Shown here: positions 1-43,082 of the stretch, one piece after another
Position numbering within the stretch: position 1 is the stretch's first letter
Layout of the letters: each line of letters starts with the position of its first letter
DNA from: Promethearchaeota archaeon
GTDB taxonomy: Archaea > Asgardarchaeota > Lokiarchaeia > Sigyniarchaeales > SOKP01
Length of the DNA stretch: 43,082 bases
Direction: 5' to 3'
NCBI GenBank assembly: GCA_048938025.1
Contig: JBHLMP010000033.1
Location: forward strand, 1-43,082
The notes under the pieces: generated by a model
Databases searched by the model: none
What the model saw: only the letters and a program-made list of their open reading frames with translations
Told to the model about the DNA's origin: nothing
Made by a program: the position numbers and the translations under genes

Positions 1-1329
1 TACGTCAATGGGCGATTCGCAAGTCCAGCAAGCGTTTTCAATCTCAACCACGGCTTTCGCACATCCTTTACAATAAATTGAATTGCATTGGGGACACACG
101 TAAATGTTGAACCCTCCCGCATTTCCCTTGCATACCAAGCACGTTTTTAAATCCTTGTACACGGTAACCTTCTTTTGTTCAACTTGTTCCAATTTCATGA
201 TTCTCTTTCTAAACTGACCATTTAGATGATCTTCTATTCCTGCTAATTCAATACGTTCGGAAAGAGGAGCATTGGTTTCTTCCAAGCGTTTCCATGTATC
301 TAATTTTCCCGTTAAGTCTTCGTGAAGGCGTGCAACTTCGCCAGCAACGCCCTTAAATCCTTGGTTTTCGGCAATGCGCTGGGCTTGAATCAGGAAACGT
401 CGTGCAGTTTTTATATCAAATGTGAGTAATGCCAATTTACCCTGTAAAATGTAAGCTTCTGTTAAATAGCGATCCGATTTCAATTCTTGTGCGAAAACGG
501 TGAGTTTCTCAAGTTGAGGTTTAAGCTCATTTACTACATTCATTTCACCTGTTATTTTCAGCTCAACGAGCAATAATTCGCACAGTCCTATAAAAGCTTC
601 AATTTTATGAAATGAATCACTTGTACTTTCAATTACTTCTTTAAATAATTCTTCTGCCATGACCCTGTCTCGAGCTCGCATGCTTAATTGTAAGATACGC
701 CCCTTATTGTATTTATATTGATAATTTATTATAGAGATAAAGGGATCGGCTCTGTTTTTAAAAGGGATCGGCTCTGTGCTTGACTCATAAATTTTTTCTA
801 AACGCTCAAAATAATTTCTTGCGAGCTCTAAAATACCCTTATCAATAGCAACCCTCATGGCAACCGAATATGCGTTTATTCGAGAATATAGTGAATATAA
901 GTCCTTCTTATTGTAATCAGTTTCTTCAATTAAGATAATACTACGATTGCAATACTCAAGAGCTCTATCCAAATCACCAGACCTCCAATAATAAATTGCA
1001 AATAACTTAAAAGCATTTGCAACATACTTCTTAACACCGCAATTTTCAGCAACAGTAAGAAGCTCATTAACAGTATCAAAACAAAGTATTAAATTGCCCC
1101 TGATAATAGCAAGATCCGCTTTAATGTCTAACAGTTGACAATGGGGTTCTTCTAGTTCTCTTGGTAAATTTCCTGGAAAATTTCTAATTGATTCTTCTCC
1201 TTGTTCAATTATTTCCCACAGTTTATCCCATTCTCCTGCAGATAACAATCCAAGAGCGATTCCTGATATTCGCTTGATTTTTTTAATTAACTTGTCTGTT
1301 TCGATTTTTTTTTCTCCGTCATTTCTCAT
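1..1329 (-). CDS. TPR-like helical repeat protein with C-terminal C4C4 RING-like zinc finger (runs off left edge)
   Basis: Not in ORF track. Read manually: open frame from ATG 1329 (alternative ATG 1374) to position 1, MRNDGEKKIETDKL...YYWRSGDLDRALEYCNRSI...CLVCKGNAGGFNIYVCPQCNSIYCKGCAKAVVEIENACWTCESPIDV. Confidence 0.85.
   Translation of the reverse strand, partial: MRNDGEKKIETDKLIKKIKRISGIALGLLSAGEWDKLWEIIEQGEESIRNFPGNLPRELEEPHCQLLDIKADLAIIRGNLILCFDTVNELLTVAENCGVKKYVANAFKLFAIYYWRSGDLDRALEYCNRSIILIEETDYNKKDLYSLYSRINAYSVAMRVAIDKGILELARNYFERLEKIYESSTEPIPFKNRADPFISIINYQYKYNKGRILQLSMRARDRVMAEELFKEVIESTSDSFHKIEAFIGLCELLLVELKITGEMNVVNELKPQLEKLTVFAQELKSDRYLTEAYILQGKLALLTFDIKTARRFLIQAQRIAENQGFKGVAGEVARLHEDLTGKLDTWKRLEETNAPLSERIELAGIEDHLNGQFRKRIMKLEQVEQKKVTVYKDLKTCLVCKGNAGGFNIYVCPQCNSIYCKGCAKAVVEIENACWTCESPIDV
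739..777. repeat. 17-bp direct repeat AAAGGGATCGGCTCTGT x2, 22-nt offset
   Basis: Exact copies at 739-755 and 761-777. Confidence 0.9.
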
Positions 1330-1550
1330 GGCCTGCGACCTTTTTTTACGATTACAAAATTTGGATCTCATCATACTTTTTTATATGATAGTAATTTATC
1401 GTTTTCGTTTAAAAATCTTCACTGTCTAATTCGCTCAATTCTCCTGATGTTACAAAACCAGATAACTAAATGGAATTAATTTCCTTTTTATTATTTCAAA
1501 TGAATTTTCATTGAAATCAGACTCTAAATTTACCTTTCTGGAAAATATAT

Positions 1551-1958
1551 CTAATTCTTTGTATTTTTGAAAGGATCTTTAAATGGCATTTCATAAAGAT
1601 ATTTGTAAAGCTCTTCCTTTTTTATTAATTCTTGATGAGATCCTTGTTCTATTATTTGTCCTTTATCTAACACCACAATTCGATCAGAATTTATAATTGT
1701 TGACAATCTGTGTGCAATGGAAATACTAGTTCGCCCTTTTAACAAGGTTTCTAACGCTTGCTGTATTAGTAGCTCGCTATATGGATCTATTGAACTAGTT
1801 GCTTCATCTAAAATTAAAATGGGGGGATCAGCTGTTAATGCTCTAGCAAAAGCGATTAATTGACGCTGTCCTTCGGAAAGATTACTTCCTCTTTCCTCAA
1901 CAATTGTCTCATAGCCGTTTTCTAGCTCAATTACCATATCATGCGCTCTTTTCCTCAA
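1551..1958 (-). pseudogene. Truncated ABC exporter ATPase (C-terminal half of NBD only)
   Basis: Signature LSEGQRQ, Walker B ILILDEATSSID, H-loop IAHRL present; no Walker A or TMD, and only ~150 bp upstream before the divergent gene. Confidence 0.75.
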
Positions 1959-2109
1959 GCCTGCTTATTTTAAAAATGGTTTATAAAAAAATAGTTTTAT
2001 AAAACATCTTATTATATAACCACTTGGTTATATTTTTAATTACTTTAAAATTTTAAATCTTGATCTAAGATTTTAATGACATATAATGGTGCTAAGTTAA
2101 ATTCCTCGA

Positions 2110-3186
2110 ATGAGAATAAAGAAATGGATTCAATATATTAGAAATTTTCTTTTAAATAATTTTACAAACCATAAGGTTCCTTATTCTGCTCAGATCGAGT
2201 TAACATTAAGATGTAATGCAAAATGTCCCTTTTGCTCTATTCATACCATCCCAGAATCTTATGTAAACAATGATATGAGTACTGAACAAGTTAAGAATTT
2301 AATCGATCAAATTGCAGATTTAAATGTACCGGCATTATCATTTACTGGTGGTGAACCTACATTAAGAAAAGATTTACCCGAAATCATTTACCATACAGGA
2401 ATAATTAATGATTTTATGAATGGTATCGCTACAAATGGATATCTATTACCCAAATTATTTAAGGAATATGGATTAGAAGGGTTGGACTATGTCCTTCTCT
2501 CACTTGATTACCCAAAAGCGGAATTACATGATAGAAAACGAGGGATTAAAGTATTTGATAAAGTTATTGAATCTATTGATCTAGCCAATAAAAGAGATAT
2601 AAACGTTATCATTAATACAGTAGTTATGAAAGATAACTTGCAATACTTACGAAATATGTGTGAATTAGCAGAAAAATTGAATTGTTCGATTGAATTATAT
2701 CCATGTGAAGATATTATAAGAGACTTTCCTAATGAGAGCTTAAAAATTGACGGTATTTATGATTTAATTCCAAATGTATCTGTTTGGGCAAATTTAATCA
2801 GATCTTTGAGAACAAAATTCAAAAATCTATTAACTGATCCCATAAGTGTTGAAATTATCGAAAAAGGAGGGTTTGGAGGTTTACCAGACTATTATCAAAA
2901 ACTTCTTCGCTGTCACGTAGCGGAAGCTTATTTATTTGTTAGTCATGATGGATATATTAACTATCCATGCAAAATACATCCAATAAGAAGCTTTAATGCT
3001 TTAAACCATCCAATTAAATCAATTTATAATTCAACTGAAGTAAGAGAAATAATGAAAAACCATGATAACTATAATTTTTGCCAAAAATGTCGTTTAGGAT
3101 GTGCCATTGTATCGAGTTTACCAGCTCGCTGGAAAACTGTATATGCAAAATATATCAAAGGATTTTTAGATGGAAACTTGAGATAA
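2110..3186 (+). CDS. Radical SAM enzyme with SPASM/twitch-type C-terminal Fe-S domain
   Basis: CNAKCPFC motif, FTGGEP, ATNG, C-terminal C..G.I.YPC and CQKCRLGC. Confidence 0.9.
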   Translation: MRIKKWIQYIRNFLLNNFTNHKVPYSAQIELTLRCNAKCPFCSIHTIPESYVNNDMSTEQVKNLIDQIADLNVPALSFTGGEPTLRKDLPEIIYHTGIINDFMNGIATNGYLLPKLFKEYGLEGLDYVLLSLDYPKAELHDRKRGIKVFDKVIESIDLANKRDINVIINTVVMKDNLQYLRNMCELAEKLNCSIELYPCEDIIRDFPNESLKIDGIYDLIPNVSVWANLIRSLRTKFKNLLTDPISVEIIEKGGFGGLPDYYQKLLRCHVAEAYLFVSHDGYINYPCKIHPIRSFNALNHPIKSIYNSTEVREIMKNHDNYNFCQKCRLGCAIVSSLPARWKTVYAKYIKGFLDGNLR

Positions 3187-3314
3187 TAGACAAATTTTAT
3201 ATTTTATACTCAAATAAAGAACATCTTTAGTTTAAATTAAAACTCTAACCTAAGGAAATCAGTAATCAAAAAATTTAATTGAAATTATATTTTTCTTAAT
3301 ATAGTGATAAAATC

Positions 3315-3920
3315 ATGTCAAATATCGCAATAATACTCATTATTTTGTTTATAACCATTGTTATGATTATTTTCAGTATGCTTCTTAATAAAATTTTAGG
3401 TTTAAAAAAAGAAGAAATAAAAAAAATCAGAGAACATGCAATAAATCTTCGAGAACGTATGAGAAATGCTCAAGCTTTAGGAGATGCTCAATTATTGATA
3501 CAGATACAAAGAGAAACTATGCAAATAACTAGTCAAATGATGAAAAAACAGTTAATACCAATGTGTTTAAGATGTTTTATTTTTATTGGAATTTTTGCAA
3601 CTCTCAGTTTTATACTCGCTGATTATGATAGCGGTTTATTACCATTTCCTCTTTGGATTTTTGGTAGTGGTTGGTTTGCTATATATTTCCTCTTTTCTAT
3701 CAGCTTTTCATTAATAATTATTGGTATAAAAATACTGTACAAAAGAGTTATTAAAAAAGAGACTAAATCCCAGAGTTATTTAAGAGAAATTATGGGGATT
3801 TTATCTCCTACCTCTAGATTCTCACTAGGAATTTCAGATTCTGCACAATCTCAAAGAACCAACCAGACATCATCTGAAGTAGAGGATTCTTGGAAAGATC
3901 GCATTAAAAATTCAAACTAA
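3315..3920 (+). CDS. DUF106 / EMC3-TMCO1 (Oxa1 superfamily) membrane insertase-like protein
   Basis: TM1, cytosolic coiled coil, MMKKQLIPM, TM2, LPF, GWFAIYFLFS pattern. Confidence 0.75.
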   Translation: MSNIAIILIILFITIVMIIFSMLLNKILGLKKEEIKKIREHAINLRERMRNAQALGDAQLLIQIQRETMQITSQMMKKQLIPMCLRCFIFIGIFATLSFILADYDSGLLPFPLWIFGSGWFAIYFLFSISFSLIIIGIKILYKRVIKKETKSQSYLREIMGILSPTSRFSLGISDSAQSQRTNQTSSEVEDSWKDRIKNSN

Positions 3921-3976
3921 TAAAATTTAAAAATAACCTAATTACAAATATAAAAATTTGATCTAAGAACATAATC

Positions 3977-4273
3977 ATGGTTATTAATCGCAGTATTACC
4001 TTTAACTTATTTTTTATTGCACTATTTGTGGTTTTCTTAATCTTATCTTTTACAATAGATTTCTTTTTTTTTATACCATTAATATGTATACTTCCATTTT
4101 CTTTTAAGCAAAATAAAGGAAAAATTTATCCCATTCAAATAGAAAATAATTTAATTAAGAAAAAGGAAAATTACCTAATAGAAATAAAACTCTGTTCAAA
4201 TTGTAAATCAAAGATATTGGATCCTAATGCAAAATTTTGTGCTCAATGTGGAATAGAATTAAAATATAGTTAA
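3977..4273 (+). CDS. Small membrane protein with C-terminal zinc ribbon
   Basis: Hydrophobic N-terminus; CSNC...AKFCAQCG. Confidence 0.75.
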   Translation: MVINRSITFNLFFIALFVVFLILSFTIDFFFFIPLICILPFSFKQNKGKIYPIQIENNLIKKKENYLIEIKLCSNCKSKILDPNAKFCAQCGIELKYS

Positions 4274-4288
4274 ATAGGTAGGAATATA

Positions 4289-4774
4289 ATGGATGATAAT
4301 AACACTATTAAAAGGCAAATGCTCCTCTACTTTACTTTTGCACTATTAATGATTATATTAAATTATGCAATTCAAAAAGGCAATCAATTAGTAATTGAAC
4401 CATTTGTTTGTCAAAATTTTGAAGGTAATGATTTCATTGAGACCTTTTATTGTTCAACCAATCCATATAATATGCCAGAATTAATTGGAAGTATTGTAGC
4501 AGTAGGTATTACCTACATTATAAAATTTTTTCTAGATAAATTTATAGTTTTTAAAAAAACTGAAAAAGAAATAAAGGAGACTTCAATAGAATTCCTCAAA
4601 TATTTCGGATTCGCGATACTTACTACGATTGAAAATATTGGAATTCAGTTTTTATTAACAAATTTTGTGAATACTCCATTAGAAATAAGTTTTATAATCG
4701 CGTTATCTATTGGATATTTAACTAAATTCTTTTTGGATCGCAAATATGTTTTTATAAACAAAAATATAAAATAA
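4289..4774 (+). CDS. GtrA-family membrane protein
   Basis: Four TM segments with repeated KFFLDK/RxxVF motif and FLKY. Confidence 0.75.
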   Translation: MDDNNTIKRQMLLYFTFALLMIILNYAIQKGNQLVIEPFVCQNFEGNDFIETFYCSTNPYNMPELIGSIVAVGITYIIKFFLDKFIVFKKTEKEIKETSIEFLKYFGFAILTTIENIGIQFLLTNFVNTPLEISFIIALSIGYLTKFFLDRKYVFINKNIK

Positions 4775-4814
4775 AATAAAAAAATTTAATAGATCGGAAG
4801 GTGATTTTAATCAT

Positions 4815-5879
4815 ATGTCAGATGATCATGATGAGGAAGAAGAAGATAAATCTATAGTTGATGCATTATCTACCTTAGGCTGGGTGGAAGAAAAAGAAGA
4901 AAAGGAGGGACCACCTCTGAAAACAGAAGACAATCTCATGGAACAACTTAATTTCTTCATGAATGAAAATAAGAAATTAACTGAAGATTTAAATGAAAAA
5001 AATAAAACTATAAAAGATTTGGAGATAAATATCCAGGAACTCTCCCAAAAAGTTGAAGAAAAAGCAGTTCAAGGTCAAGCAATTCAAAAGCTTTATGAAA
5101 CAATTGAAGATAAAAATGATGAGATTGAAAAAATAAATAAGATTAATAATGATCAAATAGAAAAAATAAAAGAATTGACTTCTCAAATTGAAATATTTAA
5201 TTCTGAACAATCTCAAAATCAGGATTTATTAGAAGAACTACAGGAAAAGGAGAATAAAATTAAAGACTTAAAAGAACAACTTCACTATCTTGAAACTGAT
5301 ACCATACAAAAGTCTAAGTTTGAAAAAACTGAAATTCTTTTGGAAAAAAAAGATGAAATAATAACTGAAAAAGAAAAAGCGATTTTTGACATTGAAAATT
5401 CGTTAAAATCAGCTAATCAAAAAATTCATGATCTACAACAACAACTTGAAACTTTTTCTTTATTGAAGAAAGATTTAGAGAAAAAGGATGAACGAGTTAA
5501 ACAATTAGTAGTAGAAATTGAAGAATTGAAACAAAAAAATATAACTAATTCAGAACTTATAAGGCATCTTGAAGAACGGTTAGAAGAAGCTCAAGAAAAA
5601 TCGGGTCATATAACTGGTAAGTTTGAAGTAGAATTAGCTCATATGAGGAATATAATTGATGGAAAAGACTCTGAAATTAAAGAATTAAAAGAAAAAGCAT
5701 CTGGGATAGAAAATAAATTAAATGAAACAGAAAAAATAGATGACAAATTATTATCTGACATCCAGGAAATTAAAGATGACAAATTAAAATTAGAGTCTGA
5801 ATTAGAAAAAAAAAATCAAGAATTAGTAGAATTAAAGAAAAAAATTAAACTAATGCGAAGAGATTTAGCAAAATCTTAA
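4815..5879 (+). CDS. Long coiled-coil protein
   Basis: E/K/L heptad pattern over ~310 aa; AGGTGA RBS upstream. Confidence 0.8.
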   Translation: MSDDHDEEEEDKSIVDALSTLGWVEEKEEKEGPPLKTEDNLMEQLNFFMNENKKLTEDLNEKNKTIKDLEINIQELSQKVEEKAVQGQAIQKLYETIEDKNDEIEKINKINNDQIEKIKELTSQIEIFNSEQSQNQDLLEELQEKENKIKDLKEQLHYLETDTIQKSKFEKTEILLEKKDEIITEKEKAIFDIENSLKSANQKIHDLQQQLETFSLLKKDLEKKDERVKQLVVEIEELKQKNITNSELIRHLEERLEEAQEKSGHITGKFEVELAHMRNIIDGKDSEIKELKEKASGIENKLNETEKIDDKLLSDIQEIKDDKLKLESELEKKNQELVELKKKIKLMRRDLAKS

Positions 5880-5955
5880 TCATTTCTAACTTTATTCATT
5901 CTTTTTCAAAAAGTAAAAAGGAAAAAGTAAAAATAACCTAATTAACTATAACTTT

Positions 5956-6972
5956 TTATTTTTCACGCCACTGGAAACCACACTGACCACAGAGGTATTT
6001 TTTACCATACATTCTCGGATAGTCTAGAATTATATTAGATTTATCGATACTCTCGTGGATCATATGAGGGTCTTCGCAACCACACTCTGGACATTTTCTT
6101 CTTATTCCTTCCATCTTTTCAACAGTTATAATTGACTCATCAACTTTTCCTGGTATTCCCGGCGCAGCACTAGAGGCACTTGGTGGTTTAGGTGCAGAAG
6201 CAGCAGCTATATCTGCTTTTAATTCTTCTGGAGTGACATCTCTTATTTCTGCTTTACGTTCTGGTTTGATTTCAGCTACAGCTTTATCAGCTGCAGACTC
6301 AGGCTCTAGTACAGATTCAGCTCGTAATTGTACTGCATCAGATTCTTTGTAATCTATACCTCTTTCTAGAGCTGCCAAGAATTCAGCATCATCCCCTTCT
6401 TCATAAATAGTTTCATTTTGCAACCCAGCTCTATCTGCATCGATTTGTCTGGCCCATTGACCTGCTTTTACCCGTTCTTTCACATTGGAATCCCCTCCAT
6501 GCCAAATATATACTTTATTACCTAAATCAGCTAAAAAACAATCCTCTGATTCTAAAGAATCTTTAGAAAATGGAACTTGTATCATTTTCATGGTATTAAT
6601 ACCTTCAAATTCTTCAGCTGAGACGCGATATAAAACATTTTTCCATTCTGAAAAACCTGCCCAATCACCGGTGCTTACATCTTTTAATAAGGTTTTTGCT
6701 AGATTTTTTTCTACAATTTTCATTGCCCCCATCTGATTTACTATTTTCATAAATTCTGGGGTCTCTTGATTTTGATCTACCGTAATAATTTTAGCTGCTC
6801 CACCTCTTTCTTGATCTAATCTACGAGCTTGAGCTGCTCCCGCGGTTTTTTCGTCTACAGAACACTTGCCCCCGATCCAAACATAAATTGTACGTTCATC
6901 ATCTAAAAGGTATGTATCTCCCGTGGAAAACACTGGTTTTTTTACTTCTTTTAGTTCCCCTTTATCAATCAT
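5956..6972 (-). CDS. Two-domain gelsolin-like actin regulator with C-terminal zinc ribbon
   Basis: Gelsolin repeats FSTGDTYLLD...IYVWIGGKCS and LESEDCFLADLGNKVYIWHG; A/P-rich linker; CPECG...CGQCG. Confidence 0.88.
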   Translation of the reverse strand: MIDKGELKEVKKPVFSTGDTYLLDDERTIYVWIGGKCSVDEKTAGAAQARRLDQERGGAAKIITVDQNQETPEFMKIVNQMGAMKIVEKNLAKTLLKDVSTGDWAGFSEWKNVLYRVSAEEFEGINTMKMIQVPFSKDSLESEDCFLADLGNKVYIWHGGDSNVKERVKAGQWARQIDADRAGLQNETIYEEGDDAEFLAALERGIDYKESDAVQLRAESVLEPESAADKAVAEIKPERKAEIRDVTPEELKADIAAASAPKPPSASSAAPGIPGKVDESIITVEKMEGIRRKCPECGCEDPHMIHESIDKSNIILDYPRMYGKKYLCGQCGFQWREK

Positions 6973-7099
6973 ATAAAGTTTTATAATAAATTCACCTTTT
7001 AGTTTTTTTTAAAATTTATATACATTATAAAAGAATCCTTATAAAAAGTTTGATAATATTAATAAAAATTTAAATATATAAATTCGAGAAAAAAATAGA

Positions 7100-8479
7100 C
7101 TAAAAATCATTTAGAGCTAAATCAATCCTTTTAATTAGTTTTGGGATTTCATTAATATCAACAGAACAATAAGCAATTCGGATTCCATTTACATTTTCAT
7201 CTAATTTTTCTATTGGTATAATTCCAACCTTATATTTTTTTAATAAGTGAACAGCAAAATCAGTAGCTTTAATCTTATTTGGATCTAAATTTACAAATAG
7301 AAAGAAACCTCCTGAATTGGGGTCAATTGAAATTTTTGGATTATTTATTCTAGCTAACTCAGAATTTATTTTTTTATATCTGTCATGCAAGATATTTTTA
7401 ACTTTCTCTCTTGATTTGATGATTTGATGGATACCCTTTTCATTAAATAATTTTTTAGTTATTACTTGATAAAAATGATTACAATTCGAGATTGTAGCCC
7501 TAATGAAACCCTCTAATTTATTATCGATCTCTTTTTTTAGAGTTTCTAAATCTTCATCAGTCTTAAACCAATTTTCTTTTAATCCAAGAGTGATAAATCC
7601 AACTCTGCCACCATATATTAAGAGCTCTTTAGTTATTCCATCCAATTTAATTGGAATTACATCTTCCTCTAATTGATGGAGATCATAAAAAATAGATCTA
7701 TCTAAAACATTATCAGTATATACATATGGTTCATATGCATCATCAATAAGTATGATTATAGGTTTTTTAAGAGATTCTTGACTATCTTTTAATAATTTAA
7801 CAATGCGCTTACTTTCATCTTTTGTAGGAACGTAGCCGGTAGGATTATTTGGAAAATTTAATAGAATTAAAATTTTATCTTGAGTAGTTCCTACATTATG
7901 GATTGCATCGTTCAATCCATCAAGATTTAGATTTTGGTCTTCAAAAAATTCAAAAAATTCAATACTAGCACCAATAAATTTACAAATTATATTGTCATAA
8001 TTACCCCATCTCTTATTTGGCATGATTATTTTTTCGCCAGGATTTAAAAATAAATTGCAACTTAGAAATATGCCATTAGTTACACCGGTTGTAATTATTG
8101 GAGTTGTAATATACTTATTTAAATTTTTAATCTTTGTATCCTCTTTTTCCTCATCATAAAATGATTTTTTGAGTATCCATTTCTTCCAAATTTCTCTTGT
8201 TTCAAGTAATCCGCCGATAGAAGGATATGTTACAATTTCGTCTATCATTAAATTCGAATATTCAGATATTTCTTTAAGATAACATGGCATCCAATTCGAA
8301 CTACCTCCGTCAATGAAATCTTTTTCGAATCCATAAGCAGAACCTATTGTACCAATTAATTCTGCTTCATTTTTTGCCCTTCTTGCCCAATAAAAAATCC
8401 CCTCTGGCAAAAAAATCCTTTTTCCAATATCAGAAAACGTTTTATATAAAGGAGTTTTTTGAATATATTTAAAGTTCAT
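7100..8479 (-). CDS. PLP-dependent aminotransferase class I/II
   Basis: NFPNNPTGY, DDAY, DGITKE...GGRVGF, GIRIAY. Confidence 0.88.
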   Translation of the reverse strand: MNFKYIQKTPLYKTFSDIGKRIFLPEGIFYWARRAKNEAELIGTIGSAYGFEKDFIDGGSSNWMPCYLKEISEYSNLMIDEIVTYPSIGGLLETREIWKKWILKKSFYDEEKEDTKIKNLNKYITTPIITTGVTNGIFLSCNLFLNPGEKIIMPNKRWGNYDNIICKFIGASIEFFEFFEDQNLNLDGLNDAIHNVGTTQDKILILLNFPNNPTGYVPTKDESKRIVKLLKDSQESLKKPIIILIDDAYEPYVYTDNVLDRSIFYDLHQLEEDVIPIKLDGITKELLIYGGRVGFITLGLKENWFKTDEDLETLKKEIDNKLEGFIRATISNCNHFYQVITKKLFNEKGIHQIIKSREKVKNILHDRYKKINSELARINNPKISIDPNSGGFFLFVNLDPNKIKATDFAVHLLKKYKVGIIPIEKLDENVNGIRIAYCSVDINEIPKLIKRIDLALNDF

Positions 8480-8565
8480 ACTTTTTTAAAAGCTTTATAA
8501 ATTTTTTACTAAAAATTGTCCATAAAATAAATATTTAAGTATGTAGAAACACTATATAAAAAATT

Positions 8566-9039
8566 ATGAGTAAACAAAATATTTCAGATGATTCTGAACA
8601 GGAAAAACGTAAAGATAGTGCTTTAACAAGAGGATGGAATGACTTTATAAATGGAATTAAGAATAACTTTAACGACTTTCAAAAATCACTCGAAAGTCAA
8701 TCACAGAAAAATAAAGAATTATGGGAAAAAAATAAAGATAAAATCAATACCTTTTTAACAAATATGAAACAAAAATGGGATACAAAAATTCAAAAACTGA
8801 ATTCTGATATTGAGAAAAGAAAGTTAGAAACTAAAGAAGAATGGAATACTTACAAAGAAAAAATTAAGCAAGATTTCAAAAAATGGGAAGAAAAAACACG
8901 TGAAGACTGGCAAGAAGGCATCAAATCATTCAGAAAAGGATTTTTCAAAGCTTATTTTTGGGCTCTATTTTTAATACTCCCTGTTCTCATAATAATTATT
9001 GTAGTATTAGTTATAGTAAATAGATATTTAGGAGGATAA
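8566..9039 (+). CDS. Amphipathic helical protein with single C-terminal TM anchor
   Basis: K/E/W-rich helix followed by YFWALFLILPVLIIIIVVLVIV near the C-terminus. Confidence 0.75.
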   Translation: MSKQNISDDSEQEKRKDSALTRGWNDFINGIKNNFNDFQKSLESQSQKNKELWEKNKDKINTFLTNMKQKWDTKIQKLNSDIEKRKLETKEEWNTYKEKIKQDFKKWEEKTREDWQEGIKSFRKGFFKAYFWALFLILPVLIIIIVVLVIVNRYLGG

Positions 9040-9106
9040 ATCTATTTATTAATCCAAACACCTGTAGGAATCGAGACTACATCAATGTATCTTATCTTGA
9101 AAAATA

Positions 9107-9766
9107 ATGATTGAAATTCTTATAATTTCTTTTATAGTCGCTTTAACAGGGGCTTTATCTCCTGGGCCTTTATTAACTTTTACAATTTATAAATCTCTAA
9201 ATAGTGAAAAGGGTTATTTAGCGGGATTTTTTATAGTTTTAGGTCATGCTTCCTTAGAATTTTCTTTGATCCTTTTATTATTATTGGGTGCTTCTCTCCT
9301 TTTCCAAAATTTAGTATTTCTAATAATATTAGGCATCGTAGGAGGAATTTGTTTAGTATTATTTGGAATTCTGTCCATACGAGATGTCTATAAAAAACAA
9401 TATGAGTTAGATTTTAAAATTTCTAATGAAAATTTAAAAGCTTTTAAAGGCAATAGTTTTATTGGAGGTATATTTTATTCAATAACTAATCCTTATTGGG
9501 AGTTTTGGTGGGCAGTGGCTGGTTTAACAATAATGATTGATTTAAATGTGTCTTTTGAAAACCCGATGGGGCTTTTATTATTTTTTATGGGACATGAATT
9601 AGGAGATTTCGTATGGTACATCCCAATTTCTATGTTCGTATATTTTGGGGGTAAATCTTTAAATCACAAGATTTACAAATATGTTTTGATAGCATGCGGT
9701 GTATTCATGATAATTTTTGGAATCTACCTACCTATTAATATTATCATTTTTCCTCCTAAAGTATGA
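9107..9766 (+). CDS. LysE-family translocator
   Basis: GALSPGPLL, GHA.LE, TNPYW..WW, multiple TMs. Confidence 0.88.
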   Translation: MIEILIISFIVALTGALSPGPLLTFTIYKSLNSEKGYLAGFFIVLGHASLEFSLILLLLLGASLLFQNLVFLIILGIVGGICLVLFGILSIRDVYKKQYELDFKISNENLKAFKGNSFIGGIFYSITNPYWEFWWAVAGLTIMIDLNVSFENPMGLLLFFMGHELGDFVWYIPISMFVYFGGKSLNHKIYKYVLIACGVFMIIFGIYLPINIIIFPPKV

Positions 9767-9844
9767 TCGAAGTAATATTCTAATTTTTTAGCCCTAATCA
9801 GTATTTAGCTTTTAAATCGTTATTTATATATATCTTGGATTAAT

Positions 9845-10114
9845 ATGAAAAACTGTATTAGCAAATCTGAAACCCGCACTATTTTAATGCGAAAACTTCT
9901 TACAATTTGTCCAATTTGTAAAAGACCAGTTTATGGAAAAGATATCGACATCTTGAAACTTGATAAATTATGCATTAAACATTGGCCATTAAGGTATACT
10001 TTTTGTCATAGACATAAAAATGGTTCTTTACATGCAATTACAATATACTTAGATGCTAATTTTATTGTAAGAGGAAATGAAGTTTCAGATTTTATAAAAA
10101 TAGAAAAAAAGTAA
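9845..10114 (+). CDS. Small putative Zn-binding protein
   Basis: CPIC, WP, CHRH...HAITIYLDANF.VRG.E; true start may be internal ATG at 9887. Confidence 0.65.
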   Translation: MKNCISKSETRTILMRKLLTICPICKRPVYGKDIDILKLDKLCIKHWPLRYTFCHRHKNGSLHAITIYLDANFIVRGNEVSDFIKIEKK

Positions 10115-10130
10115 GTACTTACCTAAATTC

Positions 10131-12182
10131 TTACAATTCTTCATTTTCATTATTTTCGAAAAGTTCTGAATATGGCTCAAGAAAATTATTCTGACACATA
10201 GGACATGAATTATATTTAGAAAGCCAAAAAGCAACGCAAAGATAATGATATGTGCTAGCACAGAAAGGACAAGTGATAACTTGATCTCTTGCAAAGTTAA
10301 TAAAATTATGACATACTGTACACTGAATGTCTGATTGGGCAATTCCCTTTCTAATTTTAACTCTTGTAGATAAAATCTTTTCCAATTTTGATAATTCTAC
10401 CTGATAAAGACCTAATGAATGATTGAGTTGATTAATTTTTGAGTTAATTTCAACAATTCTTTCTTTTAACTCCTCTTCACTTAAATGTTCTGCTAAAAAG
10501 GATGATAAAGCAAAATTTAGTGGCAATTCTTCAAAATTTTCAGTTTGTTCAGAAATTTCAGTAATTGTCGCAAATAAAAGCCCTTCTTTTTCAATTAATT
10601 CTTTAAAACCTTTGAATAATTTATTTAATAATAACGAGATAAGAAATGCTAATTGTTGTCTTTTACGATTAAAATTATCCTCCCAAAGTTTGATGATTTG
10701 ATAAAGGTCAACATCATGTGATTTAACTGATTCTAACTTTTTATAAACCTCATCTTTGGCATTTTGGATTTTTTTATTACAATCACTTAAAATTTCTCTG
10801 ATATGTTTTAATTGGGGGAATTCCTCTTTTATTATTAGCGATGTCTGGTCCTCATATACTCTAATTAAATCATTCACTGCTGAAATTTTCTCAGTAATGA
10901 AATCTCTAATACCAACTCGTAATTCCTCATTCTTAACAGTTTCAATAAAACTTAAATATTCATTTTTTCTACGGAAAATCTCAGATGTAACATTTGAAAG
11001 AATTTTTTTTAATGAGTTTGTTATATTCTCATATGGTTTTAAATGAATTTCAAATCTTAATATCCAATCTTCAATATCATCGATTATCGAAGAAAAATTA
11101 TCAATCTTTCCATAATAGAAATTTGTTATTTCTTCAAATTCTTTTGATTGATTTACATCATTAATCTTTTCTTGAAATTTTTTCTCTATACCATTGATAA
11201 AAATTTCAACAATTTTAGGAAAAAAAATACCAATCTTCTGGTTTAAAAGCGATGCTACATTAGTCTTACTATCCTTTTCTGAGAGAAGAAATTCTTCAAC
11301 TTCATCAAGTACACTTTTCAATTTATCTGTAATTATACTTATAGCTAAAGGACGCACAAAATCTTTTAATTGTTTTATGACTTCTTTCCTTTCAAGAATA
11401 TTTATAAATTCTTCTCCCTCAAATTCTTCAAAAAGATTATTTTTATAGAGGAGGTAAATTAGATCTGAATAAGGCTTGATGTTTCCTTCATCTTTTGATA
11501 AATAATATTGGTACAATTCATCAAAATGGAATGATAAAATTCCTTCATCTTTATGTTTTTTTTCTTTTTTAGGAAAAACATCATTTAAACTCCTTACGAA
11601 TACATAAAGATCCTTAATTTCATTCCAGTTTTTAAAAGTATTCGGCAATTTATTTAATTTAAAGTTTAAATTTTTAATTCTATTTACCTCAATCCATAAA
11701 TAAATCTCATCATCATAGTTTGCTTCAATTTTTCTAATAGAATTTTTAAGAGTAGAATGTATCCTACTACTCTCATCGATAAGATGTTTTAAGTTTGATA
11801 ATGAATCTTCTAAAAATGATATTTTTTTAAATAATCTTTTAAGATTACGACTATTTGAATTTAAATTTTGTAGATTCTTTGAAATAAGATTTAGTTCTTC
11901 AACAATTTTTGATTTTAAATGATAAAAATTAATATTACCATTTGATATTGTCTCCTCAGAATTTTGTAAAAGATCCAGAAAAACTTTCAATTCATGTAGG
12001 TAATTTGAATATGAGTCAAGAATTGGAGTTGAAAGTTGTAATTTTGATTTTATATATTCCTCTATTTCAGATTCTCCAGCATTTTTAGATTCAAAATTTG
12101 CTAACTTGTTTTTTATCTCTAATAATTCTTCTTTAGTAAACCCACTTATTTCCTTAGCAACATTATTGAAAAGATTCAACAT
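10131..12182 (-). CDS. Coiled-coil protein with C-terminal RING finger (putative E3 ligase)
   Basis: CTVC-x13-CPFC-x4-HYLC-xxxW-x6-CPMC. Confidence 0.82.
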   Translation of the reverse strand: MLNLFNNVAKEISGFTKEELLEIKNKLANFESKNAGESEIEEYIKSKLQLSTPILDSYSNYLHELKVFLDLLQNSEETISNGNINFYHLKSKIVEELNLISKNLQNLNSNSRNLKRLFKKISFLEDSLSNLKHLIDESSRIHSTLKNSIRKIEANYDDEIYLWIEVNRIKNLNFKLNKLPNTFKNWNEIKDLYVFVRSLNDVFPKKEKKHKDEGILSFHFDELYQYYLSKDEGNIKPYSDLIYLLYKNNLFEEFEGEEFINILERKEVIKQLKDFVRPLAISIITDKLKSVLDEVEEFLLSEKDSKTNVASLLNQKIGIFFPKIVEIFINGIEKKFQEKINDVNQSKEFEEITNFYYGKIDNFSSIIDDIEDWILRFEIHLKPYENITNSLKKILSNVTSEIFRRKNEYLSFIETVKNEELRVGIRDFITEKISAVNDLIRVYEDQTSLIIKEEFPQLKHIREILSDCNKKIQNAKDEVYKKLESVKSHDVDLYQIIKLWEDNFNRKRQQLAFLISLLLNKLFKGFKELIEKEGLLFATITEISEQTENFEELPLNFALSSFLAEHLSEEELKERIVEINSKINQLNHSLGLYQVELSKLEKILSTRVKIRKGIAQSDIQCTVCHNFINFARDQVITCPFCASTYHYLCVAFWLSKYNSCPMCQNNFLEPYSELFENNENEEL

Positions 12183-12289
12183 AAAAATACTATGTATTAA
12201 TAGATTAGCTTATAATAATTAGAAATATATTATACAATAAATTCTTAATGATTAAAAAGAAATTATTTCTTAAGAAGGAGGGCTTTAAA

Positions 12290-12910
12290 TTATTCTCCTA
12301 ACTCTTTTATTTCTATAAATTTTTCTTCAGCACCATCTTTAGTTATTATCAGAAGATCAATACCATTACCACTCATAGCATCTCGTTTAATCGAGTTACT
12401 AATTGTTTTTTCCACTAATTGTTCCCCTTCTGCAACTGTCATATCTGGTCTATATTCTGCTTCTAAAATACCGTAAGATAACAGCATCCCGGTTCCAACA
12501 GCTGCAAAGTCATCCGGCATTAAACTCCCTATGGCATCTAACGTATATAATTTTGGACCATCCTTGTCTATTCCAGCAACTACAAGATTGTTATATAAGG
12601 GCATAAGCTTACGAGAATATAAATAGTTAGATACTAATTTTGCTAGGCTTTTTGTAGAAATACGCTCACCCGTCTCGATCTCATAAAGATTAGATTGCGC
12701 TCTTAGGATTCTTATCAAAATTTGAAAATCTCCTATCAAACCATAAGCACAAAGGCCGATATAGTCATTAATTTTAAAGATTTTCTGCGTAGATTTACTA
12801 ATAACCGTATATCCCCAAGTAGCTCTACGATCACTACCTAAAACAACACCATCCTTACATTTTATTCCCACAGATGCTGCTCCAGGAACAATTATTGATT
12901 GCTCGGACAT
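12290..12910 (-). CDS. psmB: 20S proteasome beta subunit, predicted non-catalytic
   Basis: VGIKCKDGVVLGSDRRAT, KIFKIND, DAIGS, RDAMSGNGID; GAASVG replaces GTTTVG. Confidence 0.93.
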   Translation of the reverse strand: MSEQSIIVPGAASVGIKCKDGVVLGSDRRATWGYTVISKSTQKIFKINDYIGLCAYGLIGDFQILIRILRAQSNLYEIETGERISTKSLAKLVSNYLYSRKLMPLYNNLVVAGIDKDGPKLYTLDAIGSLMPDDFAAVGTGMLLSYGILEAEYRPDMTVAEGEQLVEKTISNSIKRDAMSGNGIDLLIITKDGAEEKFIEIKELGE

Positions 12911-13020
12911 TTTCTCTATTAAAATAATAATAATTAAACTTAGTTACAAGAATAAAATAATCAGAATTAATTAAAATTTTTCTTTTAATTTATAAAATTT
13001 TACTCAATACATCAAAAAAT

Positions 13021-13505
13021 AAATTTCATTTATTATAATTCTACACTTATTATGTTTCATATTTAATTTAACCATGTGAATTATAAATTCAAGATAATTT
13101 TTACGTGTTAATTCAATTATGACTAAATGTTTATGATCAGATAATTCATAATATGATATTAAGTGGGGATTATTTTTTTCAATAAAAAATTTTTTAATTC
13201 CTTATTGAATTATAATAAAACCTATCTTATGAATAAATTTTTCAATATTAATATTTGAACAATTGTGATACTAAATAAACTCATTCATATTTTTAATATG
13301 ATCATTGAGTTAGTGATCCTATATAGGATGGTAAAACATTTATTGTGGATTGCCAATTTTCATTAAAATTTTTATAATTCCCCATTAAACCATAATAAAA
13401 CCTATTTTAAAGACCATTTACCCAAACTTGTTATTTGAATTATTTTCATTCTAACAAAATTAATTCATATTCTTTGTATGATCAACCAACAAATGATCAT
13501 AGAAA
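13021..13505. repeat. Degenerate non-coding tandem repeat, 180-bp period (~2.5 units)
   Basis: ATAATAAAACCTAT at 13212 and 13392; ATTCATAT...TATGATCA at 13283 and 13463; TGATC at 13134, 13314, 13494; 13201-13320 vs 13381-13500 about 70% identical without gaps (hand alignment). Confidence 0.7.
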
Positions 13506-13588
13506 GTTATCCTTTAATTGAAATATAAATTTTTTGTCGTAATTTTTTTCCCATTTAACTCTTTTTATTCTTCTGATTCGCCATAACA

Positions 13589-13596
13589 TTTAAATA
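13589..13596 (+). promoter_or_regulatory. Candidate TATA box for histone gene
   Basis: TTTAAATA preceded by A-rich segment, ~110 bp upstream of ATG; GGAGG RBS at 13688. Confidence 0.35.
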
Positions 13597-13702
13597 ACTC
13601 TTCAGATATAATATTATCTAAGACACTTTAAAAATAAATTAAAAAAAAATTAAAACCTTAAATTTTTAAAATTACCAATTACTAAGTGGAGGAAAAATAA
13701 TT

Positions 13703-13921
13703 ATGGCAAAGAAAAAGCATTCCTTTGCATGGAGTCCAATTCGAAGATTGATGAAGCAACAAGGTGCAACAATTGTAGCTCGTAATGCGGTTGATCTATT
13801 AATTGATCATTTAGAAAAGACAGCCTCAGGATTAACTTCGCAAGCAAGAGCATTCACAACTCATGCAAACAGGAAAAAGATTACCAAGAACGATCTTCTT
13901 CTCTCAATAAAATATAAATAA
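13703..13921 (+). CDS. Archaeal histone (HMf-type histone fold)
   Basis: SPIRRLMK..GA..V...AV..L...HANRKKIT..D; short basic N-terminus AKKKH. Confidence 0.93.
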   Translation: MAKKKHSFAWSPIRRLMKQQGATIVARNAVDLLIDHLEKTASGLTSQARAFTTHANRKKITKNDLLLSIKYK

Positions 13922-14047
13922 AAGATCTTCTTGGAAAATTGAATCAAAAACATATTTTTTTTCTATTTTTAGTTTTTAAATATTTCTAAAAGACACCTCA
14001 TTTACTTTCATCAAATTTCTTCTACATTAATACTTTGAGCATTCTAT
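13893..14047 (+). repeat. Direct repeat copy 1 (histone 3' end plus T-rich terminator region)
   Basis: ATCTTCTTCTCTCAATAAAATATAAATAAAAGATCTTCTTGGAAAATTGAATCAAAAACA... matches 16130 onward. Confidence 0.88.
13955..13977 (+). terminator. Oligo-T archaeal terminator after histone
   Basis: TTTTTTTTCTATTTTTAGTTTTT tract ~35 bp after stop. Confidence 0.55.
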
Positions 14048-14119
14048 CTATATGTAACAATCAAAAAAGACTCGATACAAATAATAAGTTCAAATAAAAT
14101 AAATAAATAGGATTTAGGT

Positions 14120-16009
14120 TTAACTTTTTTTAATCATCCTTTTTTTAATCGCTAAAGCAATGGCAACACCTAAAGTAGCTACCATCAACACTAATATGTA
14201 ACCTGAAATTACAGGAGAACCTGGTTTTTCGAGTCCCCCATCTATAATTGTCCAAGAAAAGTTAGTAATGATAAATTGTCTTGCATCCGAAGCTACACTG
14301 CTATATTTTGAATTACCTGCATTAAATGTTACACCGAATTGTAAGGTTAATTGCGACCAACCTAATAATAAATTATCATAATTAAACGTCGACAGTTTAA
14401 CTGCATAGAACATATTATTCATTGCTGTCACGCTCGAGACATTCCAATTTCCAAGGGGTTGGTCAAATGAAGAAGCACTATAGAACATATAGCTCATAGA
14501 TGTTACACTCGAAACATCCCAATTACCGAGAGACTGATTGAATGAAGAAGCACCAGAGAACATATAACCCATATATGTTACGCTCGAGACATCCCAATTA
14601 CCGATAGGCTGATTAAATGAAGAAGCCCCCCAAAACATCATACCCATTTCTGTCACGCTCGAGACATCCCAATTGCTTATAGGTTGGTTGAACGAAGAAG
14701 CATCCCTAAACATCCTACCCATAAATATCACGCTTGAGACATCCCAGTTGCCGATGGGTTGATTGAATGAAGAGGCACTATCAAACATCATAGACATATC
14801 TATTATGCTCGAGACGTTCCAATTGCCAATGGGCTGGTTGAATAAAGAAGCCCCATAGAACATCTCATAAATGTACATCACACTCGAGACATCCCAATTG
14901 CTAATGGGCTGGTTGAATGAAGAAGCCCCCCTAAACATCTCTCTCATATCTACTACGCTCGAGACATCCCAATTGCTAATAAGCTGGTTGAAAGAGGAAG
15001 CCTCATAGAACATCCTATCCATATATGACACACTCGAGACATCCCAATTACCGATGGGCTGATTAAATGAAGAAGCCCCCTCGAACATCCCTGCCATATC
15101 TACTACACTCGAGACATCCCAATTGCTAATGGGCTGGTTGAAAGAGGAAGCCTCATGGAACATCCTTCTCATATTTACCACGCTCGAGACATCCCAATTG
15201 CCGATGGGTTGGTTGAACGAAGAAGCTCCATAGAACATCTCATAAATGTACATCACACTCGAGACATCCCAATTACCAATGGGCTGGTTGAAAGAGGAAG
15301 CCTCATGGAACATCCCAACCATGGTCGTCACGCTCGAGACATCCCAGCCATTCATATTACCACTACTACCAAGATTTTCGCAACCTACAAAAGCATCAGA
15401 TAAATTAGTCGTACCTGTTAAATTCAAATTATCAGTAGCCGTGAGTTTTAAATTGAAACACCCGGAAAAATAAGCTCCTGAATCTCCTAATCGTAGGCAA
15501 CCCCATTGTTGGATTTCAAGTATCTTCAATCGATCTCCAACATTATTAAACCGCCAGCCTATGATGGTTCCTGTGATATTAATGGTGTACACTCCTTCGG
15601 AAGCATAGGTATGGGTAACGGCAGCATGATTCCAGATCGTGATCGTGTCATTACTCTCGTCGCCCCAATCCACAAAAAAGTTATAATTTCCACCCGATTG
15701 CAGTGGTAAACGTATTTGATTGCTACTGGTTGAACCCGGCTCGGTCGTGTTCCAGACTGAGATAAACACATTTGGATCTGATGCGACTGGATATTTGCTA
15801 TTAGAAACGAAACTTGTCTCCTCCGTTTCCCAACGCGACGTAAAATCGTTCGGATCTGATGCAATAGATGATAAAAATTCCATACTGGTGAATGTTTGCT
15901 TTTGTCCATAAAAAGGGGATGTAAAGGTCGAAATGTTTACTAATACTAAAGATAATACTACAAAAACTGCATCTAACTTTACTACTTTATTTTTTATCAA
16001 TCTAATCAC
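14120..16009 (-). CDS. DUF285/BspA-like LRR surface protein with signal peptide, PKD-like domain and C-terminal sorting anchor (Loki-CTERM-like)
   Basis: N-terminal hydrophobic segment; VDWGD...[15 protein letters not shown]; 13 x [25 protein letters not shown]; ISGY+TM+KKR tail. Confidence 0.9.
14393..15367 (-). repeat. 13 x 75-bp (25-aa) coding tandem repeat
   Basis: CTCGAGACATCCCAATT core recurs every 75 bp. Confidence 0.95.
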
Positions 16010-16129
16010 ATTAACTTATTAACTTTTTAACATTTATGTAGATTTCGTATGTTATGTTATAGTTTTGCCTCTCTAACATTTAAATGTTTCGTAAGTCGCG
16101 AATTACATTAAATACTCTAGAAAAATCTT

Positions 16130-16290
16130 ATCTGCTTCTCTCAATAAAATATAAATAAAAGATTTTCTTGGAAAATTGAATTAAAAACAATTTTTTTTTC
16201 TATTTTTTATTATTAACTATTTGTAAAAGACATTTCACTCATTTTCATCAAATTCTTTTTAAGATAAAATTAATACCTTGATAATTGTAT
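16130..16290 (+). repeat. Direct repeat copy 2 (duplicated histone 3' end plus terminator region)
   Basis: ATCTGCTTCTCTCAATAAAATATAAATAAAAGATTTTCTTGGAAAATTGAATTAAAAACA...; encodes LLLSIKYK* without the rest of the histone. Confidence 0.88.
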
Positions 16291-16351
16291 TTTAAAGGTT
16301 TAAATAAAGACTAGTAATAAAGAGAATATATTTTTTAGATCTTATACTTTA

Positions 16352-17326
16352 ATGAATGCTCATCTCAATTTATTAAAAAAACTTGAAGATTCATTTTGCA
16401 GCAATAATCCGAGGAGAGAAAAAGTCCTAATCAAGATTTTGGGTTACGGTGAAATGAGTGTAGTTTTTGAAATTTTAGATAATTTTAATGGATATGCCTA
16501 TAAAAGACTGGCAATTTTCGATGAAGAAAGTCAAATAGAAAGACAAATTCAAGCTTTTAAAGAATATTACAGGATTTTAACTGAAAAAATTGGTATAAAT
16601 ACTCCTCCATATGAAATTATTTGGTTTAGAGATAGATTCGAAAAAATAAAGTTTTATTATATTCAGCAAAAGCTTCCTTCTATATCTATAGGCAATAATG
16701 CTATCCATTATTTAGGCGAAAATGATATTAAGAATTTAGTTTTGTTAATAATGAGAGAGATGAGAAAAGTATGGCTTTTCAACCAATCAAATGATAGGAT
16801 AAAAGTGGGTTTTGATAGCCAGATCTCTAATTTTGCTATAGAAAATTTTAACCAAAACAATTCTAAAATAGGAACAAATTCGATTTTAATCTATTTAGAT
16901 ACAATCCCTCCTTTTTTTCGGATAAATGGCAACGAAGCGATGGACATTAATCTTTTATTAAAAACTGTACCTACATTCTTAAAGTGGATCCTGAAGATTA
17001 ATTATATACAAAAAATTATGAAAAACGTTGTCAATAGGTACTATGATCTACGCACCACTACTATTGATCTTATTGCTAATTTCTCAAAGGAGCAGAAATC
17101 TGATTTGATCCCTGCTTTAGTTAAATTAGTTAATAATTTTTTTACTCAAGAGGCTTCTGAACTAAATATTGAACCAATTTATTTGAATGAGGTTATAAAA
17201 TATTATAAACATGATAGATTAATATGGATTATATACCAATACTTAAGAAGGGTAGATAAATTCATGATAACTAAATTATTTCGAAGGAGATATGAATTTT
17301 TCCTTCCTCCAAAAATTAAAAGATAA
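16352..17326 (+). CDS. Kinase-like fold protein (DUF6206-like)
   Basis: LGYGEMSVV (Gly loop), AYKR, DSQISNF, YLDT motifs. Confidence 0.6.
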   Translation: MNAHLNLLKKLEDSFCSNNPRREKVLIKILGYGEMSVVFEILDNFNGYAYKRLAIFDEESQIERQIQAFKEYYRILTEKIGINTPPYEIIWFRDRFEKIKFYYIQQKLPSISIGNNAIHYLGENDIKNLVLLIMREMRKVWLFNQSNDRIKVGFDSQISNFAIENFNQNNSKIGTNSILIYLDTIPPFFRINGNEAMDINLLLKTVPTFLKWILKINYIQKIMKNVVNRYYDLRTTTIDLIANFSKEQKSDLIPALVKLVNNFFTQEASELNIEPIYLNEVIKYYKHDRLIWIIYQYLRRVDKFMITKLFRRRYEFFLPPKIKR

Positions 17327-17485
17327 AAAAATTTATTACGTCCTCTAATATATCAAAAACGATATTCCTTTCACAGATCTCAAGATTAATCCTTTGATAG
17401 TTGAATTTTAAAAGGGTTAAATACAATAAATAGTAACCAAAATATATTTTTTAATTCATAACTTATTAATCATAGATCATTATTA

Positions 17486-18151
17486 GTGAAAAATTGGATG
17501 CAAATGGCTGAAAATTCTGAAGAAAATAGTAATCTACAAGTAAATGGAAAAGCGAAAGAAATATTATTTCAATCTATGGAATTGATAATGAAGAATCTTC
17601 AGGAAAATATGGAACATCTTAATAAACCTAGACATTTTAAACATACCCAAAAGTTTATTGAAATGGTTTATGATGGTTTAGTGAATAAGAGAAGATTTTT
17701 CTTATTAGCGTCGGGGAGAAGTGCTTTTATATTACAATGTTTTGCTACGAGATTAGTCCATCTTGGAGCAGAGATATATATAGTTACTAATTTGGCAAGT
17801 ATGCCTGCTCTTAGAAATAAAGATATTCTAATTATTCTTTCTGGGTCAGGAACTACAGATATTGTTGTCTCGCTTCTAAAAAATATTGTAAATACTGTTA
17901 AACCATTTGGAATAGTCGCAATTACCTCTCATCCCGAAACAATTATTGGAAGAACAGGAGACGTTACAATTAAGCTTAAAGGTAGAACTAAAAAAGATAA
18001 AGTGACAGGAGATACAGCTGTTTTAACACCAGAAGGTACCATGTTTGAGGCTGCCGCATTCAGCTATTTAGATGCAATTATAGCTGAATTAGCTATTAAG
18101 CTTGGTAAAACTGATGAGGATATGCTCAAAAAGCATTCCCAAACTACATAA
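17486..18151 (+). CDS. hxlB: SIS-domain 6-phospho-3-hexuloisomerase-like protein
   Basis: SGRS, FATRLVHLG, LSGSGTT, P.GT.FE, MLKKH; real start probably ATG 17498 or 17504. Confidence 0.8.
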   Translation: MKNWMQMAENSEENSNLQVNGKAKEILFQSMELIMKNLQENMEHLNKPRHFKHTQKFIEMVYDGLVNKRRFFLLASGRSAFILQCFATRLVHLGAEIYIVTNLASMPALRNKDILIILSGSGTTDIVVSLLKNIVNTVKPFGIVAITSHPETIIGRTGDVTIKLKGRTKKDKVTGDTAVLTPEGTMFEAAAFSYLDAIIAELAIKLGKTDEDMLKKHSQTT

Positions 18152-18235
18152 CCCTATTTTTGGTTTAAATATTTAACAAGAATTCTATTTATCTTTTATA
18201 GTAAACATTAATAATTAACTTGAATAATTATTATT

Positions 18236-18300
18236 TGCGCCGATTTATAGTGTTTTTATGAGAATTTAATTCAATGAATAATAATCTCCAAATCGGCGCA
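18236..18300. repeat. GC-rich 11-bp perfect inverted repeat TGCGCCGATTT/AAATCGGCGCA, 43-nt spacer
   Basis: Arms at 18236-18246 and 18290-18300 between convergent genes. Confidence 0.8.
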
Positions 18301-18304
18301 CATT

Positions 18305-19174
18305 TTATATGAGTAAGGCACCAATTGCGGCACAATATTCTGAATTCTTTAAAAATACTGCTTTTTTTTTGTTAACCTTACATATTAATGCTAAAATTTT
18401 CTTTGCTAACCTATTTTCTTTTAAAAAACCTCCACAAAAAATAATACTTGAAATATCATAATTTTCGGCCATTAAGTTTGCCATTGTGCTTATATTTTCA
18501 GCGATCATGCATATTATTGAATTGATACAATCCTCTTTTTTCAAATTATTCATATTGAAATTTAGATCAATCTTTCCCAAGGATGCCGCTGTAAACTCCC
18601 TAAATAGTAAATCAACTCTGTCATCTTCAGGAGCATAAATATCAGATACTTTTAAATCAACATTATACCTAGTTCCTTTTTTAGCTAGGTTTAAAGCATC
18701 TTGGAAATCATCTAAATTGAATAAAATTTTAATCAACCCCATTAAAAAACCTCCTCCCAAAGCAGTACCCCCTAGGTGCTCAACAGAATCTTTTTTAGAA
18801 ACCATCGAGGTTCCTGTTCCGATGGTCACGATTAAAGAAGGAGATAGCTCTTTCTTTTTTTCTAATAGATGAAGGATTTCAATTCCTTTAACGTTAGCTT
18901 CAAATTCATTTATTAATTTTGTTTCAACTGTTTGTGAATAGTGTTGATATAAATTGAAGCTTTTTCCTCCTGTAAAATTAATTTTTTTGAATTGTTTTAC
19001 ATTCGACTCTAAAGCTATTTTGAGTGAAGTTAAATCAGATTGAGTTAGATAGTAAGATAATTGTAATGTATCACCATTTAAATAAGCAATTTTGGAAAGC
19101 GTTTGGCCCATATCGACTCCAATTGTATCTGCTGGTATTTTAATATTTAGATTATCTATGTTTATACTAAACAT
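18305..19174 (-). CDS. Type II pantothenate kinase (Fumble/CoaW-like)
   Basis: GVDMGQTLSK, IGTGTS, GGTALGGG, DLKVSDIY, TAASLGK, FCGGF, AIGAL. Confidence 0.85.
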   Translation of the reverse strand: MFSINIDNLNIKIPADTIGVDMGQTLSKIAYLNGDTLQLSYYLTQSDLTSLKIALESNVKQFKKINFTGGKSFNLYQHYSQTVETKLINEFEANVKGIEILHLLEKKKELSPSLIVTIGTGTSMVSKKDSVEHLGGTALGGGFLMGLIKILFNLDDFQDALNLAKKGTRYNVDLKVSDIYAPEDDRVDLLFREFTAASLGKIDLNFNMNNLKKEDCINSIICMIAENISTMANLMAENYDISSIIFCGGFLKENRLAKKILALICKVNKKKAVFLKNSEYCAAIGALLI

Positions 19175-19264
19175 CTTTTTTATCCCTTAACTTAAAATTC
19201 TAATCTTTCATTATTTTATATTAATATTTCAATTTAATAAATCAATTTTGTAAATCATTCTTAC

Positions 19265-20737
19265 ATGATAGATCAGCCAAACTTAGAAAATGTTGAAGTT
19301 GCAATAATTAAGGGAAATACTCCAAAAGAGGGTGTTCTGGAAGGAATTGAGAAACTTGGTGGAATCTCCAAATTTATTAATAAAGGAGATCAAGTTTTCA
19401 TTAAATTTAATTTAAATTTACCTCATGGATTTCCAACAAATACTAATTTTAACGTATTAAAGGCATTAATTAAATCTTGTAAGAAAGCAGGGGCTAACAA
19501 AATCTACTTGGGAAGTTTTCCAGTTAAAGGTTTTTCAATTTATGCAATTTCAAATTTATTAAAGCTTCATAATTATTTTGAAACTCTTGGAGCAGAATTA
19601 GTATATTTAGATAATAGTAACTATTATAACCAGAAAGGAATAAAACCAGATAAATTAAAAGAAATTAAGGAAAAATCGTTTTCAAAGGTTGAAGTATATA
19701 ACAATGAAATAAAATTTCCAAACATAGTCCTTAATTCAGATAAATTAATATTAGTAAATCAAGTTAATGTGGAGCCTTTATTCAAATGTAATTTATCAAT
19801 ATTAAATTACTATTCAATCATTCCAAATGCATATCAGGAAATTGAAAAAAATGTACGAGCAGGAAAGGATTATTTATTTCTTGATCAATACAAACAAGAT
19901 TTAGTTTCTAAAATTATTGACATTTCTACAATAAAAAAACCCGATTTAGTAATAAATGATTTATTTTATATAATGGAAGAAGCTGGTCCGTATATTTATA
20001 AGGATTCAAAACTAAAAACTACAGGTTTAATTATTGTTGGTAATGATCCTATAGCTGTTGATTTAATTACACTAAATCTAATGAATATTAATAAGGTTGA
20101 TAGTAAACTAATTTTGGAAGCTCAAAATAAAAAAGTAGGTATTACAGATATTTCAAAATTAAATCTCTTGGGAGAAAGATTCGAAGATAATAGAATAAAT
20201 GTTTCTTTATGTGCATCGAAGCTTGAAAACATTAAAACACCAAATTTTTCAATTAGATCAGGCAGTTTTTGTTCAGGATGTTCAAAACAGGCTTATCATT
20301 TTTTAAATTTTATAAAAATGCATATGAGAAAAGATGTAAAATATAATCCAAAAAATTCGTTTTTGATTGGGGAAAATCCCTTAGATCCAGAACATTTTGA
20401 ACATATTATTCTATTTGGAGATTGTTGTATTAATAGCACAAAAAATCGTAGTTTTAGAAAAGTTATAAAGAAATCTCATAAAAATGTAGCAAATGAATCA
20501 AAGCAGAAAAAATTTAAAAAAGTAAAATCCACCAAAAAGGGAAAAACTAAGGTAAAATTAAATAAAAAAATATTGGAATTGCCAGGATGCCCACCCGACA
20601 TATTTAGCTCCTTAGAACTATTACTAAAATATTATGGAAAAAAAAATTCTCCAAATTTAAAGTTAATTAGTGAAATGATAAAATCATGGAGACCTCAACA
20701 AACTAAAGAAAAATTAGAGTTATGGGAGGCGCTCTAA
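19265..20737 (+). CDS. DUF362-domain Fe-S protein
   Basis: LGGISKFI..GDQVFIKFN, DPIAVD; C-terminal CSGC, GDCC, PGCPP. Confidence 0.8.
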   Translation: MIDQPNLENVEVAIIKGNTPKEGVLEGIEKLGGISKFINKGDQVFIKFNLNLPHGFPTNTNFNVLKALIKSCKKAGANKIYLGSFPVKGFSIYAISNLLKLHNYFETLGAELVYLDNSNYYNQKGIKPDKLKEIKEKSFSKVEVYNNEIKFPNIVLNSDKLILVNQVNVEPLFKCNLSILNYYSIIPNAYQEIEKNVRAGKDYLFLDQYKQDLVSKIIDISTIKKPDLVINDLFYIMEEAGPYIYKDSKLKTTGLIIVGNDPIAVDLITLNLMNINKVDSKLILEAQNKKVGITDISKLNLLGERFEDNRINVSLCASKLENIKTPNFSIRSGSFCSGCSKQAYHFLNFIKMHMRKDVKYNPKNSFLIGENPLDPEHFEHIILFGDCCINSTKNRSFRKVIKKSHKNVANESKQKKFKKVKSTKKGKTKVKLNKKILELPGCPPDIFSSLELLLKYYGKKNSPNLKLISEMIKSWRPQQTKEKLELWEAL

Positions 20738-20738
20738 A

Positions 20739-22322
20739 ATGAGAATCAATGAAAAATTCAAAAACAACTGGAAAAAAATCATTGATTTTAATTCTAAAGC
20801 AAATATTGTAGAAGATATCAAGGGGTTAAAAGAAATTGTTAGAATTCCCTTAACACCTATAAATCTAGAAGCGAATATTTTATATTATTTACACGAAACT
20901 CTTTATCCAAAATTTATAACTGATCAGCAAAATATACTTGACCTTATTATCTCTGAAGAAGATATTAAGAATAGAACGTTAGGAATATATTTATATCCTA
21001 CAAAAAAAGCTGGTATACATGAAAAAATTGAAAAATTACCTATAGATATCATTAAAATTAAAGAAAAAGATTTTGATGATTTTGATGAGTTATTTACAAA
21101 CCTTCAAAAAACTATATTGAAAAAAAAGGCAATAAAGATATCAAGCTTTCGATTATTTAAGAAAACTGCAATAGATTTATTAAATAAGTATTGTGAACAT
21201 ATTGAAACGCTTTCAAATTATGAGTTTATAAAGAGATTTTTAGATTTAATTCAGGATTTAATAGAGAATGATTTATTTTATATATTTCCTGAACCCAATA
21301 TTTATAGATTTTTAAAAAAAATTATAACACTATTGAATGGAATTAAATTATCCAAAATTTTTGAATTAATTACCGAATTTACCCCTGTTTTTAATCTTTT
21401 GTTTATTCTTAATTCTAAAAATTTAGTATTAACTTCTCAAATACAAAAAAAGATTTCTAAAACAAATATCTCAGAGATTTTATTAAAAATAGATAAGCTT
21501 GATGAATTTAGAGATAATGAAGATCCTCCAAATATTCATGATACAATGATGCAAAATAAACTAAAATTTAAAGTTGATAATGTAATATACTTAAGCCAAA
21601 ATGATATTTTGTCTTTTTTTTCAGAGTTATTCGATTTAGAAATCCCATTGAATAAGGATAGTATAAATCTTATTGCTCAAAAAGTTTTATTTGGATATAG
21701 ACGATTTGAAGATCGTTGGAATATTGCTCCACGACCAACTATTTATAATAACCTTAGAAGATTCATATTTAGACTTTTTGGCTTTAATTTGAATCTTAAA
21801 AAAATCTCATATTGGACAATTCCTGAATTGCTCTCTAATTGTATTAATGTCTACTTTGGATTAAATTCTAAGGTTTTAGTTTTCTTAACTAATATTCAAA
21901 ACTATAAAAACTTAAATTTAAAGACAATAGATTATCTAAAAGTTGCTTCAGAAAATATATTCTTATTAGAAATTGAGGATAGTTCCTTGACGAAAGTAAT
22001 CCCAATTAAAAGATCTAATCTTTTTTCTAGTAAAATTGAATCTCTTGAACTAATAAGATCAAAGATTTCTGAAACTTATGGCTTTATATCATCAATTTTA
22101 ATAATTGATAAATATCTGATGATGAAATTTTTAGAGCTATTTGTTTTTAAATTAACTAAATTTTCTCCTATTAAAAAATTAAAAATATTAAAACTATTTA
22201 AACAAAAATCCTATTTCAATATGTATCCAGAGCTTCCAATTTATAGATTGTTCCAACAAAAAGGAATTATTTCATTTTTAAGATTAATATTGCCCGTTTT
22301 GATTGATAAACATGAATTTTAA
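20739..22322 (+). CDS. Hypothetical protein, coupled to the DUF362 gene
   Basis: 527-aa ORF starting 2 nt after upstream stop, GGAGG RBS. Confidence 0.7.
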   Translation: MRINEKFKNNWKKIIDFNSKANIVEDIKGLKEIVRIPLTPINLEANILYYLHETLYPKFITDQQNILDLIISEEDIKNRTLGIYLYPTKKAGIHEKIEKLPIDIIKIKEKDFDDFDELFTNLQKTILKKKAIKISSFRLFKKTAIDLLNKYCEHIETLSNYEFIKRFLDLIQDLIENDLFYIFPEPNIYRFLKKIITLLNGIKLSKIFELITEFTPVFNLLFILNSKNLVLTSQIQKKISKTNISEILLKIDKLDEFRDNEDPPNIHDTMMQNKLKFKVDNVIYLSQNDILSFFSELFDLEIPLNKDSINLIAQKVLFGYRRFEDRWNIAPRPTIYNNLRRFIFRLFGFNLNLKKISYWTIPELLSNCINVYFGLNSKVLVFLTNIQNYKNLNLKTIDYLKVASENIFLLEIEDSSLTKVIPIKRSNLFSSKIESLELIRSKISETYGFISSILIIDKYLMMKFLELFVFKLTKFSPIKKLKILKLFKQKSYFNMYPELPIYRLFQQKGIISFLRLILPVLIDKHEF

Positions 22323-22371
22323 TGACAATTCATGTTTTTGATTCATTTATCCTGAAAAAAATAATAATAAC

Positions 22372-23463
22372 TTATTTAATAAATCCTTTAGCTACTAGAA
22401 GTTCTGCATTTAGTATAGCACCACCAGCAGCTCCTCGTACAGTATTATGACTTAAAGCTACAAATTTAATATCCATTACATTATCCTTTCTTAATCTACC
22501 TATTGTCACAGCCATACCTTTGTCATTATCTCTATCTTTTTTAGGTTGCGGCCTATCTATATCTTCTAAGTAAATAATTGGTTGTTTTGGAGCAAATGGT
22601 AAGTTTAGTTCTTGAGGAACTGATTTGAATTCTTTCCAAATTTTCAAAATTTCTTCTATTGTTGGTTTTTTATCTTTGAATTTTAAATTTATACAAGCAA
22701 TATGACCATCAGTAACAGGAACACGAGTACATGTTGTACTAATTTGAATCGAATCACTATTGATTATTCCATTATCAGCGACTGTTCCTAATATTTTCAA
22801 AGGTTCTTTTTCAGATTTTTCTTCCTCGCCATTAATATAGGGAATAACATTATCAATAATATCTAAAGATGATACTCCTGGATAACCTGCTCCTGAGACC
22901 GCTTGTAAAGTAGTTACTATCAACTTTTCTACCTTATATCCTGCTTTTTCTAAAGCATAAATAGGAGTCATATAACTTTGAACTGAACAGTTTGGTTTGA
23001 CAGAAACAAAGCCCTTAGAAAAGCTTCTCCTTTTCTGCTGAATAGGAATAACATTAATATGATCGTAATTAATTTCGCCAATAATCATAGGTACATCAGG
23101 AGTCCATCTATGAGCAGAATTATTTGATATCACTACAATTCCCTTTTCAGCATATTTAAATTCGAGCTCTTTAATTTTCTCCTTAGTGGGCATTGTTATA
23201 GCAGAAAACATTAAATTAACTCCTGGAGGGATAGATTCGAAATCTTGGACATCTCTTACCATTAAATCCTTGATATCAGATGGTATTGATATTGGCATTT
23301 GCCACTTGGTCTTTACAGCTTCTTCATATTTCTTTCCTGCTGATTTTGGAGATGCAGCAACGTCTATTATTTGAAACCAAGGATGATTTTGTAATAACTT
23401 TATATAATTCTGACCTACTAAACCTGTGGCTCCTAAGATTCCTATAGGCATCTTTTGCTTCAT
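22372..23463 (-). CDS. asd: Aspartate-semialdehyde dehydrogenase
   Basis: GATGLVGQ, PNCS, QAVSGAG, RVPVTDGH, HNTVRGAAGGAILNAE. Confidence 0.96.
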   Translation of the reverse strand: MKQKMPIGILGATGLVGQNYIKLLQNHPWFQIIDVAASPKSAGKKYEEAVKTKWQMPISIPSDIKDLMVRDVQDFESIPPGVNLMFSAITMPTKEKIKELEFKYAEKGIVVISNNSAHRWTPDVPMIIGEINYDHINVIPIQQKRRSFSKGFVSVKPNCSVQSYMTPIYALEKAGYKVEKLIVTTLQAVSGAGYPGVSSLDIIDNVIPYINGEEEKSEKEPLKILGTVADNGIINSDSIQISTTCTRVPVTDGHIACINLKFKDKKPTIEEILKIWKEFKSVPQELNLPFAPKQPIIYLEDIDRPQPKKDRDNDKGMAVTIGRLRKDNVMDIKFVALSHNTVRGAAGGAILNAELLVAKGFIK

Positions 23464-23690
23464 TTAAGATCAACCTGTTAAATTTTATGTTTTAATTTTT
23501 AATGAGTTAATATTAAATAACTTTTAGATTTTTACCTAAATATACTTCGAGCTTTTCTTTGAAATTTTAAACCATCATCATTTTATTAAGTTTTTAATTA
23601 TTGGAAACGTTATTGTGTATCAGATTAGTGAATTTATCTGATTAAAAAATTAAAATGTTATTTATAATAAATTTTTAGAAGTGAAATTTT

Positions 23691-24221
23691 GTGCACAACT
23701 ATCATGATAATTTAGAAGAAGAAGCAGAAAAGTTAGAAAGTCAATCTAAAGAAGAATTCAATAAAAAAAATTATACAATAGCAATTTCTCTTTTAAATGA
23801 AGCAAAAGAAGTTTACAAACAATTGGGATATGGAGGAAAAGTAGGAATCATTCAAAAACGGATTTCCCAAATGAAGAATCTTATGGTATTTGAAAAACAG
23901 GATACATATCTTAAAACTAAAAATGAAGCACAATTTCAACAACGCATTGATGAAGTATTAACTGAAAAGAAAAGATATGAAAATAAACAAATAGAGTCTT
24001 TAAAAGAAATTCCACTCCAAATACAAGGAAAACTTGAAAAAATAAATTTATTAAAAGACAAAGCAGAAAAAGAATTAAAATTAGGTAGAATTGAAAGAGT
24101 TAAAGGAAGATATGAATATATTATAGAGTTATATAAATCTATTCCTAAAAGTATATTAAACTCATCATTTGAGATCTTAGAAATTGAAAGAATACTATCA
24201 TCTTTAGGAGATAAAAAATAA
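23691..24221 (+). CDS. Helical (TPR/MIT-like) hypothetical protein
   Basis: Helical hairpin pattern AEKLE...NYTIAISLLNEAKEVYKQLG. Confidence 0.65.
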   Translation: MHNYHDNLEEEAEKLESQSKEEFNKKNYTIAISLLNEAKEVYKQLGYGGKVGIIQKRISQMKNLMVFEKQDTYLKTKNEAQFQQRIDEVLTEKKRYENKQIESLKEIPLQIQGKLEKINLLKDKAEKELKLGRIERVKGRYEYIIELYKSIPKSILNSSFEILEIERILSSLGDKK

Positions 24222-24269
24222 AATTTAATCATTCATTTTAAAATATAATTAGCTAATTCTTGAGATTAT

Positions 24270-25310
24270 ATGAAAAATCCGTTTAATCGCTTTTATCACG
24301 TGCCAAACTCCCAGGAATTATTAGATATAGCCTTTAAAAGAGGGATGAAAAGCTCTGCTCAAGTCTCAAAAAATGCTCCTATACTAATTAAGGCAAAAAA
24401 AAAAGAATCAAAGCGTATAAAGGTTACAATTGAGGATTTAATTGACAGGATTCTTAATATAATAAAAATGGTTCCAATTATGGACGATCTTCCAGATTTT
24501 TACAGAGAATTAGCTTCACTTTTAGTTAATACAAATAATTTAAAATTAGCATTAGGTAAATTAAATGGAATTTTACCTGTTCTAAGGCAAATTGAAAGAG
24601 AGTATACCAGTAAATTAAGCAAAATCGAAATACCTAAAGAAGGAGATCAATTGCGAAGAGCTGCTTTTGGAAGAATATCTTCAATTATTAATAAACAAAA
24701 CAAAAATCTTATTTATTTGAATAGCATAAGAGGAAACTTAAGAGAAATTCCTTCAATTGATCCCACTTCACCTTGTGTTGTTTTTGCAGGATATCCTAAT
24801 GTAGGAAAAAGTAGTCTTGTAAAAAATATTTCTACTAATAAAAAAATTGAAGTTCAAGAATACCCGTTTACTACAAAAAAATTAATATTAGGCCATTTAG
24901 AAATTAAAAGAAAATTTGATCAAATTAAATTGCAATGCTTAGATACTCCAGGAATTTTGGATCGTCCAATGACATTAAGGAATAATATTGAATTACAAGC
25001 AATTTTGGCATTAAGATTGATCTCTGATTTTATAATCTTTGTTTTTGATCCTACTCCTGCGTGTGGTTATTCAATTAATTCTCAAATAGAATTGTATTAT
25101 GAAATTAAATCTAATTTCACTAGAGATGGAAAAGTAAATCTTCTAATAGTAATAAATAAAATAGATTTAGCAAGTCCTTCAGAAATAGAATATTTAAAGA
25201 AAGAGTTACAATTACAGGAAGAGGACTATTTTTTAACTAATGCTTTAACAGGAGAAAATCTTGATCAACTAATAACTTATTTAAAAAATAGATACACTGA
25301 TACGAATTGA
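24270..25310 (+). CDS. NOG1-family GTPase
   Basis: GYPNVGKSS, YPFTT, DTPGILDRP, RNNIE, NKID. Confidence 0.92.
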   Translation: MKNPFNRFYHVPNSQELLDIAFKRGMKSSAQVSKNAPILIKAKKKESKRIKVTIEDLIDRILNIIKMVPIMDDLPDFYRELASLLVNTNNLKLALGKLNGILPVLRQIEREYTSKLSKIEIPKEGDQLRRAAFGRISSIINKQNKNLIYLNSIRGNLREIPSIDPTSPCVVFAGYPNVGKSSLVKNISTNKKIEVQEYPFTTKKLILGHLEIKRKFDQIKLQCLDTPGILDRPMTLRNNIELQAILALRLISDFIIFVFDPTPACGYSINSQIELYYEIKSNFTRDGKVNLLIVINKIDLASPSEIEYLKKELQLQEEDYFLTNALTGENLDQLITYLKNRYTDTN

Positions 25311-25317
25311 TATAATA

Positions 25318-26403
25318 ATGGAAAAATCTGATGTATATATTTTAGGGCTAGATATTGGAGGTGCTAATACCAAAGCGGCTCTGATTAAGTTTGAAAATTC
25401 AAAAGTAGTAAAATCATTATCCTATATTGAATATTTTCCTTTTTGGGAAAAAACTCTAAAAGAAATTCCTGAGATGTTAAAGAGAATAAATAGCAATATT
25501 TTAGTAAAATATAATTTAAAACTAAATAATGTAGATTATATTGCTATTACTATTACAGCAGAGCTTTCAGATGCATTTCAAACTAAACGTGAAGGAATAA
25601 AAACTATATTAAATGCATTAGAACAAGTTTTTAATACTAAAAAGCTATTCTTTATTAGCATTAATAACAAATTCATCAACTATGAACAAGCAAGAGAGGA
25701 AAATTTATTAATTGCTGCAGCAAATTGGGTATCAACTGCATTATTCTTAGGAAAATTTATACAAAAATGTATTTTAATAGATTCAGGCTCCACTACGATT
25801 GATCTTATCCCTATTTTGAATTCAATACCCTTTACTAAAGGTAAAAATGATGTAGAAAGATTAATAAATCATGAACTAATTTATACAGGAGGTTTAAGAG
25901 CAACAATCCCTTCCATTACCCATTTTGTTCCATATAAAAGTAAAAATGTTAGGATTTCATTTGAAAAATTTGCATTAATTTCTGATATCCATAGAATTCT
26001 AAATAATATTTCTCAAGAAGAATATATTAATGATACTGCCGATGGCCGTTCTAAGTCTTTAGAAGATTGTTATGCGCGATTAGCTAGAATTCTTTGTATG
26101 GATGTAGAAACTATTTCTCGTGAAGATTTGAATATTATTGCTAAATACATTTATGATAAGCAATTAGAAATAATATCAACTGAAATTCAAGAATTTATGA
26201 AGGAATTAATAGTTAGATTACCCGAATTTAAACAAAATCCTCAATTTGTTATAACAGGGTTTTCAGCTCACTTTTTAATAAGAAGAGCTTTAGAAAGACT
26301 TGGATATAATAAAATTCTAACCTATGAAAGTATCACTAAAATCCCTGATCATATTAGTTCCTCTGCTTTCGCTGTTGCAGGAGCATTTTATTCTCAATTA
26401 TAG
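25318..26403 (+). CDS. mfnF: Hydantoinase/oxoprolinase-family methanofuran biosynthesis protein
   Basis: GLDIGGANTK, TAELSDAF, AANW, DSGSTTIDLIP, ELIYTGGLR, DTADGR. Confidence 0.82.
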   Translation: MEKSDVYILGLDIGGANTKAALIKFENSKVVKSLSYIEYFPFWEKTLKEIPEMLKRINSNILVKYNLKLNNVDYIAITITAELSDAFQTKREGIKTILNALEQVFNTKKLFFISINNKFINYEQAREENLLIAAANWVSTALFLGKFIQKCILIDSGSTTIDLIPILNSIPFTKGKNDVERLINHELIYTGGLRATIPSITHFVPYKSKNVRISFEKFALISDIHRILNNISQEEYINDTADGRSKSLEDCYARLARILCMDVETISREDLNIIAKYIYDKQLEIISTEIQEFMKELIVRLPEFKQNPQFVITGFSAHFLIRRALERLGYNKILTYESITKIPDHISSSAFAVAGAFYSQL

Positions 26404-26416
26404 GATTTAGTAAAAA

Positions 26417-27145
26417 ATGACAAAAGATACAGCTGTTTTTAAAATTGGAGGTAAAATTTTAGATAATAGCAAAAATCTAATTAATACAATTTCTCAATTA
26501 ACTCAACTATTTGAAGATAAGATTATTAAAAAGCTAATTTTAATCGCTGGTGGAGGATATTTAGCAAATTTTGTAAGAAGTATATATAAAGAATTTAAAA
26601 TTAATGATGATCTCGCTCATTGGATAGCTATTTACTCTATGGATTATAATGGAATAGAATTAAAAAGAAAATTTCCTCACTTAAAACTCTATGATAATTA
26701 TGAAAAAATAGAACAAGAGGATAGAGGAATGTTTATATTTTTACCTTACAAGTGCCTGAAAAAATTTGATGAATTACTACATACTTGGGATGTTACCTCG
26801 GATTCAATTTCACTATACCTCACTAAAAAGCTTGGCTCGAATAAGTGTTTTTTAATTAAAGATATAGAAGGAATTTTGGATTCTAATCACAACATTATAA
26901 AAGAAATTTCATCTGTAGAGTTTAGACAATTTAAAAAAGAGGGTAAAATAGAAAATATATATTCAGAGGATTTAGAAATAAAAGACAAAACAAAGCCAAT
27001 TGATCCCTATCTTTTAACTCTTATAGAAAAATATAAAATTCCATGTATTATATTAAATGGTGCAAATCCAGAACCTAGAATTTTTAATTACTTTAAATTT
27101 CCAAACCTACCAGATAAAGTATTTACAAAACTATATTCAATTTAA
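26417..27145 (+). CDS. mfnE: Amino-acid-kinase-family methanofuran kinase
   Basis: KIGG, GGG..AN.VR, AHWIAIYSMD, HTWDVTSDSI; adjacent to mfnF. Confidence 0.78.
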   Translation: MTKDTAVFKIGGKILDNSKNLINTISQLTQLFEDKIIKKLILIAGGGYLANFVRSIYKEFKINDDLAHWIAIYSMDYNGIELKRKFPHLKLYDNYEKIEQEDRGMFIFLPYKCLKKFDELLHTWDVTSDSISLYLTKKLGSNKCFLIKDIEGILDSNHNIIKEISSVEFRQFKKEGKIENIYSEDLEIKDKTKPIDPYLLTLIEKYKIPCIILNGANPEPRIFNYFKFPNLPDKVFTKLYSI

Positions 27146-27169
27146 CTAATAATTAAAGTTTTAATTAAA

Positions 27170-27739
27170 TTGAACCTAAATTATATTTATAATAATTTTC
27201 AAAATCGATTTGTATTAATTAGTGATATTAAAATGAATGAAAAAGAAAATGAAATGAAAAAGAATGCTGAATTTCTTATTAAGACGTTAAGGGATATGGA
27301 TATTCCTGGTAGCGCAAGATTTAAATGTAGATACAATAAAATGGTTAATTTTGCTAAAATCTACGGGATTTCAGATCCAAAATATGTTGGACCCGAAGAA
27401 GAAGGGATTATCGCATGTCATGGGTATGCAAATTCATTCGCAGTAAATGCCTTCTATATCCTTGTGCCAGGTATAAAAATGACACAAAATGGAGAAGAAC
27501 GCCCCATGGTTTTGAACCCAAATAAATTACTTCATGCTGGAAATAAATATAATTGGGAAGGATGTGTTGATATTAAAAATGGAGATAAATTAACGTCAAC
27601 AGGTAAGATATCCAAGGTGTGGTTAGTTGAACAAAATATGATTTTGTTTGCTGAATTATTATTGACTGTCAAAAACCAAAATGATGAATTGGTGTGCAAA
27701 GTTATATCTAGCGCAGCAATCAGACCTGGAGGTTATTAA
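27170..27739 (+). CDS. MaoC/hotdog dehydratase, HadA-like subunit
   Basis: FA..G..DP.Y, LLHAG..Y; likely start at ATG 27233. Confidence 0.72.
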   Translation: MNLNYIYNNFQNRFVLISDIKMNEKENEMKKNAEFLIKTLRDMDIPGSARFKCRYNKMVNFAKIYGISDPKYVGPEEEGIIACHGYANSFAVNAFYILVPGIKMTQNGEERPMVLNPNKLLHAGNKYNWEGCVDIKNGDKLTSTGKISKVWLVEQNMILFAELLLTVKNQNDELVCKVISSAAIRPGGY

Positions 27740-27742
27740 AAA

Positions 27743-28291
27743 ATGGTAAAAATATCAGATTTAAATGTTGGACAAGTTATAAAAAATGAATTTAGTGGCA
27801 TTACACGAGATTTATTAAAACAATATGCTAAAGCTAGCGGAGATACAAACCCTATTCATACAAATGATGCTATTGCCGAGAGAGCTGGACTCAAAGGAGT
27901 GATTGCTCATGGATTATTTTCATTTGGCTTTATTACTAAATTATTTGAAGATTTTCTAGAACAAGGTAAATATGGGAAGATAAATGAGATAGGAGTTGAG
28001 ATGCGCGCAATGGTTCGGTGCGGTGACAGACTTATAACTAATGCTAATATTACTAAAATTGAAGGAAAAAAGGTTTATTTTGACGTAGAACAAACAACTA
28101 TTACTAACGTTGATATTAAAGATAACAATGGAAATTTAGTAAAAAAATTTGAAGCAGGAGAACGTGGATATATTTCAGAAAAGGATATTGCTCGAGGGTT
28201 TGTTAAAACCAAAGAAGTTGAAGAAGGAATTCTAACATATAGAGAAAGAGTAGCAACACCAGGAACAGCAGTTGTTGAGTTATTTGAATAA
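27743..28291 (+). CDS. MaoC-family (R)-hydratase/dehydratase, catalytic HadB-like subunit
   Basis: Hydratase-2 motif YAKASGDTNPIH...IAHG. Confidence 0.87.
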   Translation: MVKISDLNVGQVIKNEFSGITRDLLKQYAKASGDTNPIHTNDAIAERAGLKGVIAHGLFSFGFITKLFEDFLEQGKYGKINEIGVEMRAMVRCGDRLITNANITKIEGKKVYFDVEQTTITNVDIKDNNGNLVKKFEAGERGYISEKDIARGFVKTKEVEEGILTYRERVATPGTAVVELFE

Positions 28292-28504
28292 ATTTTTCTC
28301 TAATATTATAATTTAAATTTTTTTTTTCTATAACTTACATTTTAATTTTTTGAGTTCATAAAAGAACACATTAAAAGGGGTAAGCAATCCTTATTAGAAA
28401 TTAATTTTTTTTTTCACATAATTATTTTAAAACATATTTATATTAGTTAAACAGAAGAGATCATTGAAGAAAAAATTTTTAAAAAAAGTTCTACATCTAG
28501 CACC

Positions 28505-31456
28505 TTGACAAGCCTAACATTAGATACAAAAAAAATTGAAAGCCTAATTTTAAAAGGTCTTTATGAAAAAGCAGCTGAAGAAATATTTAATTTAATAGAT
28601 AATTATCAAATTCATCATGATAAAGAACTAATATATAAGAGCCTTAGTTTATTAAATCTAATTTGTGATAAATCTCCTTCTATTTCTTTAAGAACCGTTA
28701 AAACCATTGCTATATTTATTAATGAAATTGATTCTTGGATTAGATTAGTATCTTTAGAGATATTATATCAAGTTAGCATGTTTAGACCTAATCTATTAAT
28801 TGATTTAATTGATAGAATAAGAGCACGTTTATATGATCAGGAACCTTCTGTAAGAAGATTAACTGTAAGGATCATTGGAAATTTAATTCTTTCCTTGCAT
28901 ATAGATATAGAAGAATTACAAGATATTATTGAAGAATACACTGAAAAATTGATGGATAATGATTGGAAAGTAAAATTAAATGTAATTAAAACCATTCAAA
29001 GAATCCTAAATCAAGATTATAAAAAAATTAGAGATTTAGAACCATTATTATCAATGGTTATAGTAAATCTAAGGGATGAAGATGATGATGTAGCAAGAGC
29101 AGCTGCTGAACTGTTAAAGATTCATGGGTCATATTTTCTTTCTAAGGAAAAATTATTTTATGTTCTTTTAAATCTTCTATATAATGAACAAAATAGAGTT
29201 AAAGAATTAATCATATGGTTATTTGGAGAAATTGGAAAAGAAAAATCATCAGAAATTATTTCAATTATTCCCAAATTAATAAATCTATTAAAAGAAGAAG
29301 ATTATCGTATTGAATTAAAAGTAATTGAAGCACTAGTCAACATAGCAGAAAATAATTTTGATCAAATCTGGGCAAATTTAATAGATTTATTGTTGAATTC
29401 AAGCAATTCTGATTATAGAAACTCATTAATAAATGCAATATATCATTTAAGTCAAAATAATATTAATATTATTTTTCCTTATTTATTTGAGGAATTAGAG
29501 AACCCATCTGAAAATATAAGAGAAGGAATTGCTTTAGTGTTTAAACGATTATTTGAAGAGTACCAAATAGAAATAGAAAATGAAATAACGAAAATGTTAT
29601 ATAATTTAGAATCACGATATTGGAGAGAAAGAGAAAAGACGATACTATTACTTCAGAATATCTGTTTCATATTAAAAAGTAAAAAAATTGCTGTTTGGGT
29701 TACTATTGAATTAGAAAGAGCTTTAAAATATGAAAAAGATCCTGAGGTAAAAGATGAAATAATTTATGCTTTAGAAAATATCAGGAAAAACTTTAGCGAT
29801 ATTGGTACAACTATTCAAAAAATCAATCATGAATTAATATTCTTTCATAAAAAAATTAAGAGTTTTCAAAGAATTCCCGCTCAATTTAGAGAAAAATTAA
29901 ATTCTTATATAAATAATTTCAAATTTAATGATACTGAAATTCAGTTAAATAAGAAATACAGGAGAATTTTAAAAAAAATAAAGAAATTTCATAAAACAAT
30001 TAATAAATTTGAATATAAAAGATTAGCTTTTGATTTAATTGAAGAATGGGAAGAAACTAAAGTTCAAATTATAGAAGAACTAAGTATAATAAAAAATTTT
30101 ATATCTGAAATATGTGAAGAAAAAAAAGCTGAATTTATTACAGATCTAAAATCAAAAATTAAGTTGCTAGAGGACCGTATCGTGGTTTTAAAAACACAAT
30201 TTGATTATATTAAAAATTATGAATTTCGTTTAAATTTAGATGCTTCCATATCAAATATTAAACTAAGTAATGAAGAAAATGAAAGATTCACAGATATTAC
30301 ACAAATAAGAAAAAGTTTATTTAAACTGGACAGTGATATAAGAGAGATTTTAGTAAACAACGTAGAATTCAACGAAATATTTAAAGATTTATTAAGAAAA
30401 TGGGTTGAAACAAAAATTGAAATACAAGAATATTTAAGCGATTTAGATCGGCAAATTAAGCAAATGAAAGATAAAATTATAAATTATTTTTTGCATATTG
30501 AATCAGTCAGTGATATTGCTGAAGAAGAAAGAATTAATGGAATAAGTAGTGAACTTGGGTTTCAGCTTCTTCAAGGACATATACATTCTATCATTTCTCA
30601 AGGAATTGAAGGTTTCAAGAAGATTAATGATAATTTTTCTAAATTGAACTTTAAATTAGAATTTTTAATTAAAAAAGGTGAATTTTCAGATGCTAAGAAG
30701 TTAATTGAGATGAATTCTTCTCAAGTTCAAAATTTTATAGAAGAAAGTGAAAAACAGATCGAAAATATTGTAGGTAAGGAAAAAATTTTTGAAGACAATA
30801 ATGTGTTTAATTTGTACGTTAGACCGTATATCAACAAATTTAATGCTTCAAAAGAATTACTCATAAACAAATTAAAAAATTTTATTGAAAGAAGTAACAA
30901 CAAATTATATCTTAATCAGATTAAACATTATTTGAAAATTATAAACCCTATTAAATTAGACTTACTGTCTTCATATGTAGGATTGGAGATAGAGAAATTA
31001 AAAGAATTATTACTAAAATTTATTAACAAAAATAAAATTAATGCAAATATTATAAATGATGAACTTTATTCACAGCAAATTGAGGCGGATATAGCTTCCT
31101 CTATTGAACTTCTCTTTTTCAAAAATATTAAAACTATTGGAAATAAAATTTATTTAAATTTCAAGTTAACCAATCCTTCAAATTTTGACTTTCAAGATTT
31201 ACAATTATCATTAAAAGTTCCTTCTTATATAGATTTCCAGAAAAAAGAAAGCTTTCCTAAATTTCTCCAATTAAATCAATTAAACCCTGGAAAAGTTTTC
31301 AAATTTAATTATGTGTTAAAAGTTGATAAACAAAAAGAACAAAAGAAGAATTTGTTCGATCCCACAGCTGATGAGATTAAATTGGATTTATACTACAAGG
31401 ATCAATTTAATATAACAAGAAAAACGACAAAAAATATTGATCTTTTATTGCATTAA
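28505..31456 (+). CDS. HEAT-repeat protein with coiled coil, PCI-like winged helix and C-terminal Ig-like domain
   Basis: HEAT motifs LYDQEPSVRR, LMDNDWKVK, LRDEDDDVAR; IKLDLLSSYVGLEIEKLKELLLKFINKNKINANI; beta-rich C-terminus. Confidence 0.8.
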   Translation: MTSLTLDTKKIESLILKGLYEKAAEEIFNLIDNYQIHHDKELIYKSLSLLNLICDKSPSISLRTVKTIAIFINEIDSWIRLVSLEILYQVSMFRPNLLIDLIDRIRARLYDQEPSVRRLTVRIIGNLILSLHIDIEELQDIIEEYTEKLMDNDWKVKLNVIKTIQRILNQDYKKIRDLEPLLSMVIVNLRDEDDDVARAAAELLKIHGSYFLSKEKLFYVLLNLLYNEQNRVKELIIWLFGEIGKEKSSEIISIIPKLINLLKEEDYRIELKVIEALVNIAENNFDQIWANLIDLLLNSSNSDYRNSLINAIYHLSQNNINIIFPYLFEELENPSENIREGIALVFKRLFEEYQIEIENEITKMLYNLESRYWREREKTILLLQNICFILKSKKIAVWVTIELERALKYEKDPEVKDEIIYALENIRKNFSDIGTTIQKINHELIFFHKKIKSFQRIPAQFREKLNSYINNFKFNDTEIQLNKKYRRILKKIKKFHKTINKFEYKRLAFDLIEEWEETKVQIIEELSIIKNFISEICEEKKAEFITDLKSKIKLLEDRIVVLKTQFDYIKNYEFRLNLDASISNIKLSNEENERFTDITQIRKSLFKLDSDIREILVNNVEFNEIFKDLLRKWVETKIEIQEYLSDLDRQIKQMKDKIINYFLHIESVSDIAEEERINGISSELGFQLLQGHIHSIISQGIEGFKKINDNFSKLNFKLEFLIKKGEFSDAKKLIEMNSSQVQNFIEESEKQIENIVGKEKIFEDNNVFNLYVRPYINKFNASKELLINKLKNFIERSNNKLYLNQIKHYLKIINPIKLDLLSSYVGLEIEKLKELLLKFINKNKINANIINDELYSQQIEADIASSIELLFFKNIKTIGNKIYLNFKLTNPSNFDFQDLQLSLKVPSYIDFQKKESFPKFLQLNQLNPGKVFKFNYVLKVDKQKEQKKNLFDPTADEIKLDLYYKDQFNITRKTTKNIDLLLH

Positions 31457-31544
31457 TAATAATTTATATCAAAAATATAGCAAAATATAACTATTTTTAA
31501 CTATATCTATCGAAGAATTTAATATTTATTACGAAAATATTAAT

Positions 31545-31554
31545 ATATCGATAT
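31545..31554. promoter_or_regulatory. Palindrome ATATCGATAT upstream of selD1
   Basis: Same palindrome upstream of selD2. Confidence 0.4.
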
Positions 31555-31617
31555 TTCTCTTTGGTACTAACTAGATTAAGGTTTAAAAAATGTATAATAA
31601 CTAATTTGAGGTGAAAA

Positions 31618-32646
31618 ATGCAAGAATTAGAGCGTTATAGACTAACGCAACAGGTTAAATTGTTCGGTTGAAACTGTAAACTAAACGCCAAGAAACTAGA
31701 CACACTTCTTGAGGGGACTGGCTTAAAAGGAGAAATAGAAGACTCTGCGATTATCCCTGTTCCCAATACGGATTTAGTCATGGTTAAAAATATTGACATA
31801 TTCACGCCTATACTTGATGAGCCTGATATTATGGGAGAAATCGCTGCCGCTAATGTAACTAACGATGTATTTGCTCTAAATGTTCCTATTATATCGGGAA
31901 TGTTGGTTTTTCTAGCAATAAACACAAAAACCCCCCTAGAAATCGCTGAAGGCCTATTAAAGGGGATAAAAAGGTTTATGGAACAAAAATTAAATTCTAA
32001 AGTCCTTGGTGGTCATACTATCTATGCTCAATGGCCATTAATTGGTGGCGAAGCAAGTGGTATTGTGAAAAAAGCTCATATTATTAAGAAAAATTATGTG
32101 AAACTCGGAGATGAAATAATACTGACAAAACCTATTGGAAATCAATCTGTAATGGCGGCTTATAGATTACAAAAAAATAGACCTGATCTCCTAGAACATT
32201 ATTCTAATAGTGAAATCGATACTGCAATTGAACTCGCAGTAGAACTAATGATAGAACCTTTACAAGATGTTGTGAAAACGATACATACTTATTCCGATTT
32301 CTCATTTGTCCACTCTATGACTGATGTAAGTGGATTTGGTTTAGCTGGGCACCTAAAGGAGATGCTTCAGAACTCTCATTTATCAGCAATAATAAAAAAA
32401 ATACCTTATATACGATTAGCAAAAGAGTTAGCATATGATTTTGGTTATAAATTCGATGCGTGCTTAATGCCAGAGACTGCTGGAGGAATGCTCCTCTCGG
32501 TTGATCATGAATACGCAGAAGAGTTTTCAGATAGACTGGCTCTTAATGGAGTTAAAAATTGGATTGTTGGAGAAATCGATAAAATAAAGCCAAAACTCGT
32601 TAGAGTTTCCGAGAATGTAGAACATGTTGAAATACAAAAAATTTAA
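31618..32646 (+). CDS. selD: Selenophosphate synthetase, selenoprotein (UGA=Sec at 31669-31671)
   Basis: GAGGTGA RBS, MQELERYRLTQQVKLFG-U-NCKL in frame with ORF 31780; DIFTP, NDVFA, GGHT, LTKPIG, TDVSGFGLAGHL, ETAGG; SECIS downstream. Confidence 0.93.
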
Positions 32647-32718
32647 TGATGTCGATGAAATAAACTAAAACATATTATTGTGGTTGTTTATTGAGAATTC
32701 TGTTGCGAAACAGCATCA
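32647..32718 (+). ncRNA. Eukaryote-type SECIS element of selD1
   Basis: TGATG/CATCA outer helix; AUGA 32655; AATAAAC/GTTTATT; AAA; CATA/TGTG minihelix; GA 32693; CTGTT-GCGA-AACAG hairpin. Confidence 0.88.
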
Positions 32719-32850
32719 ATAAAAATCGAATAGTTTTAAGTTTTTTTTGTTTTAGAATTTATGATTTGGAATAAATATAATTGAGTTGGTTTTTTTATAT
32801 TTTAGATCAATAACATATTCTCTGATAAGGAATAATATTATTTATCGAAA

Positions 32851-32860
32851 ATATCGATAT
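32851..32860. promoter_or_regulatory. Palindrome ATATCGATAT upstream of selD2
   Basis: Overlaps TATCGA-N5-TCGATA (32843-32859). Confidence 0.4.
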
Positions 32861-32951
32861 ATAAAATCTAAAATTTTAATAAATAATATAAATTCACATT
32901 ATTATTAAATTATTAATAGGATTAGAAAAACTAGTAAACGTGAGGTGAAAT

Positions 32952-33980
32952 ATGAAAAAAGAGCCAGAATATAGATTAACAAAGGCTGTCAAAATCTTTG
33001 GATGATCCTGTAAAATGAGTTCTAATGATTTAGTGGATCTACTAAAGAAAACGGGTTTGAGTGGAGAATTTGAAGATGCTGCGATAATACCAATTCCTAA
33101 ATCTGATATGGTAATGGTTAAAAATATCGATATTTTTACTCCTATTGTTGACGAACCAGAAATTATGGGAGAAATCGCTGCTTGTAACGTCACTAATGAT
33201 GTGTATGCGATGAATGTTCCTGAAATTTCTGGAATGTTAGTTTTCTTAGGAATAAACACTAATACTCCTATGGAAATTGCTGAAGGATTACTTAAAGGAA
33301 TAAGCAATTTTATACACAAAAAAATATATTCCAAAGTTGTAGGTGGTCATACAATATACAGTGAATGGCCCTTAATAGGAGGTACTGCCACTGGATTTGT
33401 TGAAAGAAATGCTATTATACATAAATATGGAGTAAAGAGAGGAGATAATCTTATATTGACAAAACCAATAGGATTACAACCTGTAATGGCTGCCTATAGG
33501 TTACTAAAGGATATTCCTGAAATGTTAGAAAGTTATTCTGAAAAGCAACTTAGGAAATCAATTAAACTTGCTATTAAGATTATGACTACATCAAATCAGA
33601 ATGTTGTAAAAACAATTCACTCATATAAAGATTTTTCATTTATCCATGCGATGACTGATGTGACTGGATTTGGTCTTGCTGGTCATTTATTAGAAATGCT
33701 TCAAAATTCTAATTTATCTGCGGTTATTGAAACTATTCCATCAATAAAACTTTCAGAACGTTTATCTATTGATTTAGGTTATGCTTTCGATGAATGTAAA
33801 TGTTCTGAGACTGCGGGTGGTATGCTAATGGCTGTTGATCCACATTATACTGAAGAATTTTCTAATACTCTTTCTAGCAATGGTATTTCGAATTGGATTG
33901 TAGGAAAAATAGATACAGTTGCTCCTGGGCTAGTTAGGATTTCACAAAATATTGAAAATATTGAAATTTCTAAATATTAA
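32952..33980 (+). CDS. selD: Selenophosphate synthetase paralogue, selenoprotein (UGA=Sec at 33003-33005)
   Basis: GAGGTGA RBS, MKKEPEYRLTKAVKIFG-U-SCKM in frame with ORF 33015; same SelD motifs; SECIS downstream. Confidence 0.93.
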
Positions 33981-34052
33981 TGATGTTGATGAAATAGGCT
34001 GAAACACAATTAGTGGTTGCTTATTGAGAGTTCCACATGCAAAGTGGCATCA
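33981..34052 (+). ncRNA. Eukaryote-type SECIS element of selD2
   Basis: TGATG/CATCA; AUGA 33989; AATAGGC/GCTTATT; AAA; CAC/GTG; GA 34026; CCAC-AT-GCAA-A-GTGG hairpin. Confidence 0.88.
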
Positions 34053-34064
34053 AATTTAATATTA

Positions 34065-34856
34065 TCATCTTTCTTTTATTTTACCTTTGAGTTTGAGAAC
34101 TATTTCTCTTAGTTCATTTAAGACTTTATCGACCAACTCCTCTCCATTCTCTATATTAAAAGCAGTAATTGACACCTCAACTTCAACTGATAAACCAATC
34201 CTTGGATGTGTTTTAATCCAAAGTTGAGGATATTTTTCTTCTAACTTATTCGTGTAAGCTGCAATTTGACTTTCTCCAATTCCAGAAAAAAGAAAACCTT
34301 TTTCTATAAATTTTCCTTTCTTCTGTTTTAAAATTGGGGTTATCACATTCCTAAACATTGCTTTCATTTCCGCAGGTACGCCAGGAAATATATAAATAAC
34401 TGTATTTTCTTCAGTAATCTTAACTCCAGGAGCTGTACCTACGGTGTTAGGTAAAGGAGTGGAACCCTGAGGGAGATAAGCCATTTTTTCCCTCTCTTTC
34501 GTCATCCCTTCAAGTTTTAACAGTCCTTTTTCATAAGCTCTATCGTAGGTTCTCTTAATAGATTTATATGCATATTGGTTCAACTCTAATTCTCTATTTA
34601 AACCTTTTGCGATTCCAGTTAAAGTCATATCGTCAAAAGTAGGTCCTATACCTCCTGTAGTTATAATTATATCTGGTTTACGTTTTAAAATATCTTGCAA
34701 TGTACTTGATATGATATTTACTTCATCCCCTATTGTTGTTATTCTTTTAATTTTATGACCAAATTTAGTAATCCTTTTCGCCATCCAATTAGAATTTGTG
34801 TCCTGGGTTTTTCCTATGAGGATTTCATTCCCTATCATTAGAAGTTCAATATTCAT
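34065..34856 (-). CDS. CinA-like molybdopterin-binding-domain protein
   Basis: IGNEILIG..QDTN, TTGGIGPTFDDMT, GTAPG, PGVPAEM. Confidence 0.88.
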   Translation of the reverse strand: MNIELLMIGNEILIGKTQDTNSNWMAKRITKFGHKIKRITTIGDEVNIISSTLQDILKRKPDIIITTGGIGPTFDDMTLTGIAKGLNRELELNQYAYKSIKRTYDRAYEKGLLKLEGMTKEREKMAYLPQGSTPLPNTVGTAPGVKITEENTVIYIFPGVPAEMKAMFRNVITPILKQKKGKFIEKGFLFSGIGESQIAAYTNKLEEKYPQLWIKTHPRIGLSVEVEVSITAFNIENGEELVDKVLNELREIVLKLKGKIKER

Positions 34857-35003
34857 AAATTTATCACAACAGAAAGACCTAAATCTAAATCATGAAATCA
34901 TACTACAAACATCATTTTTCATTCATCGAGGGTTAATTTATAAAATTTGATATTATATAAATCTTTTATACAATTAAATAAAGGAGACTGACAGACTTTA
35001 GTA

Positions 35004-35570
35004 ATGACTATAGAAATAGATGACTCTGGGACGGGAGATCTAGTAGGAGATGCTTTTATAGGTTTTCTAAGAAAAGAAACTGGGGAAATACTTTTAAAAA
35101 CTTTGTCTTTTGAATTATTTAAAGGAGATAATTGGAAAAACAAACTACCTTTTAAAATTGTAGTTGACTTAGTTAAAGAAGGGCTGAAAGAATTAAAGTT
35201 CAATAAAAACAACGAAATGATAAAAATTTGTAGGGGAAATATTTTTGATCAAGTAAGAGCTTATTTCATAGAAGAGGGAATAAATTATGAAAATTCTATA
35301 ATAGAAGGAAAATTACAGGATGCTGTAGAAAATAAATTTATTACTCATCTTAGAAATGACTTAGGAGTTAGATCTAGAAATTTAACAACTAAAAGTGGAG
35401 CAAAAAGATTTTTTATTCTATTTAATTGGGTTTGTTATGATTTTTTTAACAGAGAAAAATATGTAAAGTCAGGTTTTAAGAAATGGAATACAGTATGGAG
35501 AGATCGAGCTATTGAAAAAAATAAAAAAATAAGAAATTCACAATATAGAATTAGCTCTAAATCGAAGTAG
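35004..35570 (+). CDS. Conserved archaeal protein with RNase H-like N-terminal motif
   Basis: IEIDDSGTGDLVG resembles RNase HII GxDExGxG; CRGNIF. Confidence 0.65.
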   Translation: MTIEIDDSGTGDLVGDAFIGFLRKETGEILLKTLSFELFKGDNWKNKLPFKIVVDLVKEGLKELKFNKNNEMIKICRGNIFDQVRAYFIEEGINYENSIIEGKLQDAVENKFITHLRNDLGVRSRNLTTKSGAKRFFILFNWVCYDFFNREKYVKSGFKKWNTVWRDRAIEKNKKIRNSQYRISSKSK

Positions 35571-35726
35571 AATTATTGAATTTAGGGACTATCACTTTTT
35601 AAGATTCAATAGCTTTTATATAACAATATTTAAATACTGGGATTTGATAATTAATAGTGATCAATAATTATCAGTTAATAATTTGTATCGTTGAAGAAAA
35701 AATAAAGTGGTGAATCTCCAATTAGC

Positions 35727-38054
35727 ATGCGAAATATGGAGTCTCCGCCTTCTAAAAAAAAATTTATCGGAGCTCTAATATTATTAGCTCTTGGGTTTGC
35801 TTTGATACCGACTGGTTTTCTGCTTAATGATTTTATTCAAACTGAAATTGATAAAGGTATTGCAAATGAAATTCGAATACCTGAACCAGATGACTCAAGT
35901 TATGATGAGTGGATATCAAATGATTATCCAAGTGCCATTCCTATGTACAGAAAATTTTATATGTGGAATTTAACTAATCCTAATGAGTTTCTTATGGGAA
36001 AGAAACCAGAGCTTGAAGAAGTTGGTCCTTATACTTTCCGGGAATATACAACAAAATATAATGTGAGTTATAGTGCCAAAATGGATGAGGTAACCTATAA
36101 ACAATACCCAACATATATATTTCAGCCTGATATGTCTGCTCCCTTATGTTCTCTTGATGATAATATTATAAACGTAAATCCTGCTTATTTAGGAGTTCTG
36201 GAATTAGCGGGAAATGAGGAAAATCTAATTAAAGCCATGTTTCCAACTGTTCTTTCAGAAGTAAAAACCCTATTTGGAGAAGAATTAACTGTAACTTTAG
36301 GAGAACTTTTAACTAATGATGGAATTTATAACATGCTCGTAGGGGCTTTGTCTGACATACTTAGCGATTTATTTTCTGGACTTCTTGGTGATGAGGCTAC
36401 AAACCTAACTGCTACATGGATAGTTGATTTTCTTACTACATACATCGTACCGTTAGAAGATCTGGTAGAATTTATGGATGATGCAATGCCTAGTGCTGAA
36501 GCAATTTTCTTTGCGGAATGGGCAAATGATTATTTTCCTGAAGTTCAAGTGGATTTATCTATTTTATTTAGACATATATTAGAAGTAATAAGCGATCTTG
36601 TTGATTTTATTATTGATCTCATTTTCTTTTGGGATGTTTTACACTTATTTGATGCTATTAAGGATGCTCTGCATGAAGAACTTATGAACATGTTTGAAGA
36701 GTTATTTACTGAATCTCCACTAGCAGAGTTAATTGGAGGACTCTTTGCTGATTTGATCCGAAGCCTGGGTGCTAAAATGGTTGATGAGGAAGGTAGCGAA
36801 ACGGGTGAAGGAGTTGATCTGGATGGTCGAGAACCCTATAATTTCCCAGGCCCAAGTTCTGATTTGAATATCATTAATCGTAGTGAAGCTGGTGAGTCTG
36901 GAGTCACTCAGGAGCAATGTCAGGCTCTTTGGGATCAGAACAACCCAAACTCACTTCTTGGTATGGATGTACAGGTTAATCCAATATGGTTTGAAGCATT
37001 AGCAGGAATTGAAGAAAGTAAAATATTCTTAATGAATGCATTTTGTTTAAATGAAACTCAACTAGATTTAATTTTGAATTGGATTGATACGAGTTTAAAT
37101 GGATGGCTCAAAAATATCTGTGAATATTCGATAAAAGATTGGAATAGCGGTTTACTTACTACTCGTACTGTCGAAGAATGGCTCTTCACAGCTGTGGATA
37201 ATTTAGTAAATATCCAAGATCCGAACGAAGCTAAAGTAGGAATTTTTGACAATTGTTTTTCTGAAGCTGAAGCAGAAGCTAAGGGTATGAAAAATTTCAC
37301 TATAAATACAGGTAAATATGATATTAATAAAGTCTGCGATACTGTTAAATATAACGGTGAGACAGTTATTGCTGTTTGGGAAGAAGATGAAATTGTTCGA
37401 GGTACAGCGGGTACTCAATTTGCCCCGAGGGTTTCAAAAAATAACCCTCTTTATGTTTTCATTACTGATTTATTAAGAACAGTAGAGATTATCTATACTG
37501 AAACTACGAGTATTTACGATATTGAATTATATAGGTTCGAAATATCAGAGGAGACCTTTAAAGTTAATCCAAAATACTACCAATCAATTGAAGGGGTAGC
37601 TAACATGACAGTTGATCAAGGAATTCCTGCTTTCTTAAGTAAACCTCATTTTCTTAATGCAAGTAGCTATATGAAAGAGGCTGTAAATGGTTTAAATCCC
37701 AATAAGCTACAACATGATACTTATCTTGATATTGAACCTTTAACGGGCGCTACAATGAATGCGGCTGAAAGAATACAAATTAATTTTTTGGTTAATCAAA
37801 CTGATATATGGTATAAAAATTGCTGGGAAGGCATAATGCCTATTCTTTGGCTTGAATTTGGTGGACAAATAACAGAAAATCTAGCAAATAAATTCAAAAA
37901 TTTGGTTTATACCGCTCAAAATCTAAGTGAAAATCTATTTTATAGCTGTATTGGTATTGGGGCTACCCTCATTATTCCTGGTGCGATTTTTACAACAACA
38001 CAGAATAGAAAGCGATTAAACGTTAAAAAACAAAAATTATCACAAACTGTTTAA
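35727..38054 (+). CDS. CD36/SCARB (LIMP-2/SR-B) family membrane protein with large helical insertion
   Basis: N- and C-terminal TMs; FYMWNLTNP.E...G.KP.LEEVGPYTFRE; NTG..DI; GT.GTQF.P; LSKPHFL; GL.P...H.TYLDIEPLTG....A..RIQIN. Confidence 0.88.
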   Translation: MRNMESPPSKKKFIGALILLALGFALIPTGFLLNDFIQTEIDKGIANEIRIPEPDDSSYDEWISNDYPSAIPMYRKFYMWNLTNPNEFLMGKKPELEEVGPYTFREYTTKYNVSYSAKMDEVTYKQYPTYIFQPDMSAPLCSLDDNIINVNPAYLGVLELAGNEENLIKAMFPTVLSEVKTLFGEELTVTLGELLTNDGIYNMLVGALSDILSDLFSGLLGDEATNLTATWIVDFLTTYIVPLEDLVEFMDDAMPSAEAIFFAEWANDYFPEVQVDLSILFRHILEVISDLVDFIIDLIFFWDVLHLFDAIKDALHEELMNMFEELFTESPLAELIGGLFADLIRSLGAKMVDEEGSETGEGVDLDGREPYNFPGPSSDLNIINRSEAGESGVTQEQCQALWDQNNPNSLLGMDVQVNPIWFEALAGIEESKIFLMNAFCLNETQLDLILNWIDTSLNGWLKNICEYSIKDWNSGLLTTRTVEEWLFTAVDNLVNIQDPNEAKVGIFDNCFSEAEAEAKGMKNFTINTGKYDINKVCDTVKYNGETVIAVWEEDEIVRGTAGTQFAPRVSKNNPLYVFITDLLRTVEIIYTETTSIYDIELYRFEISEETFKVNPKYYQSIEGVANMTVDQGIPAFLSKPHFLNASSYMKEAVNGLNPNKLQHDTYLDIEPLTGATMNAAERIQINFLVNQTDIWYKNCWEGIMPILWLEFGGQITENLANKFKNLVYTAQNLSENLFYSCIGIGATLIIPGAIFTTTQNRKRLNVKKQKLSQTV

Positions 38055-38153
38055 TCATATTTATATTCCATCTAACAAAGATTAATATATAGATGTTGTT
38101 TTTGAAAGGTAATGAAATATAACTGAACAATTCTTAATAGGTGTATAGTTCTT

Positions 38154-38849
38154 ACGGCTAATAAAAAAAATGCTATTGATCATGAATTTGTAATTTTAGA
38201 ATGCATTAGGGATAACCCTGGAGGAGTTACAGCTTCAGATATAGCTAAAATTACAAAATTCTCAAGAAATACTGTTTCTAAATATGTTCTAAGCCTTGAG
38301 GTTACAAATCAAATATTTAGTAAAAAAATTGGTGCTTACAAGTTATATTTTGCAGTGGAAAAGAGGTATATTCCGTCCGAAACCGCTATTTCATACTACA
38401 AAGCACTTTTATCAAAAATTAAAAAATATTTCCCAGATGAAGAGGAATTGGCAAAAAAAATAGGAAGAGAGGCGGTAAAAGATATAAAATTTACGTTTGG
38501 ACCCAGCATTTATAAACAATTAAAAAGCATAAAAGATCATCCCATTTCAAGAATACATTTAGAAAGTTTCAAGAGCTTTTACTCTGCTTATGATATTTTT
38601 CAACCCAATATTGATATTTCAATTTTAAAAATAGATCCCGAAGGTAAAAAAGCAACTTATAGATTTAAAAATTCTGTCTTTTTAGAAAATTCAGATGACT
38701 ACATATACCATATTCATATTATGTGTGGAATTAGTGAGGGAATTCTTAATAGAGTATTAAAAACAGAAGTATCATGTGAAATTGAGCAAATTTTTATTTC
38801 TGATGATAAAGAGGAATCTTTTTTTGATGTTACCATTAAAATAAAATAA
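38154..38849 (+). CDS. wHTH regulator with V4R/HNOB-like C-terminal domain; apparent non-AUG (ACG) start
   Basis: 67 codons upstream of the GTG at 38355 are open and encode ILECIRDNPGGVTASDIAKITKFSRNTVSKYVLSLE...KKIGAYKLY. Confidence 0.75.
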   Translation, partial: TANKKNAIDHEFVILECIRDNPGGVTASDIAKITKFSRNTVSKYVLSLEVTNQIFSKKIGAYKLYFAVEKRYIPSETAISYYKALLSKIKKYFPDEEELAKKIGREAVKDIKFTFGPSIYKQLKSIKDHPISRIHLESFKSFYSAYDIFQPNIDISILKIDPEGKKATYRFKNSVFLENSDDYIYHIHIMCGISEGILNRVLKTEVSCEIEQIFISDDKEESFFDVTIKIK

Positions 38850-38887
38850 ATTTTCAGTAAGATGAAAATTAAACGATATTTTTAATA

Positions 38888-39568
38888 TTACTTTATAGTT
38901 GTACCACAATCTGGACAAATTTTTGTTTTAGCTGGTAATTCAGCACCACATGCAAAGCAAATTACTTTATTACTATCTTTAGGTTGTTCAAGTTCAATTT
39001 TACCTTGATTTTGAGTTTGGCTATTTTCTCCTTTTTTTGGTGTAAAAATACTCATATCAATATCCTTTTTTAAGACTTTTTTCACATAGTTATTATCATG
39101 GGGAGTAATTATTTTAAAATCCTTTTTAGTTTGAATTTCTTTAAACCCATTAGGGATATTCTTGAGTTCAGAATCTTCGATAAATTTCACATCCTTTGAT
39201 TCAATTGCGTTGCTTTCCTTCTCGTCATCAGTTAAAAAATCTTCACTATAAGATTCTTCAGAACTTACAGCATCAATTGTTTCTTGATCTGGAGTCTCCT
39301 CTACTCTAGGTTCAATCTCCTCACCTGATACATCCTCTATGATTTTTCCTGATTTTAGATTTTTTATATGTTGAACTAATCCTTCAGTTTTCTTGATAAG
39401 CATATTTTTAAAAGTAAAATCTAAATTTCGGGATTTTGAAAATCTGAGAGTCATTTCAGATATCTCTACCCATACTTTTATAGCAGCAGTTATCTCATTA
39501 CTTTTTTCAAGACTCTTTGCTAATGCTATTTTAGTACCAAGCTCTTTATTAAATTTCGCAATATCCAT
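38888..39568 (-). CDS. MIT-like N-terminal domain, acidic linker, C-terminal zinc ribbon
   Basis: IALAKSLEKSNEITAAIKVW...KTEGLVQHIKNLK; CFACG...CPDCG. Confidence 0.7.
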   Translation of the reverse strand: MDIAKFNKELGTKIALAKSLEKSNEITAAIKVWVEISEMTLRFSKSRNLDFTFKNMLIKKTEGLVQHIKNLKSGKIIEDVSGEEIEPRVEETPDQETIDAVSSEESYSEDFLTDDEKESNAIESKDVKFIEDSELKNIPNGFKEIQTKKDFKIITPHDNNYVKKVLKKDIDMSIFTPKKGENSQTQNQGKIELEQPKDSNKVICFACGAELPAKTKICPDCGTTIK

Positions 39569-39726
39569 TATGGAATCTCTCTTTTATTCTATAAAACACA
39601 AAATTAACAAATAAATTCTTCTTATTAAATCTTTATCTGATTATAATACAAAAATTCAAATTTAAAATCCCTATTAGATTATTAAGAATACTTTCTAACC
39701 ATACTAAAATGTCTAGATACTATTAA

Positions 39727-41622
39727 TTGATTATGTCAATAAGACCATTTTCTTCAAATGAAATACAAAAATTAATGGAATTTATTCAAAAAAATGGATG
39801 GAATCTAGAAGGTATTATTGAAAACTTCTTCCGATACAGTCTAAAGAAAAAGAAATTAGTTTTATTCACTATAAAATTTCCAGTCACTTTACCCTTAAGG
39901 ATTAACGTTCCATTTGAAATTGTTAGTTTTCGTATTTCTCTTGCGTTCCAATTATGGGATTTAAATCAATATATTTATAACACAATTCTTTATTTAATGA
40001 AAGCATTAAGGAATCTAACTTTATCCTTGACTATGGAACATAAATTTCCAATTGAGGGAAAACAACAACAAGTTATAGATTTATTAAATTTAATCTTACC
40101 TGAACTAATAACTAATGAAAATGAGAATACATGGCTAAACCGAATTCGGATCTCATTAATGAGTAAAAGAGATCAATTAAAAGATTTTAAACCTGATAAA
40201 TATAAGAGTTTAGTTGAAATTTTAAGAAATTTAGGATTAGAACCTACTTTCAAGCAGCCTTGGGAATTAAGAAAGGGTGTTCCTAAAATTAGAACATCTG
40301 AGACTTTATTTTTTTCAAATGAAGAAGATTTTGATGAATTTTTTATATTGGAAAAGGGATATTATACTTATTTTAAAGATATTGCATATAATAAATTCTA
40401 TATAAGAAGTGCTTTTGATAGTTATACACCTTATATTTTAAATGATTTATTTAATGATATTCCTGATTTCAAATTAGAATTGTTTATTGAAAATTGGATC
40501 AAATTTTCTAGAATAATTCTCAATTCTATATTAGAAATTCTATCACAGGGAAATTTAAATCAACATGAATTTATACAATTCAGGCCTGAGAAAGAATTGA
40601 TTGATAATATTGAAAATTTTATTTCAGAACAGAACAATTTTCCATTTTCTGCCTTACGCTATGAAGGCTTTATAGCAAAAGAGGTATTTCCTATTCATAC
40701 TGACTTATTAAATAAACCTCCTACTAATTTTGAAGTAATAGAAACCATGAATCATTATACAGCAGCAGAGGAATTAATAAAAAACTATCGATTTGAAGAA
40801 GCTGCTAATATTCTCAATGAATCTCTTAAAGTTTTTAATAAAAATCAACAAAAAAAGATTGTTGTTTCAATCTTGTTGAAATTAAGAAAAATAGCAATTC
40901 TATTAGATCAAAGAGATGCAGCTCTCAATTATTTACAAAATGCTCTTGGAGTTGCTAAATCAGGAGAAGTCCCTATAGAATATATAATTAAAATCCACTA
41001 TAAATTAGGAAAAACACATTATAGAAGGAAGGATTTTGAAAAATCTTTAAATCATTTTAAAATTATAATTAATTTCTTGAAAAGTGAAGATGTCACTCTA
41101 AATAAAGAAGAATATATAGGTATGTCCTATCTTTATATTGGATTAATTAATTCAGAGCAAAATAATATTGTTGAATCCAAAACTAACTTTAAAAAAGTAA
41201 TAGAATTGAGTCATAAATCAAATAAAATTAAATTAAAATATTACCTCCTTCGTGCAATTCAATTAAAGAACAGAAAAAATTTATCTCAAGCTCAAAAATT
41301 ATTGAGAGTCGCTATTAACGATGTTGGATTTGATTTTGGTGATGATAGTTATCGGAATATTTTAATAGACCTAATTCTTGAATTAGCTGAATTTTATATT
41401 CATTATAGAAAAGATTCAAAAAAGGCATTCTATTTGTTGAATAAAATGCAAAATCATCTTTCTTTTAAGGAAGTAAACAATATACGTAGATCAGTTCGCT
41501 GGAACTTGTTAATGAGTGATTATTATAATATTATTGCTAAGGACAGCAAAAATTCTCAATTTTATATAAAACAGAGCCAGAAACTTAAAGCTCAATTAAG
41601 AACAATAGGAATAATAGAATAA
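39727..41622 (+). CDS. Protein with C-terminal TPR repeats
   Basis: HYKLGKTHYRRKDFEKSLNHF, SYLYIGLI TPR patterns; start likely ATG 39733. Confidence 0.78.
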   Translation: MIMSIRPFSSNEIQKLMEFIQKNGWNLEGIIENFFRYSLKKKKLVLFTIKFPVTLPLRINVPFEIVSFRISLAFQLWDLNQYIYNTILYLMKALRNLTLSLTMEHKFPIEGKQQQVIDLLNLILPELITNENENTWLNRIRISLMSKRDQLKDFKPDKYKSLVEILRNLGLEPTFKQPWELRKGVPKIRTSETLFFSNEEDFDEFFILEKGYYTYFKDIAYNKFYIRSAFDSYTPYILNDLFNDIPDFKLELFIENWIKFSRIILNSILEILSQGNLNQHEFIQFRPEKELIDNIENFISEQNNFPFSALRYEGFIAKEVFPIHTDLLNKPPTNFEVIETMNHYTAAEELIKNYRFEEAANILNESLKVFNKNQQKKIVVSILLKLRKIAILLDQRDAALNYLQNALGVAKSGEVPIEYIIKIHYKLGKTHYRRKDFEKSLNHFKIIINFLKSEDVTLNKEEYIGMSYLYIGLINSEQNNIVESKTNFKKVIELSHKSNKIKLKYYLLRAIQLKNRKNLSQAQKLLRVAINDVGFDFGDDSYRNILIDLILELAEFYIHYRKDSKKAFYLLNKMQNHLSFKEVNNIRRSVRWNLLMSDYYNIIAKDSKNSQFYIKQSQKLKAQLRTIGIIE

Positions 41623-41627
41623 TAAGA

Positions 41628-41831
41628 TTAACGTTTGTAGGAGGCGCGTTTTGCCCCAAGACTATCTTTTTGACCCCCAAAACGACCATTTATAAATCTA
41701 TCAGCATATAACTCTCTAAATCGCATCCTTGGAGATTTCTTCTTTTTTGCATTTACTCCTGATCGCTCAATTTTCGGAGTCTGCATTTTAACTTTTCCGG
41801 CTTTTGTTAATGAACCATGAGAACCTGGCAT
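41628..41831 (-). CDS. rps30e: Ribosomal protein eS30
   Basis: SHGSLTKAGKVKMQTPKI. Confidence 0.95.
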   Translation of the reverse strand: MPGSHGSLTKAGKVKMQTPKIERSGVNAKKKKSPRMRFRELYADRFINGRFGGQKDSLGAKRASYKR

Positions 41832-42020
41832 TATTATTAAACTCCTTTATTTTAAGTTTTATATGATTTATACTATAATATAATCAATTAATTCAAACTC
41901 TTAAATTTTATCATTTTTAATAAAAAATCTAAAGATCGGACTCCAAATTCTTTATTATTTCATCTAAAATTTATTATTTGTAATAAAATTCTATTTTAAA
42001 TTAAAAATTGGGAAACCTCT

Positions 42021-42182
42021 ATGTCTAACAAAGAAAAAAACCAAGAAAATGATACCTCTGAAAAAAAAGAAGAAAAAATTTTATATGGGGTTCATGATAA
42101 TGTTTGTTTTGCATGTGGAGAAAAGATTAAATGGAACACTATAGTATGTCCTTATTGTAAAACTAAAATTAAATTAGGATGA
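42021..42182 (+). CDS. 53-aa zinc-ribbon protein (not in ORF track)
   Basis: MSNKEKNQENDTSEKKEEKILYGVHDNVCFACGEKIKWNTIVCPYCKTKIKLG*. Confidence 0.75.
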   Translation: MSNKEKNQENDTSEKKEEKILYGVHDNVCFACGEKIKWNTIVCPYCKTKIKLG

Positions 42183-42198
42183 AACTAAATACGTTATT

Positions 42199-42693
42199 AT
42201 GACCCATCGAAATATTCGAAGAAAGCAACTTATTAGTATATGGGTTTTGGTTATTGTCATATTTACTGTTTTATCCGTTGTTTTATCGCTTGTACTTGAT
42301 TCATATATATGGTGGATCTTAATACCGATTGCATTTCTTTTAATTGCTACATTTCAAGCTATGTCTCACTTTTTTTGGCTCGCTGAAAAAGTTTGCCCTA
42401 GATGTAATGTTCCAACAACAATATATTCAGAATTCTGCAGAAATTGCGGATTAAAATTGCTACATAGATGTCCTTCATGTGGGAAATACTTAAGCACTGA
42501 AAAGCAATTCTGTGATAGTTGTGGGTATGAATTTAAATATATTGAGGAAGAAAAAGAACCTTTTAAATATGAAGTACAAGAAGAGGGTGCTCCTGCACCT
42601 CAAAAGCCAAATTTTTGCACTACATGTGGTGCTAGAATAAAAACTGAAGAAGACATTAAATATTGTGAAATGTGTGGAGCAAAAATCGAATAA
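42199..42693 (+). CDS. Membrane-anchored multi zinc-ribbon (DZR) protein
   Basis: Two TMs then six CxxC pairs. Confidence 0.8.
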   Translation: MTHRNIRRKQLISIWVLVIVIFTVLSVVLSLVLDSYIWWILIPIAFLLIATFQAMSHFFWLAEKVCPRCNVPTTIYSEFCRNCGLKLLHRCPSCGKYLSTEKQFCDSCGYEFKYIEEEKEPFKYEVQEEGAPAPQKPNFCTTCGARIKTEEDIKYCEMCGAKIE

Positions 42694-42704
42694 ATATCTC
42701 TCTT

Positions 42705-43082
42705 TTAATCAATTTTTTTATTCCCAAATAAAAATGATAACCCAATCCATAAAACTAGATAAATTAAATAATTTCTTGCAAAAATTGATAATACTTCTCT
42801 ATAATAGGCTAATTTTAAGAAATATACAGAAAATAACCAAATTGTATTCAAAAGAATAACAAATGGCGCGAATTTCTGCCTTAATGTTGCTCTCTTTTTC
42901 CATAATAAATAAATATCAAGTATAACAGGAATTAAATGAATATAGTCCCAGAAAAGAAATATAAAAAAAAATTCATAGGATACAATCATTCCTAATGGTA
43001 TTATTGAATAAATTAAGAAATTATTTAAATATGGATTATCATGGTAAATCAGCCATGCTATTGAAAGAGAGAAATACCACTG
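42705..43082 (-). CDS. Membrane protein, 5'-partial
   Basis: Frame of ORF 42705-42989 stays open to the right edge (QWYFSLSIAWLIYHDNPYLNNFLIYSIIPLGMIV...). Confidence 0.7.
   Translation of the reverse strand, partial: QWYFSLSIAWLIYHDNPYLNNFLIYSIIPLGMIVSYEFFFIFLFWDYIHLIPVILDIYLLWKKRATLRQKFAPFVILLNTIWLFSVYFLKLAYYREVLSIFARNYLIYLVLWIGLSFLFGNKKID

What the first reader, a model, noticed from the sequence alone, without database searches (positions are those of the whole stretch)
13893..16290. Histone gene 3' end duplicated around a surface-protein gene: an att-like islet
Seen: about 150 bp starting in the last histone codons (LLLSIKYK*) and running through the terminator recurs 2237 bp downstream, nearly identical for the first ~60 bp and then decaying. 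Between the copies lies only the GC-richer, oppositely oriented DUF285 gene. Known: site-specific integration into a gene's 3' end regenerates the gene and leaves a duplicate, usually at tRNAs. Inference: the histone gene acts as an integration site for adhesin cassettes, or the repeats allow loop-out of the cassette by recombination. No integrase is present, so one would have to act in trans.
Basis: partly seen in the sequence, partly recalled or inferred. Interest (0 to 1): 0.75.

Follow-up and report, generated by a model that had tools for sequence, protein, structure and literature searches.

The report
Gene insertions flanked by long target duplications
A surface-protein gene was inserted just behind a histone gene and copied about 155 bases of the target to both sides, and this looks like one case of a wider, integrase-free way in which this archaeon gains genes.

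Summary
Window 13893-14047 (the last 28 nt of the histone gene plus its terminator region) recurs at 16130-16290. It is 86% identical over 132 ungapped nt, has only these two copies in the genome, and encloses one DUF285 gene.

It is a real insertion. Two close relatives (G012, G043) have histone and the SIS gene about 0.21 kb apart, and the 2.05-kb DUF285 unit lies at a different locus in G012. A second, older duplication (16266-16344 / 17382-17460) flanks the neighbouring DUF6206 gene.

The spacer behind the histone gene is a hot spot:
- It measures 0.21-7.6 kb in 25 relatives, with unrelated cargo.
- 4 of 36 genomes scanned carry a duplicate of the histone tail. Two of them clearly match their own species' tail. 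The left edges differ (-28, -33, -47, -54).

The att/integrase reading is not supported:
- None of 83 cargo ORFs is a recombinase.
- The genome holds a single tyrosine recombinase, a Xer-like gene conserved across the genus, and no Pfam Resolvase-family or RVT_1-family match.
- The same Left-T-cargo-T-Right layout, with unrelated duplicated segments (T) of 110-363 nt, occurs at four other loci. One of them has a clean empty site in two relatives.

Best reading (confidence 0.5): one-step duplicative insertion by a long staggered break or template switching. Read-level tests could not be run.

The parts
12290..12910 (-). Proteasome beta subunit gene, the conserved left flank
   Evidence: PF00227 E 5.4e-56. 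Syntenic with the histone gene in 16 of the 17 relatives first fetched (the 17th stretch ends before the histone gene) and in 11 of the next 20, whose stretches often start after this gene.
13703..13921 (+). Archaeal histone gene (72 aa) whose last 28 nt belong to the duplicated target
   Evidence: PF00808 E 3.3e-9. 91-99% amino-acid identity in 33 of the 36 relatives with a match; 78-80% in G024 and G067.
13884..13934 (+). Predicted hairpin spanning the histone stop codon. The left edge of the duplication (13893) falls in its 5' arm.
   Evidence: RNA fold -12.8 kcal/mol. Comparable stems with clade-specific complementary arms occur in relatives. Mean best stem is 6.59 against 5.54 +/- 0.17 when the tails are shuffled.
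13893..14047 (+). Target duplication T1, copy A: histone tail, terminator T-run, and the start of the old histone-SIS spacer
14082..16129 (-). Inserted DUF285 gene unit: 38 nt after the stop to 120 nt before the start
   Evidence: 84-86.5% identical to G012:C31 (L017 4301-6208), which sits in an unrelated gene context there. Homology ends exactly where copy B starts. Absent from the histone locus of G012 and G043.
14120..16009 (-). DUF285 ORF: 629 aa, 11 tandem 75-nt repeats, hydrophobic N- and C-terminal ends
   Evidence: PF03382 E 1.8e-179. Repeat family D1. GC3 0.419.
16130..16290 (+). Target duplication T1, copy B: a remnant histone tail without the rest of the gene, followed by the full old spacer
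   Evidence: There is no histone similarity upstream of 16130.
16266..16344 (+). Target duplication T2, left copy: a copy of the SIS promoter region, now in front of DUF6206
   Evidence: 56 of 79 identical to 17382-17460. It aligns with the SIS upstream region of G012 and G043.
16352..17326 (+). DUF6206 gene, a second and older single-gene insertion
   Evidence: PF19709 E 1.3e-17. Absent from the G012 and G043 locus. Homologues in relatives are 64-68% identical and lie elsewhere.
17382..17460 (+). Target duplication T2, right copy: the working SIS promoter region. Synteny with G012 resumes at 17383.
17486..18151 (+). SIS-domain gene, the conserved right flank
   Evidence: PF01380 E 6.9e-8. Present behind the histone gene in 25 relatives at 0.21-7.6 kb.

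Best explanation
The repeat is a long target duplication left by a one-step duplicative insertion. It is not an att site.

The ancestral layout was histone - spacer (L+R) - SIS gene. Two single-gene DNA segments were inserted one after the other, most likely in this order:
1. A DUF6206 ORF went in behind the SIS promoter, duplicating about 80-95 nt of that promoter region (T2).
2. A 2,048-bp promoter-to-terminator DUF285 unit went in, duplicating about 155 nt (T1). T1 runs from 28 nt inside the histone gene to the start of R.

Each event gave Left-T-cargo-T-Right. The flanking genes stayed intact, and the cargo can borrow a promoter or terminator copy.

Shown: the layout, the empty sites, the recurrence, and the absence of recombinase genes.

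Inferred: the chemistry. It is either repair of a break whose two nicks lay 60-370 nt apart, filled in around captured DNA, or replication or repair synthesis that switched template to the cargo and came back upstream of where it left (MMBIR/FoSTeS-like). Only outcomes that keep the neighbouring genes whole would survive.

The end of the histone gene is a hot spot. This may be because of its hairpin plus T-run terminator, but that link is a guess. The copies have since diverged to 82-86% identity, so the event is old.
For: Empty sites.
- G012 aligns to window 10632-13922 and again from 17383, with 106 nt between the two blocks.
- G043 has 212 nt between histone and SIS.
- In a five-way alignment, copy B is the complete old spacer, copy A its left part, and 17382-17460 its right part.

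Foreign origin of the cargo.
- Window 14082-16129 matches G012:C31 at 84-86.5%, in a different gene context.
- The homology ends at the base before copy B.

Recurrence at the histone gene.
- 4 of 36 genomes scanned duplicate the histone tail: G000, G022, G003 and G058.
- G000's and G022's second copies are closest to their own first copies: 86% against at most 72%, and 85% against at most 75%.

Generality of the layout.
- Of 127 local direct-repeat pairs in the genome, 12 were flagged as 'gene 3' tail plus remnant'.
- 5 of these enclose exactly one complete gene: C35, C23, C62, C66 and C72.
- At C23, G056 and G012 hold one copy of the 249-nt segment, contiguous with both flanks.
- Edges are sharp, share no motif, and the duplicated lengths vary from 60 to 363 nt.

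No recombinase.
- None among 83 cargo ORFs or among the 35 large ORFs and the histone ORF scanned in the window.
- One PF00589 gene in the genome, belonging to a high-scoring class (136-151 bits, open frames of 307-329 aa) found once per genome in 49 of 54 genus genomes.
- No PF00239 and no PF00078 match.
Against: - No junction could be resolved well enough to show microhomology. At 16129/16130 only 'AT' is shared, and the left junction lies somewhere in 14048-14105.
- No high-identity source copy exists in the genome for any cargo; the best are 70-78%. Copy-and-paste within the genome is therefore not shown.
- Every cargo is exactly one complete gene. Random breakage or random template switching does not predict that.
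- The closest relative, G056 (92% nt), also has DUF285 behind the histone gene. Its spacer is different and shorter, and its gene is only 80% identical, which is less than the G012:C31 copy. The history is more complex than one event.
- At C33 the remnant next to a DUF285 paralogue resembles the tail of TrxR1, not of the adjacent TrxR2. A simple target duplication does not explain that.
- Assembly of the copy-B junction has no independent confirmation.
Confidence: 0.5

Rival explanations
1. Import by recombination with DNA from a related strain. One route is a circle carrying T plus cargo, looped out from another genome through its direct repeats, which integrates by a single homologous crossover at T (Campbell type). 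The other is a linear fragment anchored by homology on one side and joined illegitimately on the other (homology-facilitated illegitimate recombination). The two copies would then descend from donor and recipient, not from one sequence.
For: - It needs no special enzyme.
- Cargo genes have no close source in the genome, yet have 84-86% relatives in other species.
- At C33 a remnant of a different gene's tail travels with the DUF285 unit next to a conserved Xer-like gene, as one-sided homology anchoring would give.
- At C23 the remnant copy is closer to G056 (91%) than to the in-gene copy in the same genome (85.5%).
Against: - It cannot create the first T-cargo-T structure.
- Copy A of G000 is no closer to G056's copy A (69 of 79) than copy B is (69 of 79), while A and B match at 73 of 80.
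- G000's and G022's second copies carry species-specific features of their own first copies.
Confidence: 0.2
2. The histone 3' end is an attB site, and cassettes carrying a matching attP are integrated by a site-specific recombinase acting in trans. That could be a lost or virus-borne integrase, or the host Xer-like enzyme as in Xer-exploiting elements.
For: - The site recurs behind the same gene in 4 of 36 genomes.
- Empty sites exist.
- A 29-nt exact core is shared by both copies.
- The only tyrosine recombinase of the genome lies beside another DUF285 insertion.
Against: - Left edges differ: -28, -33, -47 and -54. Duplications confined to the intergenic spacer also occur in G004 and G011.
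- The cargos are unrelated and none of 83 ORFs is a recombinase.
- The same layout occurs at four other loci with unrelated T sequences of 110-363 nt, some wholly inside coding sequence.
- G000 and G022 have only the Xer-like gene, and in G003 none was found.
- There is no Pfam Resolvase-family match.
- The exact 29-mer is absent from the viral and metagenome contig collections.
Confidence: 0.1
3. Relic of a tandem duplication of the histone gene plus spacer. The second copy was later overwritten by the DUF285 insertion except for its last 28 nt.
For: The final layout is formally the same as a target duplication. Tandem paralogue arrays do exist in this genome, for example on C42 and the TrxR1-TrxR2 pair.
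Against: - It needs two events with an exact deletion.
- None of the 36 relatives with a histone match at this locus has a second full or half histone copy there. Only tails of 28-54 nt occur.
- At C23 the sister genomes show the single-copy state directly.
- In G058 the 291 nt between the copies are unrelated to the following unit (z = 1.1).
Confidence: 0.08
4. Assembly artefact: strain variants were joined in series in a metagenome-assembled genome.
For: The genome is a MAG with 88 contigs and 5.1% contamination. Contigs of several related MAGs break just behind the histone gene.
Against: - The copies are 82-86% identical, not identical, so a k-mer overlap join would give one hybrid copy rather than two.
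- G056, an independent assembly, also has histone facing DUF285.
- The same layout occurs in G003 (on a 649-kb contig), G022 and G058.
- Three runs hold 64-97% of the sampled words of 13300-17600. The junctions themselves were not checked.
Confidence: 0.03

Closest known systems
Integrative elements with att sites in the 3' end of a gene (tyrosine-recombinase islands at tRNA or protein genes)
   Same: The insertion regenerates the target gene's 3' end and leaves a displaced duplicate downstream. Relatives have an empty site, and the same gene is used repeatedly.
   Different: No integrase in cis, and no candidate in trans other than the housekeeping Xer-like gene. The edges are variable rather than one core. 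The cargo is a single ordinary gene. The same layout occurs at unrelated sequences elsewhere in the genome.
Transposon target-site duplications
   Same: The Left-T-cargo-T-Right layout with sharp edges, and a clean single-copy T in sister genomes (C23 locus).
   Different: T is 60-363 nt and variable, against 2-15 nt and fixed (recalled general knowledge). There is no transposase and there are no terminal inverted repeats at the cargo ends.
Template-switch rearrangements (MMBIR/FoSTeS) and templated insertions at repaired breaks, described mainly in eukaryotes and bacteria (recalled, no paper read here)
   Same: A distant segment is inserted together with a duplication of the local sequence. 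No dedicated enzyme or site is needed.
   Different: Microhomology could not be shown. The cargo is always one whole gene. No retained source copy was found in the genome.
Integron gene cassettes
   Same: Single-gene units are inserted at a recurrent site, and the cargo can use a resident promoter (DUF6206 sits behind the SIS promoter copy).
   Different: No IntI and no attC-like element. The flanking repeats are copies of the target, not of the cassette.
Asgard mobile elements in print (aloposons and integrated viruses of Heimdallarchaeum, PMC8813620; passages read)
   Same: Lineage-specific insertions in Asgard genomes.
   Different: Those elements integrate at tRNA genes and carry giant genes and a set of conserved element genes. 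Here there is no tRNA in the window and the cargo is one small gene.

Membership tests
Site-specific integrative element (att in a gene's 3' end) | Integrase encoded in or beside the element | tested here: not met
   No recombinase family among the 35 large ORFs and the histone ORF scanned in the window, or among 83 ORFs behind the histone gene in 26 relatives (43 of the 60 ORFs listed were scanned).
Site-specific integrative element (att in a gene's 3' end) | A dedicated recombinase available in trans in the genome | tested here: not met
   One PF00589 match (C33 97153-97662), of a high-scoring class present once per genome in 49 of 54 genus genomes. No PF00239 match. The genome is 96.7% complete, so absence is not proven.
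Site-specific integrative element (att in a gene's 3' end) | Same crossover core in independent integrations | tested here: not met
   Left edges lie at -28 (G000), -33 (G022), -47 (G003) and -54 (G058) relative to the end of the stop codon.
Site-specific integrative element (att in a gene's 3' end) | Identical core shared by attL and attR | tested here: inconclusive
   A 29-nt exact run sits inside an 82-86% identical repeat. Both an old att core and plain divergence are compatible with this.
Site-specific integrative element (att in a gene's 3' end) | Empty site in relatives | tested here: met
   G012 and G043.
Site-specific integrative element (att in a gene's 3' end) | Excision products (circle, restored site) in reads | not testable with these tools
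DNA transposon / insertion sequence | Transposase, terminal inverted repeats, short fixed target duplication | tested here: not met
   No transposase family. No inverted repeat pairing the cargo ends. The duplications are 60-363 nt and variable.
Retro-copy of an mRNA | Reverse transcriptase in the genome; cargo limited to the transcript | tested here: not met
   No PF00078 match in the genome. The DUF285 unit includes 120 nt upstream of the start, with TATA-like boxes (reading the boxes is my inference).
Template-switch / break-repair duplicative insertion | Microhomology at both junctions | tested here: inconclusive
   Only 'AT' is shared at 16129/16130. The other junction is blurred in AT-rich sequence.
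Template-switch / break-repair duplicative insertion | Single-copy target in the pre-insertion state, both copies derived from it | tested here: met
   C23 locus against G056 and G012. Histone spacer against G012 and G043.
DUF285 (PF03382) repeat proteins | Match to the family profile over its cut-off | tested here: met
   586 bits against a cut-off of 25, in five stretches. Three such genes exist in the genome.
Archaeal histone (PF00808) | Match to the family profile over its cut-off | tested here: met
   37.3 bits against a cut-off of 21.4, residues 11-68 of 72.

The most novel reading that the evidence does not exclude
These Asgard-like archaea have a regular, recombinase-free route of gene gain. 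Whole single genes are inserted with a 60-370-nt duplication of the target, a length in the range of Okazaki fragments or histone-wrapped DNA. The duplication keeps both neighbouring genes intact and can hand the newcomer a promoter or terminator. The hairpin-terminator end of a highly expressed histone gene acts as a preferred entry point. This would be a previously undescribed class of insertion footprint in prokaryotes.
Probability: 0.3. Interest if true: 0.75.

Novelty: new variant of a known kind. Interest (0 to 1): 0.55.

Why it matters
If the layout reflects a general process, it shows how gene-rich Asgard-type genomes add accessory genes without the usual mobile-element machinery. The genes gained here are mostly surface and repeat proteins. 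It also shows how newcomers are wired to existing promoters and terminators. The process leaves a dated footprint, namely the divergence of the two copies, which could be used to time gene gains across a genus. For annotation, remnant gene tails of this kind should not be read as att sites or pseudogenes of tandem duplicates.

Tried and rejected
- **Read evidence.** Junction support, loop-out and circles are therefore untested.
- **The repeat elsewhere.** The exact 29-mer shared by both copies was not found in metagenome contigs or viral contigs.
- **DUF285 in viral contigs.** One 29%-identical relative was found, which is not informative.
- **Earlier notes of this scan.** None fitted.
- **Literature.** Two full-text searches (listings and abstract starts only) showed no paper on long target duplications in archaea. 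Passages of PMC8813620 were read.
- **Flanking repeats around the G012:C31 copy of the DUF285 unit.** None were convincing. No gene-tail remnant was recognisable next to it.
- **G058 as a plain 395-nt tandem duplication.** Rejected, because the inner 291 nt are unrelated to the next unit.
- **Pairs dropped from the tail-type list.** The two C42 pairs were dropped as a tandem paralogue array. The C6 and C70 2702 pairs were dropped because the 'gene' is an ORF of only 64-81 aa.
- **C71 flanking 52-nt repeats.** These are copies of a dispersed element, not a target duplication.
- **Common motif at the edges of ten duplications.** None was seen by eye.
- **C62 and C66.** G012 shares the C66 insertion and has related but rearranged cargo at C62, so neither gives an empty site.
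- **Known RNAs.** The window has no tRNA and 13000-17600 has no Rfam match.
Full report
**Observation.** The repeat is real.
- The repeat finder gives 13893-14024 versus 16130-16261: 132 nt, 86% identical, spacing 2237.
- With gaps it extends to 13893-14047 versus 16130-16290: 161 columns, 82%, E 3e-38.
- The first 80 columns match at 73 of 80 and the next 54 at 41 of 54. The longest exact run is 29 nt.
- It begins 28 nt before the end of the stop codon of a 72-aa histone gene (13703-13921, PF00808). It runs through the T-rich terminator.
- The own genome (window = contig C35 of an assembly of 88 contigs and 3.52 Mb) has only these two copies.
- Between them lies one ORF, 14120-16009 on the minus strand. 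It is a 629-aa DUF285 protein (E 1.8e-179) with eleven 75-nt repeats.
- Its GC3 is 0.419, against 0.199 +/- 0.032 for 1466 long open frames. The two other DUF285 genes of the genome have GC3 of 0.356 and 0.437.

**It is an insertion.**
- In G012, one of the two closest relatives with this locus assembled, window 10632-13922 and 17383-22000 align to one contig with 106 nt between them (88.7% and 93.2%).
- G043 has 212 nt between the histone stop and the SIS gene.
- So 13923-17382 is extra in this genome. It holds DUF285, the second repeat copy and a DUF6206 gene.
- The segment 14082-16129 is 84-86.5% identical to G012 contig C31. There it lies among unrelated genes that have no counterpart in this genome.
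- That homology stops at the base before copy B.

**A second duplication.**
- 16266-16344 recurs at 17382-17460 at 56 of 79 positions. When the 79-mer is slid over the window, the best of 42,795 other positions reaches 45.
- This pair flanks DUF6206, and its right copy begins where G012 synteny resumes.
- A five-way alignment with the G012 and G043 spacers shows three things. Copy B plus this segment is the complete old histone-SIS spacer. Copy A is its left part. 17382-17460 is its right part, the SIS promoter region.
- The layout is therefore histone - T1 - DUF285 - T1 T2 - DUF6206 - T2 - SIS.
- That means two single-gene insertions, each with a target duplication. The DUF6206 event is more diverged (71% against 82-86%) and probably older.

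**Hot spot.** I fetched the locus from 37 other genomes of the genus, and 36 of the stretches held the histone gene.
- In the 25 where histone and SIS lie on one stretch, the gap is 0.21-7.6 kb. It is under 0.4 kb in 4 of them: G012, G018, G019 and G043.
- The first gene behind the histone differs in nearly every species. Examples are flavin reductase, FGGY kinase, MazE-PIN, TPR, LRR, NosD, Imm5-like, a glycosyltransferase, an acyltransferase, GNAT and unknowns.
- A scan of 36 genomes including this one found duplicates that include histone coding sequence in 4: G000, G022, G003 and G058. Their left edges are at -28, -33, -47 and -54. The cargo is DUF285, a 210-aa ORF, an LRR protein and 291 nt respectively.
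- The second copies in G000 and G022 are clearly closest to their own first copies. These are separate events. G003 is ambiguous.
- Possible duplications confined to the intergenic spacer occur in G004 and G011.
- G056, the closest relative (92% nt), also has DUF285 facing the histone gene, but its contig ends inside that gene. The spacer is shorter and the gene is only 80% identical. Whether this is the same event is open.

**Not an att site.**
- None of the 83 cargo ORFs scanned, and none of the 35 large ORFs or the histone ORF scanned in the window, belongs to a recombinase or transposase family.
- The genome has one PF00589 gene. A gene of the same high-scoring class (136-151 bits, open frames of 307-329 aa) occurs once per genome in 49 of 54 genus genomes. 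I read it as the Xer-type housekeeping recombinase; that name is my inference.
- G022 has only this gene, and in G003 none was found.
- There is no PF00239 and no PF00078 match.
- The window has no tRNA, and 13000-17600 has no Rfam match.

**Same layout elsewhere in the genome.**
- A self-search gave 127 local direct-repeat pairs (45-450 nt, 0.3-8 kb apart), and 12 were flagged as a gene's 3' tail plus a remnant copy.
- I dropped two C42 pairs as a tandem paralogue array and two pairs resting on very small ORFs. That leaves eight.
- Five of the eight enclose exactly one complete gene: C35 (this locus), C23 (NosD/beta-helix), C62, C66 (CARDB plus binding protein) and C72 (FkbM methyltransferase).
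- In all five the cargo is convergent with the intact gene. Five is too few to test this, and G022 and G003 have the other orientation.
- At C23, G056 and G012 have a single copy of the 249-nt segment, contiguous with both flanks. That is a textbook Left-T-Right against Left-T-cargo-T-Right.
- At C72, G012 lacks the cargo, the remnant and the next gene. C66 is shared with G012.
- Edges are sharp and show no shared motif.
- No cargo has a close source copy in the genome.

**The other DUF285 genes are also lineage-specific insertions.**
- At C33 the relatives G012, G043 and G056 have TrxR1-TrxR2-Xer directly adjacent. This genome has 1.7 kb more, holding DUF285.
- Right next to the 5' end of that unit lies a remnant resembling the tail of TrxR1 (19 of 32 residues, E 3.7e-6), not of the adjacent TrxR2. 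I cannot explain this.
- At C71, DUF285 lies in a 4.5-kb block that is absent from G043.

**Mechanism.**
- The data fit a duplicative insertion that needs no site and no dedicated enzyme. It could be fill-in of a break with nicks 60-370 nt apart around captured DNA. It could also be synthesis that switches template to the cargo and returns upstream. Selection would keep only outcomes that leave neighbouring genes intact.
- This is inference. Microhomology could not be shown, and whole-gene cargo is not predicted by it.
- Import by recombination with DNA of related strains, by a Campbell-type crossover or by one-sided homology anchoring, remains a serious rival for how such structures spread.
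- The histone end carries a hairpin across the stop codon (13884-13934, -12.8 kcal/mol). Clade-specific complementary arms occur in relatives. A link to the hot spot is a guess.

**Limits.**
- Read-level tests were not possible.
- The taxon was not verified. Gelsolin, EMC3/TMCO1-like, NOG1, RING and Ras-family genes fit an Asgard archaeon.
- Relatives are mostly MAGs, and several break just behind the histone gene.
- No control genome from another group was scanned.
- Supplements of the papers were not consulted.

Noticed in passing
window 13884-13934: Predicted hairpin pairing the codons for the last leucines of the histone with the bases just after the stop. Relatives have different but complementary arm pairs, such as CTTCTTT/AAAGAAG, CTCCTT/AAGGAG, and a 13-bp TCTTATCTATCAA/TTGATGGATAAGA. 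Mean best stem is 6.59 against 5.54 +/- 0.17 with shuffled tails.
   Followed up: partly
window 35727-38054: A 775-aa ORF matching the CD36 scavenger-receptor family (PF01130, E 3.2e-99), which is otherwise known as a eukaryotic family.
   Followed up: no
window 5956-6972, 3315-3920, 24270-25310, 10131-12182: Eukaryote-type genes near the locus: gelsolin repeats, an EMC3/TMCO1-like membrane protein, a NOG1 GTPase, and a 683-aa protein with a C-terminal RING finger.
   Followed up: no
G000 contig C23 1911-2159 and 3917-4165 (locus L041): A 249-nt duplication of the 3' coding end of a 174-aa gene flanks one NosD/beta-helix gene. G056 and G012 have the single-copy empty site.
   Followed up: yes
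G000 contigs C66 24350-27130, C72 28401-29808, C62 4996-8039: Three more single-gene insertions, each flanked by a duplicated tail of a neighbouring gene (208, 110 and 363 nt). The C66 cargo and the gene beside the C62 event are paralogues at 75%.
   Followed up: partly
G000 contig C33 94953-96706 (locus L100): A DUF285 paralogue is inserted between TrxR2 and the genome's only tyrosine recombinase, and is absent from G012, G043 and G056. A remnant beside it resembles the tail of TrxR1, two genes away, not TrxR2.
   Followed up: partly
window 1491-1538; G000 C71 81-136, 1558-1684, 2734-2781, 4474-4522; also C23, C76, C52, C51: A dispersed element of about 50 nt has 10 hits in the genome. Four copies separate the genes of a 4.5-kb block (with the third DUF285 gene) that is absent from G043. 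It has no Rfam match and no stable fold.
   Followed up: partly
window 14120-16009; G000 C33 95093-96532; C71 2895-4184: All three DUF285 genes have strongly raised GC at third codon positions (0.36-0.44 against 0.20 for the genome). The cargo genes of the other insertions do not.
   Followed up: partly
loci L022, L023, L027, L030, L033, L037, L058, L063: In eight related assemblies the contig ends within 2.4 kb behind the histone gene, or just before it in G017. This fits repeats or strain variation at this spot.
   Followed up: no
loci L036 (G023), L066 (G057), L076 (G011): The SIS gene is inverted relative to the histone gene in three relatives.
   Followed up: no

Follow-up and report, generated by a model that had tools for sequence, protein, structure and literature searches.

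SelD makes the selenium donor and is itself in need of selenocysteine (Sec). Why should an archaeon keep two selD genes side by side, each interrupted by an in-frame TGA, and do both encode working enzymes? The question is raised by a 43,082-nucleotide stretch of DNA (contig JBHLMP010000033.1, assembly GCA_048938025.1; hereafter the window, in its full length) from a Promethearchaeota archaeon of the Lokiarchaeia. Sec-containing selenophosphate synthetases (SPS) with a distinct 'SPS lokiSECIS' have been described in Lokiarchaeota (Mariotti et al. 2016, PMC4989117). A later survey lists 51 organisms of the Loki- and Thorarchaeia with two or more selD genes, describes selD SECIS elements as mainly type II, and suggests that additional selD copies could serve a new function or raise activity (Huang, Xiao, Zhang et al. 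2024, ISME J, PMC11227280). We consider it probable that an old tandem duplication has left two genuine SelD genes here, selD-B as the ancestral housekeeping copy and selD-A as an accessory isozyme. The genes and their flanking signals are the following.

31532..31548, plus strand: BRE/TATA-like motif, putative promoter of selD-A
31608..31614, plus strand: GAGGTGA ribosome-binding site of selD-A, read from the sequence; the motif also precedes nearly all selD genes of relatives
31618..32646, plus strand: selD-A (class A, GUNCK), derived paralogue, 342 codons, TIGR00476 172.9 bits
31669-31671, plus strand: Sec codon TGA of selD-A, codon 18, in frame, within G-U-N-C-K
32741..32748, plus strand: run of eight T after the SECIS of selD-A, possible archaeal terminator
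32845..32866, plus strand: AT-rich promoter-like stretch 5' of selD-B, putative, with a weaker case
32942..32948, plus strand: GAGGTGA ribosome-binding site of selD-B, read from the sequence
32952..33980, plus strand: selD-B (class B, GUSCK), ancestral copy, 342 codons, TIGR00476 198 bits
33003-33005, plus strand: Sec codon TGA of selD-B, codon 18, in frame, within G-U-S-C-K

Both genes are 1029 nt long (342 codons plus TAA) and are separated by a spacer of 305 nt on one contig, and the source genome contains exactly these two selD genes. Their length, ribosome-binding sites and TGA at codon 18 agree exactly with the initial annotation, which had also described the proteins as clearly diverged on the strength of segments such as CLMPETAGG and CKCSETAGG. 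Both segments are present, and the two proteins are identical at 215 of 341 positions (63%) in a gap-free alignment. The neighbouring genes have no relation to selenium. In 28 class-A upstream regions an A-rich box and, behind it, a TTAATATA-like sequence are found some 65-85 nt ahead of the ATG, and many class-B genes have 'ATCGAAAA...TATA'-like stretches on their 5' side; T-rich runs follow the SECIS element in relatives too. Each selD gene probably has its own promoter and would be transcribed separately.

That both products belong to the SelD family is clear from their scores against the NCBIfam selD model TIGR00476, which exceed the curated cut-off of 125 bits in both cases; with the narrower model NF010705 both fall slightly short of the cut-off (291 bits), A at 255.1 and B at 287.9. 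Both proteins contain the AIR-synthase-like N- and C-terminal domains PF00586 and PF02769 at scores above gathering threshold, and the solved chains nearest to both are SelD/SPS1 entries (9hjt, 3fd5, 5l16, 3u0o and 2yye). U18 and K21 of either copy align with C17 and K20 of the E. coli SelD chain 3u0o, and D42, D60, N79, D83 and D236, present in both, align with E. coli D51, D68, N87, D91 and D227. We take C17, K20, D51, D68, N87, D91 and D227 to be the catalytic set of the E. coli enzyme, the Asp and Asn residues presumably binding metal and ATP.

Translated with table 11, the locus yields only two shorter frames, 31780-32646 and 33015-33980, as would be expected if TGA were a true stop and the genes began at ATG 31780 and 33015. 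In all relatives, nevertheless, the protein sequence encoded by the 17 codons 5' of the TGA is conserved, and the TGA itself aligns with the catalytic Cys of the E. coli enzyme. The initial annotation had expected Sec or Cys at this site in homologues, and the relatives bear this out: TGA occupies the same aligned position in 124 of 127 selD genes and a Cys codon is found in none, so that the in-frame TGA is not a matter of chance. Of the remaining three genes, two are interrupted and one is truncated at the edge of its contig. The tree set of 124 genes includes 29 class-A genes that are uninterrupted and full-length, and every one of these retains the TGA.

Decoding of this codon as Sec calls for the corresponding machinery, whose presence the initial annotation had wanted to see established, and the same genome does encode it. 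SepSecS scores 484.3 bits (cut-off 224.85) and EFSec/SelB 243.7 bits (cut-off 242.25), and there is a PSTK-like gene at 139.4 bits, which is below the curated threshold. A tRNA-Sec with a UCA anticodon adjoins SepSecS; it was located with the Rfam model at a score below threshold, because of a 31-nt insert in its T-loop. A 31-nt T-loop intron in tRNA-Sec is likewise reported for the Lokiarchaeota in the text of PMC4989117. Neither the window nor the surroundings of SepSecS yielded a tRNA with ARAGORN, even when its intron option was used. Markers of other selenium traits, selU and yqeB, were not found in the genome (96.7% complete), which leaves Sec synthesis as the only known selenium trait for SelD to feed.

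Each gene is followed by a SECIS element that, as the initial annotation had it, is eukaryote-like and starts at the first base after TAA:

32647..32718, plus strand: SECIS of selD-A, 72 nt, based on covariation, model R1 87.7 bits
32647-32651 with 32714-32718: basal helix of the selD-A element
32655-32658 and 32693-32694: AUGA and GA of its core
32659-32665 with 32686-32692: its helix II, topped by an apical mini-stem
32700-32713: its extra 3' hairpin
33981..34052, plus strand: SECIS of selD-B, 72 nt, same architecture, model R1 90.9 bits
33989-33992 and 34026-34027: AUGA and GA of the selD-B element
34033-34047: its extra 3' hairpin

The basal helices begin directly behind the stop codons and end at 32718 and 34052, the latter being the end point given by the initial annotation. 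The 3' regions of the two genes are 84% identical, and the differences include compensatory changes. Across 100 elements, 94.4% of cells in the four helices are paired and 17 of 20 pairs are changed on both sides; pairing falls to 26-52% when slid, and none of 500 shuffles reached the observed value. The apical mini-stem (helix 3) has 97.2% of its cells paired, with all three pairs changed on both sides. None of these elements departs from UGA in AUGA or from A in the 3' GA, and at least 90% conservation is seen for the first A of AUGA, for the G in the 3' GA and for the AAA with which the loop starts. A third, co-varying hairpin turns each element into a three-way junction. The structure rests on covariation, since minimum-free-energy folding of a single element is not significant alone (z about -1.1). 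Searched over the whole genome, model R1, whose training set included both elements, matches only the selD-B (90.9 bits) and selD-A (87.7 bits) elements, the next match reaching 22 bits. No Rfam family matched at gathering scores anywhere in the window, so no curated SECIS model fits; the selD elements are eukaryote-like in layout and are not members of the Rfam eukaryotic SECIS model.

In the AUGA...GA core, the A-rich loop start, the additional apical stem and the type II-like form these elements resemble the SPS lokiSECIS of PMC4989117, where the UGA likewise lies at the catalytic position and the SECIS in the 3' UTR, and by these features they are identified with the published selD-type Loki SECIS. 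The text of that paper places the extra stem 'in the apical region' and makes no mention of a co-varying 3'-strand hairpin that separates the basal helix from the GA core. Because each gene has its own 3'-UTR SECIS, UGA at codon 18 would be read as Sec in both, via tRNA-Sec and EFSec. Against a true stop, finally, stands the covariation of the SECIS itself.

Are the two genes real paralogues, or is one of them a decaying duplicate or the product of mixed strains? Metagenome-assembled genomes can mix strains, and PMC11227280 warns of this; its main text does not use the word 'tandem'. Here the copies lie 305 nt apart in a fixed order on one contig, as they do in 37 of the 38 two-copy genomes of one genus (g1). 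With only 63% identity and a recurrence in relatives, the pair is not an assembly duplicate, as the initial annotation had maintained. Decay is contradicted by the median dN/dS of 0.078 for A and 0.096 for B, calculated for both on the same 55 of 325 genome pairs, those with dS of 0.05-1.5; both copies are under strong purifying selection. Taken together, a decaying or strain-mixed selD-A and a true stop at TGA are already contradicted by the data, and we regard them as very improbable.

The distribution of the genes tells which copy is older. In a set of 101 family genomes, more than one selD match is confined to g1 (19 of 31 genomes) and a second genus, g2 (14 of 31), and is absent from the 39 genomes that represent the remaining eleven genera; among 301 genomes of the phylum, only two outside the family have two matches. 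When all 54 genomes of g1 are considered, 38 have two copies, ten have one and six have none. Every selD-bearing genus of the family has class B, as do the outgroups, and class A is limited to g1 and g2, always upstream of B. The order A then B on one strand holds in all 29 same-contig pairs extracted and, by coordinates, in 19 further g1 pairs. About half of g2 lacks selD-A, as do ten of the 48 g1 genomes with selD, and the gene has been cleanly deleted in a close relative (G085) that keeps selD-B; the short repeat at 32845..32866 also marks the deletion junction in that genome. No well-assembled selD locus lacks selD-B, and selD-A is never the sole copy there. A pattern scan of metagenomes gave three matches, two of which (L138 and L139) were discarded as unrelated chance matches.

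Class A forms one clade inside the family clade, with SH-aLRT support of 99 in an alignment of 124 rows and 100 in one of 75 rows, on a long stem of 0.39 substitutions per site. The maximum-likelihood tree does not place A as the sister of the g1 and g2 B genes, its backbone being unresolved, and a tree that joins A with those genes is not rejected (p-AU 0.159). The old, retained duplication proposed by the initial annotation, which had suggested phylogeny, synteny and dN/dS as checks, is borne out by the separate clades, the spread of A over two genera and the purifying selection. This pattern points to a tandem duplication within one Lokiarchaeia-type family, with selD-B as the ancestral, indispensable housekeeping copy and selD-A as a derived paralogue that has been repeatedly lost. 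Since selD-A is absent from many g1 and g2 genomes and deleted in G085, what it adds is not essential.

What selD-A does may be judged from its sequence. Class-specific replacements are found at seven positions, 15, 19, 43, 87, 215, 233 and 238, and four of the seven adjoin Sec18, D42 or D236. At positions 43, 87, 233 and 238 selD-B shares its residue with the aligned E. coli SelD, and at three of the four with the human SPS1 chain as well (Thr at 43); positions 15, 19 and 215 either fall in columns of unreliable alignment or carry residues in the solved chains that agree with neither class. Because several replacements adjoin Sec18, D42 and D236, SelD-A may have altered substrate or kinetics. 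On a stronger reading selD-A has been neofunctionalised, no longer feeds Sec synthesis and serves another selenium or sulphur donor or a regulatory role, which would make it an archaeal analogue of eukaryotic SPS1 with Sec retained. The long stem of the A clade is in keeping with this, as is a constraint on A at least as strong as that on B, expected of a copy with its own function; the new function contemplated in PMC11227280 points the same way. The replacements are, however, mostly conservative (A/S, T/S, M/L, I/L), Sec and all aligned catalytic residues are kept in A, and neither another selenium-trait marker in the genome nor a selenium-related neighbour offers an alternative role. Neofunctionalisation is unlikely in our judgement.

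The initial annotation had also raised the possibility of subfunctionalisation or of heterodimers, SelD being a dimer whose N-terminal loop reaches into the partner's site. The strict adjacency and fixed order in all pairs, and the fact that A is never the sole copy in a well-assembled locus, would suit an A/B heterodimer as the reason for keeping the pair. B occurs alone, however, in eleven genera, in ten g1 genomes and in G085, which makes an obligate heterodimer unlikely and, for B, excludes it. A separate promoter-like region and SECIS for each gene mean that nothing enforces equal dosage, and we hold it quite doubtful that heterodimer formation explains the pair. A composite reading, in which selD-A is a functionally distinct Sec enzyme, either a partner in mixed A/B dimers of altered kinetics or an isozyme for another selenium or sulphur donor, whose expression in some lineages would depend on tRNA-type splicing of a 31-nt intron exactly at the Sec codon, draws support from the seven class-specific replacements, several of them near the catalytic Sec and Asp residues, and seems to us rather unlikely. 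We favour the accessory isozyme: both products are probably active enzymes that would supply selenophosphate to SepSecS, and selD-A, conserved where present yet dispensable, most likely adds to or conditionally tunes this supply and does not do a different job.

Three relatives carry a 31-nt insert that splits selD-A at the Sec codon; it has a putative bulge-helix-bulge shape and is a candidate mRNA intron. The shape was defined by a central helix of 4 bp, two flanking 3-nt bulges containing the splice sites, and an adjoining helix. In the three sequences the central helix is paired in 12 of 12 cells, with one pair changed on both sides; the inner helix is 73% paired, nearly equalled by registers slid by 3 (67-74%), and the outer exon-exon helix is weak. 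The corresponding folds, at -6.0 and -5.0 kcal/mol, are stable but suboptimal and are not the minimum-free-energy fold. Translational bypassing across the insert was rejected, as inspection by eye found no matching take-off and landing codon in one genome (G081).

How does the pair compare with known systems? The eukaryotic SPS1/SPS2 duplications have reportedly produced a derived copy that loses both Sec/Cys and the selenophosphate function. The archaeal genes are similar in being a duplicated selenophosphate synthetase with one conservative and one derived copy, but here the TGA, and with it the predicted Sec, is kept in both copies, as are a SECIS and the aligned catalytic residues, and neither is a paralogue without Sec/Cys. 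The hdrA-frhD (VhuD) pairs of Asgard archaea and Methanococcales are, like the selD pair, adjacent selenoprotein genes on one strand; they differ in having very short spacers and one shared SECIS behind the second gene, in contrast to the 305-nt spacer and one SECIS each in the selD pair. Both multi-copy selD (Huang et al. 2024) and this type of SECIS (Mariotti et al. 2016) have already been published. Mariotti et al. worked from a fragment and metagenome genes and describe the Sec machinery, SPS included, as single-copy, whereas two diverged tandem paralogues are present here. Beyond the text of Huang et al., we distinguish two paralogue classes (GU[N/D]CK and GUSCK), their different distribution and the selection on each; Table S3 and Fig. 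S3 of that paper may show the classes already.

As a discovery the pair is incremental, and the more unusual lead is the candidate mRNA intron that sits at the Sec codon in the relatives. If true, this would be mRNA splicing seen for the first time in Asgard archaea, and it would link selenoprotein production to the machinery for tRNA splicing, by which tRNA-Sec is matured as well. Because both genes lie on one contig, the 'two or more selD genes' of the literature are shown to be real paralogues and not mixed strains. The pair separates an ancestral copy from a derived, probably accessory one, and opens the two to biochemical comparison.

The window carries two selenophosphate synthetase genes on one strand, an upstream copy (selD-A) and a downstream copy (selD-B), both read from the sequence and its translation:

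31618-32646, plus strand: selD-A, 1029 nt, with TGA at codon 18 in the motif GUNCK
32952-33980, plus strand: selD-B, 1029 nt, with TGA at codon 18 in the motif GUSCK

No other selD gene is present in the genome. Both copies are preceded by GAGGTGA, and their proteins are 63% identical (215/341) without a gap. AIRS and AIRS_C domains are found in both products, which score 172.9 (A) and 198 bits (B) with the selD model TIGR00476, above its curated cut-off of 125. The coordinates and peptides quoted for the pair in the initial annotation match the sequence exactly, and the end point it gave, 34052, is where the basal helix of the second RNA element ends. The neighbouring genes have no link to selenium: a HEAT-repeat protein of 983 aa is encoded upstream and a MoCF_biosynth-domain gene lies downstream on the opposite strand. 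Positions 35727-38054 (plus strand) encode a 775-aa protein with a strong match to the CD36 family (PF01130, E 3.2e-99), whose members are best known from eukaryotes; a literature search on CD36 with Asgard and archaea gave only off-topic papers among the matches listed.

The initial annotation took both TGA codons for selenocysteine (Sec), and the genome (3.52 Mb, 88 contigs, 96.7% complete) has the machinery for it. SepSecS scores 484.3 bits (cut-off 224.85), an EFSec/SelB-type factor 243.7 bits (cut-off 242.25), and a PSTK-like kinase 139.4 bits, under its cut-off. A tRNA-Sec adjoins SepSecS, about 3 kb from EFSec:

L007:1501-1617, minus strand: tRNA-Sec with UCA anticodon, on contig C48 of the same genome

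Because of a 31-nt insert in its T loop, this tRNA scores only 34.6 bits, where the gathering score is 47. A 31-nt T-loop intron has been published for the Loki tRNA-Sec (Mariotti et al. 2016, PMC4989117), and the insert matches it exactly in length and place. Of other selenium traits, selU and yqeB were searched for and neither was found in this genome. In both proteins U18 and K21 are the aligned counterparts of C17 and K20 in E. coli SelD, and D42, D60, N79, D83 and D236 are those of D51, D68, N87, D91 and D227, all residues that we take to have functional roles. Among the selD genes of relatives, 124 of 127 have TGA in the Sec column, and a Cys codon occurs there in none; the remaining three are two interrupted genes and one fragment. 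Of the two outcomes that the initial annotation named as refuting its view, a genome without Sec machinery and homologues lacking Cys/Sec at the UGA position, neither was observed.

The 3' regions of the two genes are 84% identical and their differences are compensatory. We aligned 100 of the 113 available 3' regions of the family; a motif filter removed 13, nine with a different element of the general type I lokiSECIS shape and four core variants. A four-helix SECIS (the 3'-UTR RNA element for Sec insertion at UGA) is strongly supported: across the 100 elements 94.4% of the cells are paired, a figure that falls to 26-52% if the 3' partners are slid, both sides change in 17 of 20 pairs, and none of 500 shuffles reached the observed values. 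From the base up, the element consists of a basal helix, an AUGA...GA core whose UGA and final A never vary, helix II of 7 bp, an internal loop rich in A and a mini-stem of 3 bp. Between GA and the basal helix the 3' strand forms a fourth hairpin, with both-side changes in all 5 of its pairs (100 elements), and the element is therefore a three-way junction. The hairpin is placed by covariation at:

32700-32713, plus strand: extra 3'-strand hairpin of the selD-A SECIS
34033-34047, plus strand: extra 3'-strand hairpin of the selD-B SECIS

A covariance model built from the alignment, whose training set included both window elements, finds only these two in the whole genome (90.9 and 87.7 bits; next match 22 bits). 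The selD-specific SECIS has been described as type II-like with an extra apical stem (Mariotti 2016, PMC4989117), and selD SECIS elements as mainly type II (Huang 2024, PMC11227280); the available text of these two papers makes no mention that we found of a 3'-side hairpin. Nine single-copy selD genes have another 3' element about 90 nt past the stop, in place of the selD-type SECIS:

L079, L080, L082, L083: genus g6
L099, L100, L101: genus g7
L103: genus g8
L105: genus g12

In it, AUGA is followed by a stem of 9 bp, by an A-rich loop of 11 nt with AG at its end, and by GA, and the whole resembles the general type I lokiSECIS of Mariotti 2016 (PMC4989117). The SECIS type has thus been swapped inside the family.

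In the family sample, 92 of 101 genomes have selD. At least two selD matches occur in 19 of 31 genomes of genus g1 (the window's own included) and 14 of 31 of genus g2, and in none of the 39 genomes from the eleven remaining genera. The full set of 54 g1 genomes comprises 38 with two copies, 10 with one and 6 with none. In a phylum sample, 153 of 301 genomes have selD, and outside the family only G162 and G248 have two matches. The copies fall into two classes. Among 29 uninterrupted genes of class A, the upstream copy, 27 have GUNCK and 2 have GUDCK, with a conserved N-terminus before the motif; class B, the downstream copy, has GUSCK, and neither the other genera nor the 12 outgroup genes show any other form. 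A precedes B on the same strand in all 29 same-contig pairs extracted and, by coordinates, in a further 19 g1 pairs; the pair of G095 is split over the ends of two contigs. The spacer is 219-766 nt in 24 of the 29 pairs and 1.7-2.2 kb in the other five; within it, four of these five (G050, G070, G079, G084) have an HGD-D family gene (PF06050) on the same strand, and G014 has an unrelated ORF of 472 aa. The HGD-D gene of G079 (L120:1657-2952) encodes a 430-aa 2-hydroxyacyl-CoA dehydratase D component (PF06050, E 1.7e-114); its homologues in the window's genome are all distant (26-32% identity) and located elsewhere.

Class-A genes share a BRE/TATA-like box 65-85 nt upstream of ATG, which could serve to map a promoter or regulator site:

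31532-31548, plus strand: BRE/TATA-like box upstream of selD-A, conserved at equivalent positions in 28 relatives

Class-B genes have an AT-rich box of their own, and a run of eight T follows the first SECIS. In hdrA-frhD pairs one SECIS serves both genes, whereas each selD gene has its own. We infer that selD-A and selD-B are probably two separate transcription and recoding units.

In a quick maximum-likelihood tree of 124 full-length proteins, class A is one clade (31 rows, SH-aLRT 99, stem 0.39) nested in the family clade (SH-aLRT 99, stem 1.27), with an unresolved backbone; its SH-aLRT is 100 in a 75-row subset. The most parsimonious history would unite A with the g1 and g2 genes of class B, and a topology of this kind is not rejected (p-AU 0.159). 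Identical sub-clades turn up in the subtrees of A and B, such as the window's genome with G011 and G046, which fits co-inheritance of the two copies without gene conversion. Pairwise dN/dS (NG86) was compared over the same 55 of 325 genome pairs, with dS of 0.05-1.5. The median is 0.078 for A and 0.096 for B, and the A value is the higher one in 13 of the 55. With such low values, both copies are evidently kept by selection. Between A and B of one genome, dN is 0.27-0.32 and dS is saturated.

Seven columns are class-specific, that is, at least 90% conserved inside each class and different between them (A numbering, A/B): 15 L/I, 19 N/S, 43 S/A, 87 L/M, 215 L/N, 233 S/A and 238 S/T. Four of the seven adjoin Sec18, D42 or D236. 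The B residue equals that of E. coli SelD at 43, 87, 233 and 238, and that of the human SPS1 chain at 87, 233 and 238 (at 43 SPS1 carries Thr); neither class agrees with the solved chains at 15 and 19, and position 215 falls where the alignment has gaps. These comparisons identify A as the derived copy at positions 43, 87, 233 and 238. It is also dispensable: selD-A is missing from 10 of the 48 selD-bearing g1 genomes. The B copy of G085 shares 88% identity with that of the window, and in this genome the 3' end of the HEAT-repeat gene joins the selD-B promoter region directly (L128:1-400 against window 31211-31515 and 32840 onward). The junction is a short repeat, present in the window upstream of both selD genes, and selD-A appears to have been lost here by a clean deletion of about 1.3 kb. 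Among well-assembled loci none with A alone was seen; in G066, the one genome with A but no B, the gene is on a truncated contig.

In relatives, outside the window, selD-A is split at one and the same place by a 31-nt insert, found in 2 of 38 g1 class-A genes (G021 and G081) and in a metagenome contig:

L033:1474-1504: 31-nt insert, G021
L043:1477-1507: 31-nt insert, G081
L140:4754-4784: 31-nt insert, metagenome contig

It lies directly past TGA plus one base, splitting the Asn codon. Such an interrupted gene could be read as a pseudogene. Exact removal of the 31 nt restores FGUNCK and an open frame, of 344 codons in G021 and G081 and of 125 codons to the contig end in L140. The inserts are alike at only 13-17 of 31 positions, and the restored genes of G021 and G081 have a dN/dS of 0.066 at a dS of 1.26; so old an insert in a gene that selection still maintains speaks for its removal from the RNA. 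A bulge-helix-bulge can form at the site: all 12 cells of its central 4-bp helix are paired, one of the pairs is compensatory, and an inner helix adjoins it; covariation over the three sequences is weak, registers slid by 3 pair almost equally and the outer helix is poor. The insert is probably a real mRNA intron, a candidate of the tRNA type, in a protein-coding gene of Lokiarchaeia, and among the literature matches listed we found no publication on it.

Sec-containing SelD, its SECIS and the tRNA-Sec intron were already reported (Mariotti et al. 2016, PMC4989117), and 51 Loki- and Thorarchaeia organisms with at least two selD genes are known from Huang et al. (2024, PMC11227280), who suggest more activity or a new function for the extra gene and caution about mixed assemblies. 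The word "tandem" is absent from the main text of the latter paper, whose supplements may list pairs or show a phylogeny. What the present analysis adds is a pair on one contig in fixed order, made up of two paralogue classes with different distributions, in which a derived, probably accessory copy is strongly constrained and has been lost repeatedly.

Follow-up and report, generated by a model that had tools for sequence, protein, structure and literature searches.

Tandem selD genes and the elements that follow them

The window analysed here is a stretch of 43,082 nucleotides from a Promethearchaeota archaeon of the Lokiarchaeia (assembly GCA_048938025.1, contig JBHLMP010000033.1, positions 1 to 43,082 of the forward strand), and all features described below lie on its forward strand. 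It contains two tandem selenophosphate synthetase genes, selD1 (31618–32646), whose product has AIRS and AIRS_C domains, and its paralogue selD2 (32952–33980; 63% identity). Each ends in TAA and has a single in-frame TGA at codon 18, located at 31669–31671 in selD1, where it was translated as U, and at 33003–33005 in selD2; we take this triplet as the selenocysteine (Sec) codon. Both genes score above the 125-bit cut-off of the TIGR00476 selD equivalog model (172.9 bits for selD1 and 198 bits for selD2). Elsewhere in the genome, a selB match lies barely above its cut-off (243.7 versus 242.25 bits); aragorn found no tRNA-Sec, and matches to the Rfam tRNA-Sec model all fell below the gathering score. 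The L7Ae family (PF01248) has only two matches in the genome, presumably L7Ae and L30e, which leaves no evident candidate for an additional SBP2-like L7Ae paralogue. To our knowledge, there is no known archaeal SECIS-binding protein. SBP2 is reported as absent from Asgard archaea in the main texts of Mariotti 2016 (PMC4989117) and Huang 2024 (PMC11227280).

The first base after each selD stop codon opens a 72-nt element. In SECIS 1 (32647–32718; 88.5 bits with R1, our model of the selD elements) an outer helix, P1, pairs UGAUG (32647–32651) with CAUCA (32714–32718), and its 5' arm is followed by the bulged strand of a kink-turn (32652–32658). This strand consists of a short C-stem strand UC (32652–53), a 3-nt loop G-A-U (32654–56) and the G-A of the tandem G.A pairs (32657–58), so that AUGA is read at 32655–58. 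The segment 32659–32692 holds helix P2, in which AAUAAAC (32659–65) pairs with GUUUAUU (32686–92), together with the unpaired UAAAA (32666–70) and a type II minihelix CAU/GUG (32671–82) enclosed by it. The non-bulged strand (32693–32699) returns with the core GA (32693–94), the C-stem GA (32695–96) and a 3-nt linker AUU (32697–99). It then leads into an extra hairpin, P3, of sequence CUGUU-GCGA-AACAG (32700–32713), and the 3' arm of P1 follows this hairpin immediately.

SECIS 2 (33981–34052; 84.5 bits with R1) repeats this arrangement, with P1 formed by 33981–85 and 34048–52, a C-stem of UU (33986–87) paired with GA (34028–29), a core of AUGA (33989–92) and GA (34026–27), P2 formed by AAUAGGC (33993–99) and GCUUAUU (34019–25), and a minihelix at 34005–15. 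Its P3, CCAC(AU)-GCAA-(A)GUGG at 34033–34047, has a stem sequence unlike that of SECIS 1. Where they align, the two elements share 83% identity, and reading and aligning them bore out the parts that the sequence-only reading had assigned to both, namely the TGATG/CATCA outer helix, the AUGA...GA core, the 7-bp helix, the unpaired A's and the minihelix. Its statement that the hairpin keeps its structure while the stem changes in sequence also holds, as CUGUU/AACAG and CCAC/GUGG both pair.

The RNAfold minimum-energy structure of SECIS 1 is the three-way fold including P3, and that of SECIS 2 is similar with a shorter P3. Neither fold energy stands out against shuffled sequences (z of -1.12 for SECIS 1 and -0.73 for SECIS 2), so thermodynamics alone shows no more than chance. 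No SECIS or other relevant Rfam family matched the window at the gathering score, and no SECIS family matched the segment 32500–34200 at E up to 10. A run of eight T's lies about 25 nt downstream of SECIS 1, and no T-run adjoins P3 itself.

Because an in-frame-TGA selD lies directly upstream, the genome has a selB match and the dimensions are those of type II elements, SECIS 1 and SECIS 2 are identified from their sequences as the published Asgard type II eukaryote-like SECIS elements of selD mRNAs, with a predicted role in directing Sec insertion. According to the main text of Huang 2024 (PMC11227280), type II elements have an upper stem of 7–15 bp, a ministem of 2–8 bp, a bulge of 4–12 nt and an apical loop of 2–6 nt, with a core of 5'-GA_[G/A]A-3' preceded by AU. 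Set against published Loki SECIS models, as the sequence-only reading had suggested, the dimensions here fall within those limits: the upper stem has 7 bp, the ministem 3 bp, the bulge 5+3 nt and the loop 6 nt in SECIS 1 or 5 nt in SECIS 2. The core is likewise of type II, with AUGA and GA facing each other in both elements, and so is the position, directly behind a selD whose TGA is at codon 18.

Compensatory change in the third helix

The presence of a third helix was assessed by comparison among selD elements, using control alignments in which the pairing partners were slid. In an alignment of 36 selD elements made with MAFFT only, 91.8% of the cells in paired columns were paired, compared with 29–47% after sliding, and four of the five P3 pairs had changed on both sides. 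A model-fitted alignment of 74 selD matches, 62 of them distinct, gave 94.5% paired cells among the distinct elements versus 32–47% after sliding, with 17 of 22 pairs changed on both sides; since the fitted alignments, both this one and that of the type I elements below, are built to the structure and consist of related sequences, such contrasts with shuffled controls are overstated. Among the 62 distinct elements, covariation is strongest in P3: all five of its pairs have changed on both sides and 92.4% of its cells are paired, the counts at single pairs being, for example, GC 29 and AU 23, or UA 31, CG 20 and UG 7. P1 follows with double changes at four of five pairs (95.9% paired), and P2 and the minihelix are paired in 92.3% and 98.9% of cells, respectively.

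The same alignment resolves the base of the core. Both pairs of the C-stem change on both sides (columns 9–56: CG 46, UA 10, UG 3, unpaired 0; columns 8–57: UA 52, AU 3, other 3), and the G and A of the core never vary, apart from gaps (G in 60 and A in 61 of the 62 rows), while the 3b.3n position varies (A-U in 30, non-standard in 28). A covarying 2-bp C-stem beside the core implies that the core is a kink-turn of the standard kind, its loop being 3 nt long. We hold, with very little doubt, that the three-armed structure of the selD elements is real. As far as covariation can tell, the extra hairpin is a conserved RNA helix that makes the element a three-way junction, as the sequence-only reading had proposed in calling it an additional RNA domain; that reading had named a lack of covariation or conservation of the hairpin in other Asgard selD 3' UTRs as grounds for giving the idea up, and both are present.

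Distribution of the third arm

R1 matches 22 of the 25 genomes in the family of the host (f1), and outside this family neither R1 nor R2, a core-only model without P3 or P1, found anything in a sample of 151 genomes. Applied directly to distant selD loci, R1 picked out 15 places only, some of them spurious, and for this reason a written rule with shuffled controls was used instead. It was applied to 37 selD loci from 11 other Asgard families; the core was picked regardless of P3, and a P3 nested within P1, with at least 5 perfect bp, was then sought downstream. Such a P3 with its P1 followed 25 of 34 distant selD cores (7.2% when the downstream segments were shuffled) and occurred in 10 of the 11 families; the fixed rule missed the remaining 9 of 34. 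A rule asking for P3 only does not discriminate, being satisfied by 30 of 34 distant cores and by 58.7% of shuffles; the signal resides in covariation and in the nesting of P3 inside P1.

The arm is also shared by other selenoprotein genes. R2 identified eight type I elements in the host genome and had matches in all 25 genomes of family f1. Under the fixed rule, P3 and P1 were present in 66 of 77 type I elements (11 missed) against 17.5% of shuffles, and in a fitted alignment of 75 distinct type I elements 93.3% of cells were paired, versus 33–48% after sliding, with all 23 pairs changed on both sides, figures to which the overstatement noted above equally applies. The genes upstream of the type I elements encode FlpD/MvhD-type (VhuD) proteins in three cases, an HdrA-like protein and one VhuU-like protein, each with an in-frame TGA; the VhuU-like assignment is a motif read by eye, with no Pfam hit. 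The sequence-only reading had described the hairpin as the mark of a SECIS variant, and this has to be corrected in that the arm is not peculiar to the two elements at hand: it accompanies selD in 10 of 11 other families and also the type I elements of VhuD, HdrA-like and VhuU-like genes. Outside family f1 the arm is demonstrated for selD only; in family f7, most MvhD homologues lack an in-frame TGA, and no clear SECIS was seen at seven loci that were read. One purpose considered for P3, that of binding a selD-specific regulator, is ruled out by its presence in type I elements of other selenoprotein genes.

The loop of P3

The loop that caps P3 is constrained in a manner different from that first described. 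GCGA and GCAA in the present elements are GNRA loops, as the sequence-only reading had stated, but GNRA is not the rule: it accounts for 43 of the 60 selD loops and 33 of the 75 in type I elements. What stays constant is a G with C or U after it, giving an overall consensus resembling G-C/U-R-A. All 61 selD rows that carry a letter at the first loop position have G there. Among the type I elements, 66 of 75 P3 loops contain GC, whereas none of their 75 apical loops does. Loops of GCA, GCAA and GCGA recur in distant families on unrelated P3 stems. When the three variable columns of the P3 loop were set against all the others, mutual information did not exceed 0.30, compared with 0.49–0.67 for true pairs, and no receptor partner emerged. 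Given the departures from GNRA among the loops and the lack of any column covarying with them, the earlier suggestion of a tetraloop-receptor contact finds no support.

Relation to known SECIS elements and kink-turns

Asgard SECIS elements are used to link the selenocysteine decoding of archaea with that of eukaryotes. With eukaryotic type II SECIS elements (Rfam RF00031 and relatives) the elements share the location in the 3' UTR, the AUGA_GA kink-turn-type core, the unpaired A's, the apical ministem and a lower helix. They differ in that the Rfam SECIS covariance models have no match here, even at E up to 10, and in their upper helix, which has 7 bp in the Asgard element and is longer in eukaryotes, where it measures about 12–15 bp. 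A further difference is that the eukaryotic element has an internal loop where the Asgard element has the C-stem and P3; the sequence-only reading had said as much of the canonical eukaryotic SECIS, in agreement with the introduction of Huang 2024 (PMC11227280), and here both the C-stem and P3 covary. If the third arm is part of the Asgard SECIS, schemes that align Asgard and eukaryotic elements would need an extra step in which an arm was either lost or gained.

The closest published counterpart is the lokiSECIS of SPS genes (Mariotti 2016, PMC4989117), which corresponds to the type II eSECIS-like structure that Huang 2024 (PMC11227280) describes for Asgard archaea. By its main-text description it resembles our elements in its place right behind the selD stop codon, its AUGA...GA core and unpaired A's, its short main stem (here of 7 bp) and its apical ministem. 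The main texts of both papers describe a core, an upper stem, an apical part, an 'internal loop' and a lower stem, and the only motif conserved in the last two is given as G[A/U]G_C[U/A]C. Our description differs by a C-stem of 2 bp and a third hairpin, both covarying, by the constraint on this hairpin's loop and by a P1 that closes a three-way junction. The main texts of Mariotti 2016, Huang 2024 and two reviews make no mention of a third arm, and 'hairpin', 'junction' and 'three-way' do not occur in those main texts for this region, while Fig. 5 of Mariotti 2016, Fig. 1 and S11 of Huang 2024 and the supplements may draw it. If the elements are indeed three-way junctions with a conserved arm, search models that end at the core and upper stem would miss a third of the structure. 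The eaSECIS of Methanococcales and Methanopyrus resembles these elements as an archaeal 3' UTR signal for Sec that acts at a distance, but is defined, according to the main text of Huang 2024 (PMC11227280), by a GAA_A bulge and G/C pairs of the upper stem and not by a kink-turn.

Simple kink-turns bound by L7Ae, such as Kt-7 and those of archaeal box C/D and H/ACA RNAs, have a Watson-Crick C-stem, a 3-nt bulge, G.A followed by A.G pairs, an NC helix and a variable 3b.3n position, all of which recur here. At the level of sequence and covariation, the C-stem, the N-A-U loop and the invariant G and A are those of a kink-turn, the difference being that the C-stem comprises only 2–3 bp and ends in the junction. 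Insertion of a third helix into the non-bulged strand is a known way in which a kink-turn becomes a junction, and the text of Wang 2014 (PMC4005666) gives the TPP riboswitch and J4/5 and J94/99 of the H. marismortui 23S rRNA as examples. The elements share with these k-junctions the C helix, the loop, the tandem G.A pairs, the NC helix and a third helix in the non-bulged strand, and P3 does lie on the strand with the 3' GA, between this GA and the 3' arm of P1. In the k-junctions described there, the third helix stands directly opposite the loop, is coaxial with the C helix and leaves the usual cross-strand hydrogen bonds in place (Wang 2014, PMC4005666); here, a C-stem of 2 bp (selD) or 2–3 bp (type I) and 0–3 unpaired bases separate the G.A pairs from the branch. 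If correct, our reading would add a natural example of the passage from kink-turn to junction beyond riboswitches and rRNA.

A possible role for the third arm

Taken as a whole, we consider it reasonably probable that the SECIS is an Asgard type II element in the form of a three-way junction with a standard kink-turn as its basis, in which P3 has a role in recoding. From 5' to 3', P1 would begin immediately behind the stop codon and run unbroken into the 2-bp C-stem, followed by the N-A-U loop, the tandem G.A/A.G pairs and the 7-bp P2 with its unpaired A's and minihelix; the return strand would pass through GA, the C-stem and a 3-nt linker into P3 with its G-Y-R-A-like loop, and from there without a linker into the 3' arm of P1. 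An L7Ae-family protein may bind the kink-turn, and the junction may set the angle at which P2, with its A-rich motif, stands to P1 and P3. The G-C/U of the P3 loop could offer a second sequence-specific contact, to the Sec-specific elongation factor, to an unknown adaptor or to the ribosome, and this contact might replace the role that SBP2 has in eukaryotes.

The geometry of the message lends P3 a particular place in such a scheme. No more than about 15 nt separate the stop codon from P1, the C-stem and the kink-turn, and probably from part of P2 as well, so that every terminating ribosome would have to melt them, while P3 may be the sole helix far enough downstream to remain folded during termination. 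In that state it could hold a bound factor and seed refolding of the remainder. More tentatively, and with a distinctly smaller chance of being correct, the third arm with its G-C/U-R-A loop might be a second recognition site that SBP2-independent recoding requires, read by a factor, an adaptor or the ribosome and folded through termination; the three-armed form would then be ancestral at the transition from archaea to eukaryotes, the arm having been lost by eukaryotes when SBP2 took over. If the element is a kink-turn junction with a conserved third arm, the kink-turn together with the P3 loop would provide a concrete bait for the missing binding factor. What is gained at present is a structural refinement that rests on covariation and not a demonstrated mechanism.

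P3 might instead be purely architectural, a clamp or folding nucleus that stabilises or speeds the folding of the junction and kink-turn and whose loop is read by no factor. Such a part could well have a stem that compensatory change preserves although its sequence is free to drift, GNRA-like loops that are simply stable caps and no column that covaries with the loop, and P1 and the core, situated at the stop codon, must refold after each ribosome. The loop itself is harder to accommodate, as its first base is G in all 61 selD rows, its GC is frequent in type I P3 loops (66 of 75) and absent from the apical loops of the same elements, and GCA, GCAA and GCGA return in distant families on unrelated stems. 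This constraint exceeds the needs of a cap, and loops of 5 to 7 nt such as UAGCA and AUAGCAA are not stable tetraloops. We regard a purely architectural P3 as rather unlikely, if deserving of serious attention.

A role for P3 in recoding is also preferred over the proposal that P3 is a separate signal placed inside the SECIS and unneeded for recoding, e.g. a termination, processing or 3'-end-protecting hairpin or a site for a regulator of selenoprotein mRNAs. The nesting of P3 argues against such independence, since the 3' arm of P1 always comes after P3, with a gap of 0–1 nt in most elements, and P1 covaries; P3 moreover keeps a constant spacing from the kink-turn in selD and type I elements and is present with the SECIS cores of every gene family checked. 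Its position at the 3' end of the message and the T8 run some 25 nt beyond SECIS 1 would suit a separate signal, whereas the want of a T-run adjoining P3 would not, and we judge the proposal improbable. Practically no weight is given to chance or recent duplication, by which the hairpins would be alike only through selD paralogy. The 83% identity of the two elements and their unremarkable fold energies are what such an origin would produce, but the two P3 stems differ in sequence and both pair, compensatory changes affect all five P3 pairs among the 62 distinct elements, and in 10 of 11 other families this position is taken by unrelated P3 stems, against 7.2% of shuffled segments.

A third arm in the selD SECIS elements

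Two 72-nt elements, SECIS 1 (32647-32718, +) and SECIS 2 (33981-34052, +), have their first base directly 3' of the TAA stops of selD1 (31618-32646, +) and selD2 (32952-33980, +), respectively. Both genes have 343 codons with one in-frame TGA at codon 18, share 63% identity and score 172.9 and 198 bits against the selD equivalog TIGR00476 (cut-off 125 bits). Most likely the elements are the SECIS of selD, belonging to the Asgard type II already published; their dimensions lie within the limits stated in the main text of Huang 2024 (PMC11227280). The sequence-only reading had described an outer helix (P1, UGAUG/CAUCA), an AUGA ... GA core, a 7-bp helix above it (P2; AAUAAAC/GUUUAUU in SECIS 1, AAUAGGC/GCUUAUU in SECIS 2), unpaired A's with a 3-bp minihelix, and an extra 3'-strand hairpin (P3) with unlike stems of like shape (CUGUU-GCGA-AACAG and CCAC(AU)-GCAA-(A)GUGG), and all of these are present in both sequences. 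The RNAfold minimum-energy structure of SECIS 1 is the three-way fold and that of SECIS 2 a close version; the fold energies are no better than those of shuffles (z -1.12 and -0.73), and neither element matches an Rfam family.

Evidence for the arm came from comparison. A search for related loci gave 21 selD loci, of which 20 carry the label Promethearchaeota or a related one and 1 that of Hodarchaeota; most share the tandem pair, and nearly all have an identical layout in the 3' region. In an unfitted MAFFT alignment of 36 elements, from which the second L008 element, being divergent, and the loci cut by contig ends (the second copy of L018, and L024) were excluded, 91.8% of cells were paired versus 29-47% when partners were slid, and four of the five P3 pairs showed two-sided changes. 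A model built from this alignment matched strongly only the two selD elements in the window genome; across a 151-genome sample it found matches in 22 of 25 family members and in none of 26 other families. In the alignment fitted to this model (74 matches, 62 distinct), 94.2% were paired, two-sided changes occurred at all five P3 pairs (for example GC 29 and AU 23; UA 31, CG 20 and UG 7; UA 24, UG 17 and CG 12), and no other helix of the selD element covaried as strongly as P3.

Junction geometry and the P3 loop

In the selD alignment, the two bases 5' of a 3-nt N-A-U pair with the two bases 3' of the GA, forming a stem (C-stem) whose first pair is C-G in 46 rows, U-A in 10 and U-G in 3, unpaired in none, and whose second is U-A in 52, A-U in 3 and otherwise in 3. 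The core therefore reads as C-stem, 3-nt loop, G.A/A.G and NC helix (P2), and its layout is, judged from sequence, that of a predicted simple kink-turn; at the adjoining 3b.3n position, 30 rows have A-U and 28 a non-standard combination. On the 5' strand P1 continues the C-stem with no gap, while the 3' strand has a 3-nt linker, then P3, with zero columns between P3 and the P1 3' arm. What this adds to the published kind is the full fold, a kink-turn with a short C-stem leading into a three-way junction formed with P1 and the third arm, a topology resembling, in outline, the k-junction of Wang et al. 2014 (PMC4005666).

The suggested GNRA loop holds for both window elements (GCGA and GCAA) but not as a rule, since only 43 of 60 selD loops and 33 of 75 type I loops conform, together with 16 of 30 P3 loops at distant selD loci. 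The first base of the selD loop is G in every row, followed by C 53/U 8, A 34/G 22/U 5 and A 43/C 11/U 7. Type I P3 loops have GC in 66 and G-Y-R in 62 of the 75, and GC occurs in none of the 75 type I apical loops. No columns covaried with the P3 loop (mutual information at most 0.30 versus 0.49-0.67 for true pairs).

The arm beyond the family and beyond selD

Of 400 genomes from the phylum, 222 had a selD match at E ≤1e-40, and 38 loci from 11 other families were sampled, L075 being dropped as it ends at a contig edge. By eye, most run from AUGA or GUGA through an upper helix, AAAC with the minihelix, GA and a short linker to a hairpin of unrelated stem with a GCAA, GCGA, GUGA or similar loop, followed by the lower-helix 3' arm. 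Under a rule that picked the core blind to downstream sequence and demanded two perfectly paired helices, a P3 of 4 bp or more nested in a P1 of 5 bp or more that contains two or more G-C pairs, three loci had no core; among the 34 cores scored, 25, in 10 of the 11 families, had both helices, compared with 7.2% of shuffled downstream segments. P3 alone did not discriminate under this rule (30 of 34 versus 58.7%). The proposed hairpin covaries within the family and recurs in selD 3' regions of most of the other Asgard families sampled. In several families the UGA of the core AUGA is the selD stop codon, with the P1 5' arm coding (L083, L085, L087, L088, L095 and L098-L106; families f29, f28, f13, f8 and f7).

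The hairpin had been read as a variant of the selD SECIS. The arm itself is upheld by covariation, but it is general, being found also in type I elements (9-bp stem, 11-nt loop) behind other genes. A regex scan of the window genome revealed the same linker, hairpin and lower-arm layout behind VhuD/MvhD-type (FlpD) and HdrA-like Fe-S protein genes and behind a gene with a VhuU-like motif by eye and no Pfam hit, all with an in-frame TGA. A model limited to the type I core (C-stem, AUGA, 9-bp stem, 11-nt loop and GA), leaving out P3 and P1, found 8 elements in the window genome; in the 151-genome sample it had matches in all 25 genomes of the family but not in the 26 other families. We sampled 76 type I loci, comprising 8 from the window genome (E ≤0.001, of 10), 28 of the loci given by the search of the genome sample and 40 regions from the top of its match list; the sample is therefore non-random. 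P3 (at least 3 bp) with P1 (at least 5 bp) was present by rule in 66 of 77 elements versus 17.5% of shuffles, and the hairpin is still visible in most of the 11 that failed. Fitted to a full type I junction model, 78 matches (75 distinct) were 93.3% paired versus 33-48% slid, with two-sided changes at 23 of 23 pairs, including 4 in P3 and 7 in P1, figures that lean towards structure because the alignments are model-fitted and the sequences kin.

Some relatives' selD genes carry a type I element in place of type II (L008:2227-2309, +; G144:C2:205417-205468; G138:C64:6015-6066), which suggests that SECIS types have been swapped between genes; the third arm is still seen in that of L008. In the window genome, the UAG stop of the C15 VhuD gene is the 5' strand of the C-stem, and the stop of the C85 gene is the core UGA, as in C87, identical in sequence at that point. 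Just 3' of the MvhD homologues of L196 and L203 (family f7), the sequence resembles, by eye, an opposite-strand tRNA gene and not a SECIS. Another type I match (G000:C77:4315-4366, -, 38.5 bits) follows a 113-aa ORF (L112:1547-1885, -) that lacks a Pfam match, contains two in-frame TGA codons side by side (…HADUUADV…) and may encode an undescribed selenoprotein.

Proposed role and prior descriptions

We propose that an L7Ae-type protein, for which the window genome has two genes, would bind the kink-turn, that the junction would set the angle of P2, and that the constrained P3 loop could offer a second contact. Because P1, the C-stem and the core sit at the stop codon, P3 would be the sole helix to escape melting by a terminating ribosome; it could keep a factor bound to the mRNA and nucleate refolding.

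The main texts of Mariotti 2016 (PMC4989117) and Huang 2024 do not describe a 3'-side hairpin or junction, although their figures and supplements may draw the arm, and it is likewise absent from the relevant passages of Sun 2021, a 2022 review and a 2026 review. Literature searches for a SECIS three-way junction, archaeal SECIS with GNRA, and Asgard SECIS with kink-turn gave nothing relevant. The original proposal is partly supported: the third arm is real and not confined to selD, its loop is not strictly GNRA, and its role in recoding is putative.

Genomic setting

The window genome (3.5 Mb in 88 contigs) has close relatives labelled Promethearchaeota, which are Asgard archaea of the Loki type. 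Its selB match (C48:25907-26818) is only just above the cut-off, and aragorn found no tRNA-Sec in the genome. About 3 kb from selB lies a sub-threshold tRNA-Sec match (G000:C48:22637-22753, -; 34.6 bits against a gathering score of 47) of 117 nt, an extra length that would be consistent with the intron-containing tRNA-Sec that PMC9499178 reports from Lokiarchaeota.

The selD pair is flanked by genes for a HEAT-repeat protein, a MoCF_biosynth protein (opposite strand) and a CD36-family protein. The first, of 983 aa (28505-31456, +), lies directly upstream of selD1 and matches HEAT, HEAT_2 and Cnd1. The last is a 775-aa ORF (35727-38054, +) matching PF01130 in two stretches (E 3.2e-99); as the CD36 family is mainly known in eukaryotes, its presence in an Asgard genome stands out.

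Follow-up and report, generated by a model that had tools for sequence, protein, structure and literature searches.

CD36-family proteins are eukaryotic lipid-uptake, lysosomal and phagocytic receptors, and in the members that have been studied ligand binding and lipid transfer go together. A broad evolutionary survey treats the family across Eukarya alone, locates the apex expansion of eukaryotic SR-B proteins between helices alpha4 and alpha5, ascribes to Dictyostelium LmpA a 'lineage-specific apex expansion' and calls such expansions independent in origin (PMC10715195). Dictyostelium receptors of the family play a role in the uptake of bacteria (PMC11552500).

The family has also left a trace in the archaeal record. 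The supplementary table of a 2026 study (PMC12962969) lists two proteins, Loki__YT1_007__03483/cog.006344 and Loki__YT1_065__00280/cog.010189, with SCARB1 as best hit and the tags 'ESP' and 'Liu et al, 2021', and a third, HeKa__M3_38_Bin_305__00427, with CD36 as best hit and the tag 'iESP'. The mere existence of the family in Asgard archaea is therefore not new, and the same table supports the initial annotation of the locus described below, which had put its product forward as a candidate eukaryotic signature protein. The entries are table rows only and hold nothing on an apex domain, stand-alone relatives or a regulator; the words CD36, LIMP, SCARB and scavenger do not occur in the main text of that paper or of two other papers on Asgard ESPs or lipid transfer. 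One of the listed genomes, MAG YT1_007, is the record of a locus in our own set (L039), and its protein P0010 shares 70% identity with the CD36 protein described here.

The gene, its fold and its genomic setting

The gene lies on the forward strand, as do all features given below, at positions 35727..38054 of the window, the whole stretch of 43,082 nt that was analysed, and is a single intact ORF of 775 amino acids with an ATG start. Collinear CD36 motifs from end to end and two terminal transmembrane helices had been read from it beforehand, and both are borne out. The Pfam profile PF01130 (CD36) matches in two stretches with an E-value of 3.2e-99 and 333 bits against a cut-off of 26.5, covering profile positions 3-188 and 142-460 of 463, and phmmer against PDB sequences retrieves LIMP-2 (4q4b, 4.8e-44) and CD36 (5lgd, 2.8e-40). 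In the PDB alignment residues 38-143 pair with chain residues 6-106 and residues 449-730 with 116-408, a two-block pattern which implies that some 300 extra residues are accommodated at one point of the protein. The N-terminal part of the core (residues 38-155, 35838..36191), which corresponds to LIMP-2 chain residues 6-106 and Pfam profile positions 3-188, ends in INVNPAYL (residues 148-155); the C-terminal part (residues 449-736, 37071..37934), corresponding to chain residues 116-408, contains SKPHFL (S638-L643), which is invariant across 18 aligned sequences. Hydropathy (Kyte-Doolittle, window 19, threshold 1.6) predicts transmembrane helices at residues 11-37 (35757..35837), with a K-rich tail ahead, and at residues 737-756 (37935..37994), followed by a K/R-rich tail; the net charges of the two K/R-rich tails are +3 and +6, and the predicted topology is that of a hairpin with a large ectodomain in between. 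A further hydrophobic stretch at residues 283-305 contains several Asp and is amphipathic, not membrane-spanning.

Structure prediction and a Foldseek comparison with LIMP-2, both suggested at the outset, lead to the same family. The AF2 model of the whole protein (pLDDT 77.1, pTM 0.61) contains the LIMP-2/CD36 fold, with a Foldseek E-value of 7e-23 and a TM value of 0.76 normalised to the target, and VIA-align superposes it on LIMP-2 4q4f_A with Z 31.1 and an rmsd of 3.2 A over 342 of 394 residues. The five best chains (Z 31.1, 30.8, 30.7, 29.9 and 29.7) belong to LIMP-2/SCARB2 in four cases and to CD36 in one (5lgd_A, Z 29.7). The next unrelated family, LmcA, follows at Z 10.3, and the ranking is the same in a wide search of 48,161 chains. 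Judged by profiles and model, the product is a bona fide member of the CD36/class B scavenger receptor family, native to Promethearchaeota. The ESM Atlas returns generic CD36 clusters only for this protein, and NCBIfam holds no family for it, for the neighbouring regulator or for the 188-aa ORF upstream.

Expression is weakly hinted at by one metatranscriptome library, in which two short contigs map within the gene, one 188 nt long (3 differences) and the other 151 nt (2 differences), and these could also be DNA carry-over. Scans of the 43,082-nt window for tRNAs and Rfam families found none, and a scan for bacterial-type promoters and terminators gave no more sites than shuffled sequence.

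The contig is native Asgard DNA (Promethearchaeota, Loki-type family), and the window also bears gelsolin, proteasome, NOG1 and EMC3-like genes. Recent acquisition from a eukaryote, contamination by a eukaryotic fragment or chimerism of the contig might be suspected from the overall GC content of the CD36 gene, 0.341 against a contig mean of 0.296, an excess that is located in first codon positions. Its GC3 of 0.226 is nevertheless typical of the contig's genes (0.202 +/- 0.052, 34 genes; within 0.5 sd), the gene has no introns, its best eukaryotic matches are only 28-36% identical, the same archaeal neighbours flank it in close kin at no fewer than 9 other MAG loci, and the Asgard proteins form a clan of their own (support 96/82); these observations effectively refute such an origin, which we regard as vanishingly improbable. 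In a scan with Asgard-specific peptide patterns all 23 CD36 loci in genome contigs were archaeal MAG records, and metagenome contigs carrying the gene come from 20 runs in 14 studies. Among 400 genomes of the phylum 29 encode the family, spread over 11 of 85 genera, and an apex insert is always present; the window's own genus has it in 7 of 53 genomes, and none of 14 control genomes does. Such a patchy distribution calls for many losses or transfers.

The apex insert and its conserved module

The extra residues form a 293-aa insert (residues 156-448, 36192..37070). The acidic and hydrophobic helical insertion of roughly 300 residues that the initial annotation placed between INVNPAYL and LLTTRTVEEWLF (residues 476-487) is confirmed in composition and predicted structure: 56 D+E stand against 9 K+R (net charge -47), 46% of the residues are ILVFMWA, and the AF2 model is nearly all helix (H164-194 through H331-356, then H395-457; pLDDT 65-94). 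It is not a chance feature, because it is conserved in 17 relatives (alignment of 18 sequences), and within it lies an 'EWAN' motif (FAEWANDYFPEV, residues 262-273, 36510..36545) of which W265, A266 and D268 are invariant across the 18. 'EQWANG' helices in the stand-alone repeat proteins match this site only weakly (BLASTP E 0.003; hmmsearch iE 0.019-0.11).

In the LIMP-2 alignment the insert falls between the counterparts of chain positions 106 and 116, and it follows match state 157 of the core profile, as do the inserts of the named long-form eukaryotic proteins, which are P0061 and P0103 of Luapeleamoeba hula, P0069 of Endostelium zonatum and the MMETSP transcript P0062. The apical placement proposed earlier thus stands on the alignment and the profile state. 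The contrast drawn with the helices of 'animal' proteins as a peculiarity of the insert does not, since part of it has homologues in protists. That part is a module of about 65 residues near the insert's end (residues ~387-455, 36885..37091; pLDDT 83-94), delimited by hhalign and reciprocal HMM searches, with the consensus SG[IV]T..QC.ALWD..NPNSL...W..A...L...F.L..TQL..IL.W.

An hhalign comparison of the Asgard with the eukaryotic long-form insert profile gives a probability of 98.3% and an E-value of 1.2e-14, against 0.7 for the reversed control. An HMM built from the eukaryotic instances alone finds residues 387-448 of the CD36 protein at iE 4e-13 and matches 5 of the 5052 ORFs of this genome, namely CD36 and four repeat proteins, and none of 59 short-form rows. 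Conversely, the Asgard-built HMM retrieves all four named eukaryotic proteins from a 140-sequence database (P0062 3.6e-10, P0103 4.3e-7, P0061 1.9e-4, P0069 8.5e-4), the best short-form protein there reaching only E 1.3. At the level of sequence, these searches demonstrate that the module is homologous between Asgard CD36, long-form protist CD36 and stand-alone Asgard surface proteins. This homology argues against an independent origin of the apex expansions, at least for the amoebozoan type and the Asgard type (LmpA being known here by description), and suggests that the 'expanded' apex is old, not lineage-specific.

For the acidic N-terminal ~200 residues of the insert the 140-sequence database held no convincing eukaryotic counterpart, the best matches being weak (E 0.0021 for the unnamed P0063, 0.022 for the named P0061). 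The insert profile found nothing below E 0.096 among PDB sequences, whole-model structure searches matched the insert with generic helices only, which is no sign of a new fold, and the large inserts of nine longer Asgard-clan proteins contain no further Pfam domain. A match to PorA in one protein, P0030 (E 3.2e-4, under its cut-off), is located in the C-terminal core region.

The stand-alone proteins carry the module in 2-8 repeats, have no detectable CD36 core, and are predicted to be sequon-rich surface proteins anchored as hairpins by two transmembrane helices. They occur in this genome and in 78 of 134 genomes of the sister family, and the N-terminal transmembrane helix of one of them shares 45% identity with residues 9-41 of the CD36 protein (BLASTP E 4e-5).

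A shared slot and the direction of descent

In sister genomes module-repeat proteins are found in the very syntenic slot that CD36 occupies here, beside a conserved winged-helix (wHTH) regulator. The regulator (38130..38849) matches HTH_24 (E 4.6e-5, 23.3 bits against a cut-off of 21.9) and has a C-terminal domain without a family; its open frame is 240 codons, the first ATG, GTG or TTG not occurring before 38355. A profile of the regulator family matches IclR (1mkm, 2.2e-5) among PDB sequences, in the wHTH part only. The C-terminal domain falls into ESM Atlas clusters of V4R (PF02830) at 0.93; Pfam hmmscan of nine members gave no V4R, and we treat this identity as a lead. Of the 19 sister-family genomes that have CD36, a hand count gives 17 in which the regulator shares its contig and lies no more than about 4 kb away. 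It is also present in 54 of 115 CD36-negative ones, and hence is not dedicated to CD36. On the other flank a gene for 188 amino acids without a family (35004..35570) adjoins CD36 in 9 of 23 loci and a stand-alone module gene in five of the six loci examined. The exchange within this slot suggests that CD36 and the module-repeat proteins serve one system as alternatives for contact at the surface.

In an unrooted tree with protist CD36s, an analysis envisaged in the initial annotation, the Asgard proteins group in a single clan (96/82) that is not nested within any named eukaryotic lineage. Within it a subclade of the Loki-type family has support of 100/100 and another, of a Heimdall-type group, 98/98; the short-form proteins form a clan of their own (93/90), and the long-form rows, 4 of 22 with a eukaryotic name and the others unnamed metagenome proteins, lie in between. 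The deep branches are short and of moderate support (82/88, 85/79). Within the sister family the CD36 tree tracks genus labels, requiring 6 changes where 5 is the minimum and shuffling gives a mean of 13.3.

Because the tree is unrooted it does not give the direction of descent. The module-bearing long form would be older than the split that parted eukaryotes from Asgard archaea, or than a transfer between the two, and the short CD36 of animal type was probably reduced later. It has to be considered that an early eukaryote invented the long form, which then passed to Asgard archaea by ancient horizontal transfer and spread among their lineages: eukaryotes have the family in far greater diversity and breadth (of 3609 representatives matching at E <= 0.001 the majority do not resemble the Asgard proteins), its presence in Asgard genomes is patchy (29/400), and rooting on the short forms would put the Asgard clan among the long-form eukaryotic rows. 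Against this stand the two well-supported Asgard subclades, which require that a single transfer predated their split or that spread between Asgard lineages came after it, and the fact that the module is at home in the stand-alone proteins of the 78 sister-family genomes and is seen in eukaryotes inside CD36 only (the search for stand-alone forms covered Asgard genomes); we consider such a eukaryotic invention unlikely. The opposite course can be sketched tentatively, and its several parts taken together remain doubtful. Long-form CD36 may have arisen in Asgard archaea alongside or from module-repeat surface glycoproteins and been passed to the eukaryotic stem, the compact animal CD36, LIMP-2 and SR-BI having lost the apex domain secondarily; CD36 and module-repeat genes would be interchangeable cassettes of one regulator-controlled locus that sets surface binding and the lipids taken from partners. 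If this is true, the scavenger and phagocytic receptors of eukaryotes would have a direct forerunner in archaea. A native Asgard clade that shares its module with amoebal long forms moves the history of the family to or before eukaryogenesis.

Proposed function and relation to known receptors

The best joint explanation, to which we assign a probability of roughly 0.6, is a CD36-family hairpin receptor that combines an apex module domain, ligand docking, a lipid tunnel, a slot regulator and an old long form. The predicted membrane protein would be held by its two terminal helices, with short basic tails in the cytoplasm and a large outward ectodomain whose CD36 beta-barrel core carries, at the expansion point of the long-form eukaryotic proteins, an acidic helical apex domain of ~290 residues ending in the ~65-aa module. 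By analogy with the family the core may enclose a hydrophobic tunnel, the apex domain may dock a ligand that is hydrophobic or carries lipid (a particle, a vesicle or the envelope of a partner cell, for example), and lipids could move through the tunnel between ligand and membrane. The conserved linkage suggests that the slot is under the control of the wHTH regulator next to it. The role proposed for the protein at first, in scavenging lipids or in contact between cells, stays a putative one.

The protein could instead be mainly an adhesin or contact receptor in which the CD36 core is a mere scaffold and the module binds a surface (partner cell, S-layer or glycan), no lipid passing through. 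The module does recur in anchored surface proteins that have no detectable core and replace CD36 beside the regulator, and the Dictyostelium receptors act in bacterial uptake. A mere stalk, however, does not explain the strong conservation of the core across Asgard lineages, SKPHFL included, or the fact that 30% of the 342 residues superposed on LIMP-2 are identical, and in studied family members binding is coupled to lipid transfer; a pure adhesin thus seems somewhat unlikely to us. Asgard cells live in close contact with partners, and their CD36 is a testable candidate for surface binding or lipid exchange with these partners, one that is now connected with a regulator and with a whole family of alternative surface proteins.

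Among known systems, the vertebrate class B receptors LIMP-2/SCARB2, CD36 and SR-BI (PDB 4F7B, 4Q4B, 4Q4F, 4TW0, 5LGD) resemble the Asgard protein in their end-to-end collinear sequence, in the two terminal transmembrane helices (predicted here) and short tails, in the ectodomain fold (Z 29.7-31.1, 335-364 residues superposed, ~30% identity) and in the common PHF motif. [quoted passage not shown] The sole non-CD36 structure above background is that of LmcA, a cavity-containing lipoprotein of the bacterium Mycobacterium smegmatis (PDB 7N3V), which aligns over 229 residues at Z 10.0-10.3 (Foldseek E 1.7e-3). With 10% identity, an rmsd of 5.5-5.8 A and neither a transmembrane hairpin nor an apex domain, its likeness to the Asgard model is best regarded as a distant fold resemblance only. 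The long-form protist CD36 proteins, in contrast, are the nearest eukaryotic neighbours of the Asgard clan in the tree, and their inserts of 272-292 residues, at the same profile position, contain the homologous ~65-aa module. Their inserts are less acidic (D+E 5-12% against 18%), and the module sits in mid-insert, followed by a weak second copy (self-hhalign 53%, E 1.4e-4), whereas in the Asgard protein it stands at the insert's end.

The CD36 gene and its archaeal setting

The window encodes, at 35727-38054 on the forward strand, a bona fide Asgard CD36-family protein, native and intact, with an ordinary core. The gene is one open reading frame of 775 codons beginning with ATG, and its product matches the Pfam family PF01130 (CD36) in two stretches (E 3.2e-99, 333 bits, curated cut-off 26.5). 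The best matches among PDB sequences are LIMP-2 (4q4b, E 4.8e-44) and CD36 (5lgd, E 2.8e-40), with residues 38-143 and 449-730 pairing with chain residues 6-106 and 116-408, respectively; this two-part alignment implies about 300 extra residues at a single point. Hydropathy places transmembrane (TM) segments at residues 11-37 and 737-756, each with a basic tail (net +3 and +6, respectively). The CD36-family motifs and two terminal TM segments of the initial annotation, which had also proposed the Pfam search, are thus borne out, and so is its long acidic and hydrophobic helical insert (roughly 300 aa) between INVNPAYL (residues 148-155) and LLTTRTVEEWLF (residues 476-487): the insert occupies residues 156-448 (293 aa), holds 56 D+E and 9 K+R for a net charge of -47, is 46% hydrophobic and is modelled as helical.

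The source genome (3.52 Mb in 88 contigs) is 96.7% complete with 5.1% contamination, and one of its contigs makes up the entire 43-kb window. Besides a proteasome subunit and HEAT-repeat proteins, this contig encodes an EMC3/TMCO1-like membrane protein (3315-3920, forward), a gelsolin-repeat protein (5956-6972, reverse), a RING-finger protein (10131-12182, reverse) and the GTPase NOG1 (24270-25310, forward), all four eukaryote-like. The GC3 of the CD36 gene is 0.226 against 0.202 +/- 0.052 for the 34 genes of the contig. All 23 genome_contigs loci encoding relatives at 33-92% identity are archaeal MAG records, titled Promethearchaeota, Promethearchaeia, 'Hod-', 'Hermod-', 'Odin-', 'Heimdallarchaeota' or 'archaeon', and the CD36 loci of close relatives keep the flanking genes of the window. 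Near-identical CD36 DNA occurs in metagenome contigs from 20 runs in 14 studies (sediment, marsh, mangrove and seawater). Two short contigs in one RNA library lie inside the gene, a weak hint at most that it is expressed.

Two further features of the contig deserve mention. A DUF285 repeat gene (14120-16009, reverse; Pfam E 1.8e-179) is compositionally foreign to it, with a GC3 of 0.419 against the mean of 0.202 (sd 0.052), and a FAS1-like/MaoC dehydratase gene pair of lipid metabolism (27170-28291, forward) lies 7.4 kb upstream of CD36.

An apex module shared with protists

An exhaustive representative search gave 3609 matches at E <= 0.001, and many of the best 150 are proteins of 720-870 aa. 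Four of the latter, all long forms (CD36 with an expanded apex), are named eukaryotic by their cluster: P0061 and P0103 from Luapeleamoeba hula and P0069 from Endostelium zonatum, both Amoebozoa, and P0062, an MMETSP transcript. Compact, animal-type short forms are named from Cavostelium, Planoprotostelium, Diphylleia and animals. Once all sequences were aligned to a core profile made from 57 short forms, all inserts were found to follow the same match state (157); that of the window protein has 293 aa and those of the four named eukaryotic long forms 272-292 aa.

The initial annotation had set the insert against the apical helices of animal CD36/LIMP-2; part of the insert is instead shared with the protist long forms, as profile-profile comparison of 21 Asgard with 25 long-form inserts attests (probability 98.3%, E 1.2e-14 over 70 columns; reversed control E 0.7). 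A 64-column HMM derived solely from Asgard sequences, run against a 140-sequence database, finds P0062 (3.6e-10), P0103 (4.3e-7), P0061 (1.9e-4) and P0069 (8.5e-4) as well as the Heimdall-type Asgard CD36 proteins (9e-10 to 1e-3), and no short form in that database scores better than E 1.3. Conversely, an HMM made purely from eukaryotic instances, 13 in number, recognises the window protein at residues 387-448 (iE 4e-13). It matches 23 of the 25 long-form rows, 13 by construction, and at iE < 0.01 none of the 59 short-form rows. The apex domain is older and more widely shared than first assumed. The acidic first 200 aa or so of the insert, whose best matches are an unnamed long form (P0063, E 0.0021) and the named eukaryote P0061 (E 0.022), appear to be essentially Asgard-specific.

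Phylogeny was approached at two scales. A FastTree overview used 140 of the rows matching the core profile, after removal of rows with less than 88% coverage of that profile, of near-duplicates and primate isoforms, and of six proteins with two domains in tandem, while a careful, unrooted tree (LG+C20 PMSF, 463 columns) comprised 66 rows, 22 each of Asgard-type, long-form and short-form proteins. One side of a 96/82 branch in the latter holds 12 named Asgard rows and 10 unnamed ones, with a Loki-type (100/100) and a Heimdall-type (98/98) subclade inside it; the short forms make up one side of a 93/90 branch, and the long-form rows lie between the two on short branches of moderate support (82/88, 85/79). 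Long end branches occur in eighteen rows, and three joins between long branches were flagged. Nesting within a eukaryotic clade, which the initial annotation had named as a refutation, was looked for, and no named eukaryotic lineage encloses the Asgard rows in this unrooted tree. Because the tree is unrooted, descent from Asgard archaea to eukaryotes and an ancient transfer in the reverse direction, from eukaryotes into Asgard archaea, are both possible; the module, a conserved stretch of about 65 aa near the end of the window protein's insert, unites the Asgard and long-form proteins under any rooting.

Of the phylum's 400 genomes, 29 have a PF01130 match (28 above the cut-off). These carriers represent 11 of the 85 genera and include 9 of the 90 high-quality genomes; none of 14 control genomes has a match. 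Excluding the window's own genome, it occurs in 19/134 genomes of the window's family (f1), 1/1 of f12, 2/3 of f14, 4/12 of f15, 1/2 of f17 and, below the cut-off, 1/31 of f13; in the window's own genus the count is 7/53. Wherever a genome match spans both halves of the profile, an insert separates them, and in full-length CD36 proteins from other families the insert measures about 390-1040 aa. Among these are the Heimdall-type proteins (loci L055-L058; P0046, P0049, P0053 and P0054), which are 917-1648 aa long and have the module. No other Pfam domain lies inside the inserts of nine large-insert CD36 proteins, a sub-threshold PorA match falling in the core. By a quick method, the f1 CD36 tree tracks genus codes (6 label changes; minimum 5, shuffled average 13.3) and shows the window's genus as two clades, with genus g12 sister to one. 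The f1 pattern is mostly one of vertical descent with many losses. In several Asgard genomes two CD36 paralogues share a contig, in tandem (G264:C33), 15 kb apart (G274:C4) and as loci L047 and L050 (SHMU01000004.1).

Stand-alone module proteins and a shared slot

Positions 234-311 of the insert profile match four more open reading frames in the window's own genome, on contigs C62 (5462-7510, forward), C20 (7246-10347, reverse), C72 (1-966, forward) and C3 (1-1650, reverse), and the eukaryote-built HMM picks out exactly these four and CD36 among 5052 frames of at least 80 aa (E <= 0.01). The four proteins have 2-3 module copies, numerous N-x-S/T sequons and a C-terminal TM segment followed by a basic tail; those on C62 and C20, with intact N-termini, also have an N-terminal TM segment, and none of the four has a Pfam family. 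When the window protein is compared by BLASTP with a module-repeat protein of a sister genome, three collinear segments match: the N-terminal TM region (45% identity, E 4e-5), the 'EWAN' region (residues 262-273 in CD36; E 0.003) and the module (46%, E 2e-8). Across the phylum, 84 of 400 genomes have a match to the insert profile, and in f1 78 of 134 do. This is well beyond the CD36-positive set, and among the matches listed those from the additional genomes cover the module alone. The apex module thus appears to be autonomous, and the module-repeat proteins would form an undescribed repeat family of Asgard surface proteins.

Downstream of CD36 lies a winged-helix regulator in an open frame (38130-38849, forward; HTH_24, E 4.6e-5, above the cut-off). 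The 160-aa domain following the winged helix has no Pfam family; V4R was an Atlas suggestion that Pfam did not confirm. The frame lacks ATG, GTG or TTG before 38355, and the DNA-binding domain is encoded upstream of that codon. Since the open frame is conserved and the start site reads ATG in loci L034 and L036 but ACG in the window and its two closest relatives (L032, L033), the sequences point to non-canonical initiation or a lineage-specific start. The regulator family is present in 75 of the phylum's 400 genomes and 73 of 134 in f1, comprising all 19 CD36-positive f1 genomes and 54 of the 115 CD36-negative ones. By hand count, 17 of the 19 have it about 4 kb or less from CD36 on one contig.

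Six regulator loci without an adjoining CD36 gene (L067-L072, from genomes G186, G264, G260, G216, G271 and G238) were compared with window positions 33015-41622. In all six the regulator is divergent from a module-repeat gene across a gap of 90-200 bp, and the encoded proteins have 2-8 modules in 548-1564 aa, with TM segments at both ends in five of six; G260 has two such genes in tandem. Five of the six loci share the flanks of the window, in the order AIRS, MoCF, orf188 (188 aa, no family), slot, regulator, Zn-ribbon and TPR, so a single slot is occupied in some genomes by CD36 and in others by an oppositely oriented gene for a module-repeat protein.

Earlier records, fold and structural relatives

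We found no main-text description of CD36, PF01130 or scavenger receptors in the literature on Asgard archaea, Lokiarchaeota or archaeal eukaryotic signature proteins (ESPs), and the PF01130 literature is all eukaryotic by title among the matches listed. One survey (PMC10715195) mentions archaea or prokaryotes 0 times and places the eukaryotic apex expansions between alpha4 and alpha5, calling them independent in origin. Three Asgard papers on ESPs or lipid transfer, including PMC12962969, have no main-text mention of the family, which the supplements of other papers may list. A supplementary table of PMC12962969 gives three Asgard proteins with SCARB1 or CD36 as best hits, two of them tagged 'ESP' and 'Liu et al, 2021' and one from MAG YT1_007, our locus L039. 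Going by these rows, the family's presence in Asgard archaea is catalogued already, without analysis; the candidacy as an ESP put forward in the initial annotation agrees with the tags, but the presence is not new. Full-length Loki-type relatives are annotated 'hypothetical protein', and a Heimdallarchaeota fragment (P0085, 517 aa, 61% of the core profile) bears the NCBI name 'CD36 family protein'.

An AlphaFold2 model of the window protein, made from 18 relatives (alignment A1), reached a mean pLDDT of 77.1 and a pTM of 0.61. The insert is modelled as a helix stack running from residues 164-194 through 331-356 (pLDDT 65-86), followed by a loop and helical residues 391-460 (pLDDT 83-94). The Foldseek comparison with LIMP-2 suggested at the outset returns LIMP-2 and CD36 at the top ranks (E 7e-23 to 8.8e-22, target-normalised TM 0.73-0.77), and VIA-align superposes the model on LIMP-2 (4q4f_A; Z 31.1, rmsd 3.2 A, 342/394 residues, 30% identity) and CD36 (5lgd_A; Z 29.7, 363/400 residues). 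We infer that the protein captures and transfers lipids, makes surface contacts, or does both. The next family after CD36 in VIA-align is LmcA (Z 10.3), an order unchanged among 48,161 representative chains. This mycobacterial cavity lipoprotein (PDB 7n3v/7shw) resembles the core of the window CD36 over 229-230 residues (Z 10.0-10.3) and, judging from the model, may be a distant bacterial relative of the CD36 fold.
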